In this document: positions 1 to 64,000 of the stretch, one piece after another
How positions within the stretch are numbered: the first letter of the stretch is position 1
Layout: the number at the start of each line of letters is the position of its first letter
Source of the DNA: Fimbriosthenelais zetlandica
Lineage: Eukaryota
Assembly: GCA_977030845.1 (NCBI GenBank)
Contig: OZ365111.1
Location: forward strand, 15,934,001-15,998,000
DNA length: 64,000 nucleotides
Direction: 5' to 3'
Notes under the pieces: generated by a model
Databases searched by the model: none
Told to the model about the DNA's origin: nothing
The model's input: the letters and a program-made list of their open reading frames with translations, nothing else
Made by a program: the position numbers and the translations under genes

Positions 1-1126
1 CTTTCAAATTCCTCAATGACAGGATCTGATGATCTTGCTGTCAGTCCAGAATCCTCTACTTGTAAGCCTAATGCTTGTGTACAGGGTCTTGCCAATCCGG
101 AGCTAGCCTGCCTTTCTATACTAGAAACAATGTTTTGACCATTACCAGGATCAGCAGTTGGAACTGTATTAGAGATACCTTGCACTGGGTCTGAATGACT
201 GAGAACATGATTTTGTCCTTGGTAAATCTGCATATTGCTTGATATCGGGCTTTGAGGCAAATATTGTTGTTGGAGCTGTGGGACTTGGTGTTGCTGTAAC
301 ACAACAGGCATTGGCTGTCGATGCACAGGATGCTGTTGCACTGGCACAAGGTATGTCATTCTTTGCTGGTTGGTCATATGTTCACTAGTTGAACGGTGTA
401 CTGCAGATGGAAGCCCTGCATTCTGTGGTCTACCCTGTGCAGGCATGAGCGCAGGTAAAGGGGGTCGAATCTGCCGTGTTTGTGTTGGAGGTATAATTTT
501 TGCAAACTTAGGTTCTGGTCCCTGTGAAGCAATAGATCCTTGCTTTGGCATCCTAATGTATTTTATTTCCTGGGAGGATTGGTCAGGGACTCTGACCATT
601 GGTAGCAATGGTGGTGGTCCTCGAGGGTTTGCATGAGTCACATTTGGCAAAATTAGTTGCGCATGCGGTAGTAATTTATTAGCTGGTGGTGAAGCCAAAG
701 GCGGCATGACTCTTTGTCCACTGATCCCTTTATTTCCAGGATATATCGTAGAGGTCACTACAGGTGAATTGTAAGTTTGAGTCACTTGAATTTCAGCTGG
801 TTTTTCTGTCGAAGTATGATTTATTGTAGAGTTTTCCCTTGCTGGAGTATAGCCAGAGACATTAGAGTTCCTATTGATAACTGAGGGACTGCATGATACA
901 GGCTGCAGTCTTGCCGTCCTCTGAACTAAAGTGGATGTCCCATGATTGATGTTAGTCAGTTCTGGTTCTTGTACAGACATAGCACCCAAGGTAGTGGGTT
1001 GAATAAGAGGTGGCATTTCGACTGGAATTGTGGATTGTTTGATGCTAGCAGCACTTGGTAGTTGATGAATCTGTGGCTGGACCTTTTGGACAGGTGCATT
1101 CGGCTTGGTCTTACAGGTAAACACGC
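1..1126 (-). CDS. P/Q-rich coding exon running off the left edge (missing from the ORF track because it has no stop in the window)
   Basis: Acceptor cttcattgcag|GC at 1126. Manual translation is open: GVFTCKTKPNAPVQKVQPQIHQLP...QQHQVPQLQQQYLPQ...DPVIEEFE. Confidence 0.85.
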
Positions 1127-4100
1127 CTGCAATGAAGATCAACATAACACACAACTATAAGAAATTGCAATATTGGAGATCAATTTAGAGCATAAAGTTA
1201 AAAGTATAAAAGTTTTCACCATTAGAGTGTAACAAAAATTATCACTCTTGATATATAGATCATGACATGGAACCCAGTTAATGCAGTACATATGTATAAG
1301 ATCAAACCTGGTGTTTTGATGTTAGAAGTGTCCAATTTCTCAATTTCAACTTCTTCAGGCACCGATTTTTTACAGCACAGATCAAGTGGTGTGTCTTCTA
1401 TTACTATTACATCAGGGGTGGTGGCCACTGGTGGTGGGTCAGCAGTATTGGCTTTCTCTGGTTTGTTCAGATCTTGTCCTCCTACATCTTTTGTCTCGAT
1501 GGAACATATTACAGTATGTGATTGTAACCCCATTTCTGATTCCTCGTGCTTATCAGTTGGTAATGTTTTTTTTCTGAAAAAGTAAGGTTTACAATGGAAA
1601 ATGTGTCAATAATAAGTCATATCAAACTTAAGACGCATATATAATATTATCCATGTCATCATGGACAGCAAAGCTGACAAACTTACTCTTTGTCATATTC
1701 CAATCTAGCAGATTCTGTTCCATCATTGTTGACTGCCACGTCGTTTTCAGTGGCAATTGATGGTTTATTTGGGCATTGGCTGTTGTTGTCAGGATCTTTA
1801 TCTGTCTCTTCATTTTCTTTTACTGCAATGTTGGTTTCTTTCTGGTCGTTGGTTTCTGTCTCTGTTGCAGTCTCTGTGTTTGAACTAGGACTTTTAGACT
1901 GTGTATCCTCATCAGAGTTTGTCTTTGTGAGTTTCATAGATGAGTCGGCAAGTTTCTTTTCCAGCCAGTTATGCTGAGGGAATTCACGTGATAACCGTTG
2001 TTCAGTTTGCTGCTGGCCCCGCGTGATGCATTGCTTCTCAGAATTACTCCTCTTGCGCTTAGGTGGCAGGATTGTTGGTAAATCAACCAAATCTGAAGGA
2101 AATACTCTTCAGTATTAAAATTCATATAATTATTGTATATAAGTGCATTTAATGTTTAGGTTACATTTTATTGATCGGCTTTAATTATTACCATTACTGC
2201 AAGTAGGCAAGAACCTCTTGCAGGAAACATGTTTGGGAATTGGACACTTTATTGCAGGACCTGATCACCTATAAGTTTAAATAACACCTTTGAATCCAAG
2301 TGGGATTTTATTACTGCAATGACCTTTGGGGAGTTATTCATTGTATGCGTATTGAGAATTTTGTCAATCGTTTAACGAGACAAACACTGATACTACAAAA
2401 GTGCACTGTTGAAAAAAAAGAGGATAATATTTACCGATCGAATTTATTAAATGGATAATAGCTTTCCATCACTTTAATAATAACCTTCTTTTACTTTGTG
2501 TTAGTACCCGAGTTAAATTTTATTTTATTTTATATACCGACAGATTATTGTATGGACCAACAAAAATAATTCCTGGGATGGATACGACCTGGGTTATGTT
2601 TTTTTTGCAATGGAAATTGTTAATTCAAGCGTAGACACCCTTCTCCTATGATCCTTAAACATGGAACTCAACATAAGACAGTGAGAAGCTAATGTTTTAT
2701 CCCAGATAATGAATTATACATATGCATGCCTATTTCCAGAACCCTAGCTGATGAGTACATGACATTTTGGGCGTCTGCATGCAATAGTAGACCTACACCC
2801 ATGCATCTTTCATGATAATAGGCAATGGCAAAAAACCGTTTTTACCAACAGACCAGGAACAATTCTAAATTTTTAATTTTCAACAATCCAAAACGTATAA
2901 TAACTACTGCAAGGACACAGTTTCAGATTTTGGTTATACAAACCATCTCTCATCAAGTCATGCATAGCCAAATTCAGCCTCGAGGAGAAGTGAGCATTAG
3001 GTTCTCTGTTCTTTTTTCTCTTCTGAGAAGGTGGGAGGTAATGTCCATGTCTTAGGTATCCACTCAATGATCTTTTCTTAGCATTTCTCCTCTGTCTGCA
3101 CGACATGAAAATGGCTGTCAACTTAGGTTGCAAATCATGACTGCCAAGATGCACCCAGCAACTAAATAATCCTTGCGTATCCATCAATGTATAGTATTAC
3201 TATTTCAGAAGCTCTTCCGTATTTTAAAGCAATCTCCTCATATTGTATTTTATATCCTCCATTTTTTTTTATTGCTCATAGGTTGATATGTAGAGCACGT
3301 ATACATGTAATATATTTAATAACTGTCCCATATAATTATGCTTGTTAATTATTCATGAATGCAGAGCTGCAGGGTCTCCTGATTATTCATGAGAATAGAT
3401 CATATAGTCCTGACTATTATGAAAGAAGAAAAGAACACACCCACGTAGCTCATGGTTTGCTTTGAGTTGTACGCTGCAGGTCTGCATCGTTGCATCAATA
3501 ATACACAAGGGAATGATGCTGATTGTTGGGCCTCTCTCTCTATAGTTCATATTTGCAAGGGGATGGTCAGCTACCTGTGACGAAAAAATAGGTACAGTCC
3601 ACCTATTTGCAATGTTTTTTTCACGTCTGACAAGCCAACCATGTAGCCTAAAGCATATTACTAATTAGATATGTATAGTTATGTTGGGTTCATTATTATG
3701 TAAAGTGTGTTTTTACCCATGAAGAACATCCTTCAGAAACGAGAACACTATAATTATTAGTTGCCGTGGGGAAATTTTCCAGCCAAACTTGCCAAAGACA
3801 GTGTTCAAAGTATCAGTGATTTAGAAAATTGTTGTTCAAGTGCCAGAGGACAAGGTAACAACAAAAATTCACGATTCTGTATAGTACATGTATAATGCAT
3901 ACATACAACATGTATACATGTATAATTAGTCAGGGAAAATTAAGAATTGCCATATATTCCTCACATGAAATCCCGGTCAAGATTTCAGCATGTTATCTTT
4001 TGAAAGGGAATTTTACCACTAGTATTCCATCATCGGCTCAAGACTTGAATAAAATACATTGGTCTTGTGAAATATACTTCCGCTCTATTTGTATTGGTAT

Positions 4101-7100
4101 GTCTGTCTGTCTACCGGTTGGGGTGTCTGTCTGCCTGTTTGGTAACTTTATATTATATATATATGTATCCTTCAACCTTTCCAACTCGTGATGTATTTAA
4201 TGACAGTCGTGATGTATTATTATAGCACTCACCGGGCCGTGTAAATTGAAGGCTATTCATTCCAAAGGGAAGTATTAGTCTCTAATAGTGACTTATCTTA
4301 AATTAGTTATATATATATATATGCTTATAACGCTCTGTGATATTATAGGATCTAGCGCTATTCCAGTCACGCCCTCTTGTCTCCGTGATAGATGCAAACT
4401 TGCGCATTCTCAATACATGCCAGTTACTATGGCACACATGTACACATGGATGATTTATGCTCGTGTATATCAGAGCCATATATGGAGCACCAGACACGTG
4501 GTTCTGCGTATAGGCTGTGTACTTTATGCATATCGGTGTGTATTACTCTCTATGGAATTCGAGAGGAAAAGGGGAGGAGGTGGAAAGAAACCTAGGCGGG
4601 TCTCTTTATACCGAAACGCCCCATGATCTAAAGTAACAGACGTTATAAGTCATGATGCTTGTTATGTTTTGCCCTAATTCGCAACCATCCAGGGGCTAAT
4701 TTTCTAAAGCATTACAATGTCCACTGGGCTATAATATTTCCCTTAATTAAGTTACTTCAGCCCCTCAATAATGTTTTTTGTCAATTGATGGCCCGAAACC
4801 TTTGCCAAAGAACCGCATGACATGTCAAGAAACAGGCTAGTGGGCAAAAGACTGGGACCTTTTTTACATTTTTACAAAGCGGTCCTTGATGCAATTTCTA
4901 TCACAAGCTTGGGAATGAAATAATTATTTAATTTCACATCGTTTTTAGGACTAACTCTGACTGAAATAAATGTTTTTAATAAAAGATGAAACTTATGAGT
5001 ATGATAATTATGAGTATGTTGAACTCAATAATTGTTCTTCCAAGAGAAACTGTTATAAACCAACAAAAACTCAACATGATGCATGGTTTCAGAACATTGA
5101 AGGGTTCAGAGGGGTCGCAAAGTAGCACGTAACCATCTTATTACCTTTACCCAACTTTTTTTTTTACAAGTATTTCAAGGTTGTTTGTATCTCCACGGTC
5201 TAGTGAATGCCCCAGATAGATAGCTGATTAGATGGAAATACTGTCTTTCCCTTCTTATTGTGACTAAGATCGTACTATATAAGAAATTGCTTGAATAAAA
5301 AATATTCTGATGGGGCTTATATCTAGCTCCCCCCCCCCCCCCCCCCTCACCCTATACCCGTTCCATAATCCTGTATCCGTCCTTTTACTTTGATAAAGTT
5401 TTTTCCAATTTTGTGTTGGAAGCTGTGGTTTGTTTGGAGCCAGTTTTGGACTACATCACTGTGAAGATACACTGATCTAGATGTGGAATCTTGAACTGTG
5501 TATTATGTACGGTTATCCAGATAGGACTTGAAACATCAACTCATCCTACTATCACTCCAGGGCTGCTCTATGAACCGTGACCATGTGTCATGCTTGATCT
5601 CTCTGCTGCGTTCGACACCCTTGACCATGAAACCTTACTCCGTCGCTTTGAGCATCTGTTCGGGATAACTGGTGATGCACTTAGTTGGGTGACATCATAT
5701 CTGACTGACAGATACCAAGTTGTTGTGATAGACGGGGAACACTCAACGCCTGTCCTCTTACAGCATGGAGTACCACAGGGCTCGGTACTGGGTCCTAAAT
5801 ACTTCACGTTGTACTCGCAGCCACTGGGGAATGTCATACGTCGGTTTGGCTTATCATATCATCTTTATGCAGATGACACTCAGATGTATGTGTCATTTAA
5901 ACCAAAAGAGACGATGGCGCAAACAGAGGCACTGGATCTCCTGGAAAGATGTCTCAAGGATGTTGAAGGCTGGATGCATACTAATATGCTCAAGCTCAAT
6001 GGCGACAAAACAGAGATCATGATCTTCGCATCCCCCCATAACAGGAAAAATATGGACAATATCACCGTCCATGTGGGTAACTCGGAGATTCCAGCTGTAT
6101 CACAGGTGAAGAATCTGGGAGTCATTTTTGACCCAGCCATGACTATGCAACCACATGTACGCAGCGTCAGCCGATCCTGCTTTGGCCAACTCCGTAACAT
6201 CGGCCACATAAGACGGTACCTAACAAACGATGCCACTAAGACACTGGTCAACGGGTTGGTAACATCCCGTTTAGATTACTGTAATATACTTCTAAGCGGA
6301 ATACCACAAGCCACTATCAGCACACTACAACGGGTTCAAAACACTGCAGCTCGTATAGTGTCCCGTACATCTCGGTTCGAGCACATCACACCCGTACTAA
6401 GGGAGCTACACTGGCTGCCTTTGCAGTCACGTGTAGCCTATAAAATCCTCGTGATGACCTACAAGGCCCTAAATGGACTGGTGCCAAAATACATAACGGA
6501 CATGCTGAGCATCCACCAGCCAGCACGGGCACTGAGATCTTCAGACTCCACCTTACTCTCAGTCCCCAGAATCCGCACAGTCAAATATGGAGAGGGGCAG
6601 TTCCAGTATGCATCTGCCAAGCGATGGAACGCCCTGCCCTTGAACATTCGAGAGGCCTCCACTCTACCCATTTTTCAAACACTCCTTAAAACCCACCTTT
6701 TCAATGCACACTTTGGAACATTATAATAATAATTTAAACTGATGTTAGATATATTGGTCAAATTTTTCATTAAATTAAAGTTGTTAAAATTGTACAGCGC
6801 TTTTGAACATGCGACTGCATGTAAAGAGCGCTCTATAAATGTGGTATATAATAATAATAATAATAAACTTATGCTTGAATGTGTTTGGCAGTGAATCTGA
6901 AGTGTTTTGGGCGTGCGGGGTCATGGGCGCTCACCTGAAAGGTTGGGCGCTAATAAAAGTATTAAAATAAACATGATGATACCTGGAGGGAAAAAAGAAT
7001 GTGCCAACACGATTGTTTTCGTTTCCATGGATACAGTACTTAACAGCGCCCACTGCATTAAAAACAACCATTATTTATGTTAATGAGGGGCGTTAAAATA

Positions 7101-10100
7101 TAGGATCATGGGATACCTGCATCTGATAGTTTTAGCAAATGGTGCATACAATTTCTTTATGGAAATATCTAAAACTATCTTTGACATTATACAACAACAT
7201 ATTATCAGAAGTAGATCATATTCTTATAGATCTGCCTAGGCCAAATTTAATGCAATGTAGGCATAATTATTTACTATTATTAGATAATATTTATAACTAG
7301 TTAAGAGTGTAATGAGAGTTTCATATTTAGGTACAATAAATAGGTATTGTATATTATTTTACTACATTTATTTCTTTTTTTCTGAGCCCGTATGTGGATG
7401 ATGTAAAATAATTATATCCATTATTATTCCGTCTGGCCATGTCAATTTTGACTATAAAATATATATGATATATATACCGGTAGGATTTGTATTTCTGAGA
7501 AATCTACTGAGAGACACAATTAAAGGCAACATAAAATGGCTCCATTGTTATCTCCATGATCTATAGAGATCATAAATTAATCAAACACACCTGTTGCCCT
7601 GCAAATAAAAGCATCCATGACTCAGTATTTCTGATTTATTTTCTTATCTTTTTTCGTGAATTATTATTGCACATGTGAGTTTGTGAAACACAAACCATGT
7701 ATGTCAACATGGGGTGCACACAACATGCATGTGCACACCATGACCATCATGTGCACACCATGACCATCTTTATAAAGCATTTTCCTGTTCATGCATTATA
7801 AGACCTAGCCATTTTTTGCAGACATGTAATGTATACCGAATTTGCCCTGAATAATGTCAAAATATAAAACCATATGAAAGTTTTTATAATTATATTTTAT
7901 AATTAATATTATAGATGTTTTTCTAACGATAATACAGAAGTTTTTCTACCTACCGTTTAATGTTGAGTCATCTGTTTCGTTCCTTCTCTTCACAGCTGCA
8001 ACCTCAGAGGTGGCACTCTTCAGAGATTGGCCTCCTTGTCCCTTCGAATTTTTCCCTTTTTCATTCTTATCCGTTCCTTGAGCCTTCCTTTTATTCCGAC
8101 TGTCATCTTTCTTACCCTTAATCAGGTTTTTGGAATCCCTTTTAGTAATGGGTTTCGGAATTACTGGCTTTCCACTGGACCTCAGAATCTTTGCTTTTCC
8201 CACATTACTTCCACTCTCGGCAGAGGAATCACTTTCAAACCCAAAATCTGTCTCTTCGTAATTTGTTACCGTTGTTCCATCAGCCCATGTGCGTCTACGA
8301 GCTCGAGTATTGAAAATTTTAACAACCAGTCCTTTTTTACCTGTACCAGGCTCAGTACGAAGCCGTTTGAGGATGTTGTTCCCCTTTCCTGACGGACCCT
8401 TCTTTTTCCTCGGACCAGCCTCTTTCTTTCCCTTTTCACTTAGGCCAGAAACTTTATGTTGAAAACGTTTTGTTACTTTGGTAGGTCTTCCATATCTCTT
8501 TGTGGGTGGAGGTTTCTGGACTCGATCAGCGCCGGCATCCTTCCCATGGGATTCAGTCTTATTTTCCTCCTCGTCTTCCTTTTCTGATTCCTGTGATTTT
8601 ATGTTATTAGGATCTAAACAAGTCCGGCTACTCAATCTAACAATGAGTGTTTTTAACCTGGGCATTTCAGGTTCCCTTCTTTTGCATATATTCGAGCTAG
8701 GGGCGTCCTCTGTGTCTGGATTGGGCCCATTGATTTTACTTTTTGCCTCTGGTTCATCGTGCTTTGCCTCGAGTGATTGTATTGATTTATTCATTGATTC
8801 CGTGCAGGTATCATTGTCCTTCAAAGATTCAGAAACATCAACAATCTTTTCCCTAGAACTTAACAGTGAGTCCTCTGCTTGTTCAGGGTTGCTTTGTGGG
8901 TTGGTTCGAGTGTTTTCTAGCAATTTCTGGTCAGGCTGCGATGGTTTATTAGACATTGACAGTTCATGGGTACAATGACGTGCCTGTGACGTGTCTGTGA
9001 CTTCCATTTCAGGCTGCTGTTTTCTCTCATTACATCTATCTATCTCTTGCTCACTTGTTGAGTTAGATGTTTTGTCATTCAGTATGGATTGTGTAGGGGT
9101 AGACCTATTTCCATTGGCTGCTGGTTTAGAACTTTTGTCATTCAGTATTGAGGATTGTGTAGGGGTATTTCCATCCACTGCCATACTAATATCCTTGGAT
9201 GAATCCTTTTCTCCTGAGATGGGATGAAGGGAATCTCTATTATTTCCCAGTTCAGCACCATTTTGTACCTGGTTACATGGCGGGGTGCTCCTGTTGAGGG
9301 ATGGGACTGAGGCAGTAGATACATCATGTTTCACACAGCCGTCACTCAGTGTCTCTAGTGCTGCATCTTCTTCTCTCATCTCTGATTGAACTCTGTTGTC
9401 CATATTCAATACGGCTTCATTTGTTGCTGATGATGATGATGATTTCTGGAGTGGGGTTGAATAAATTTCGCCTGTCATTTCTGAATTCTCTACTACATCC
9501 CTACTTTCATCAATAACTAAAACAGGGTCAGTATCCACGTCAATGTAAGTGTCTACATGGGTTAAATCACATGTGAACGGTGCATTGTTCAGATTGTTGT
9601 ACTCTTCATGTCTCAAGGACATTACACAGTCAATCTTTAATGTAAGAGGGTCAACTGTCCTGTCAGGAATTGTACTACTTCCGGAGTCAGCACCTGGGTT
9701 AATTTCTTCAAATGTGTCCGTGTTGTATACAGTGGAAACCTCGCCTGAAGATGTATTAATTTCAGTACCAGGTTCTTCTAAGTTTTTCCCTGGTGAAATT
9801 TGTAAATTAGTTGCATCTTCACCTCCTTTCTGAGACACTTCTTCAGTTACTTTGCAGTCATAAATTTCATCTACAGTTGGTTCTGTAGCCCCCTGGGAAA
9901 CCATTTCCTTCTGATTTTCGTCGGAAATTTCTATCGATTCATCTACATTAGCAACTTTTTCACCGACTACTTTCTTCTTTGGATCGTGAATGTGTTCATT
10001 TATGCCAACAATTTTTGAACTTTTGTCCAATGTTGACATATTAATGTCAAACTCATCTTTTTCTAAGTTCACAGCACTGTCCAGTGATTTATTAATTCCT

Positions 10101-13100
10101 TTTCCTTCGGGCAGTTCGTTCATATTCACAGGTAGTCTATTGCTAGATGTTTGCACTGTGGAATCACCTGACATTGTGTTTTCTGTCAAATCTATGTGTG
10201 GCCCTTGGTCCTCAACAGCTCTACTTATCCCCATTAGTGAATCAATATTTGCTTCCAATTGATCTCCAATTTTATCCTTTGTGATCTCCACGTTTCGTAT
10301 TGTAGTTACGGTTTCATTCTCATCCGAAGTCTGTCCTTCTGCTGTTTTAAGGGTGTCTGTTTTACTCTGAGCTATATCATTGTCGTCACCCTGAGGGGAT
10401 ATCACTGATTTTTCATCAGATAAACTTTTAATATTTTCCTTTGATGCTGCATCAGTTTTTATTTGGGGACCTTCATCATTCATCCTTTTCTCTGACATCT
10501 CTGGATAAAAACTTGGCATCTCAGCTTGTAATGTTACCTCACTTGTTTTTTCTTCAGTCTCATTTCCAGTTTCCTTTACTTCGGGGCATGGTAATGACTT
10601 AACTTCTTGATAAAGAACCCTAGATGTAACTTGGCGTGACGAGTAGTTCCCTATTTCTTTATTTTGAGTATCTGTTTCTGGTTCAACTCTGAAGATAGTT
10701 TTAACTTCTTCCTTGGATTCGGATGGGATAATCTGTAATTGTTCATTTTTCAATTGACATTGAAACAGAACTTGCTCTGTCGATTTGATCTCCCTATTTG
10801 TTACAAGCTCTGTCTTCATTGTCTCTTCTTTTTTTACGCACTTTTCTCCTGAACTATTTTTAACCTCTCTCTGAAAGCCCTTCAATGTGTCTTTGACTTC
10901 CTCTTTAGCATCTATATTTGATTTAGCTGTGGTTGTAGGAAGTTGCTTATCATTGCACAAATCCATTACAAGCATCTGAACACTCCCTTCCTTTCCATGA
11001 CTTTCTGTTTTTTCTTCAGCCTTAATTTTGTTTTCCCCTTCAATCTTTTCGTCCACTGTCTTCTGTGGAGTCCATTTTTCAGGTCTGGTCTCTACAAGTT
11101 CTACATTTTCCTCTGAGTGTTGAGAGAACAGCTTTTGGTCCTGGCCTATTGTACCCAGTGTTGATTCTGATGGTTCATAAACTCTCAGTACCTGTACTGT
11201 TGTTCTTTGTTTTGGTGGAGATTTCTCCACCATAATGATACTTTCTCCTGGCCCAGAACACATATGAAGCTCCAAATCATCATCTTGCTCTTCACTCACT
11301 GATTTGTCATTGATTTGATCTTTGCGTTCCTCTTGGTTAGTTTTCTTGTTGAGTTCTGCATCACTTGATTCTTGGTGGGCACTAGATGTTGTATCAATTG
11401 CCATTTCATTTATTGCTGTATGGCCAGTAAGGGTTGCCACAAACATGTTTTTGTCAATGTTCACATTTGTCTGCTGATTTACCTGGTACTGGCCTAATTG
11501 AACAACTTCTGCTGCACTTTCTTCCTGTTCTGCTGCAGTTTCCGCAGGAACACTGCTCTTTATTTCATTGATCGTTGCAACAGATGGGACTGTCTGTTCA
11601 TTAGATGTGCCATCAGCATTATGTGATGAGTTCTCTTGGCCAGCCTTTCTATCTTTACTAGTCTTTTGACAGTTTTCAAAGTCATGTTCAAGGCCTTTTA
11701 AAGGATTTGGTTTGGTATTTGCGTCAACCTGAAGGGATGCATCTGTCAACTGTGTGTTGACCTCTTGGGCTACAATTTCCATTCTGTTCACATTATCTGG
11801 ATTCAGTTGCTGTTGCTCATCATCTGTGTTTGGGTGGGTGTCTTCACTTGAGCTAGGAGAATTGTTTTTGGTTATCACCCAATCCTCAGAGTCTTCTACT
11901 ATATCAATATCATGTGGTGGTAATGGCAAGGGAGTAAGAGTATGATTCAAAAGCATAACAGGATGAGGTTTCTTTATATTGAGAGCCATATCAGTTGGTG
12001 CAATGTGTGTTACTTGATGTTTGTCCCACTTCTTCACTTGTGTTGTCTCCACAACACTCGAACCTTCCTCAGTTACATGAAGTTTTGCATCATTTTCTTT
12101 AATATTCCTGTGTTTGCTTGGAGAACCGCCTGTTCTAGTGTGACCTTGAGTTTCACTATTGCCATGTTTCAACACCTCCATACCATCTTTGATGTGCAAT
12201 TTATCTTTTGGGGGATTCAAGTTTGACTGTTCTTCTGTCAAATCATGTGCCACTGTAACAGGTGGTGTTGTAAGCAATTTAGGACTCTGACTCTTAAACA
12301 TTTTCGATGCAACTTCCAAGTCAAATCCCTTTTCTTTTGGTACATTAACGTCTTCTTGACTTGGGATTGTTATCAAATTCTTTATTTGCTGTTCACGACC
12401 ATCACATGAAATTTGAACTTTTGAGGGAGTAGCCCCTCTGACAATTTCAGAATCCTTTGTCTTTGAGCCTTGCGGTGTTTGGGCAATGATTACTTTGATT
12501 GATTTTGGTTCATGTGATAAAATATCAACCTTGGCATTTGTGGGGTTAGAATTACAGCGTTCTTCTTTCATGGAAGCAGGATATTCCTTCTTCTTAAATC
12601 TAAAATCCAATAAACTTGATTTTTTAGAAGTAATTGTGCTTGGGTACTTCATCAGCTGTACAGGCTCAATCCTTAATGGACTACTCGGTCCGATTTTATT
12701 TTTTTTAGTTAAAGAACCATTGTCCTTTCCTGTTGCATCAGTAAGAGCGATCTGTGGGGAGCCTGAAGGGGAAGACGATATGTCTCGGTTTTCTTCTGAT
12801 GCCCCTTGTTGAGCATTATCAGATATATCATGTTTCATTCTTGACTCGCTGCTATCAGCCTGAGACATTTCACTCTTGTTCTCAGGGATTGTATTCAATG
12901 TACTAGTATCAGAAATACTTACAGTTGACTCAGATTTGCATCTGCCCAAGCTTAAACTTTTATGTTGTCCCTCTGATTTCTGTTTGTCTATATGTCCTGA
13001 TCTATACCTCTCACTAGATTTATGTCTGCTATGAGTGGAATGAGTTTTTGTGTGAGATGATTTTGAGCGGTGTCGATGATGTGATGCAGATGAAGAGGAG

Positions 13101-14383
13101 GAATGGAAAGAGGAAGCTGGCTTCTGTTTTGAAATGTCTAAGTGGGATTTTCCCGATTCCTGTTTCTTCTCCTTATCAGTCTGTCTTCGATGATGTGCAT
13201 CCGACTTCTCTGTTATTTCTTTACTTCTGCTTCCAAGAGCTGACGATTTGTTAGGCGCAGTGCGTCCCTGATTGCCTATGCTTGGAATCTTTTGAGTGGA
13301 ACTTTTACTTTTTTCATATTTAGATGCAGTTGATTTACCATCTATGAGTTTAGGCATGTGTGGGTCCAGGTTCACAGTTTTGGTTTTCCCCTTCTCAATG
13401 ATAGACTCTCTGGATCCTGTTCTTCTGTCACTGCTTGTCACAATCTTGACTGACTGATTCTTCGATGGCCACCTAACCAATTTTGGAAGACTATCTGAAT
13501 CGTCATTCAGTCTCTTTCTCGATGAAACCATTGCTGATGCCTTTGAGTCATCTCTGTCTTTACTGAATGATATCTGAGGTGTCCTGATGGTTGCTTTCGG
13601 TGCTGAAATTAAAACAATAATAAAATTGCTAGGTTCAAGCCGGATACACATTGACAAAAGAATGTTAGTTATTTTTACTGTTTCGAATGTGAATTCACTG
13701 TAGAGTTAAATTAACCTACCTTCATTTAATTTGTCTTTTTGGACATCTTTCACCCTTTTCTTTCCTGTTGAATGCTTCACTCCATAACTCACATAGTCAC
13801 TGTGTTTCGGAGGCTTTCGTTCATGAGGCTTTCTTGTTTGTATATTGTATGTTTGTATGTTTTTTCTAAGGTTATCACCTGATTGTTCCTTTGTTGAAGC
13901 CTCTGATTTTAGCTCAACAACATGATGTTCTTCTTTCATTCTATCCATAGTTTTACTAATCCTATCAAAATGGGTTTTCTGATAATTGGCTATCAGTTCG
14001 GGTATGCGTCTTTGAAAATTAGCCGGTAGTTTTTCCAAGAGAACTATTGGCATGGGTATGTCATTACCTCCTTGATGCATTGCTCTGGCAGTTCTTTGGT
14101 GCACTAAGGCCTGTCTCTTGATTTCAGCATGGTAAATCCTCTTTGATGTACAACCATTGGTGGACCCTTGGACAGGTTGACAGAAAACAGTTTCAGCAAT
14201 TTTCCCTAACTTGTGCCAGTGATTTTTAGTGAAAGTTACTTCGTTCAACCAGTTTTGTTTTGTTCTACTCACTAAGACATTTGAACACGTTTCCGCAGAA
14301 GGGGAATTAGTCCTTTCAGGCTCCTGGACAGACTTGAGACGTTCGGGAAAAGACCCTTCCTCAGTGTATTGGCTGTGCCTTTG
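1..14383 (-). CDS. Large multi-exon uncharacterised low-complexity (S/K/E/T-rich, then P/Q-rich) protein, probably nuclear; incomplete at both ends
   Basis: Phase-consistent GT-AG chain in transcription order: 13720-14383 (phase 0 to 1), 7954-13602 (1 to 1), candidate 8-nt exon 7591-7598 (1 to 0), 3441-3574 (0 to 2), 2944-3095 (2 to 1), 1687-2092 (1 to 2), 1308-1573 (2 to 1), <1-1126 (1, open to the window edge). I checked the last exon has no stop in 374 codons. Basic NLS-like clusters (PPKRKR, KRKK, RKKK). No recognisable folded domain. Confidence 0.8.
5540..6866 (+). mobile_element. 5'-truncated L2/CR1-group LINE (RT C-terminal half, 3' UTR, (TAA)n tail), antisense in an intron of the minus-strand gene
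   Basis: ORF 5590-6726 has RT motifs LDLSAAFDTLDH, GVPQGSVLGP, YADDTQ, LNGDKTE, SRLDYCN. The 3' UTR has an agcgctttt...agagcgct stem, followed by the TAA-repeat tail at 6849-6866. Confidence 0.93.
7954..13602 (-). CDS. Giant 5649-nt internal coding exon of the minus-strand gene (core of the 1903-aa ORF)
   Basis: ORF 7946-13657. Acceptor ttttaatttcag|CACCGAAA at 13602/13603 and donor AACG|gtaggt at 7954/7953. The phase matches the donor of the upstream exon (GAAG|gtaggt at 13720). Confidence 0.88.
13720..14383 (-). CDS. Internal coding exon of the minus-strand gene
   Basis: ORF 13706-14407, bounded by acceptor ttttcaacag| and donor GAAG|gtaggt; 664 nt. Confidence 0.8.
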
Positions 14384-14637
14384 CTGTTGAAAACAGAAAA
14401 GTTGCATTATAATTATATATGCCTATTTAATATACAGTGAGTGTGAGTAGTGAATGGCGAGTGTTGCACTTGTAGATGAAAATATGGTTTGATGTCAATG
14501 CTGCAATACGATATGTTAATATACATGTAGACATGGATTTTGCAATTTTGATTTACATGTTTGTCTGGAGTTGTCATGTAGTTTCATTGAATGTATATTA
14601 GTTAATTAATTATATTGTTAGCACTTGATTTGATTTG

Positions 14638-14787
14638 NNNNNNNNNNNNNNNNNNNNNNNNNNNNNNNNNNNNNNNNNNNNNNNNNNNNNNNNNNNNNNN
14701 NNNNNNNNNNNNNNNNNNNNNNNNNNNNNNNNNNNNNNNNNNNNNNNNNNNNNNNNNNNNNNNNNNNNNNNNNNNNNNNNNNNNNNN
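14638..14787. other. Assembly gap (150 N)
   Basis: Run of N. Confidence 0.99.
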
Positions 14788-15756
14788 AATGACTGATTTC
14801 CTGAATCAAAGGATGAGTGCATTACTAATTGACTAACTGACATTGACGGAAAAATCATAAAACACAGTCTAGTTGATCACAAATGACAGATCATAGTATG
14901 AATAGTTAACATCCCAGAATAAATAAATTTTTCCATATCTATAGAACTCCTCCCTGATTCATAAAATTATACTAGTGTAGTGTAGCGTAAAGATGTTCCT
15001 CTTAGTTATCAGTGGGGTTTCTTGATGCTTTAGTATTGTATACCTTCAATCTAGTAGTCTACTGTGTAAACGGCCTGTGAATACAATGTGTTATGGAGTT
15101 CTCTAATATAGTGACCTCAATTCGTAGCGTCCGAGATGCGAGATAAAGCAGAACACTAGCTTGACAAATTATATGCAATTCCAGGCAAACTACACTCATT
15201 GGTGTGATAGGCATGTATATCCTCCTTATTTCCACTGGAATGTCCAAGTACAAATAAATTGTTGGAATAGATGGCAAGTAAATAGTGCGAACCTGAAAAA
15301 TGTCTGCTGAGATGTGTTTTTTATGACCTAGACATGCTCCACTTTTATACTGTACCTAGAAGTAGACTACGTATACATGCATGTATATTCTCAGGTATAC
15401 ACACCCTTATCATTTATCTGCCTAGTGACACTGTAAACTTGCTTTTTATGAAAAATATGAGGACATAATGTGTTGAAAGCCTTCTGATGTACTGTTATAG
15501 TAGTATATGCAACCAGTATTGTAAGCTATATAAGCTATTTTAATTTCTTTTAATTAAATCTATTTACTAATTATTTGGAAACATGAAGTGTTATAATGTT
15601 TTTTAGAATGAATATCGGTATAATTTTTAACAAAGCAGTTCCCAGTAACGTATTATGCTAATTATACTCCAAAATATGAGTTGGATGACGTATTTATTGC
15701 CACTCGGGTCCTTCAAAAAAAAAACTTGTAAAAAATATGGCCCTAAAGGTGAGACT

Positions 15757-15940
15757 CCACTGCTACGATTTTGCTTGTGACACAATTGCGACAAAGGTGA
15801 TGCTTGTGTCGCAATGAAAGATGTACCAGTGCAGAACGGCCTTAAGACCTTGGACAATTCAACCACATTTTATCAATTTCATTGTGACACCTGCATCACA
15901 TTTGACGCAGTATTGTCGCAAGCAAAATCGCAGCAGTGGA
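15757..15940. mobile_element. Palindromic MITE-like element (~63-bp imperfect inverted arms)
   Basis: 15757-15819 (ccactgctacgattttgcttgtgacac...gcaatgaaa) matches the reverse complement of 15877-15940. Confidence 0.65.
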
Positions 15941-18469
15941 TCGAGTCCAGGCTTAACAAACAATTTGTCAAAAACAGACCTTATGGAAACATTTGTCCTC
16001 CCATTCCGAAACTGCTTCTGCTCTCTGCCCCAAGTCTTTCGTTATCATGTATTGGATATCTCGCCGCTCCATTTAGATTTTTATTGTTTTTGTCCAAACA
16101 GAAGGAGAAACTTATCTGGAAAATCAACAGCTGCCACTGGCTGGCATAGCCTAATATATTGATTGTGGTAGGCTTATATTATTTATGTATGCACCATTCA
16201 AAATGTCACTATAAAATGACATTAATTCCATGCCAGGCTGTATGTTTGTATTTGTTCCAACACTGCTTCGTGTATATATGTACCCGAAGGGCATTGCTTA
16301 ACAATATTAAGCATGGCTTTGATTTTACTGTGTTCAGACCTCTTTGTATTGTCCAGTTTCGCACCTCTGTGGGAAAGTGTATACAGTTTGGATATTTAAA
16401 TCTCATTTAGATCTATTCAGCGAGGATTCCCATAATGGTTTCCATTCCAGTGAGAATTGTAGGCTCATTCCTCAATTGTTTGAAGATTCCCGTTGGTGCA
16501 TTTTGTGAATATTCTAATTTCTATCCAACATAGAGGCAATAACTTTTGGTTTTCTAGAGTAGGCTATCACCATCACACTAGCTCTTATTTATCTTACCAT
16601 GTGCGCGTTAGACATCCGTGTCAGACTTGCAACTGTTTATCATCACTGGCTCAGTATAATGTAGGCATATCCCTCCAAATATCATAACATTATACACACG
16701 CTTGTTGGGTGAAATCCAAATGCCTTCCACTTTCCAATTCTGATCATTGCAAATCCAGTTCATTCAGTAAATAAACTGTGTAATTGCTTTGCCTTTGAAA
16801 ATCAATATTGATGACAGCTTTTAAATGCAATCCATCTGGGTATAACATTTTAATTTGTAAAGTGGGCCTCAGACCATCACCTACTGTTTTAAAGGACTTA
16901 AATTTGTGAACATTGGAGATGGCTCCTCAGGGATCCTAGCGCCAAGCACTTCCCATAGCGCTTTTTAAAGTCCCCATATATTGCAGAAATAGATCAGGGG
17001 GTGTGGCCTAGTGCAAACAAGCGACCGGATGCGGACATTGGGTGTTGTGAATTGTAGGTTTCTCAATAGGGACTAGTGCTAAAATTGTTCACAAACTTTG
17101 TTCACAACCCTGTTGTGACAGCATGGTTGGGGACCCACAGAGAGAGGTCTGGCCATAATGCCCCAGTATCTGCTACTGCTAGGGCATGTAACGAAGATAT
17201 CCGGGTTCCCTGGCCTTGTTTGGCAACAGGAAGGTTACTTGATTCTGGGTATTTGCTTGGCTGCCAAAATCAAAGCTGTAGCTGGACGAGTATAGCAGCC
17301 TGTCTCACAGATTAAACCAGCAAGTAGGCTATATCAGTGGGTTCACACGACATTTTTTGTCTGGGCAGGCCAAGGAGATACCCTTGGCTCTCTGTAGCAA
17401 ATTAGAAATACGAAGGGCAAAGGTGATATGGTCGACAAGTTTTCTTTCTTTTCCTTTCCTTCTTTTCTTTTTTTTTGATTTCTAAGGGGGATTGCATCCC
17501 CCAAACCCACCTTCGAGGTCGACCCACCCTTGGATCCGGCCCTGACTGACTCACGAGAATCTATCTCCCGGATGTACAACATCCACTTCGCATTGACGGA
17601 TGCGAGATGTAGGCTAACCACATCCCCCTTCATTCAGTGGCTTTTTCTGAAGAAAGAATTCAATGATAATGTTCACAAACTTACCAACTAGTGCGTACTG
17701 TGGGACATCCCAATTAGGAAATGTATACATGTATAAGTCAGTAATTTTGCCACATCGTACGTTCTCTTTTCATGAGAAGGATGTATTATTAGTATAATCT
17801 AAAATGACCATGTACCTTAAATTATATGTAGACCGAATTTTGTCTATACAACTATATGTCCCTACATAATTAGTTATTCTAATGTTAACACGCTAAGGTA
17901 GTTTACCACGACATCCAGGTATCAAGGTAATAACATCCTTAGTTGCCATGCTCCAATTACTGCTCTGAATGTAGCCTGGCCTATTTTAATGGGAACTTGC
18001 CAAAAATGAAGTGTCTGGGAATGACGTCACTGTTAAATACCTCAAAAACGTAGTATGGGCGGCGTATAGGCGGACCCATTTCCTAACGGGAATATAAAGA
18101 CCCTTTTCCTAACCGGATTATAGGGACCCATTTCCTAACCAGTCTATGTAATGATAATAGAGATCGTGGTGGAATGGCCTCTGGCCAGTATATAGTCCTG
18201 CTTGTTTCCCCTTTTTTGCCCCCCAGTAGAATTTCTTTTTTATATGAAAAATAACATAAATAGGAAAATTGATGATAAGGCCCAGAATATTAAACGTATC
18301 TTGTTTCGTAGCAAATATCAATTCGCCTTGTAGGTATAGTAGTCCACTGGTAAAACTAAAAGTGTTTGAAGTGATAATATACTTCAATTCCCTTTTCTCT
18401 GAGATTGGAGAGAGCTTAGCCAATTAAGGACCATAATGCTAATTGGAAATTTTATGGTAAAGCTAGTGA

Positions 18470-18990
18470 CTAATTGCTCCCTCCTATGTCGGTGGAGGCA
18501 GTTGAAGTGCTCGAGCTTATTGATGACATGGAAAAAGGCAAGTCATCAGCCATTGAGGGTTTATCCTCTAGACTATTGAAAACATTGTTCAGCTGCATGG
18601 GGATAGGAGGAATGTCTATAGACCTGGGTACTGATGAAGATACTGGATGAAGCACAAGGTGGGTTCTGGATGAACTCTTTACAGGGCTTAACAATAAACA
18701 ACTGAAGGTTGCGACCTTTATTGATATGCACAAGGCCTTTGACACTGTTGACCAGAGCCTCAACCACTACTATAAGAAACTTATTTAGGATGAGAGGCAC
18801 CTAACATGGAATAGATACGGTCTCTTGTTAGCACAAAATTATTTATTCTATGCAGGTGAGATATGGGGTACCACAGGGCAGTATACTTGGGCCCCGGTTA
18901 TTTTTGGCAAGTGATAATGACTTGACTAAATCTCTGACGTGGTCAGGGGTCTTTTTACATGCAGATGATACAGTGGTTGCCATCCAAGAG
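18470..18990 (+). mobile_element. Degraded, internally deleted CR1-group LINE reverse transcriptase fragment
   Basis: Frame pieces read DMEKGKSSAIEGLSSRLLK, ATFIDMHKAFDTVD and GVPQGSILGPRLFL...HADDTVV, with stops and frameshifts. Confidence 0.85.
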
Positions 18991-21900
18991 AATGATCATC
19001 AGCTAGATGGAAGGGGAAATAAACCAGCACTGTCCAGAGCCAAGAAGGGAGGCTCATTGGGAGGCTCATGGAGAGGCATATTGAAATATTGAGAGAGTAG
19101 TAGTGGATGCATTGAAAACATTCAGGTGGCAGTGTGAGCACATTCAGTGCAAACTGAGACCGACATAGAGTCATGTTATGAGCGTTATAAGCAAGTCAGG
19201 ATTTCTGATTTTTCTGGAATGCAGATCAGTTGCCTGGTTGCATCTCCAGTCGGAAATCACCATGCGACAGGGTGTAACTGCAACCTCTAACAGATGCTCA
19301 TGAGCTCATGGATGCCCTGACAGATTCCATAAGACAAATCTACGAACAGGAAATACATACTCTTTTCATGCTGATTGTAGTTGCCCTTCTGACGGTTTTC
19401 CGTGAGTAATTAGCGGTCCATTCTTTTTATAAGCTTCATGTCTTTCTCTGCAAGTATTAGTGGTTTATAACTTGTTCTCCATGGCAAACTGCAGACATAT
19501 TCTTCAAGATCTGATATGTAGAATAACAACACTTACATAGAGTTATTAAAGCTAGTCACCAGCTGATACGATTATATATTCAGGTCCTTATCATTTGTTT
19601 CTTTATGTTTTATCAGGTGGTCAAGGGGATGAATGTACACCCACATTTTAACTGATAAGATAAGCGACCTAGCTTAGGCCTTTGTAACGTCTTATAGCCT
19701 CCCAATGCCCGCCCATGACAGGTTCTAGGCCTATTGACCCACTTACTTCAATGTGCGTCATTTCATAATAGCATTTTCTAATAAAATTGTCATAATTATG
19801 TCTTCTTTATAAGGCTTGCGTGATCGCAACCTATAACAACACTTACGACAACTTGGTCACCACTGTGTCAACTTAGTAAGCCTTGCTCATACAGCGAATA
19901 TGCATATATGCCTCCTTGATAATTGATATGTTGATTTTCATGCAGCAACATTTTTTCAAAAAAGATATGATAACATGATATTGATGTTTTCAGATATGAC
20001 AATTGCCCAAATACCGGACTTTGGGGATAATAATATCATGAAACATTCTTCTCTCATGGTCTGGGGTCCCTCATGGTGTTATCTTCTTTCCCCCTTGGTT
20101 CTTAGAATTGTGATCCACAATTGGTTCAGTAAAAAGGGGAGGCTGAACTATTTTAATAGTTTATTATATATGAACAACATAAGAAAAAGGCAAGGTCCCC
20201 ACTTCAATGCGACTGTATCTCCCTATTTTCCCTATCTCCCTATTGGCAATGTGAAATGAACTTGTTCTTCTTATGGCTAAAATACTTGAAATTTCAAAGC
20301 CATGGAAGCAGCATTTTTTTAATTGTCTGGCCAAGGTAATTATAGTAGGAATCCTATGGATAATGAAACGATTTGTTTAAAGGAAGTTTAATTACAATGT
20401 AATATTATACTGTCTGGAAGAAAATAACCAAACGATTACTAACATTTTGCTTATGCAACACACTAAGATCTGCCACAACACATACATTGTATGCAAGACT
20501 TGCGTTAGGTATTCTCTTCGAATAACTAAGCATAACAGTTACAATATATAGACTGTACATATATGGTGGACTATGTCCAAAATTGTCAGACTTCTGTTGG
20601 GCCATTTTCAAGACACACTGTTGCGTATCGTTCCATAACGCTTTCTGAACCCCACCCCCTACCTCCCGCCACCTATCTAAAGTCCTGTTTTCTCTTTCTA
20701 ATTTTCCGTATAATTATTTCCCTTTGTGGAAAGTCTCGGGAAGTCTCATGATCGCGGCATCACCTACCTTTCAACGTAAAAGTTGGTTGGGTATGCCCCA
20801 AGGCTCTGCTGAAGAGAATCAGAATATTATAGATTCCCCTTAGTGTCTGACTGGGAAAGGACATAAATGTTCAGTTCAAACCGAAATGATAAAAATTCAA
20901 AACTGGTCTAACCATCCCCTTGAAATATAACAATACCCTCTATAGTATTTAGAAGTGGTTATGATCGATGATGTTAATCACTCTTGCCGGTGGCCATTTC
21001 ATATTAAAATTATATAGATGACCTCTTTGTATAGAATTCGTTCAGCCACTCTGTCCTGAACCATTTGCTGAACTTTCTGGGATTAAAAAATATAACAGGT
21101 ATAACTAGTCTAGAGGTGTGTTATGATGTAGGCCTCATGTATGTTTTTCCTTAGTTAGTACTTAACATTCGAGCATCATCAATGTTGTGCTTTACAAAAT
21201 GCAGATGGCGCCAAAATAAGCATTGCATCAATGTAATTAGTTCATGTCACATAATTACTATCGCATGTTTCATCAATTATCTAAAACGTCTTCTGTACTT
21301 AGGTAATTATAACTAATTACCTGTATAAATATCTTTTAGGTAAATGTTTTTGAAATTATATTATTTAAATTATTATATTTTCACCATCCTAGGACTGGCA
21401 AATGTAAATTTGTCCAAAATTACCCCACCGTGAGTTTTTCCTTAAGTTTTTAGGGAACTCTTCAATTAATGCATAAAAACTGTCAGAAGGATGGTGGCAA
21501 ATTTCGTGGCAAATTCAGTATTTCTTTCTTCTTTAAAATATGTATATATCTTGAAAGATTCATGGTTTTTTTTTACCTTGTTAACTTTTGTAAACAGTTT
21601 TTTAAAGTGGATTTCTGGAAATTGATGTCAATTTCGGTCATCGTTGAACGACCTTGCTTTATGAGATAGAGTGGTTTTAAAAAACTCCCACCGCCAGATA
21701 ATTATCAGTCCTGACTGCAGCGGGAAGGTGGCAGCAATGATATATCGTTTAGATGAATGCCCCAGCGGAAACAGGGCATGGATGATATCTGTGTTTTGTT
21801 CTCTGGATACAGACCATGTTATTTTATGTGCATAGGTTGGGAGTAACATGCATAATAAATCATTTGCGTTACTTTTTGCTACGTATATACCATCGCGCTA

Positions 21901-22099
21901 AAAAGAGAAAAAGACCAACTTGAATATCACTGATATATGGCCATGCTTTATCACTAAGATATAATCACTAAAGTTATTATTGAGTATTCGACCATATAGA
22001 CTGAATTAATTCGAGTCTTATAACGATACAATTGTATGGCGATTTATAGTCTCTTTAATAAAAGCGATTAATTTTCGAAGTAGAAGAACTTTCTCTTAC

Positions 22100-22191
22100 C
22101 TCCTGTTTTTAACGGAATTAATTTGAGGATGCGCTCTGCAACCTGCTCTTCCAAGTCCTCATGATCTGGACCCGATTGAATTGTGCTGTGC
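22100..22191 (-). CDS. Candidate upstream coding exon, in phase with 22458-22641
   Basis: cgcag|...GAG|gtaaga; reads (M)HSTIQSGPDHEDLEEQVAERILKLIPLKTG; phase 2 to 1. The acceptor has a weak pyrimidine tract. Confidence 0.5.
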
Positions 22192-22457
22192 CTGCGAGCG
22201 CTCTATATATACCACCCTCTCCCACCGAGCCCAGCCCGTTCCCTTATCTGTGTTACCTAATGGCCAAGGCATATTTTATTTTTGTTACACAAAACAGTCA
22301 TGTCTTTTACATGACGTGATGGAGACCAATAAATATTTACCGCAGTTATGACGTGCCAAAATACCATTCACAAAAAACAAAATTGACAAAGTATTAATGG
22401 GGTAAGTCTGTGGTTAGATCCACTGGGATTTTTTAGAGTAGGCTACTGCGACCTTAC

Positions 22458-22641
22458 ATTGCGATTTCGTATACTTGTGGCATGTAGGAGGAGTAGGTCC
22501 CTGCCTTCTTGGGGTAGTGGTAATAAACACTCGCAACAGCTGCAGGTTTCGCAAGTGCCCAGCAGACAATGTCATGGGCGGCTTGCAAATGGTTGTAGTG
22601 AATGGAGACAGGAAGCTCAAGTGCCATGCAACGAGAGGGAC
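22458..22641 (-). CDS. Candidate upstream coding exon of the minus-strand gene (or of a separate gene)
   Basis: atctatcag|...|gtaagg boundaries; open frame PSRCMALELPVSIHYNHLQAAHDIVCWALAK...PQVYEIA; phase 1 to 2. Confidence 0.5.
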
Positions 22642-25600
22642 CTGATAGATCACAAATTGCATTCGTCGCAAGGGAAAAAAGACTAACACCTAGTTGTCAG
22701 TTTTAATGCATGTTAATTTATATGTTAATGTATCATATAACATTTGAATCGCCGTTATATTCACATACACCTCAATTTTGACTGGCGACTGGCAATAATA
22801 AAGAAAATGCCTTTCAAATTTCTGGGCAACTTGTAACTGTCGCACCAACTTCTTGGGTGCAACTGATACTGGCAACCGAGGTCGCGTTTAGTGTATGACT
22901 CATATTAGCGACTGCATGTCGATTTAACCTCTACTGACGATTTCAACCGCTCTAGTCGTCATGTTGATTGCGGCCTTTGGTTAAAAGTATGGATCATTGT
23001 GATTAAAATACTGTGAATCTGATAATTTTCTTTTGTGGCCTAACAGTTGTACAGTTGCAGAAATGTATCAAGGCTTGGGAGATTTTTGGCTGACATCCAT
23101 TCAAAAGCCATGGAGCGTGGAGAGACAGAGTTTAACAGACTGTGACGTTCACAGTGAGTATACCCTTGCAACACACGTAGAAGATCATGTAGAAGATCTA
23201 TGAGAAAACATTTTTAGAATAGTTGTAGATGTTTCTCGATCCCCTCAATTGAATTCAATATTTTACAAACATACATGTACACACATGTAGATATGTTAAC
23301 GAGAAATATCTAGCCATGCATGTCAGACCCTAACATTGTGTATTCCGTACTTCAAAAATACTAGTAGGGATGGTCCCAAAGCCCGAAAGATTTCCTTAAC
23401 TATTGAGGCTTAAAAAACTCTGATCAATAAAAATTAATGTATCAATCAATATAGTTATAAACTTATAAACTGCTAAATTATTACACTACTTGACACTTAA
23501 AAGGCTGGAAGTACTGCGAGAACGTCGATAGTTATAGTCAGTTGCGAAATGAGACATGTTTCACTCAATCGCACTAGCTGTCGCCAATATATTTTAGTCG
23601 GGAAAAACAAAGTGTCGCCAATTGTACATTAAATTAATACAGCGTAAATTCAGGTTATTTCTACTTATGGGCGGCTTCAGGTAGACAATGTGTGGCTTCC
23701 TGTCGCCAATAGGCCTATATACCAATACCTTCGGATATTAATATAACCGTTTTTTTCAATGTGTTGGAAACTATGCATCCTACTACAAATATTGCCAAGT
23801 TCAAATAATCGAATATGGTGTTGAACTGGCCAAAGTATAATTATGGAGGCTGAACAAAATAAAAATGATGTTAATTTTTACACCAGTTTCTTTCCTCGAC
23901 AATTTATGCTTTTAAAAATCGTATTATGACTATAATTCTGCTTTAGGTGAAAATAAAACCTAAGTCCATCCCCTTTTGGGCACGACTTTATTATTTGGAA
24001 TCAGAGAATATGCAATTCCATGCAGGCATGAAAATCGATGAAAGAAAGAAAGGAAAGCCTTTGCCAATATCATTGCCAATATAATATGGTATCATTGCCA
24101 ATATGGTATATGGACGAACAGCAGGGTGATGGAACCTCACACTTGTCTTGAATATATTCCTATTTGACCTAGCTAATTATCCAGTGATTTTGACTCCGAG
24201 CATGATAAATTAATGCCCGAATTTTAAAATAATTACCTATTAATTACAGCCCCTCAAAAATGTCTTATGACACATTCGTAATATTAATTGGGGTTACCTG
24301 TTTTACATGGCCGATAATAATATATCATTTAATTGGTGCTTGCCATATTATCGCCCATCAAGCCAGTATAATCCTCTGTAACTCCTACTATGCCTTAGTA
24401 ATTTAGTAGGCCTACGTCATAACACATGTCATTGTATGTTTGTCTAATAACATTTTGTTTAACTTGAAGCGAACAAAATTAATACAATCCCTCTATTCAC
24501 AGTATTCTCATGTAGTGCCCAATGTATGTACAATTTCATATTTCACATTTATGCACAATTCCAAATAAGTGTTCAATTATTGCTGCTAAGAAATCTTTTA
24601 AGATTTTAAGATGTTAAAACATTGTTGCAGTATTGAACTCATTTTTGTATGTGACCACGGCGAATTTTTACATAATTGTATGCCTAATTTGATAATTATA
24701 TAGTTTTTTTGCATAACTTTCAAATCATTTTTACCATAGGGCCTACCAGTTACAAAAGGTATATTGTCCTCTTGCATTTTAGCTTCAAATTCTGTCTTGA
24801 AAGTCTTTACCCGATAAAACAAAAGCACTATCGTCCGCGTAAATAGACACTGTAGAATGTAGTACTGTACTTCGTTAATGAAATCGTTAAAAAATACATT
24901 GTAGGCTAATAAAAAGAACCTTGCTGTATATATGTGACTAGCCGAATTGGAAGCCTTTTCCAGATCAAACAGCACAGTTATAGTGTATAAACCCTGATCA
25001 TGCGTATAGTACTTTGGCCTAAGTTATTTTAACTCAACAAGTTCAACCATTAATATAAAGGGTTAACTGAGGGTTAACTATAGGTATAGTTGCCAAACCC
25101 ACCTAATATGAGGGTTAACTATAGGCTGGGAAGATGCCATAAATTAGGTAGGCGTACATCCCATAGTTTTAAACACGTTTCACAGTACACTGTCACAACC
25201 TTGGCATCAGCTGTTCCTACTATTATACAACAGACATTGTGTACATAATTTTATATGAATATCATTGTTTATATGGATCCAGCAAATATTTAAAATTGTG
25301 TTGGTTGGGAGATGTTGCATTCAAGTGAACGGGTGCCAACTGTCGAGTACAATCACTATATCTGGTCGTTCATTTCTAAAGAAGCATCAGTTGGTTCTGG
25401 TCTAAATAGCATGAATGTACGTTGTGTGTAATATAACCAAAATGACAAACATAGGCCTAGCTACATTGTATCTCTTATTGAAGTTTCTAATTTATTGGCG
25501 TCGAAATCCCTATTGCGCACCATTTTGCTTGTGTTGGCTAAAAACTCTGCACATTTTTTTTAGTTAGAATTTTGATAGAGCCTGTTATGGGTGGATACCA

Positions 25601-27651
25601 GCTCTTGATTACTCAAGTTTCTCGTATGATTTTCAGCTGGGGGCTCTTTCTATGTGTTTCGTAGTGTTACCAGCTTATTATTTGAAGCTTGTTAAACAGA
25701 TATAACGCTTTTTTAACTTTTTTGTCGCAAGATTTCTACCAGATGTAAAATAGTTTTTTATGATGTCAAATTATCTTGAGGTTGATTAGGCCTAGGCCTA
25801 ATTGTCTTGGTTATTAGGACCAATTTTCGTGAATCAAAATGGTTTGTAGGCCTAAATAGTATTATAAACTGAACTCTAAACTTCCTTCCCAAATTACCTA
25901 ATTAATTTTATATAGATTTTATTGTGAAAATGATATAGCCTATATACAGTCCTAATAGAGACCTAACCTAGACTTATTTTTTTATAACAATTCTATTGTA
26001 CATAGGCTATTCCTTTATGATGTGTAGGCCTAGGCTATATATGCTATATTAATGAAATAAAAACATTTGCAATGAAGAGACGTGCAATATCCATGGAAAT
26101 GGTTCCCCTACGAACTTTTCCCAATGCAGAATTAATTTTAAAAAGTATTCACCAAATTAGGTAGAACGTAGAGTGGTGTGTTTGGGCATGAAGTTTGTGG
26201 CTCAAAAACATTCAATCGCAGCCGTCCATAGAGTTTCCAAAGAGACTTCTCTTTTATAGTGCCTCCACCTATGCGCAAAATCGTGCTAGTTACACAACTT
26301 TGCACTGCCCTACACTGCCATCTACAGGAACGGTATATATATTGTTTATTAGGCCTAGTCCTGTAAGTCTTGGACTACCAAATGTTTTCTCTCTATGTTT
26401 TACATCCTTAAAAATATTCAAAACAAGAACTCACACAACATATACCTGTATAAAGGTGGGATGACCCTGAAAGGTTCGTGTAAAGAGGTGATTTATTTAT
26501 CCACCTCCCATCTCATGGTCTTTGCACTGAATGAAATCGGATAAAATAGCATCTAAAACGAGCAGTGCTGGTGGTTGATTAGGCATTCGGGAATCTTTAA
26601 TTTTTATGCCAAACAGTTGGAATACACCTGGTGAGTATCTCTGATTTTTGGCAGATTTTTAGCCTTTTTAAACTAATTTCAGCCACTCACTGCAAGGCAA
26701 GCCATTCACTGCGGGACCAAATGCTATGCGAGACTCTAGTGCTGACCTCTATTGGTGGTCTCTATGTATTTAAAGGGGCGCTAGTACGGGGGCGCAATGA
26801 GCGACGGGAAGGCCAGCTTCAGTTTGAGTGACATCATAGGTGTACGGTCCATCGATTTAAGTACGGTGCGTCCTTCCTGTTAAGTAGGTTTACGTCCTAC
26901 GAGGACGGTCGTATAGTTTTTGCGTAGGCCTACTAGCTGCAGACAAACAATTGATACCGTGCTGCCATCTTTGTCACACCACACAACATACCTGAATTGA
27001 ATATAAAGGTAGGATGACCCTGAAAATTTCCAGCAACGCCATGATTTGTTTACCCAAATCAGCCATAATGTTTAGGCCTACATAACTGTCCTTGTTGGAA
27101 CCTCGGGTACCCGACCTTGAGGCCCCATACACATTTTGACTGGGGAGAAACAGGAAGCGGAAATATAGCTGACACTGACAATGACTGGTGTTAACTAAAA
27201 CCAAGGGAGGTAACTATTGCTATCTGTAATTGCTTCGTTAAACAGAAAAGCTTAACAAAGTTTTACCCCGTAACGTTGCAGGCATTTTCGTTTGGTGGTG
27301 GGGGTGGGGCTGGGGGTGGGGGGCAATTTGTTGGAGTAAAAAAAACATTAGGCCTACATAGGCCTAATAACATTTATTATACCCCTCCTACTGACAGCCC
27401 ATAGGAATAACATTGGGGATCTGTATGCCACGACCCGTGGCCTAACAATATCTGTAGGCCACGGGTTCTGTAGGCCACGGGTTGTAAATAGTTCCGGTTT
27501 GTAAGGCGGTGCTCCACGGCCTTACACTAACTTACAGCCTCGAAGCCACTGACTGAATTTTTGAAATTGTGAAAAACCAACCTTTAATTTAGGAAAATCC
27601 GTGTTTATAAGTCTCTCAGAGCCATTATCGTGCACTCTCCCGCTTAGTTTT

Positions 27652-27776
27652 ATTACTTTTGGGCCACGGCATGACAGGAAAACAACGTCACTTGCGCCAT
27701 GACAACGTCGTAGGTCATGGCGTTGTCATGGCGCATGTGACGTTGTTTTCCTGTCATACCGTGGCCCAAAAGTAAT
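27652..27776. mobile_element. Near-perfect 125-bp palindrome (hairpin MITE)
   Basis: 56-bp arms attacttttgggccacggcatgacagg... / ...cctgtcataccgtggcccaaaagtaat with 2 mismatches and a 13-nt loop. Confidence 0.8.
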
Positions 27777-28199
27777 TTGAAGCTTCGATTACACAATATT
27801 TAATTAATAATTTTAATCTATTAAACTTTTATATAACCTATCTGTTTATAATTAACACTAATTACCAATAATAAAGCGAAATTTAGTAGAGATATCTGGA
27901 ACTATTTTCCAACGATGCATGAGACATGATAAGTTGAAGAGAATTTAGCCCGGCCTCCATAGTCAGTTCGTGCCTGACTCTGCACAACATGGGTTGTTTA
28001 GAGTCAGGCCCACGGCCCTGGGAAAAGGCGGGGATCTCAACATTATCTCCTACCTCTCCGTTGACAGGCGAATTTCCTTTATAATGTTTGGCAATAATAT
28101 TCCCCTAACAATAATAGATATCTTTGTCCAGTTCTTGCCAATATTCCTTGCTTAAATAGTACTGGATGAGTGCTAAATGTTCTGGTCGCCTCGCCCCGC

Positions 28200-28500
28200 G
28201 ACAGTCGCATCCGCCATCGTCATTTTCAACGTCGGCGCGTATGAATATAATGTCAGAACCGTCACCGGAAGTGAACATAAATATAGGGAACGAATTATCC
28301 CAATTTATCTGTAAAATTTCTTTATTAAATTCTTGATTTACCAGTTAAATTAGACATGAAATCTAACCTTAGATAGTCGGGAAAATGTCATGGGGTTAAG
28401 GACCTATTTTTCATTGGAAGCTTACGCTTAACGACGTGAAGGCACTACGTCCTGACGTTCGTTTCTGTTTACTTCCGGTTTTCGGAAATGGCACAGTTTC
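28200..28500. promoter_or_regulatory. Candidate promoter in the divergent interval between the minus-strand gene and XDH
   Basis: Locally CpG-rich. ETS-type CCGGAAGT at 28265-28272 and ACTTCCGG at 28471-28478; YY1-like ATGGCGG on the minus strand near 28210; possible first-exon donor GAG|gtagga (minus) near 28052. Confidence 0.4.
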
Positions 28501-28869
28501 AAAAATAGGTACATGTAAAAAACATCTTGTGGAAGCATAAATCCAAGATATTGGGAACCACAAACTAGCAGACATTTTAGGAAAACACGTTAGGAACGTA
28601 TATAGGTAGGACAAATTTAGGGATTTTTTGATTTATTAGGTGAAATTTCTGCGGGGCAATTTGTCCCGCAAAAATCCCCGCCTTTTTGAAGGGTTGTGGG
28701 CCTGACCCTCGTCGTGGCTATGCCCGTACCGAGGGTCAGGCACGAACTGACTAGGCCTCCAGAGAGTTTCGGGAGTGAAGGAAGCTAAAAAATTAGCTCA
28801 GATTATCAAAATAAAATATTTGTGTATGTTTTTATAAATATTTTATGGACTTGTTAATTTATAAGGGGT

Positions 28870-29030
28870 ATAATAAATACAAAACATCCCGGAAAAACAT
28901 AAGCGGGGTGGTAGGCACCCTCGGTCCCGGCGGACTGATTTCCCTCGACTTCGTCTCGGGAAATCAATCCGCCGGGACCTCGGGGCCTACCGCCCCGCTT
29001 ATGTTTTCCCGGGATGTTTTGTGTTATAAT
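28870..29030. mobile_element. GC-rich ~160-bp palindrome (hairpin MITE) about 300 bp upstream of the XDH ATG
   Basis: Arms acaaaacatcccggaaaaacataagcggggtggtaggc...cccggcggactgatttccc / gggaaatcaatccgccggg...gcctaccgccccgcttatgttttcccgggatgttttgt. Confidence 0.8.
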
Positions 29031-29327
29031 CTTTGTTTTAATTGCCCACTCCACTTTTACATTCGGCTTACCATAGGACAGAAGAATCTAAACAAACAAA
29101 GCTGTCAGACCACGATCCACGATAATTATATATATGTGCAAGCGACTATATGCTGGGTCATTTGGACTGAAAACTCTCCACCAGTAGGTCTACTCGTCAC
29201 TCGAGACCACGATCGACGGGACCACGACCACATCCTCCAGCTAGACTGAGCTAGCTTCTGTTCACCAATAACTTAGAGTAAAAACTCATAACAAGTTACA
29301 AGTATAATACAAATAGTTATCTCAAAC

Positions 29328-32300
29328 ATGACCTCTCAGAAGAATGACCTACTCATTTTTTATGTCAATGGAAAAAAGGTGAGTGACATATTAAGAGGTT
29401 AAACCACGAGTGAAACGAGTTGTTTAACCTCTTTATACCACGACTGAATTTTTTTTTTCATACCAATCAATAGTTCACACATAGTGTAATTCCATTCCCT
29501 TTTCCTTGTATTGATACAAAATGACTACAAGGAGAAATTAAACTTCGGAGTCGTCGTCGTGGTATAACCTCTTAATACATGTGACGTGTTTTCACTAAAT
29601 GAGTCTAAAGCCGCAAAAATGGGTTTTGGGTTAGTTGCAGGTTCGTATAGATGAGATCACAAGCATTCCAATGGTGTATCATACAAGGAGATGTGAACAA
29701 TATTTATATTTTTAATAACATTTCCAAAAATAAAAGTAGTGACAGCAAAGACTAGAGATGGGCCTAATGCCCATTTCAGACAATTTTCTGTCCAACTGAT
29801 ATCTTGAAGGGACACCAGGCACAAAGGTGAACTCTTCCCAATTTCACTCACAAAAATAATCAAAACATTGTATACATGTACTTGCTTTTAATGCGAAGAT
29901 GCTAAGAGAAATAAATAGCTTCTTTACAGAGCTTCAGCGCTGAACGACCCTGTGCGACTTTAGACTCATTTAATGAAAACACATCACATTTCAGAATAGA
30001 AGTTCTCAAATACTAGAAATGTCCCATATGCGGCCACGGGTATCCATTACATTTTTATAACAACAATTTGTGGTACAGGTATCACATATAGTGACGCTGA
30101 ACATGTAATCAATATTAAATTTATTAGCACTTGGTGGATTAAGAATGATATATTGATGAAAACATACAATGTAATATACACACATGTATGCAGCCTAAAA
30201 CAAAAATATAATCTATCTAAAAAAGGTGTGTGTGTGGTGGAGGTGGGGAGGAAGGGGGGCTGGTGTTTTGGGTTCCATGTAATTATTTTTCAAAAACTTG
30301 AAGAAGAATATTTAAAGGAAACGGGTGCAGGAGTTGCAGACTCGTAAACTTTCAAAAAGCGTCAAATGTACTAGTTTTATTTCATGGGGTGGATCCAGAA
30401 GGGGATGAATGTTTGTCGTTGAAATAGTATACTATATAGCCCTACCCTAGGCCTAAACTTCGGCCGCAAGGCTGTACAAGTTTGTACCCCAATTTCTACA
30501 GATCTTCAGTAGGCCTATTACAGCAAACGCATATGTAAACTTTTGACATGCTATTGTGGTAGCATCGTCAGTTATTTCGTCATTTAAATTAAGTTGCAAG
30601 ATTAGTTATAGTAGGATTCGAAAACAGTATGATTATTGTGTAGAAAATATGGGAGAATCGCTCTATTTTGTTCAGGTGAATGTTAAGATTTGTTAAATTT
30701 AATATGTTCGATATCTTTATGATGTGGGTCTCTTATTCTGGGCAATATCTACCACGAATGTCAGTGTGCAAACCGTATGTCTCGGCTATTAGATATGACA
30801 TACCTATGTTTGATGGCTTTTTCAAAATGTACATAAATCTCATATAATTCTATGCAATAGTTATCTGTCCGCGTAGTAGGCCAAAGCAAATAAATGTTGT
30901 GTTTAGCGTCACCAGCAACTGGCCAAAGCGGTGCGGTGACGTGGATAGATTTCAAAGTTATCCCCCAATTTGTGTGATTTTAATGTTTTGCCACCCTTTG
31001 GTTACACAAATATATTTATAATTGAAAATGTAAGGAAATGAAGGCCCATATTGAGATATAAGTCATTTTTGTTATTTTCATCGAGAAACTTCTGGAATCA
31101 AGACCATGATTTCAGCCTATAAATGTCCTCAATTTGATGACACATTTGGGGGAAAAAAGAAGTGATGCGCAAGGTTTAAAGTGACGCCAAACAAAACATT
31201 TATTTTCTTTGGCCTAACATGTACCTTTTGTCCATTGTTGGGCCTACTTTATCTTATCTCCATCACTTCCACAACATGTCACCTTAGCCATCCATAATCT
31301 ATGTTCATACAGATACAGGCCTGAAATCTATTGACCTAGCGCAATGGTATCAAATATTCACATAACAGATTAAATGTTGGTATGGTGGGAATATTATGGA
31401 TAGGCATAGCCTAAACAGCTGCGTTAAATCACCATTCATTCATTATAATTATTATGGATAGGTAGGCTTTGTTTACCTCTCACACTATGAGGTTTGTAGC
31501 AGCCATAGAACTGGCTACAGCCTGCAGTATGTTACCCCTAATACTAATAGGCCTAATTATCTTCTTATCATAATGAAATATGGGAAATATATAAATTATA
31601 ACAAACATGCAGTTTATGTTAGTGGCTTCCTTTTACAAGCCGCCTCCCAGCATTTTCCCTTCCCATCCCATCTATACAGGTTTTTGTGATATGAAAAAGA
31701 AGCAAAAGCTGAATTTCAAAAGTTGGGTTTCAACCACAAGGTGGATTCAGGTGTTGATTGATTCTTTTTGACTGTAGACTGAATGTTATTTTCAACCTCC
31801 TAGCTTCTTTCACCATACAGAGCTCCTTAACATGATTTTAAAAAAAAATATCAACTATTTTTTCATTCCAGGTTGTGGACGACAATCCTGATCCTGAAAT
31901 GACATTGCTGTATTACTTGAGGAAAAAATGTATCCTTTCCCACGCACGGAGTTTCATTGTTTTGCCAATAGAATATCAACAACTGTTACTGTTTTTAAAT
32001 TTGCTTTAAATTTGGAGGAATCTATATACAAATATTATTATGCTTTCAAAAACATACATGAGTTCAATTTTAGTAAAAACTATCTATATTTATTTAATGA
32101 CTATATACACTATATTAGATATAATACACTATATTAGCTATACATGTATCTTGAAAAGTGCACTAGATAATGAACTGGGTTATATGAATTGCTGTACATA
32201 GTCTACGTAACAATAATTATACTATAATAGCACATACCCAAAGGTTCAAAACCTGAGCCTTTGGATTTATTTCATACCTGCCAAAAAAACTCAGTGTTTT

Positions 32301-35300
32301 TTCTACCCACGGACAACGGGAGTTCATTGTTCATGGGAGAAGCCTATTATTTTGAATCTGATCGCAATATCAGATATTTAGGATGAGATCGTAATCAAAT
32401 TGGATGAAGGGTTTTCTGATAAGATTTGGTTGCGTTGTGGCTCACAGTAAAACTATGTAAGTTTAGTCTCGAAAAGACAGTGCTTCCAATTTTCTATTTA
32501 CATCACAGGGGCGGATCCAGGATTTTTTCAAAGGGGGATTGGGGGCGCCGGGTTAACCCTAAAAAATGGTGGAGCACCTTAATCCGCGCCTGAATCATGA
32601 ATTACGCTGTAAAGTGGAAATGGTCGAATAAAGTGTCGTATGTACAAAAAAAAATTAAGCCTACTTTTGAAGTGGTGTGATATATATCAAATGACTTGTG
32701 GCTCACTCACTGTCAAAACAGGAAATCTTTTCTAGATTAGATTATCGTCCCCCAAGAACACTTAGCCTAAATAAACATGCTGTTTTTCGCAGCGTTGCGT
32801 CAGATTAATTTGCACACTGGTGATGGACGTCACAATGAATGTGTCGCAGGAATGGGTGCAACACATATTGCGACATGGTCAGTTCATATTCTCTACCCTG
32901 TCTGTTGTAGCGATATTTGTCACACAACAAAATGTCGCTTCACTTTCCATTGTACAAGTTTTGGCGAAATATCGTTGCAACGAGGGTTCAACTATACAAG
33001 ACAGTTTTGCAGTACTGTTGCCGTCGACTCTCTTGTATGTGTGAACCCCCTTTTAGGCGACTCGAAAGTATGGTCCTGTAGAATAGTCATGTTATGTACA
33101 TTGTATTATGAAAATATAAAGAGTTATTGCAATAAAACTATGAATCCATGCAAAATCCGGTGCCATGACCCAACCCACATTTAAAAAGCATTGCTTTTCC
33201 CATATTGCAGTCTATCATTTGGTTTTATTACCATTATTTGGCCATAGTTACTTTTCAAATTTGCGCAGGATGTGAGGTGTGGGTGCTGGGTGGAGATAGA
33301 ACATATTTTTAAGATGATAGTTAGATCTTGTCTAAAATCCTTAAATTCACTAGTGCTTTTGCCTGGGACGAAACTGGGTTGTGGAGAGGGAGGTTGCGGT
33401 GCCTGCACAGTCATGGTCTCCCGCTTCAACAGAGACACCAAAGACATCAGGTGCAAGATTCTCCTCCATATTATAATGTTATTCAAAACTTGACATTTTT
33501 TAATGTTTAGAAATATACACATTATAGGCAATTATAGACATGGTTGTATAGGCCAGATTTGACGTGTTTTCATGAAATGAGTCTAAAGTCGCGAAAGTGG
33601 GTTTTGATTTAGTTTAGATTCGTATAGAGCAGATTATCAGCTTTTCAATGATGTATAGTACAAGGAGATGTGAGAAATATTTATACTTTTAATACAATTT
33701 CGAACAATAAAAGTAGTGACTGCAGAAACTTTTCTCAATTTCACTCACAAAATTAGTAAAAAATTCGTATCCTTGCTTTGATTGCGAAAAAGCTGAGAGA
33801 AATAAGTGGATTGTTTACAACGCTTTCAGGCCTGTAGCTCCGAATGGCCCTGTGCGACTTTAGACTCTTTTCATGAAAACAGTTCACAGATATAGATTGT
33901 GTTGACATACCTCAATCATATTTCATGACGTAGAAAATCGCCTATTATATGACCTTTTTCATTAAAATTGTTTTTCCTGCAATTTATTTCCAGTCACTTT
34001 TCAATGAACGCCTGTCTTGCCCCGGTTTGTTCAATGCATGGTCTGTCTGTAACAACAGTGGAAGCTATAGGCAGTACCCGCACTAAACTCCATCCGGTAC
34101 AGGTAGGTCATCAAGATTAGGCCTACATTTTGATACATAAATATAAACTGAATAATATGTATGCATAGCCTATGAGTTAATATTCGAATATGATGAAAAA
34201 ATTATTACCGGTCTATATAATTATATGAATGAATTAATACAAAATTTGTTTATCGTAATAACAACATAACATTAAGACAGGTTTGCAAATAGAAATTTCG
34301 ACACTCACAGACACAAAGTCACGATAATAAACAACAATGAATGATAAAACACTAAAACCACCTTTGCTTCTAAAGTGCTTTAAACTTTGAGACTATTCTA
34401 CCACCTTTGTTTAAAAGTTATAAGCTTCAAAGCTATTGTATTCGGGTGGGATAGTGGGCAAATTGAGATCACAGGTACCGGACCGAGTGGCCTAGTACTC
34501 AATTGGGCATTGAGTATAATTAACAATATACCATTCACTATGATTGTTATCCTGACCTGATATACGATAACTCTTCCTATCACAATCATTAAGTATAGGC
34601 CTATTACATGTATTGGCCAAAGTGAACTTATACCGTTCCCAATATTGCCATGGTATACCTATTTTGAAGAAGTGTCATACATTCTCAGGTGATTTTAATT
34701 CTGTTAATTGAGCTTGAGTTTAAGGTTTTTATTTGCATTAAATGAAGCAAGACTGTCAGTGATAATACCACAATGTCCTGTCTTGAATGAGCTTTTATGT
34801 TTATTTTTTAAGGAACGAATATCAAGGTCATACGGGTCTCAGTGCGGTTTTTGTACGCCAGGCATTGTCATGTCAATGTATACGCTGCTACGCAATAACC
34901 CAGTACCTTCCAGGGCCGAGATGGAAAGCTCATTTGAAGGTATATTATCTCCTAACAACATGAATTATGTTTTGCCAGTTTTGTTTAATGAATGCAGGCC
35001 CCTATCCATGTTTATTTTAATTTAGTGGCCATTTTTTTATTTTTTTTTTATTTACGTATTTATACAGCAGGTAAATCCTTGGCCAGTAAACTGGCTATAT
35101 TAATGGATTATACTGTGCCTTAAGCGGCTATTGAGGATTTAAGTAAATGAGTGAGGTAGAGTGAGGAATTACATTTAAATTACAGAACATGAAGTTTGGA
35201 GTTAGCCTACAGGTAATTTTAACAGAAGATATAACAGCAGAAGATACAGATTACAGAACATGGAAGTTGGAGTTATGTACAGGTAATTTTAACAGAAGAT

Positions 35301-38300
35301 ATAACAGCAAGTATATAACATAGTAAAGTAAATTAAGAACACGATGAAACTTAGACAGCAATAAAAACAGTGAATGGAGGTTTAAATAGCTAGGCGTGGA
35401 TCAGCATGTAAAAAATTGGAAGTTGTTGTGTTACTTCTAATAAAGTCTGTTATTTTTATGACTGCTTTGAAAACATCAATATCCCGTAACGCTTGAGTTT
35501 CTCTGGGTAGTTGGTTCCACATGTCAGAACCAGTAAAATGTGGACATTTTTTGTATTTTTCACACTTAGGAATCTCTACTTTGAATTTAATTTTGCCAGC
35601 ACTTCTAGTTTCAACTGCGCTAGTGGCCGGAGGAGGTTCAAGCTGGTTTGGGTTTTTGGATTTTTTATACATGGCACACACTGTCTGTCTAGCCGACCTA
35701 GTTTCAAGGTATTCAAGTTTAGCCTTAGTGTGTAAAAATTCGGTCGATGTTAGCCTATCCATTTGGAAGATAATTTTTAGGGCACGGTTTTGGACTCTCT
35801 GGAGTTTAGCCTTAATAGTTTCAGTCAGAAGGGTAAAACAGGCATTACCATATTCAAGCAGTGGTAAGATAGTAGCTTTATACATAAGTAAGGCTGTTTT
35901 CTCACCGATTGAATGCCTTAACTTGGATAAAGTAATAAGTTTTGCATTGGCAGATCTCATGGCATGTCTAGTATGCTCTTCTAGGTTTAGTTGTGAGTCA
36001 AGATGGAGTCCTAAATACTTGTATTTGGTCACCAGTTCGATCGGCGAACCATTAACATTAATTTGGTTACACTTGTTATGATTGGCTATCTTACGGGTAT
36101 TAAGCTTCGTCCCATTTGTACAGGATCAGCCAGTAGACACATCTTTCTTTCTGAAACAAATCCCTCATTTTGTCTTTTTTTGTATAATTTTAGGTAATTT
36201 GTGCAGGTGTACAGGCTATCGTCCTATCCTCGATGGTTTCAGCACATTTACCAAGGTACGGAAATTATAGTACACGTTTAAAAGAAAACAATATTGAAAG
36301 ACACTTTTTAATTGTTTTAATTCCAACAATCCTGTAGGCCTTATCATTTAAACAATTACATTTCGTAATATCAATATTAGTATACTTGTTATATAATCAG
36401 AAAGGATTTTAGTACATTTTCTCATTTCTTCTGATCAAATTTTATCTATAATATGTTCCAATTATTCCTTTTTGGTTGCAATTTAAAGGAGTTCCAGTGC
36501 GCCATGGGGGACCAATGCTGCAAGAACAACAAAAATAAAGAAAGTGTTCCTGTAGGTTTGAACTGTAATTTCCGTTAATTCCACTTTGCTGAATTATCCA
36601 TTGTTAATTTTTTGTCACAGAATTAATGTATATGATTTTAAATGTCTTGGTTTTCAGGTTCCAGACAAGAAGTTGTATGATTTCTCCAAGTTTAGCCCAT
36701 ACGATCCAACACAGGAGCCAATCTTTCCCAGTGAACTTCAAGTAAGTTATTCCTATTAGGGGTAGAAACGTGTATTAAGTTTAAGTTTAAGGGGCAATAC
36801 ACTAGCAATGTTATCAAAGCGCTGTTGCATTCTGGTTACACACCTGCATTAATTATTTAATTAAATAAGAAAAAGGGTTTTTTTTAATTTCAAAGTTTTA
36901 ATCCCAATATTATTTTTACTTACGTCATAAATATAATATATTTTAGGGTGTCAAATTAATATGGAGGCCTATATGCTTTTCCCCAGATTTCTGGGTTATC
37001 AAAAATGGTCCTGATTAGATGCATTGTCACTACTTCTAGATGATTTATTATATTCGGAATGACTATAGGAGTGCTCGCTTGCACTAAATGACTATTGTGT
37101 ACTATTGAATCACAAAGATTTTTGACAGCACGAACAGAATATATGTGTATAATATTATATAACCGGGTCGTTGTCCCATAAATGTACGATCTAGTACAAA
37201 ATGTTACTGATCATTGGATGAATTGAGATGGACAGACATCACGACCGTTTATATAACATATTTATTTTAACGTTATGTACAGTTCCTGGAAACAGACACG
37301 CCATAAATACGACTTGGCATTAGTAATAACATAAATTATTTTTCACCAACCGATTCCTGTCCTATAAAATTAACAATAGACCTGTGGGAGGGGCTGGAGA
37401 GTAGGTAAGAGATATAGGGGAGGGTATTATACATACGGAATAGACAAATATAGGAGGATGAGATTGACAAGGATGGTAGATAGATATATTATAGGTACAG
37501 ACATTATTAGCAATATACATGCAGCAATGTATCTAGGCATATTTTACCTAAGGAGGACTGGGAGAGAACTGGACTGGATCCGTCACCGGATATAATAATT
37601 ATGTTGTTTATGTTGGAAAGAGGAGAGGCAAAAAGCAGGGAGAATGGTAGAAAGGGAGAGAAATTATGTTTTAGTACTCCGTAATCTCATGGTGATGTGT
37701 CTTAATATTATGAATGTCATTTTAATTTGTAGGTTGACAGCACTTGTGACACTCAATCACTGAAATTTTCTAGTGACAGGGTTACATGGTATCGCCCCGT
37801 TTCACTGGAGGAATTTGTTTCTCTAAAATTCCAACATCCTGAAGCCCGAATAATCGTAGGCAACACCGAAATAGGTAAAATAAAAAAAAATAAAAAAATG
37901 CCCTAAAATGTGATCGCAAGCTCGGAATTTAAATTTAGGTTCAGGTATCTCTGCATGGGATTATTGGTGCATTGATCATTGCTCCTTTTTTAAATGACTA
38001 GGTGTGGAGATTAAATTCAAGAACATGCACTACCCCGTCATGATTGCGGCCAGCCATATACCAGAACTCAAAGGTGTGAGGCATACAGATAGTGGGATAG
38101 AGTTTGGAGCCTCCGTCAGCCTTGCATCAATGGAACACCAGCTGAGAAAAGCCATTGAGAAATATCCCGGTTCGTAGATTTCACCTATATTTTAGACTAA
38201 CCCATTTAAACCGAGGTACTTAATTCTGGTTGTATTCTGGTTATATAATTATTAGGGGGAACTTGTATAACAAATTTCAGAAAGATTCATCAAGGGGTTG

Positions 38301-41300
38301 TTAAGATACAGCATGGGTCGAAAATGACCCCTCTAGGTACATAGGGGGTTCAATTATACTAGGTATTGGAGGGAGATAGCCCCTTATTAACGACCAAGTA
38401 ATTAATATATATGCACTACCTTAGATCAATTATAATAGGAGGAAGGAGATAACCCCTGAACGACCAAGTGAAGAAGTAAAATATCGATTACTTTAGATCA
38501 CTTATAATAGGTAGTGGAGGGCAGATATCCCCTAAACGACCATGAGGGAAAACTAGTCATCATGTAATTGCTGCAATTACAGATATTTCATTTCACTTGT
38601 GGGCATGTTAATGGGGGTAGGAAAACCAGTGGAAGCATATGGAATTGAAATCTTGAGCCCAAACCACCCTGACTTACTTCTCATCCACCATAGATCAGTG
38701 GGCTACAAGCCATGCATGTGTCTAGCATGGCTCAGAGGGTTAAGGTCTTGGTCTTGAGATCCAATGGTAGTTGCAAGTGTGGGTTCGAATCCTGCTGTTG
38801 GCTTTTTTTTGTTGCCGATAATTTAAATTTTTTGTTTTTAATTAACACCCTTAATAAAATATGGATTGTCACAATATTTTATATTTGGATGTATTTGTCC
38901 ATCCCTCACATGTGTGAAGCATTTTTTCCATTTTTTACCCAAAGATGCCATGACGTCATTATGATGTCAATTATGACGTCAATTAAAAAATTGAAAACAT
39001 CATGATGACAAGAAGCCTCTAAAGAGTCCATATATGCACCTTGTCATTTGCCTGGACAATCCATTGTGACAATCCATATTTTATTGAGGGGGTTAATTAA
39101 AAAAAAAAATTAAAAAAAATATGGGAAAAAACCAAGCCAACAGCAGGATTCGAACACACACTTGCAACCACCATTGGATCTCAAGACCAACACCTAATAC
39201 CACTCGGCCATCAAGACTCCACAAACAAGCATGGCTTGTAGCCTAGAGGTATAATGACTTGGTCTTGAGATCCAATGGTGGTTGCAAGTGTGGGTTCGAA
39301 TCCTGCTGTTGGCTTGTTTTTTTCCCATATTTTTTTTTAAAAATTTATTTTTAATGAACAACCTTAATAAAATATGGATTTTCACAATATTTTATATTTG
39401 GACTTATCTGACCATCCCTCACATGTTTGAAGCATTTTTATCCACTTTTTACCAAAAGATGCCATGACGTCATTAAGATGTCATTATGACGTCAATTAAA
39501 AAATCATGATGACAAGAAGCCTCTAAAGGGTCCATAATGCAACTTGCCATTCACCTGGAATAACCAGTGACATGATTTTTCGTAGGCCAGATTTATGAAA
39601 AAACGGCCAATACATTTGCCCAGTTATGCCTGATTTTACATCATTTTATGACATGACATGACATGATATGAAAGTCAAACCTCCCACATTTGACCTCTTC
39701 TGACCATGCCTTACCTGTGTACCCAAAACCAGAATCCTGTCTCTAGTAGAAAGTCGATTTTAAGCCAATTGAAAATAGTAACCATGGTAATCTGTGATAT
39801 TTATGGCCAATAATGTCCAAGCCAGATCTAAGGATTTATTTTCCCCAACTTTCCCAACTCCCATTAATTTATAGGAGTTACAAATCATTGAATGACTGTC
39901 AAAGTTCACAATCTATATCATGAGCCAAACCACCCCTGACTTACTACTCATGCATCACATACAGATCAATTGGTACTGGGCTACAAGCCATGCTTATGTG
40001 TGCTGTCTCCATGGCCCAATGGATAAGCTGTTGGTCTTGTGATCCAATGGTGGTTGCAAGTGTGGGTTCGAATCCTGCTGCTGGCTTTGTTTTTTCCCAT
40101 ATTGAAATTTTTTTTTTTTTTAATTAACACCCTTAATAAAATATGGATTGTCACAATATTTTATATTTGGACATATATGACCATCCCTCACATGTTTGAA
40201 GCATTTTTTCCATTTTTTACCCAAAGATGCCATGACATCGTTAAGACGTCAATTATGACGTCATTATGACGTCAATTAAAAAATCAAACTAATCATGATG
40301 ACAAGAAGCCTCTAAAGGGTCCATAATGCAACTTGTCGTTCACCTGGAATAACCAGGCTAGGAGTAGATAGCATTTAAGTGATTGCATTTCATGTTAATT
40401 AGCTAATTAACAGACAGTAATTAGGCCACAGGTCAAATGATGGTACCAAATGATAGGGCATCAAGTACATGTTACCTGATACCAGTGACATGATTTTTGG
40501 TTGGCAATATTTCTGAAAAAAACAGCCAATACATTTTTCCAGTTATGCAAGTTTGACGTCATTTTATGACATGACATGACATGACATGAAAGTCAATCCT
40601 GCCACATTTGACATCTTCTGACCATGCTCTACCTGTGTACCAAAAACCAGATTCCTGTCTCTATTAGAAAGTCGATTTTAAGCCGATTTAAAATTTGTCT
40701 AACTACAACAATAATAAGAAGAAGAAGAAGAATAATAATAGTGTACAGAAACGCGGTGAAAAACTTGATTTCATTTCTCCCTGAGGAGAAATGAAATAAT
40801 AATGTATCCACTACCTTAGATCAATTATAATAGGTAGTGGAGGGAGATAGTCCCTAAACGACCACGTGAAGAAGTAAAATATCGATTACCTTAGATCAAT
40901 TATAATAGGTAGTGGAGGGAGATAGTTCCTAAACGACCAAGAGAGAAATCAAAATATCAATTGCCTCAGATCAATTATAATAGGTAGTGGAGGGAGATAA
41001 CCCCTAAACGACCAAGTGAAGAAGTAAAATATCAATTCCCTTAGATCGATTATAATAGGTAGAGGAGGGAGATAACCCCTAAACGACCAAATGACCAAGA
41101 CTACCTATTACATTATATTACAGGTCTAATAAGCCTCCACACCCATTGGGGAAAAATATTGATGACAATGTACTAATGTTTGCAGAGTACCAGACACGGA
41201 CTTTTGATGCTGTTGTTGAAATGTTACGGTGGTTTGCTGGACATCAAATTAGGAATGTAGCTGTGAGTATCAAACTGCTAAAATACTTTTTACCGGGGTC

Positions 41301-44300
41301 CTGTTATATAGATCTAATATTATACGATATGCATTAACCAGTGCCAGTAGTAAATTAGACAGTTATTGATCCGACTTCATTATGTTCACATTAATTCACA
41401 ATTATTTCGAACAATAATCAATGGAAGCACTCATGTGACATAATTATCTTTTTTCAATAACTGATATTAATAATAATTTAGGGAATGATTTTGAAACAGC
41501 TTTCTGTATGTGCTTTTGCTGTAGACCCTATGTTTATTTTGCTTCTATTTTTTGGTTTGTAAATTCAGATTTTTTTTGTATTTTTAGTCCATTGCTGGTA
41601 ATATCATGACTGCTAGTCCTATTTCTGACCTCAACCCTCTGTTCCTCGCTTCTGGTTGTACACTCAAGGTTGTCTCAAAAGGTTGGGTTATCAGTTTTTG
41701 CATATTTTTTTATGAGCAAGAAGTTACAAATTGCACGAAATAAACATGTACATTCATGTAGGCTTTGGTATAACATTAATTGTTTGCTAACACAAGTTAT
41801 AGGGTCCACAAGAAACAATGGATAATTTCTGGTACCGGTACTCATTCGAATAAATGCAAAATTGTGTAATGAATTTTATAATATACGGTACCATAAATGT
41901 AACTGACATGATATTTGATGTATTTTTAGAGGGCGGAGAAAAACAGGTGAAGATGGACAGAAATTTCTTCCTCGGCTACAGACGGACCACTCTCAAACCA
42001 GAAGACGTGCTAGTCTCGATTAACATACCTTTTACTAGACGGGTTCGTACATAGACATAGCAAAAATAGTGAATATTCAGTTGACGCCATATCGCCCAAG
42101 AGACACAAGAAGTCGTCAAAACTTCTTGCAGACGTCTGAACTTAAGACAAAGTTCATTTAGACATGTGTTAAAGGGTAACTAAAGGGACTAGACCCAACT
42201 ATTATGGATATCATATTAATCAATAAAAAAATAAATGGTTTCGTTACCCTTTAAATTTAATATTCATCCATCTAATCCACATAATTTATTATATCCACTT
42301 TTTCTTCAGAACGAGTATTTCCTTGGATTCAAGCAGGCTCAGAGACGGGAGGATGATATATCTATAGTAAACTCTGGCATGAGAGTCCTCCTAAACAATG
42401 ATTGCATGATTGAAGAGTTGGCTCTTAGCTTTGGTGGCATGGCTCCCATCACTGTCATGGCTCTCAACACCATGGACAAGTTAAAGGGAAGGTATGGAAG
42501 GCCCCAAATGAGTACTATTTTTATATTAGGGTCTTTGTACTCGTCACTTCAAACCTTGCACATCACTTCTTTAATTCTAATTAGTGACTTGCATATCAAT
42601 ATGGGTCTTCATTTCCTTACTTTTCCAATTATGATTGCCTTACCAAAACTTTAAAACTAATGGGAAACATTAAAACATGAAGAAATTAGGCGTATATTTA
42701 TCAGAGGGCGCCCCTGATCCCGAGATCTACAGATGTTTTTTTTAAGTAACTTGTTAAATATTTTTTTCACCAAAAACATGATACTAGTGTTTTCTCCCCA
42801 TTTAAGCTGAAATAATATCCGTTTTCCTTTCAGAGCCTGGGATAATTCTATGGTTGAAGATGCCTGTCGGTTGTTAGCAGAAGATATGCCTATGCCACCC
42901 GGAACCCCTGGAGGGATGGAAACTTACAGAAGGACGCTTACCACGAGCTTTTTCTACAAGTTCTACCTCACAGTGCTTGACCGCCTCCATAAGACAGGTA
43001 TGACTGAGGGGGTCAGCGAGAGGGAGAGAAGTGCCACAGATAAGTACAGCAGACCTGCTTCATGTGGCGTTCAGGTAGGTTGAAAAGCATTAGTTTCCGG
43101 AATAGGCTAATCGTTAATATAATAAACCGACTGTTATAATGGAAGAAATCTGCAATAGTTGACTGATTTTTCTAGCTAAATTTGACAGCTAAATTTTCTC
43201 AATTCATTGAGGAAGCTTCATACAACATTATAACAACACTTTTCCTCTGGTTTCCTGAGTAATAGTAGGCCTAATTATTCAGCTATTTCTAAAGCTCCTA
43301 TAAGCTTAATAAAGTGCTATTATAGAGCTTGAAGAAAATAGGTTGGAAAATCGAAGTACAGTAGAAAATTAATATTAACAAACTGAATAATTTTACTTCA
43401 ATTAGTACTGTTCACATGTGGTTTGGAGGGAAACATTTGTTTTCTAAGCTTTAAATGATATACCGGTTGATATAGATAAAAGAGGAACCAGGTCATGAGC
43501 AGTCAATTGATGACGCAGTTGGAAGATCGGTACCACACAAAACCTCCCAACAGCAGGCCACCGGAGAGGCACAGTATTGTGATGACATTCCCAGACGAGA
43601 TGGTAATGATCAGCCTACTTTTTGAATCAAAATTTAAAGCTCCAATATCACTCAACAGATTATTAGCGCTAAAGGTCAATTTATGTCGGTTTGACCTATA
43701 TTCATGCTGTTTAACCCAGATGATTTGCTGTGAAAATGAAAAGCTTAATATAAAGGTGCGCAAAATGTAAGTGATGCAGACTTGAACTATAATTCTGAGA
43801 TTATGTAGGCCTACAAAAGAAAGATTGGTAATGTAGTCACTTTAATAATAATGTCATGGCTTTATTAATTTTCATCGATCAAATTCATCGATACAAAGAC
43901 CAGATTTAAGATAGTAGTTTTCTTCCAGGTGAACTTTATGTTGCAATGGTCTATAGCAGTAAGGCTCATGCACGTCTACTGAAGGTTGATGCTACCCCAG
44001 CCTTGAACCTTCCTGGTGTCAAAGGATTCATCAGCAAGAAAGACATTCCTGGCTCTCCAAAAATTGGCGTTTTCAATGATGAACCTGTGTTTGCTGATGA
44101 TTTGGTGAGTCGGTTATTTATATGGCTATAGATCCTAATTTCTTTTGTCACAATAGGTCTCTTAGTAGGTCTATACAATGCTTTCTGCTACAGTTAGTAC
44201 ATGGGGGATGCCTTTATTAAACCTTGTAATGCCAGCATTGGCAGGAATCATGCCGCGATTGTCAGTCAACGAATGATGCCACTATTGGCTGGATGGTATG

Positions 44301-47300
44301 ATGCCACCATTGACTGGCAGGGAATGATGCCATGATTGACAGGCAGGGAATCATGCCATCATTGGCCGGCAGGTAATTCATGCCGCCATTGCATATGGCT
44401 GGCAAGGAATCATGCCATCATTGGCTGGAGGAAATGATGCCACTATTGGCAGGCAGTGTATGATGCCATCATTGGCTGGAGGGAATCATTATTTGGCTCT
44501 CAACGAATGGTGTCAACATTGGCCGGAGGGTATGATGCTACTATGGGGTGGTAGGGAATCATGCCACCATATATAGACTGGCAGGGAATTATGCCACCAT
44601 TATAGCTAGCAGGGAATCCTGCCACCTTTGGCTGGCAGTGAATCATGCAAACAATTGGCTAGCAGGGAATCATGTCACCGTTGACAGGAAATCAATTGAG
44701 GTCGTAGATATTTCAGAGCCCTTGCTTGTTATAGGTTTTCTTTGAGGGTATGGTGATTGGTGCTATCGTGGCTGAAAATCAGATGCAGGCCCAGCTTGCT
44801 GCCAAGGCTGTCATTGTGGAATATGAAGAATTTAAACCCATCATTACAGTGGAGGTGAGTCAATGACTTTTTTTTTAGAATTTCCTTTTGCCAATTCAGG
44901 GTTGACTTCAGTATATTGATCTATGTCAAGGTTGAATTATTCAGGCTTGATCTCATTAGGCCTATATTTCTAGGCCAATCTTAGTACGAAGGATCTAAAA
45001 AAAAATGTAATTGCAATTTCAGGACGCCGTAGAGGCTAATTCATTCCATGGAGAGAATATGTCCATCATACAGGGCGATTATGAAGCTGCTTTGAAAGCA
45101 GCTGACTATACCTTGGAAGGCACGTTGCGAATTGGTGGGCAAGAACATTTCTACCTAGAGACGCAAGCCTCTCTGGTTATCCCTCGTGGAGAAGATAATG
45201 AATTTGAGATCTTCTGCAGCACACAGGCACCAACTCATTCTCAGGTAACAATTAGGGAGAAGATCTTGCAGTATCATCTGATACTATAGTGCAAAAATCT
45301 TTCTGGTCACACCTTTCGTATTTTACTATTAGATCAATGTGTGGTTAGCCATAATTATCTGTTTTATTGATAACAATTATTTTGTATAATCTTTTTGTAG
45401 ACTGAAGTTAGTAAGGCACTTGGAATCCCAATGAATAGAGTAAATATTCGGACAAAAAGACTAGGTTTGTTTATTTATAGACCTATAATAATATAATTTG
45501 CATATGCGTAGATTTGCATATTAAAAAATGATGTTTTGAGACACTATTAAATTAACTAATGTAGTTTCATTTGGGCATTTCTCAATTTCAATTTTTCAAA
45601 TTTTTATCTTTGTGTTATATTATATTTGTTTTATATTAATTCAGGGGGAGGATTCGGTGGCAAAGAGACTGAGACAAATTACCCTTTGATACCTGCAGCT
45701 ATTGCCGCCTACAAGTATGTGCCATGCTATAAGCTATAATGTATTCTTAATATAAATTTGATATTGTCAAAAACTGAAAATAACTGAAAGGACTCTTTTG
45801 GAGTCAGGAGGACTATTGACGTGAAAGCGTAATTACCTACTATTTACTCTTGTTTAGTAATGTGCCTGCATGATTTTATTTAAAATTTAAACTTTCAGAT
45901 TCAACCGTCCTGTACGAGGGATGCTCGATCGGGATGAGGATATGGCCATCACTGGAACAAGACACCCTATGCTCTGCCAGTACAAGGTACGCGTAAATAA
46001 TTTACATTTTTAACCCCATTCATTATCATTGAGGTGATGCAGGCGTCTGATATCAATTTGAATGACTGAAGTGAATCCCTTATAATTAATCAATTTGAAT
46101 GACTGAAGTGAATCCCTTATAATTTATTTAATATAACCATAAGAACCTTTTTCGGATCATCTATACAGCTGTTTCCCCTTTGTTCCAGGTTGGCTATAAT
46201 AAGGATGGAAAGATTGTAGCAGTATTCATGCAGGTTTACAGCAATGCTGGTCACTCCAAAGACCTTTCATTTTCCGTTAGTAACTTTCTTATTATAGCCC
46301 CATCTTAATACATCATGAGTGACTGCAGGGGCGGATCCTCTGGGAGGGGAACCAAAGATAAAAAAACTGGAGTTGTTAAAAAGCCGGAAGTCAAGATTGC
46401 ATTCCAAAATTATTCACTTCTGGAGCGTTTGCGAAAAAGAAATTGTGCACTCCAACCTTTTGAAATTCCTTGGTCCGCCTCTGCATATTTTATTTCACAG
46501 TTAAAAGTCTATGGGATAACATTTGTAGATTGTGTTTTTTTGATTTTTTATTATTTATGTACATATATTATATATTTTTCATATTATATTAACCCCCTTT
46601 TCTAGGGTGGCCCTGTGTAACATTGGAGGGAATTTTGATATACATATATATATATGCTACATGCAGCCTATAAGCAAACTCTGCTGTCTTGCTTCACAGG
46701 TGTTGGAGCGAGTCTTGTACCATGCAGACAGTGCGTACAAAATCCCCAACATGGCAGTGTTTGGTCGTCTCTGTAAGACCAACCTGAGTTCAAACACAGC
46801 TTTCCGTGGTTTTGGAGCTCCACAAGGCATGTTCTTCATGGAAAGTATTGTGTCGGAAGTCGCTCTGGCTCTAAACATGCATGCTGAGGAGGTTAGTAAG
46901 GTTTATTTTCGCATGCTTTTTACATACTCTCATTGAACTACTGTAATAGCATGTCTATTTTTGCCGCTTAATGCCTGGAACTGACCAGAGCGTTTTTGTG
47001 GTCGCCCTCAAGGCACAGGCGTCTTTGGTTTGTTTCTTTGATTATTTTATTGCAATTCAATATTCCCCAATAGGACATATACATTTTGGATTGGGTATAT
47101 AATTTAAGGTGAGAGACAAAAACCTGCTAGAAAAGGGTGACCTCACCTATTTCAACTCAGAGATGGAAGATGATCACATCCGCAGGTGTTGGGACAATGT
47201 TCTTGCAGATGTTAATGTTCAGGAAAGACGGAAACTCATTGATGACTTCAACAGGTACGATTCTTCACTTTCCTAATTATAGACTTATTTTCTAGGCATA

Positions 47301-50300
47301 CTTATAGATAGGCCTACTTAGGCCTACTTTGATTTTACTAAAAATTATAGCCTTCTAATTATGTCAGCAGAGGAATTCCTAAACGTGATAATTCGCCCTA
47401 AAATCTGTCGAACAAAATGGCTAGTTTTGCAACAATCTTTTCCACAAGACGCCACTTGTAGGTTATGTTATAGTGGTATAGTGAGGGACAAAGTTGGAAA
47501 AAATGTAATATTTTCAGAAATTCTGAGTAGAATACATGTAGTTATATTACTGATTTCAGGAGAAATCGATGGAAGAAACGTGGGTTGGCTGCGGTCCCTA
47601 CAAAGTTTGGCATCGCCTTCACACATTGGGTATTGAATCAAGTAAGTCGGGTCCTTCAGTTCCACCTTTCAGACAAATCAGGTCCTTTGGTTTCAACTAA
47701 GCTTTTAGTCTTTTCTAAAACCTCCTCTCAGTCAACTCCAGATTTATTAACAAATTTAGTATAAATTTATTAATTATAAGTTATTTCCAGGTCTAAATTC
47801 CCTCTATTGTTTGCAGACTGGTGCTTTGGTACATGTATACCAGGATGGTTCTGTGTTTGTATCCCATGGTGGAGTTGAAATGGGACAAGGCCTACATACA
47901 AAAATATTACAGGTAAAGTTGTGGACTATCTGTTTTAAATTGTGACATTGGACGGTGCCAGCATTCTCGTTGAGGATTCCTACAATTTTGGTCAATTACA
48001 ATAAACACATGCATGTAAATTATAATTATTTTCAGGTCACTAGCCGGGCACTCGGTGTTCCTATTGAGAAGATCTTTATTATGGAAACTAATACAGCCTC
48101 CGTCCCTAACACATCTGCCACGGCTGCGAGTTCAGGATCAGATCTAAATGGCATGGCTGTTTTGGTAAGTACAGGGTATTTCTATTAAGAAGTATATGCA
48201 CTAGACCTATACTATATAGCAAAAATTTAATGAATTTTGTTGAAATATATAAGCTATAATATTATGAACTATGATGCAACGCATCTGCCTTCTGAAACAG
48301 TCCACCTTTAGTGCATTGCCGAGCAGGATGTTTTAGTACTAGGCCTAACCTAGCTACAATTACAATTGTATTTCTTGGGACTACTGTAAAAGGTGCATAC
48401 ACCCTCTAAAATAGTCTACTGCTGTTCATTTATTTATTTTTTGGGGGATCAATTTATTGACTTGGATTTATTCACCCTGCAGTACGCGTGTGATACCATC
48501 AAGAAGCGGTTAGAACCTGTCATGGCAGAACACCCAGATGCAACATGGGAAGAACTGGTAAAGGCCTTTTGTGAATTTTTTAAAAGTTAAAAATTCTTTG
48601 AGAAAATAACTATGTGATATTTGTGATTTACCGAATTATGATATGATCGATTTCTCAACTTCACTTGTGAAAATACTTGACCCGGTACATGTATATTTTT
48701 CTGGCTAATAATAATTTTAAAATCCTCTATAGATTGTCCATGCGTACAACAGCCAAATCAGTCTCTCATCAACTGGATTCTTCAGGTAATTTCTCGTTAT
48801 AGGCCTACGATCATACTTATAGGCATATATAATTATTGTCATATATTTATTCCTGAAGGATTTCATTGTAGGAAGTGTGTTTTAGTGAAATTAAATTATG
48901 TACCATTTTCCTATACAGATTTGTCTCATTTAGTATTCTCTATCTTGTTTCCGATACAGGGTTGATGGGTTGAACTATGACTGGAAGAAAAACTGTGGAC
49001 GGCCTTTCCTTTATTTCACCGTGGGAGCTGCGGTCAGTGAGGTGGAAATTGACTGTCTTACAGGAGACCATACAGTAAGTATCGCTTGTATTAATTGCTA
49101 GTAAATTCTGATTTCGCCAAATCAGTATGATTTAAAGGGTCACCCACACCTTATATTATTTGAAGCGGGTCATGCTCTCCAGTGACCAGCACGAAAAACA
49201 GAGTAATTAATGTTCAATCATCCTGATGAATAATAAATATTTGTTCACGTTCCATCCTATTTGCATTAAGCCAAGTATGGCCTACAAACAATAGGTCTAT
49301 AGTAAAATGTAGAGTGGATAATAGTGTGGCTAATATACTTTCTGATTCCACATGTTGCAACTTTTGCATCAATTAGACCTAGAGCTATGTCATAACCTAC
49401 TGCTGAGAAATTTTTGATAAAATGTTATTTCTCTTGCAAGGTTTTGCGCACAGACATCGTAATGGACGTTGGTCAAAGTTTGAATCCAGCAATTGATATT
49501 GGGCAAATCGAAGGAGGATTCATTCAGGTGACATCCCAAAGTCGAATAATAACAATAGTATTCTTTGTCACAGTAATGTAAAATAAGATTGCGCAATAAG
49601 ATTTCCTCTATTTAATTTCTTCCGAACATTTCATTATAATATTGCTTAAAATTTCAGGGTTATGGTCTGTTCACTTTGGAGTTCCAGCGCTACTCACCCA
49701 AGGGATTTTTGTACAGTAAAGGACCAGGGGCGTACAAAATACCTGGTTTTGGCAATATTCCCATTGAATTTAACGTCTCGCTCTTGAAAAGCTCCCACAA
49801 TAAAAGGGCTGTGTATTCATCAAAGGTGAGATTCTAAATAAGGTATCAATGGCCTGTAAGTAAAGTTAGTGGGAAGTATGAAACTGTTGCAGTAAGCCTG
49901 CATGAGAATTTAAATATCGATTTGGCATCTACTGCCTCCACCCCCCACCTCAACATAGCTCATCCCTTTTTTTTCAATTAATTTATATTTTCTTTCAGGC
50001 CATAGGAGAGCCACCCTTGTTTTTGGCTTCCACGGTTTTCTTTGCTATTAAGGATGCCATCAGTGTTGCTCGGCGCGAGTCGGGTATCACAGGGCCCTTC
50101 ACTTTGAATAGTCCCGCAACATCCTGGACCATCCGCATGGCATGTAAAGACAGATTCACTGACCAGGTAACTACTATGACATATATATTAGTTATAAGCT
50201 CCTTTTTGTACACTGATTTGGTGGTTTTCGTTGACTATTGCTTCAAATCGCGCTGGGTTTATTATTTTATTATTCGCTGCAATGACATCCACCTTCCCCC

Positions 50301-50564
50301 ACCTCAAGTTTAAACACCTCTCACTGAGAGTCTCAGGCTTGACTTATCCTGTCTCCATCCACAATATAATATAAAGTTAATTGACTTTACTTTTTATAAA
50401 GAAAAGTAATTAGGGGCCTGAATATACCAATATACCGTATCCAAACTTTCAACGCCAACAACCTATAGATTAAAATATTAAAGACTTGTACCTGGTATTC
50501 TATTCTCTTACAGTTCCCGGAGGCTGAACCTGGATCATCTACTCCGTGGTTTGTCTATCTGTAA
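29328..50564 (+). CDS. XDH: Xanthine dehydrogenase/oxidase (2Fe-2S, FAD and molybdopterin domains), 35 exons
   Basis: Exons: 29328-29378, 31872-31929, 33354-33450, 33994-34102, 34813-34939, 36194-36255, 36489-36551, 36658-36741, 37733-37874, 38002-38169, 41186-41262, 41588-41681, 41930-42042, 42310-42491, 42834-43074, 43476-43602, 43929-44104, 44735-44854, 45023-45244, 45401-45464, 45645-45714, 45899-45986, 46189-46275, 46700-46891, 47109-47254, 47560-47641, 47817-47912, 48036-48164, 48483-48557, 48733-48785, 48960-49074, 49441-49527, 49658-49825, 49999-50166, 50514-50564 (TAA). All phases join. Motifs: [90 protein letters not shown]. Equivalents of bovine E802, R880, F914, F1009, T1010 and E1261 are present, which favours XDH over aldehyde oxidase. 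Confidence 0.97.
29391..29575. mobile_element. MITE with ~19-bp TIRs at the start of XDH intron 1
   Basis: ttaagaggttaaaccacga ... tcgtggtataacctcttaa; TTAA at both ends. Confidence 0.65.
29579..29989. mobile_element. ~410-bp MITE with ~37-bp TIRs (copy 1)
   Basis: atgtgacgtgttttcactaaatgagtctaaagccgca ... tgcgactttagactcatttaatgaaaacacatcacat; a second copy lies at 33557-33888. Confidence 0.85.
31930..33353 (+). other. U12-type (minor spliceosome) GT-AG intron, XDH intron 2
   Basis: 5' site GTATCCTTT (U12 consensus). Branch-point-like TCCTTAAA at 33338-33345, about 8 nt before the AG, with no polypyrimidine tract. Confidence 0.85.
32506..32592. mobile_element. Short CAGGGGCGGAT-type MITE
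   Basis: Termini caggggcggat / atccgcgcctg. Confidence 0.55.
33557..33888. mobile_element. Second, internally deleted copy of the 29579-29989 MITE (XDH intron 3)
   Basis: Collinear similarity over both TIRs and the interior, lacking a ~70-bp internal block. Confidence 0.8.
35030..36135 (-). mobile_element. 5'-truncated CR1-group LINE (C-terminus of the RT ORF, 3' UTR, A-rich tail) in XDH intron 5
   Basis: ORF 35382-36032 has [19 protein letters not shown] and [12 protein letters not shown]. The 3' UTR has a 71-bp tandem duplication (35179-35310) and ends in an A-rich tail (T-rich on + at ~35030-35060). Confidence 0.88.
38340..38542. repeat. ~75-bp minisatellite, left block (~3 copies)
   Basis: Unit ccttagatcaattataataggtagtggagggagata..ccctaaacgaccaagtgaagaagtaaaatatcgatta. 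Confidence 0.85.
38654..39056 (+). mobile_element. tRNA-derived SINE-like repeat, copy A
   Basis: tRNA-like head ~38725-38801 (ggtcttgagatccaatgg...gggttcgaatcc) resembles the tRNA-Leu(TAA) family; followed by a T-tract and a shared body. Confidence 0.75.
39063..39243 (-). mobile_element. tRNA-derived SINE-like repeat, inverted truncated copy B
   Basis: Reverse complement reads gatggccgagtggtattaggtgttggtcttgagatccaatggtggttgcaagtgtgtgttcgaatcc (A and B boxes). Confidence 0.75.
39245..39770 (+). mobile_element. tRNA-derived SINE-like repeat, copy C with 3' extension
   Basis: Same head and body as copy A; extension 39560-39770 is repeated at 40483-40690. Confidence 0.75.
39921..40690 (+). 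mobile_element. tRNA-derived SINE-like repeat, copy D with leader and 3' extension
   Basis: Leader tgagccaaaccacccctgacttact...gggctacaagccatgc shared with copy A; head ~40010-40085. Confidence 0.75.
40808..41090. repeat. 75-bp minisatellite, right block (~4 copies)
   Basis: Unit starts at 40814, 40889, 40964 and 41039 (period 75); same unit as 38340-38542. Confidence 0.9.
44235..44690. repeat. Degenerate ~26-bp minisatellite in XDH intron 17 (~17 copies)
   Basis: Consensus about ggcagggaatcatgccaccattggct. Confidence 0.85.
46052..46123. repeat. Perfect 37-bp tandem duplication in XDH intron 22
   Basis: atcaatttgaatgactgaagtgaatcccttataatt occurs twice. Confidence 0.9.
46326..46483. mobile_element. 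CAGGGGCGGA-type MITE in XDH intron 23
   Basis: Termini caggggcggatcc / ggtccgcctctg. Confidence 0.6.
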
Positions 50565-50668
50565 GCAAATGTAAGAGACCAAGACGTCATCTTTAGAGTG
50601 ACATTCATAGCCCTAATGATTTTGCTCGATCATATGACTAAGTTAGGTCCATAAATTGGATATAATTA

Positions 50669-50850
50669 CCGTATTTGCCGGTGTCTAAACCTCACCTGAC
50701 TATAAAAACCGCACGCCCTAGCCGCTCAGGTTAAGATCAATATATAAACCGCTGGTTTGTAAAGAAATCCGTATAAAAATCGCTTTGATGTATTAACCGC
50801 AGGCCCGAATTTTTAAATAAAAGTTGCGGCTTATACACCGGGAAATACGG
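50669..50850. mobile_element. Tc1/mariner-pogo-type MITE with TA target duplication, in the XDH 3' region
   Basis: ta|ccgtatttgccggtgt ... acaccgggaaatacgg|ta. Confidence 0.8.
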
Positions 50851-52763
50851 TATAGATTATGTCGGAGATATGGTATCTAAATAAGAGATAACGCGAGTCT
50901 ATCCGAGTCTCGGAGTCACACCGAGTCTGACTGAGTCTGACTGATTAGACTGACTCTATGTAGATGATCGCACATAAATTGGTCATGTATCTTCAATATA
51001 TTATAGGCTATCTAACCAATGGTTAAATAATTATCCTGTTTGTACACACTGTAAGAAGATATCTACTTTGACAAATACTTAAGCTCATTATAACACTAGT
51101 ACAATTCTCGGAAAATGAAAGCCTATTGAAGGCCTAATTTTATTATAATCCGAAAATTTTGTAGATATATGTTTGCATGAAAATGATTTGGATAGTTGAA
51201 ATTACTGGTCTAGAGTTAAGAAAATAGAAAAGCAATTTACTTTGAATAGGCTGGACTATAATTACTCAGTTTTGTGACAGGTGACATATTAAAAAGGATT
51301 TTTATTATGGAATGAGTCCTGTTTGAGGCCTGTCCTGGCCCTTTTGCACATTGCTGATGAGTGTCACATTAGGCCTAATTATTAGCCTAGACTTACGGTA
51401 GCCTTAGAAATAGAATGACATTGTCGGCGGAAGGGGTTACGGGTCTTGTTTTATAACAATAAATGCACTGCATTACTTAATCATGGTACCGTAATTGCAT
51501 TTTCTCCCTTCTGAAACGGATCCCTGGTATACGGGTATTGAGCAAGATGCAGTGATCACATGTTGGTCTGAATGGTATGTATAGGCCTACTCGTTGATCT
51601 GCGCTAGTCTAAATTGTTCATGTATAGGCTGGCTATATTAGGCCTAAATATTATTATGCATTTTGTTAGAAATGATAGGCTATGTTAGAAATAATAATTG
51701 TGATAATATTATTATGGATACATTTTTGTTAAGAAATGTCCTAAAAATCGGTCCAGTCAAATAAATCACTATGTCAATCATGAATCTTTGTTTTGGTTCT
51801 GATATCCTGGAATTTATCCATTATCACAACGGTTTAAATTGGTTTTCTAGCTCCCACAGGAAATATTAGGGTGAAACGTTTTTCTGTTTTACATTTTCCC
51901 CTCCTACATTTTCATATGACGCATTGAAATAAAAAAAAACTTATTCCATGTGGAGAATGTGCCATAGCTTCTATGTGATCAAAGTATGCCTCAAAGTAGT
52001 CTCATTAACTTGAGGTAAGGGGTATTCACCTGTAAAGTTCTAAGGTGTATACCCCCATAACTAAGGATGATGCATGGAGGTATGAATTTTTAACTCTAAG
52101 TCTATGTCAGCTGCTATTTATTCACCATAATTATAACTTTACTTTAATTCAGTGCATGTAATATATCATTATATTTGCATTTTTTCTTTTTTATTTCCAA
52201 ACGCTTCAGAATAATTTTTGTTTGTTGAAAATATATCTTTTTAGCGTGTCAGCAAATAATTCCTCATCTTGCATGTTTATCGACACCACTTCCCGAAGAG
52301 CACAAACCACCGAGACCCACCTCCATCTTCCTCTTCTTCATGGGTGAAATATCTGTAATAAATGTCCCAATATATAATAAGCCTATCTATCATAATTTAG
52401 GAGGGACGCTCTCTCCCTTCTCTTCATCCAATGCTGGAAATTCAAAAATGGTGCATTTTACAAGGTGTCTAAACCATGATCGATTTTAATGTTATTCCTT
52501 AATAAATATGTCATAACAGTCCTGCTCTCAACTATTATTTTTTCCGTTTAGAACGTAATTTTACACCCCGCCCATCTCCAAACCCCATCACCAATCAATA
52601 TTCCCAATCCGTCTAAATACATCCGATATGCCTTCCAATCAATGTTGGAAAAATATTCAACCTTCCGCACTCCGCTCCCCTCGGCAACTCAAACGGAAAA
52701 AAACAAATCGGTACTGGTAAGCTATTTGCATATTTAGCTACCCATGGAGCAGAAAAATCGTTG

Positions 52764-52829
52764 ACGACACAGGGAAGCGAACCCCGGCCACTCGCATTGC
52801 GAGTCAGTGTCTTACCTCTAGACTACCTA
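52764..52829 (-). pseudogene. tRNA-like Pol III head (Glu/Asp/Gly-like) at the left end of the foldback
   Basis: tagtctagaggtaagac (A box/D-arm) and ggttcgcttccc (B box); the anticodon arm is non-canonical. Confidence 0.6.
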
Positions 52830-54620
52830 TGCACAAGTACACACCACTTCAAATTTAGCTTATACCGCCCAGGACAAGGCTGAAACACAATGTATAGATT
52901 TTTTTTGACACCCAGACCCCCCGGCCCCAACTGGCCCCCAACCTCCACCCAAATCCCTATGTCAACCCCCAGCACCCCCAGCAACTCCTTCCAAAACCCC
53001 AGCGCGATTAGAAACGGTGAACATGTCAAAATCCCTTGGAATAGCCCACTGCGTAGGTACTGTCCATAGGCGCCAATGTTAAAAATTGTCTAGCCCCCCG
53101 GACCCCTCACCGGCTCCCAACCTCCATGTCTACCCCCAGTACCCACCACAACCCCCTCCCAAAATTTCAGCCCGATCCTATGGTGCTAACCTGTCTAAAT
53201 CCATTGGATTCTGCAAAAGTGTCCCGCCCATAGACGCAATGTTAAAAATCACTCACGATTACATGGATGTGTGCTACAAAGCCGGTTTACCAATCCACTC
53301 AAATCGGCTTATTCTCGACCTAATACATATTATTTTCACTCAACTCCACGGTTATGTATAGCGTATGACCTCTACTGATAAAGCCCAAAAGAGCCGAGAC
53401 GAAAAACTAGGAAAACCCCGATTTCTGCGAGTTGACAAATCGGTTATGTGTATACAGGCCTATAATTTGGCCTTTTAAAAACCTTAACAGCGCCCTCTCA
53501 CTAAAAGTCGAAAAAGTTGTATAACTCTGTAAATAATGGGTCTAAAATTACAATTCAAACGGATTATTCTTAGTTGGAAGCACCTCCAGGTATCTATCTG
53601 GTTTTTGTGCAACTAAAATTAATTTAAAATTTTAAAATTTGAGGTCTTTAGCATTGGACTCTATGGAAGGAGGAGGCCAGCGCGACAAAGCGACCCGAGA
53701 TTGGCAGCGGCAAAAAGATGAACTATTCTACTATGATCTACCATAGAGGTGTAGGAAGCTCCTACACCTCTATGATTCAGGCTATGCTGGCTGGAGCATA
53801 GTAGTTCACGTTTCCGCCGCTAGGACATCGCCACATGCGGTCAGGCGCCTCCTTCCATTGACTCCAATGCTATTTGAAGAAATTCAGTCCATTTTGAAAA
53901 TCCGAAATTTTAAATGAATTTTATTGGAACAAAAACTACATAGACATCTGAAGGGTCTCCCAACTAAGAATAATCCGTTTAATTTGTAATTTTAGACCCA
54001 TTATTTACGAAGTTATTAAACTTTTTCGACTTTTAGTGAGAGGGCGCTGTTAAGGTTTGTATACGTGAGGCCGATTTGCCAATGTCGCAGAAATCGGTTT
54101 TTTTCTCGTTTGCCGTCTCTGCCCTTTTGAAATTTATTAGTAGATGCTATAAGTTACACATAACCGTGGACTTGAGTGAAAATAACATGTTGTAGCTAGA
54201 AAAAGAGCCGATTATAGTGTACTGGCAAACCGGCTCAGTAGCACACATCCATGTAGCCTAATCGTGAGTGACTTTTAACATTGCGCCTATGGGCGGTGCA
54301 CTTTTGCAGAATCCAGTAAATTTAGACATGTTAGCCTTTTCGAATCGGGCTGGATTTTTGGGAGGGTGTTGTTTGGGGTGCAGGGGGTAGACATGACTGA
54401 TGAGGGTGAGGGTGGAAGTTGGGGGCCGGGGAGGGGTCCGGGGGGCTAAAGAATGTTTTAACATTGGAGCCTATGGCCGTATGGGCAGTACCTACACAGT
54501 GGGTTTTTCGGATTAAGCCTTGTCCTGGGCGGTTCAGGCTAAATTTGAGTGGATGTAGTGAACTGATCCGGGTAGGCCCATAGATAGTTGTTACTATATC
54601 TATGCGGGTAGGCCTACCAT

Positions 54621-54687
54621 GTAGTCCAGAGTAGAGGTAAGACACTGGCTTTCAACGTGAGAGAACTGGGTTCGATTCCCCGCCATG
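54621..54687 (+). pseudogene. tRNA-like Pol III head at the right end of the foldback
   Basis: gtagtccagagtagaggtaagacactggctttcaacgtgagagaactgggttcgattccccg. Confidence 0.6.
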
Positions 54688-54829
54688 CAAATAATTGTTT
54701 CTCCCCTCGGCATCTCAAACGGAAAAAGACCAAATCAATACTGGTAAGCCATTTGCATATTTAGCTACCCATGGAGCAGAAAAATCGTTGTTTATTCTTT
54801 AGAGAGGCTCGTAACTCTACTATCCTTGA

Positions 54830-54972
54830 TTCATGCATCGCGCCATCCGCCATTACTGCTCCGCACCGACGACGATACTCTTCCCTGATTGGTCAATAAT
54901 AATAATGTCAAATTTGCCGCGGGACAGTGTCATGGTGGACAACATTCGTCAGATTTGGTTTTGGCTACTTGC
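54830..54972 (+). promoter_or_regulatory. Candidate promoter and non-coding first exon of the DMAC1-like gene
   Basis: CpG-rich; CCAAT box (ctgattggtc ~54886); donor GC|gtaagt at ~54973; acceptor tttttcag just before the ATG at 55454. Confidence 0.45.
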
Positions 54973-55453
54973 GTAAGTGAATAATTGTTAGAAAACTACT
55001 GAATTCAAACTGTAATCGAGACAATATACGTACTGATTCAATTAAAAGTATATGATTTGTCAGAATATGTAAAAATTAGTACGAAAAACAAGCAGATAAG
55101 CTTGGAATCATAAGCTAACCATACCTGACACATGCCGGTCACGGTCTTGCCTATGATGACCATACGGTAGCGGCATGGGCTTGACTAACTACCGCCTAGT
55201 ACCGGCACTGCGGTAGGCCTACTTCCACTTCTATGTGATGACTTATCTCTTGCAGTCTTGGCCTGGGCCGGTACCGGGCTACTGGGACCGTACTGAACCC
55301 ATAGTAGCACTAGGACCCTGTGGTTGAATAAATTCATTTATCATTTTTATGATTCATTTTTACAATAGGCTTACCGGTATGCCTTATTTATGTAGGCCTA
55401 AAATGTATGTCGAAAATGACAGGAATATACCGTAGGCTATACTTTTTCAGGTC

Positions 55454-56160
55454 ATGGGGCGACTCGTAGATTCTGTGATGGCAGCCCTTGGTTTAAAACC
55501 ATCTGACAGGGTTGTCATTTCACATGAACCTATTGACACACATTTAACCAACAAGACTCCGGGTGAAACCCCATCTCAAAACAAGACTGAAGTACCCGTA
55601 GCCACAAAACCAAAATATGAAACTCGCCTAGCCCATGGACTAACTCATAATCAGAAGTCATCTAGCCCTGAAGGCATTTCAAAGGAAGATCCCATACCGG
55701 TAGTTAAAACATCAGAGGAGGAGTCGGATCATCCGAGTGATGAACCGGTGGAGAAAGACTGCTTGAGTTGCCGATATGTTGGTGCAGGCGTCGGCTTATT
55801 TGGAGCTGCGTATGTGGGAAGAACATGTTATAAATCATATGAAAAATACCCCCAGGGTAGCAGACGTTATGCATTTATTGGCTTCAGTGGAACACTCATA
55901 ACTAGTAATTATCTCTTTATATCACCAACTAAACAAATGATTAATTATTTATGAAATTTATCTGCATTTCCCCCTTTCTTTTCTATAAAAATTATTCCGC
56001 TAGCCTGTATATTACGTTTATATATACATGGAACCGACCAAGTCTCTGTCCAGATAGCCATTTAGCACTTGAATGGGTAGGAGGACGCTGGCTCTGGCCA
56101 GAGACTAGGACGGTTTTGAATCAAGAAGAAACAAATCTAAAATTAACTTCAAAGCCTTGA
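55454..56160 (+). CDS. DMAC1: DMAC1/DUF4536-like small mitochondrial membrane protein (2 coding exons)
   Basis: Exon 55454-55904 encodes DCLSCRYVGAGVGLFGAAYV (the CxxC-R plus Gly-rich hydrophobic helix typical of DUF4536). Donor A|gtaatt. The last exon starts at 56054 or 56066 (uncertain), reads ...LEWVGGRWLWP... and ends at TGA 56158-56160. Confidence 0.62.
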
Positions 56161-57066
56161 AAGTTTTTTCTTCTTTGTTTCCAGTTATGCTGACAATGGC
56201 GATTGGCAACGTCTTTCAAATAGGACTGTTCAATCCGGACAGGTCTAAATTCTCCTTTAATGACCACCTAAAACAGGATTTTCAAGACATTCAGAATGTT
56301 CTAGGATACCGTAGTAGCGTCGAGGGCAAAAATAATTGAAGTCAAAGTTGTTTAGCTTGTCAGAGGATATTCATGAGATTATTCCTTCATATCTTTCACA
56401 AATTTGACAAATGGTTATGGGAAATATAATACAAGAATTGCGAGCCCGAACTCTCTCCAGTCCTGTATGGGATGGTTCTGTGTAAGCAAGAGTCCGGTTC
56501 TCTCGGACTAAAGAATTGCCTGCCCCTTATTAGGAAATGTACAAATTAAATAAACAGGAAATTTTCCACAGAGAAGTGACTTTATTTTCCTTTGAAAGCA
56601 CAATAATTGAGCATATTATACAATTATAGCAACCCACACCGTGATGCAAAAAAAGTTTTGCAGAAATTTTATACTAATGTTGAGAATTTGTAACAGTATA
56701 ATATACAGTAATTTTGTGTTCAGCATAACCAATCAATATTTAGAAAAAAAATTGCCCTATAATATAGAATGGACAAATACCATATTTTACTGATCGGAAG
56801 CTGGCGTTCAAAAACGAATTTAAATATTTGGGATATTGATTTGAGATCAACAGAAGCGGGTACCGCAACTAGTTACAAGCAGGGAACGCAGAATTTTAAC
56901 TTTGACAAGGGTTCATGCGGGAGTTAGATCAAAGGAGAATTTTAGTGGTTAACAATAGCCTATAGTACGTGTATACTCGACATTTTACTTCTAAACTCCG
57001 GTACATTTCCATTACAATTTTATACTCTAAGTACAAGAGCAGAAATCTCGAACTATGACCCTGTTT

Positions 57067-57145
57067 TTTTTATACCCACTGATAGGGACTCGAACCTAAG
57101 CCTGGCTCGCTTAGAAAACCAGAGCTAGAAGCCCACGCTTCAGAT
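57067..57145 (-). mobile_element. tRNA-derived SINE head fragment
   Basis: Reverse complement contains the B box ggttcgagtccc preceded by tRNA-like stems. Confidence 0.4.
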
Positions 57146-59974
57146 CAGTTAAATATGGTAAAACATCTCCATATTTTGTAAGATACCTTTCCCATCCACA
57201 GTGAGTGCGATTCAATTTCAAAATATTCATTTTATGTTTCATTTGATATCGCCATTATATTATTTCATTGTAAATATTTAACAATCCACGTCCCCAACAA
57301 CTGTATACAATTGCATGCGCTATACATTTTTTAAACAACCATTGTGTGTTATCTATTCATACATATTTTTCTCAATGTGAAAACATTATTTTGATTTAAA
57401 AATATAACAACCGACATAAAATAAGTGAATTTATATACCAGTATATAAATTTCATTTGTTATAGTGTAAAGGTGTATTCTATAATTTCAATGTATTTTTA
57501 AAAATAAATTAACACGCGTTATTTGTGATCACAAGATAGAACATCAACGGGTATATCAAATGGAACATGCCTTATGTCATTCGCTCGTACACTATTTGAA
57601 ACTCAATCACTCGTGACTCTTGCCACGGTTATGATAGAATATCACAAGTATGGTATCATAATGTACAAACAATAACACAATCTTAGCTTTTTTTTAAATT
57701 AAAAAAACAAAGCTACGTGTGGGATTTACAGCAAATTTACAAAAACAAATTTAAGAAGAAGTGTTATAGCATATGTACCCCAGATACTACATAAATAATA
57801 TTCTGGCTTCAAACCACAAACAAGTAAACCTAAAATCGTGGGCGGATTTTATAGCATAGATCATTAGATAATAATTATATGCATGTCGGTCTTGGTTGAA
57901 GCATGTTACACTTGATATCCCTCAGAGATGTTATATCTTAAAACGCGAATGATTCTTGCATTGTTCAAGTTAAAAATGACTATTATTAGCAGTTCCCCCC
58001 TTCATTTTAAATTCCATAATATACTATCTACCATTATATTCTATCATTTCAAAGATCAACTTCAAAATAACACTTGGATTTAAGTGCCTTTTCTGTCCAT
58101 GAATTCCTTAAAAAAGGACGGTAATATACGTGGACTGCAATTTGATAAAATAAAAGTGCATTTCATAGATTCATTAACATTTAAATGCAGAGATATTCGT
58201 CAAAAGAAATCCCCTAAACACGGAGAAATTCAAATATTTCATTTGTAGGATTGGATGTTCGGGAGGGGGGAGAGGGGTAACAATAAATACAACGGCTTGA
58301 AAGAATTATTTATGTGATCTTCGGACTCTGAGGTAAAACGGTGGAACAACCAAAAATCAAAGTCTTGTGTCTTGTTGGTAAGTTCATAGATAAAGGGAAA
58401 GGTGCGCTTCAAGCACAGTAACCCTAAAAATCATGACACTATTTTCTTGTCATATAGGACCTTCTCCTTGTCCCTCAGATGAAACGATTTCTTAAGACTA
58501 TTTCCCACAAAAGAAAAAAAATCACGAGAGGAATGTACACCACTCAATATTAGATAACACTTATAATTTATAAGATAACACAAAGCAATATATATACTGT
58601 ATTTGTGTATAATATAGAAATGTAAATTATATATACGCATATAAGATAGATATATGTATATATATAATGTCTTGTTAAGGTTGTTGATAAATGAAAAGCA
58701 TTGCTCCCAGCTGGCAGCAGCATGATAGGGGACCAAGTTTGAGAAGTGATATGGGTCTCTGTTGGTCCCTTGGCCCCCGAGACTACAACGTTTCAGAACC
58801 GGGACTGCTTCTTTCAGTATAGATGACTCAAAACATTGCTTCTTTGTCCGGCCACTTTATTTTTTCAGTCTGTGATATTCAGATTAAAGTGCAAGCCAAA
58901 CTGTGGGGAAACTGAGACCTTGAACTTGAATCTTGCCTTTTTCATTGAGTAATGCTTATGATAAGACTCTCTTTCAAAGGAGTGGTCGTATGGAACTACA
59001 ACATTTAATATGTGTTATTGGACCTACCCTTAGGCACAGGGAAGTCGATGGCATAACTCAAGCGCTTAAAACCCCATTGGATCTACCCTTTGAAGGTCAA
59101 CGCAAAGTTTGTATGGGTATTTAGGCTAAAGGTACGGTTCGACTTTCCCTTTAATATGTAGATGCCAAGGTCCCAGTGCGAAGTTTGCAACTTATGTCCC
59201 TTATTAATTACAGTGCCCCATATACATTCTCACTGAGTGGCTCGGAGACTCTTTGTCACCCATTCTTGAAAAGAACTTAATATTTTTTTGAAAAATAATA
59301 TATTAGACAGGATTTGGAATATACAATACTAGGCTTATAGGTTTTCAATAGTGGTCCTAAATGTTCAAATCAGGGCTCAGTTTTCTGCATTAACAACAAC
59401 CCTAAGCAAGACGTGTGTACAATAGGTGCAAAATACCATAATGTCAAAAATGTATCATACCCTTTGCCACTGCTTATTAATATTCCTACCTAATGGGGGT
59501 CCAAAACGGGGGACAATCATTTTTACATAGATCAGTCAAATCAATCAGATCTTATCCTCTTCATCTTCAGAAATATGAAACCTCGGAATGTTTTAACAAA
59601 TAAAGGTTTTTGAGGGAGGGAATTATTCCCGAGGCCTACTGAATGCCCCGAGATAATGACGTGTGCAGGAATGCAAGCCAGGCAACTAAAATAAACATCA
59701 TGAAATATAGTGACTGATTTTTGATGTCTCCACGCCCCTTTAATTCCCATTTTATATTATAAAGGAGCCAAAAAAAGGGGATATTTAAGCAAATACCTGG
59801 GATTGCCTAGAAACCTGCATTCCCGACTGGCCACTCCCACCCAAAAGCCTTTCACAGAATAAGTGATGTTTGAAGGTTAAACTTTCTCAGTAATTGCTAC
59901 TTTCTTTAGTGCTAACTCTTCAAATCATACTAAGCCACACTATCCAAAGTTTTGTTTCCTGATGCGGGGCTCAC

Positions 59975-62900
59975 CTCCACTTCTGGCAGGGGTTCCTTGA
60001 TCTCGTCAGGCATGAGGGCTTGCTTCCCATACAGCTGGTTGGAGAAGGCAAGGTTCTGGAAAAAGGTAAAATGTCAAATTTTAATGTTAAGCAATAATCA
60101 TTATAAGGGGATTCATCTTTTCTTGGAAAGGCTATTTGGGGTCTGATCTTTTCTAAATTCATCAATGTTAGAATAGAATGATTTTTTCTCGAATCCTAAC
60201 AGTTTTTAAAATTAATAATTAACTGATGTCTTAATTGTATAATCTTAATTTTTGTATAAATTTTAAAGGACTAGAGATGGTTTTTTTCCTCCAAGGAAAA
60301 GGATAAGTTTTATTCCCGAAAGGATGGAAACAATTAGTTTTCCGAAAAGGGAGAAAGCAAAATATTGCCTTTCAAGGATAAGGGGAGAAAACATTTTTGT
60401 CTTTCAAGACAAGAGGAGACTATAATTTCTTTTCCAGGTATATCAATGTAACGTACCTCCTTGTATGTGCCCATACGCCTGTGATTGAAGGGCGCGTTCA
60501 TCTTCCTTCGGCGGGCCTGGAATGAAATAGGCACATTTATAAAATGGAATAAAGAACTTACATCAACCTATCAATTGCAATCTCGGTTAAATTGGGTTTA
60601 CTTCAGATCAAATTGAAATTTACTTTCTGAAAATAGTCATTTTATTTAGACCTAATAAGGCATAATAGAATTCAAATTTCAGCAAGACAATGATGAGCAA
60701 AGTAAGAATATTACAAAGCTGAGATATCATCAACCGGTCTAAGACGTGACCTTATATCAGTCAACATTTTTTATTTTAAAACTAATTGGAAAACTTATAT
60801 TTCACCATATACAACATAATACATATACCGATACAGTTCTGGCCCCATTTTCCTTTTGGACAGTCCTAAAGTTATTTAGCAGAAAAAAACTTACAAAGCT
60901 GATAATGGCGAAGAGGAGAATCAACATGGTGGCTCCAAAAACAGCGGCAATAATGCCGGTCTGGTGGCGGTGGACGAAGCCCATGAAGCCATGGTGGTGG
61001 TTGAGAGTGACGTGGCCGGTCCATCCACTCTCATCAGGCAACTGTGGGGCGTAGTGGTGGTGCACCTCCATTGTCTTGGGGACTGGGACCAAAGTGCCTC
61101 CCTGTAATTAAGAATGTTAAAACCCACCTTTTTAATACGGCTTACTGTTAGTATAGGTCGAATAAGCATTTTAGTCTAATCTGTTTATCTATTTACAGTA
61201 CTTATATCAGTCGAATGATTTATTTATGACTTTATTTATTATCCATTTATATATATAACAAATTATTCTTCAATTTATTTATCTATTTATTCATAATTTG
61301 ATAATTCATTCATTTTACATGGATCTCACCACATGCCTTTCAATGACTGGAAAAGGGAAAGCGGTTCCCCTGACTTGGCCATATTAATTTGTGGTTACAC
61401 CCTGGACCATCGTTTTCAAATATTGGCAGAAAAATTCAAAAATGCCAAAAATATCGACACCAAATGCCTGGAAAAAATAGAAGTTAAATTTAAATAACAA
61501 ACCTGGTAGTTGATCTGACAGCGTCCGTTCAGCATAAGGTACTGCACGTGGTAGACGGCTGTAGCCATGTCAGTCTCTTCATCAGAAATCACTTCAAAAC
61601 GGACCTGAATGATGTGCATCTCCCAAGGTGTGATCTCCACAATGTTAACGAACTCTTCATCCATGTGGAGCCAATGGCTGAGATGTTGATGTGCAAGCCT
61701 GTAGACAGAATAATTTATATACTTATATAGACTTAATTCAGTTTTATTTTATTTTGGAAATGAATATTACGAGGGAATAATATATACGCATGCATCGGGA
61801 ACGAAGTTAAATAGTCAATAAAATTTAAATTCCTTTTTATATCTTCAATAAGTATATAGAAGTAAGGAACCAGAACTGTTTTCTTTCTTTCTTTTTTTAG
61901 GGGGGGGGGGGGGGGGGAATTAAATGCTTAATATTCAAAGTAAATAATAAATATGGAATTTATATTAATACTTACTGCTTGATATTGCTCATATGAGGGG
62001 TTACATTCTCCAGTGAATGCGTCAACTTAAATGATCCATGGACCTTCCTTGTCTTATTGTAATCTGAAAAAAATTTAATTAACATTTTTAACGAGTGGCA
62101 AGAAATACAATTATTTCAATGCATTATTACTGGCATGTGCCCTCACATCTCAAAAGAAAGCAACCATGAATACAAAATAGTTATTTACAAAATCAGATTT
62201 TTAAAAAAAAAATTCAAATGGCAATTCCGAGAAAACTGACATCTCTGCGAGAGAAAGCAAGGGAATTTCCAGAACTTCAAGCGATTTTCCATACTTACGG
62301 CAGTCAGGCTTGGAGTAAGTCCGTGTCTCTGGGATCTCCAGACCACGGTCATCGACACACCAACACTCAACGCTGGTGGCGTCACACTGGAGTGGCTTGA
62401 AGTCGCCGCTGGCGTCACATTCCAACAGATCCAGGGCTTGTCTTTTGTTTCTGGTCCGGGAATCGAAAAGGGCGGGGCCGGGCATGAGAAGGGAGCTGGT
62501 GAGGCTGTGCAGTTCTGCTTGACGGTTGCACAAAGGTTTTCCTAGAAAAAGAAATTCCATATGATATATGGGGAAAAATGCACAGCACAATGTATGTACA
62601 AAACTATGCTTGAATAATACTTCGGAGACTGCGAATTTTTTTTCTTATCAGGGTCGGGGCCAGCTATCTCAGGAGGAGAAGGACAAATACTGTCTGCACG
62701 ATATGGGCTACTCCTCGAATGAAGGCAATGGGGAAAATGAAGGGAGTCAAAACAATCGATAAGTTCTTAAATGATTCGTTCTAGGCTGACTTACCAACAC
62801 ATTTAGGCTGGTTGGGACAGAAGTCTTTGTCACATTTCACTTTGTGCTCGGTACAGATTTCTCCCTCTGGACACTTCTCACTCTGCAAAATGAAAAGTAA

Positions 62901-63366
62901 AAATTGTGTTAGTTTGTCTTTTAACATCTTGTCGCACTATGATATGTTCTGCAACAATAATTCTTTTACATGCGGCAACAATGATTCTTTACATGCTTCT
63001 CATCCTGAGACAAAAGGTCAGGAGACATGGCTGGCCTTTGATATCCCAGTTAGCAGCACTGGGTGAAAACTTACAATGGCAAAATTAAAAAATGTTTGGG
63101 AAATTGAACTGCATTCCCGCATTCAAGTCGAACACTATACCCCCTGATGTCATGTCAAAACTACAAATTAATTTTAAATTTAAATCTAAGTATTAAATCA
63201 CAAGTCGAACTCTATTAAGTTTAACTCACGTCGCAAGGAGTATCTCTGCAGGTACAGGTCTGGCATCCATGCTCGTTGTTCTTGAAGCCAAATTCGCACT
63301 CGTGCTCCATGGCGCACATGGGGACAGGACATGGTAGGGGCTGAATAGGGACTGGCCCAGAGTCGG
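59975..63366 (-). CDS. Type-I membrane protein with antistasin-like, Cys-rich and thyroglobulin type-1 modules, a membrane-proximal domain, a TM helix and a cytoplasmic tail (3' part only)
   Basis: Phase-consistent exons: 63230-63366 (CPVPMCAMEHECEFGFKNNEHGCQTCTC), 62795-62882 (CPEGEICTEHKVKCDKDFCPNQPKC), 62299-62541 (ECDASGDFKPLQCDATSVECWCVDDRG, TY motif), 61976-62063, 61503-61698, 60895-61101 (TM GIIAAVFGATMLILLFAIISF), 60457-60516 (ARRRK stop-transfer) and 59975-60055 (FSNQLY). The 5' exons and the terminal exon were not resolved. Confidence 0.85.
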
Positions 63367-63625
63367 CTGTAAGAAAGAGAAAAGATACATTTATTTTTAA
63401 AATCATACAATCCAATTATATTATTATATTCACTCATTCAGTGCAATTGGATGGCAGTTGAATCTTTGGATCCCGCTGTTCCTTTGATAGAAGCTTCTCC
63501 AGCATGCTAGATGGATAGACATTCTAAGTTCTATTAGGGAAAAAACGCTTGTAACTGAAAAATAATTAACTAACATTTAGGGGGGTTTATTAAAAAAATA
63601 AACACGACATAACTGAACCAAGTAA

Positions 63626-63754
63626 AGGGCGGAGTCCACCTATCCGATTATCGGGTCAAAATTGATCGGATCCGATTTTTGTAGGTCTTTTTGCCTACAA
63701 AAAATCGGATCCGATCGATTTTGACCCGATAATCGGATAGGTGGACTCCGCCCT
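63626..63754. mobile_element. PIF/Harbinger-like palindromic MITE with TAA target duplication
   Basis: taa|agggcggagtccacctatccgattatcggg...cccgataatcggataggtggactccgccct|taa; arms of ~60 bp are near perfect. Confidence 0.85.
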
Positions 63755-64000
63755 TAACACATAGACACGTACATTGACAAAAGCATATTGAACACTTCAC
63801 TGAACAAATTGAGGCATTTCAATCAAATTCCCAGACTTACACCAGATTTGAAAATGGAAAATTATTTCTCCTGATTTGCTCGGAACAAAGGGTCTACAGT
63901 TCACTACAAGGACGGACGGTCAAAGCAAAATAAAAAAGACGAACTAAACATATACTTCAATGGATTAATTCCACGAACAACAACTGGACTAAAACGACAT

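What the first reader, a model, noticed from the sequence alone, without database searches (positions are those of the whole stretch)
52764..54687. ~1.9-kb palindrome ending in two outward-facing tRNA-like Pol III heads
Seen: 52764-53756 is the reverse complement of 53760-54687 along its whole length, roughly 75-85% identical by eye. The left arm carries an extra ~165-bp internal tandem unit. There is no meaningful ORF. Each arm terminates in a tRNA-like A/B-box cassette pointing away from the centre, so the ~900-bp body lies upstream of the tRNA head, the reverse of SINE anatomy. It sits between the XDH 3' end and the DMAC1-like promoter. Inference: a non-autonomous foldback element, or a head-to-head dimer of a hairpin-ended replicon, carrying Pol III promoters. 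It could fire transcripts into both neighbours, act as a tDNA-type insulator pair, or yield ~1-kb dsRNA. I know no named family with this layout.
Basis: partly seen in the sequence, partly recalled or inferred. Interest (0 to 1): 0.8.

Follow-up and report, generated by a model that had tools for sequence, protein, structure and literature searches.

The report
Old tRNA-tipped foldback repeat element
It is most likely an old copy of a genome-specific foldback repeat, and no function as a gene or a Pol III promoter was shown.

Summary
Positions 52764-53756 and 53760-54687 are inverted copies (nhmmer E 1e-118 to 1e-121). They are 82% identical over aligned bases and 64% if gaps are counted. They meet at a perfect 15-bp stem with a 3-nt loop. 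The left arm has two copies of a ~178-bp unit, the right arm one. No ORF has a Pfam match. Each tip is a tRNA-like module pointing outward, but both score below Rfam's tRNA cut-off (22.8 and 17.2 bits against 29). ARAGORN does not call them and neither folds as a cloverleaf. They are tRNA-derived pseudogenes that keep B-box-like motifs.

A new finding is a 90-bp direct repeat (94% identical) bracketing the palindrome. This is the topology of an insertion. The left repeat ends two bases from the left tRNA-like 3' end.

My best reading, at about 0.5, is an old non-coding foldback repeat from a family specific to this genome. Unverified notes from other windows describe the same layout. Two features do not fit canonical cut-and-paste transposition: the outermost 8 nt of the tips match at only 2 of 8 positions, and the flanking duplication is 90 bp long.

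Pol III firing, insulation and dsRNA production remain untested. No sequencing run could be listed and no other copy could be reached.

The parts
52675..52763 (.). Left copy of the 90-bp flanking direct repeat (DR1). It contains an ATTTGCAT octamer. Its last 42 nt are identical to DR2.
52764..53756 (.). Left arm of the palindrome.
52766..52832 (-). Left tRNA-derived module, pointing outward. Rfam tRNA 22.8 bits, below the 29-bit threshold. B-box-like GGTTCGCTTCC at 52773-52783. A T5 run on the minus strand at 52757-52753 lies 9 nt past its end, inside DR1.
52917..53237 (.). Two tandem copies of a C-rich unit of about 178 bp in the left arm (52917-53073 and 53094-53237). The right arm has one copy (54273-54445).
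53479..53577 (.). Best-conserved core of the left arm, with perfect runs of 40, 25 and 21 nt shared with 53960-54058. It is not a stable RNA fold (z +1.0 and +1.7).
53742..53774 (.). Centre of the palindrome: a perfect 15-bp stem with a 3-nt loop (AGC), flanked by poorly aligned sequence with 16-22-bp indels.
53760..54687 (.). Right arm of the palindrome.
53960..54058 (.). Best-conserved core of the right arm, the mirror of 53479-53577.
54553..54620 (.). Segment of about 65 bp found only in the right arm: the direct repeat CGGGTAGGCC, present twice, around a small inverted repeat. It is absent from the left arm.
54621..54683 (+). Right tRNA-derived module, pointing outward. Rfam tRNA 17.2 bits, below the 29-bit threshold. 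Exact B box GGTTCGATTCC at 54669-54679. The first T run of 4 or more downstream is at 54959.
54688..54700 (.). 13-nt linker between the right arm and DR2.
54701..54790 (.). Right copy of the flanking direct repeat (DR2). It lies about 150 bp upstream of the neighbouring gene's CCAAT box and putative first exon (about 54890-54980).

Best explanation
This is an old, non-coding, foldback-structured repeat element. It is an inverted dimer of a ~0.95-kb unit whose outer end is a tRNA-derived pseudogene. It was copied as a whole palindrome into the XDH/next-gene intergenic region, about 150 bp upstream of the neighbour's promoter, and 90 bp of the target were duplicated in the process.

Shown directly: the palindrome, the tRNA-derived tips, the variation in sub-repeat copy number between the arms, the lack of coding capacity, and the flanking direct repeat, whose inner edge lies 2 nt from the left tRNA-like 3' end.

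Inferred: that it belongs to a dispersed family specific to this genome; that the arms had already diverged when it arrived here; and that the copying step was not a canonical transposase reaction dependent on conserved tips. A wide-stagger or replication-templated insertion, or collapse of a (spacer-palindrome)n array, fits better. At this locus it is most likely inert DNA. Its B-box-like motifs could still bind TFIIIC.
For: The arms are homologous from tip to centre. The ~178-bp sub-repeat is present twice in one arm and once in the other, as in foldback TIRs. There is no ORF with a Pfam match. GC is 45% in the palindrome against 38% for the window, with mirror-image GC skew. The DR-palindrome-DR topology is that of an insertion; a local inverted duplication would not give it. 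The DRs are 94% identical and the arms 82% (Fisher p = 0.005), which suggests the arms diverged before the duplication arose. The substitution spectrum is unbiased, with 54 transitions and 56 transversions, so there is no sign of RIP or deamination. At least ten independent first-stage notes from other windows of this genome describe ~2-kb foldbacks capped by outward tRNA-like units, some in arrays and some young with 6-bp TSDs. These notes are unverified leads. A second family of repeats carrying tRNA-like modules lies in the same window.
Against: No second copy of the arms or of the DR exists in the 64-kb window. None was found in any searchable public collection. Family membership therefore rests only on unverified notes. 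The outermost 8 nt of the two tips match at 2 of 8 positions, and the outer 50 columns are the least conserved aligned part at 67%. There is no short TSD; the best candidate is an 8-mer matching at 6 of 8 positions (my reading). A 90-bp duplication is not what DDE transposases make. The dating argument is weak because DR2 lies in a promoter-proximal region and may be constrained or gene-converted.
Confidence: 0.5

Rival explanations
1. The palindrome was made locally. A host segment carrying a tRNA pseudogene was duplicated in inverted orientation by a hairpin-capped break or a replication template switch at the short central inverted repeat, and the two copies then diverged. On this reading it is not a mobile element.
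For: No other copy is in the window. The centre is a perfect 15-bp stem with an asymmetric 3-nt loop, as expected where a short inverted repeat seeds a large palindrome. The tips lack conserved terminal nucleotides.
Against: A simple inverted duplication does not leave the two flanks as a direct repeat. GC content differs from the surroundings. The same layout is reported repeatedly elsewhere in this genome, though those notes are unverified.
Confidence: 0.15
2. The unit is a ~1-kb monomer that ends in a tRNA-like 3' module and propagates through a hairpin intermediate. This could be snap-back second-strand synthesis of a cDNA primed at the tRNA-like end, or rolling-hairpin or hairpin-telomere DNA replication. 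Integrated products would then be inverted dimers and flip-flop arrays, and the tRNA-like module would be a terminus or priming signal, not a promoter.
For: The inserted block is delimited by the 3' ends of the two tRNA-like modules: 2 nt from DR1 on the left and about 10-13 nt from DR2 on the right. The centre is a short perfect hairpin with an asymmetric loop. A long, variable target duplication fits target-primed or repair-mediated insertion. Notes from other windows mention monomers with a tRNA-like unit at one end, 'flip-flop' arrays and tandem palindromes, all unverified.
Against: There is no reverse transcriptase, Rep or resolvase partner, no CCA or poly(A), and no expression data. The arms are 18% diverged, so the dimer is not a fresh hairpin product. 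Every step of the mechanism is inference.
Confidence: 0.1
3. Two independent insertions of the same ~1-kb tRNA-tipped element landed head to head, for example through a preference for inserting at its own inner end.
For: The arms are much more diverged than the flanking DR. The arms differ by several large indels.
Against: Both copies would have to begin at the same nucleotide and form a perfect 15-bp stem with a 3-nt spacer. A single 90-bp duplication brackets the pair rather than each monomer.
Confidence: 0.1
4. It is a selected functional locus. Candidates are a pair of tDNA-type insulators or Pol III units, a hairpin-RNA (endo-siRNA) source read through from XDH, or a divergent pair of non-coding genes with tRNA-like 3'-end processing.
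For: B-box matches are exact at 54669-54679 and 9/11 at 52773-52783. A ~100-nt core is nearly identical in both arms. The element lies between a gene's 3' end and a promoter.
Against: The tRNA-like modules are below threshold and do not fold. The right head has no terminator within about 270 nt. The conserved core is not structured. With 18% mismatch and many indels the dsRNA would be poor. No expression data are available.
Confidence: 0.05
5. It is an assembly artefact caused by fold-back chimeric reads.
For: Palindromes are a known artefact of long-read libraries. No reads could be laid on the region.
Against: The arms differ by 153 substitutions and 231 gap columns. A chimeric read would give near-identical arms.
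Confidence: 0.02

Closest known systems
Foldback-type DNA transposons (Drosophila FB, Galileo of the P superfamily, sea-urchin TU, C. elegans Tc4). The family descriptions are from general knowledge; Galileo as in PMC3573991.
   Same: Long inverted arms meet at the centre. The arms contain internal tandem sub-repeats whose copy number differs between arms. Non-autonomous copies have no coding capacity.
   Different: The tips here are tRNA-derived modules, not transposase-binding termini. The terminal nucleotides are not conserved between the arms. The flanking duplication is 90 bp rather than 7-9 bp. No transposase partner is known.
tRNA-derived SINEs
   Same: A tRNA-derived module with A- and B-box-like motifs is attached to a non-coding body.
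   Different: The body lies upstream of the tRNA-like module, so Pol III would transcribe away from it. There is no LINE-type tail or poly(A). The element is palindromic.
Helenus / TRIMp3: non-autonomous LTR retrotransposons with tRNA-like sequence in their LTRs (PMC10886601)
   Same: A non-SINE mobile element that carries a non-functional tRNA-like sequence in its terminal repeats.
   Different: Helenus has direct LTRs, a PBS, a PPT and 4-5-bp TSDs. Here the tRNA-like modules are inverted, the 90-bp direct repeats contain no tRNA-like sequence, and neither a PBS nor a PPT is present.
Dada DNA transposons, which target tRNA and snRNA genes (PMC3706591, PMC8869645)
   Same: A DNA element physically linked to tRNA gene sequence at its ends.
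   Different: Dada splits one tRNA gene into 5' and 3' parts in direct orientation, with a 6-7-bp TSD. Here each tip carries a near-full-length tRNA-like module and the two are in inverted orientation.
KolobokP composite-like transposons and their (LTDR-INT)n-LTDR multimers (PMC9587614)
   Same: Direct terminal repeats bracket an internal region. The multimer and monomer forms are explained by unequal crossover, which is a possible analogy for DR-palindrome-DR and for the tandem palindrome arrays noted elsewhere in this genome.
   Different: KolobokP LTDRs are about 450 or 660 bp with their own TIRs, and the element encodes a transposase and a nuclease. Here the DRs are 90 bp and nothing is encoded.

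Membership tests
Foldback-type DNA transposon | Long inverted arms that meet or nearly meet at the centre | tested here: met
   The arms 52764-53756 and 53760-54687 are separated by a 3-nt loop.
Foldback-type DNA transposon | Internally repetitive arms with variable sub-repeat number | tested here: met
   The ~178-bp unit occurs twice in the left arm and once in the right.
Foldback-type DNA transposon | Conserved terminal nucleotides at both tips | tested here: not met
   The outermost 8 nt match at 2 of 8 positions. The outer 50 columns are 67% identical, the lowest of the aligned blocks.
Foldback-type DNA transposon | Short target-site duplication of fixed length | tested here: not met
   The flanks are a 90-bp direct repeat. 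The only short candidate is AATCGTTG / AATTGTTT, matching at 6 of 8 positions.
Foldback-type DNA transposon | Multiple dispersed copies and an autonomous partner encoding a transposase | not testable with these tools
   No other copy is in the window. The genome itself is not searchable. Only unverified notes point to other copies.
Functional tRNA gene | Score above the curated tRNA threshold, with a cloverleaf fold | tested here: not met
   The modules score 22.8 and 17.2 bits against 29. ARAGORN makes no call. Folding z-scores are -0.2 and +0.6 with no cloverleaf.
tRNA-derived SINE | tRNA-like head at the 5' end, with the body and tail downstream in the direction of transcription | tested here: not met
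   Both heads point out of the element and the body lies upstream of them. There is no A-rich or LINE-like tail.
Helenus / TRIMp3 | Direct LTRs containing the tRNA-like sequence, plus PBS, PPT and a 4-5-bp TSD | tested here: not met
   The tRNA-like modules are inverted. The DRs contain no tRNA-like sequence. There is no TG..CA, PBS or PPT (criteria from PMC10886601).
Dada | Insertion inside one small-RNA gene, leaving its 5' and 3' parts in direct orientation, with a 6-7-bp TSD | tested here: not met
   The left tip covers tRNA model positions 1-71 and the right tip positions 7-64, in opposite orientation (criteria from PMC8869645).
tDNA insulator or active Pol III unit | TFIIIC/Pol III occupancy and transcripts | not testable with these tools
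   No run was listed. Only sequence motifs are available: B box 11/11 and 9/11.

The most novel reading that the evidence does not exclude
The palindrome is one product of an undescribed class of non-coding mobile element. Its unit would be a ~1-kb monomer ending in a tRNA-like 3' module, and it would multiply through a hairpin intermediate, either snap-back cDNA or rolling-hairpin DNA. Copies would then appear as monomers, inverted dimers and flip-flop arrays. The tRNA-like module would mark the terminus or priming site and would not act as a promoter.
Probability: 0.1. Interest if true: 0.85.

Novelty: new variant of a known kind. Interest (0 to 1): 0.45.

Why it matters
If the family is real, it is a foldback-structured repeat whose ends are tRNA-derived modules facing outward. 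None of the named small-RNA-linked element types I could find (SINEs, Helenus/TRIMp3, Dada) has this layout. Such a family would scatter B-box/TFIIIC-type motifs and long hairpin-forming DNA next to promoters. It could also confound tRNA gene prediction. The features seen at this copy are a 90-bp flanking duplication, non-conserved tips and boundaries at the tRNA-like 3' ends. They hint that the spreading mechanism is not ordinary cut-and-paste, which would be the interesting part. This single locus is old and degenerate, and on its own it is probably inert.

Tried and rejected
Sequencing runs: two searches, one with the whole element and one with the neighbouring ORF, listed no run. Read support, expression, small RNAs and an empty-site haplotype therefore could not be examined, and read laying was not used.

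Other copies: blastn and nhmmer of both arms and of the DR against the window found only the locus itself. Exact-pattern scans with the 24-nt conserved core and with a gapped tRNA-head pattern found nothing in metagenome, GTDB genome or viral collections.

Organism and synteny: the neighbouring 166-aa ORF has one distant relative at 35% identity. That relative's contig shows no XDH, no tRNA and no similarity to the element. A LINE RT in the window has relatives at 66% identity or less, on unnamed ENA contigs, and the atlas taxa were uninformative. The species is still unknown.

Rfam found no hammerhead or other ribozyme or RNA family in the element apart from the sub-threshold tRNA hits.

The arm ORFs are not coding. 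They have no Pfam match, and the homologous 91-aa and 68-aa ORFs are about 67% identical in protein against about 84% in DNA (my reading).

An LTR-retrotransposon reading of the DRs was rejected because there is no TG..CA, PBS or PPT. RIP or deamination as the cause of arm divergence was rejected because transitions and transversions are about equal. A structured-RNA reading of the conserved core was rejected (z +1.0 and +1.7). Extension of the inverted repeat beyond the tRNA-like tips into the flanks was rejected: the global alignment with flanks shows none.

Six literature searches found no named family with inverted tRNA-like tips.

Full report
**1. The observation**

The sequence at 52764-54687 is a genuine imperfect palindrome. 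Its centre is a perfect 15-bp stem (53742-53756 and 53760-53774) around a 3-nt loop, AGC. It folds at -28.1 kcal/mol, z = -5.5 against shuffles.

- nhmmer aligns each arm to the reverse complement of the other with E = 6.5e-121 and 7.7e-118.
- blastn gives 72.6% over 1563 columns for 53039-54509, plus separate outer blocks.
- A global alignment gives 694 matches, 153 mismatches and 231 gap columns. That is 81.9% over aligned bases and 64% over all columns.
- Transitions and transversions are equal (54 and 56), so nothing suggests RIP-like or deamination-driven decay.
- The left arm carries two tandem copies of a C-rich unit, 52917-53073 and 53094-53237, 85% identical over aligned bases. The right arm has one copy, 54273-54445.
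- The longest ORF is 104 aa and no arm ORF matches Pfam.

**2. The tips**

Rfam's tRNA model matches 52766-52832 on the minus strand at 22.8 bits (E 0.14, model positions 1-71). It matches 54621-54683 on the plus strand at 17.2 bits (E 5, model positions 7-64).

ARAGORN does not call them. Neither folds better than shuffled sequence, with z = -0.2 and +0.6, and neither minimum-energy structure is a cloverleaf.

The right module has an exact B box, GGTTCGATTCC, at 54669-54679. The left has a 9/11 match at 52773-52783. B-box-like matches are enriched in the window as a whole: 17 found against 5.3 expected, mostly in tRNA-like modules.

Downstream of the left head, a T5 run lies 9 nt past its end, but it is in flanking DNA. 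The right head has no run of four or more T for about 270 nt.

I conclude that the tips are tRNA-derived pseudogenes that keep promoter-like motifs. Pol III activity is possible but not shown. The resemblance of the T-arm to tRNA-Asp rests on my memory and was not tested.

**3.

The palindrome is bracketed by a direct repeat, 52675-52763 and 54701-54790. It has 84 of 90 identical columns, and the last 42 nt are identical in both copies.

DR1 ends at 52763, two bases from the predicted 3' end of the left tRNA-like module. DR2 starts 13 nt after the right arm. The inverted homology does not extend into the flanks.

DR-palindrome-DR is the topology of an insertion accompanied by a duplication of the target. 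A simple local inverted duplication would not produce it.

The DR contains an ATTTGCAT octamer. DR2 lies about 150 bp upstream of a CCAAT box and a putative first exon of the next gene.

**4. Relative ages**

The DRs differ at 6 of 90 columns. The arms differ at 153 of 847 aligned positions (Fisher p = 0.005). Read literally, the arms had already diverged by roughly 11-12% when the DR arose. That implies the palindrome was copied here as an existing unit with unequal arms.

The caveat is that DR2 is promoter-proximal and may be constrained, and the two DRs may have been homogenised by gene conversion. If only one DR copy evolved freely, the expected number of differences is about 8, which is close to the 6 observed. 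The dating argument is therefore suggestive and not decisive.

**5. Fit to canonical transposition**

Two features argue against an ordinary cut-and-paste event that depends on conserved tips.

- The outermost 8 nt of the tips match at only 2 of 8 positions. The outer 50 alignment columns are the least conserved of the aligned blocks, at 67%. The best-conserved part is an interior core, 53479-53577 and 53960-54058, with perfect runs of 40, 25 and 21 nt.
- The duplication is 90 bp long. The only short TSD-like candidate matches at 6 of 8 positions.

The conserved core is not a stable RNA structure (z +1.0 and +1.7). It could be a protein-binding site or a patch of gene conversion.

**6. Context**

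XDH is confirmed upstream on the plus strand by Pfam hits to CO_deh_flav_C and MoCoBD_1. Its C-terminal exon ends near 50.2 kb. The downstream 166-aa ORF matches DMAC1_Dmo2 only weakly, at 16.9 bits against a cut-off of 27.

The element is richer in GC than the window, 45% against 38%, with mirror-image GC skew.

The same window holds a second, unrelated family of repeats carrying tRNA-like modules, in an XDH intron at 38.6-40.4 kb. It has four cassettes in both orientations, two of which score 27.9 and 23.2 bits against the tRNA model. The three plus-strand cassettes are each followed by a T-run and a repeat body with a 154-nt conserved core. Repeats carrying tRNA-like modules are therefore a general feature of this genome.

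**7. Family evidence**

I could not search the genome. First-stage notes from other windows of the same genome describe the same layout again and again. They report ~2-kb foldbacks capped by outward tRNA-like units, tandem arrays of such palindromes, 'flip-flop' arrays, a family with a tRNA-like unit at one end only, and young foldbacks with 6-bp TSDs.

These are unchecked AI notes, and it is not known whether they share sequence with this copy. I use them to raise the prior for a dispersed family and not as support for it.

**8. Comparison with known systems**

Structurally this is a foldback element: the arms meet at the centre and carry a variable number of sub-repeats. It fails the tested criteria for conserved termini and a short TSD.

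- It is not a SINE, because the body lies upstream of the tRNA-like head.
- It is not a Helenus/TRIMp3 element, which has direct LTRs containing the tRNA-like sequence plus a PBS and a PPT (PMC10886601).
- It is not a Dada insertion, which splits one tRNA gene into direct halves with a 6-7-bp TSD (PMC8869645, PMC3706591).
- KolobokP multimers, (LTDR-INT)n-LTDR (PMC9587614), offer an analogy for reading DR-palindrome-DR as a collapsed array.

Six full-text searches found no named family with inverted tRNA-like tips. No Repbase or Dfam search was possible.

**9. Verdict**

The feature is real and is not an assembly artefact. My best reading, at about 0.5, is an old non-coding foldback repeat from a genome-specific family with tRNA-derived tips, copied into this intergenic site with a 90-bp flanking duplication by a non-canonical route.

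| Rival reading | Confidence |
|---|---|
| Palindrome made locally | 0.15 |
| Element propagated through a hairpin, with the tRNA-like module as terminus (the most novel reading) | 0.10 |
| Two head-to-head insertions | 0.10 |
| Selected functional locus | 0.05 |
| Assembly artefact | 0.02 |

The functional suggestions (Pol III firing, insulation, dsRNA) could not be tested, because no sequencing run was listed.

Noticed in passing
window 38600-40400: A second repeat family carrying tRNA-like modules lies in an XDH intron. It has four class-II-like tRNA-derived cassettes: 38721-38803 (+), about 39140-39211 (-), about 39232-39310 (+) and 40005-40086 (+). Two of them score 27.9 and 23.2 bits against Rfam tRNA, below threshold. 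The three plus-strand cassettes are each followed directly by a T-run and a repeat body with a 154-nt conserved core rich in TGACGTCA motifs. Copies occur in both direct and inverted orientation. The family is unrelated in sequence to the palindrome.
   Followed up: partly
window 40805-41090 (also 38350-38542): A 75-bp tandem repeat of at least 3-4 copies, 86-91% identical, lies next to the tRNA-like repeat cluster. More diverged copies lie 2.3 kb upstream.
   Followed up: no
window 54553-54620: A ~65-bp segment is present only in the right arm. The 10-nt direct repeat CGGGTAGGCC occurs twice around a small inverted repeat. It looks like a tiny insertion or a slippage duplication.
   Followed up: no
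window 52722-52763 and 54749-54790: The last 42 nt of the two flanking direct repeats, including the ATTTGCAT octamer, are identical. All six differences between the repeats fall in the first 48 nt. This may reflect constraint on a promoter element or gene conversion.
   Followed up: partly
window 5590-6726 (+) and 35382-36032 (-): At 5590-6726 (+) there is a LINE-type reverse-transcriptase fragment (Pfam RVT_1, 2e-21), whose best public relative is only 66% identical. The 216-aa ORF at 35382-36032 (-) has no Pfam match.
   Followed up: partly
window 7946-13657 (-): A single uninterrupted 1903-aa ORF, rich in Ser, Lys and Glu and of low complexity, has no Pfam match. A 233-aa ORF lies directly upstream on the same strand.
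   Followed up: no
window 62201-62590 (-): An ORF carries a thyroglobulin type-1 repeat (Pfam 2e-14), probably an exon of a neighbouring gene.
   Followed up: no
window 57086-57096 (-): An isolated exact B-box match, GGTTCGAGTCC, has no tRNA-like context.
   Followed up: yes
window 14638-14787: A run of 150 N, either an assembly gap or masked sequence. I left it as it is.
   Followed up: no
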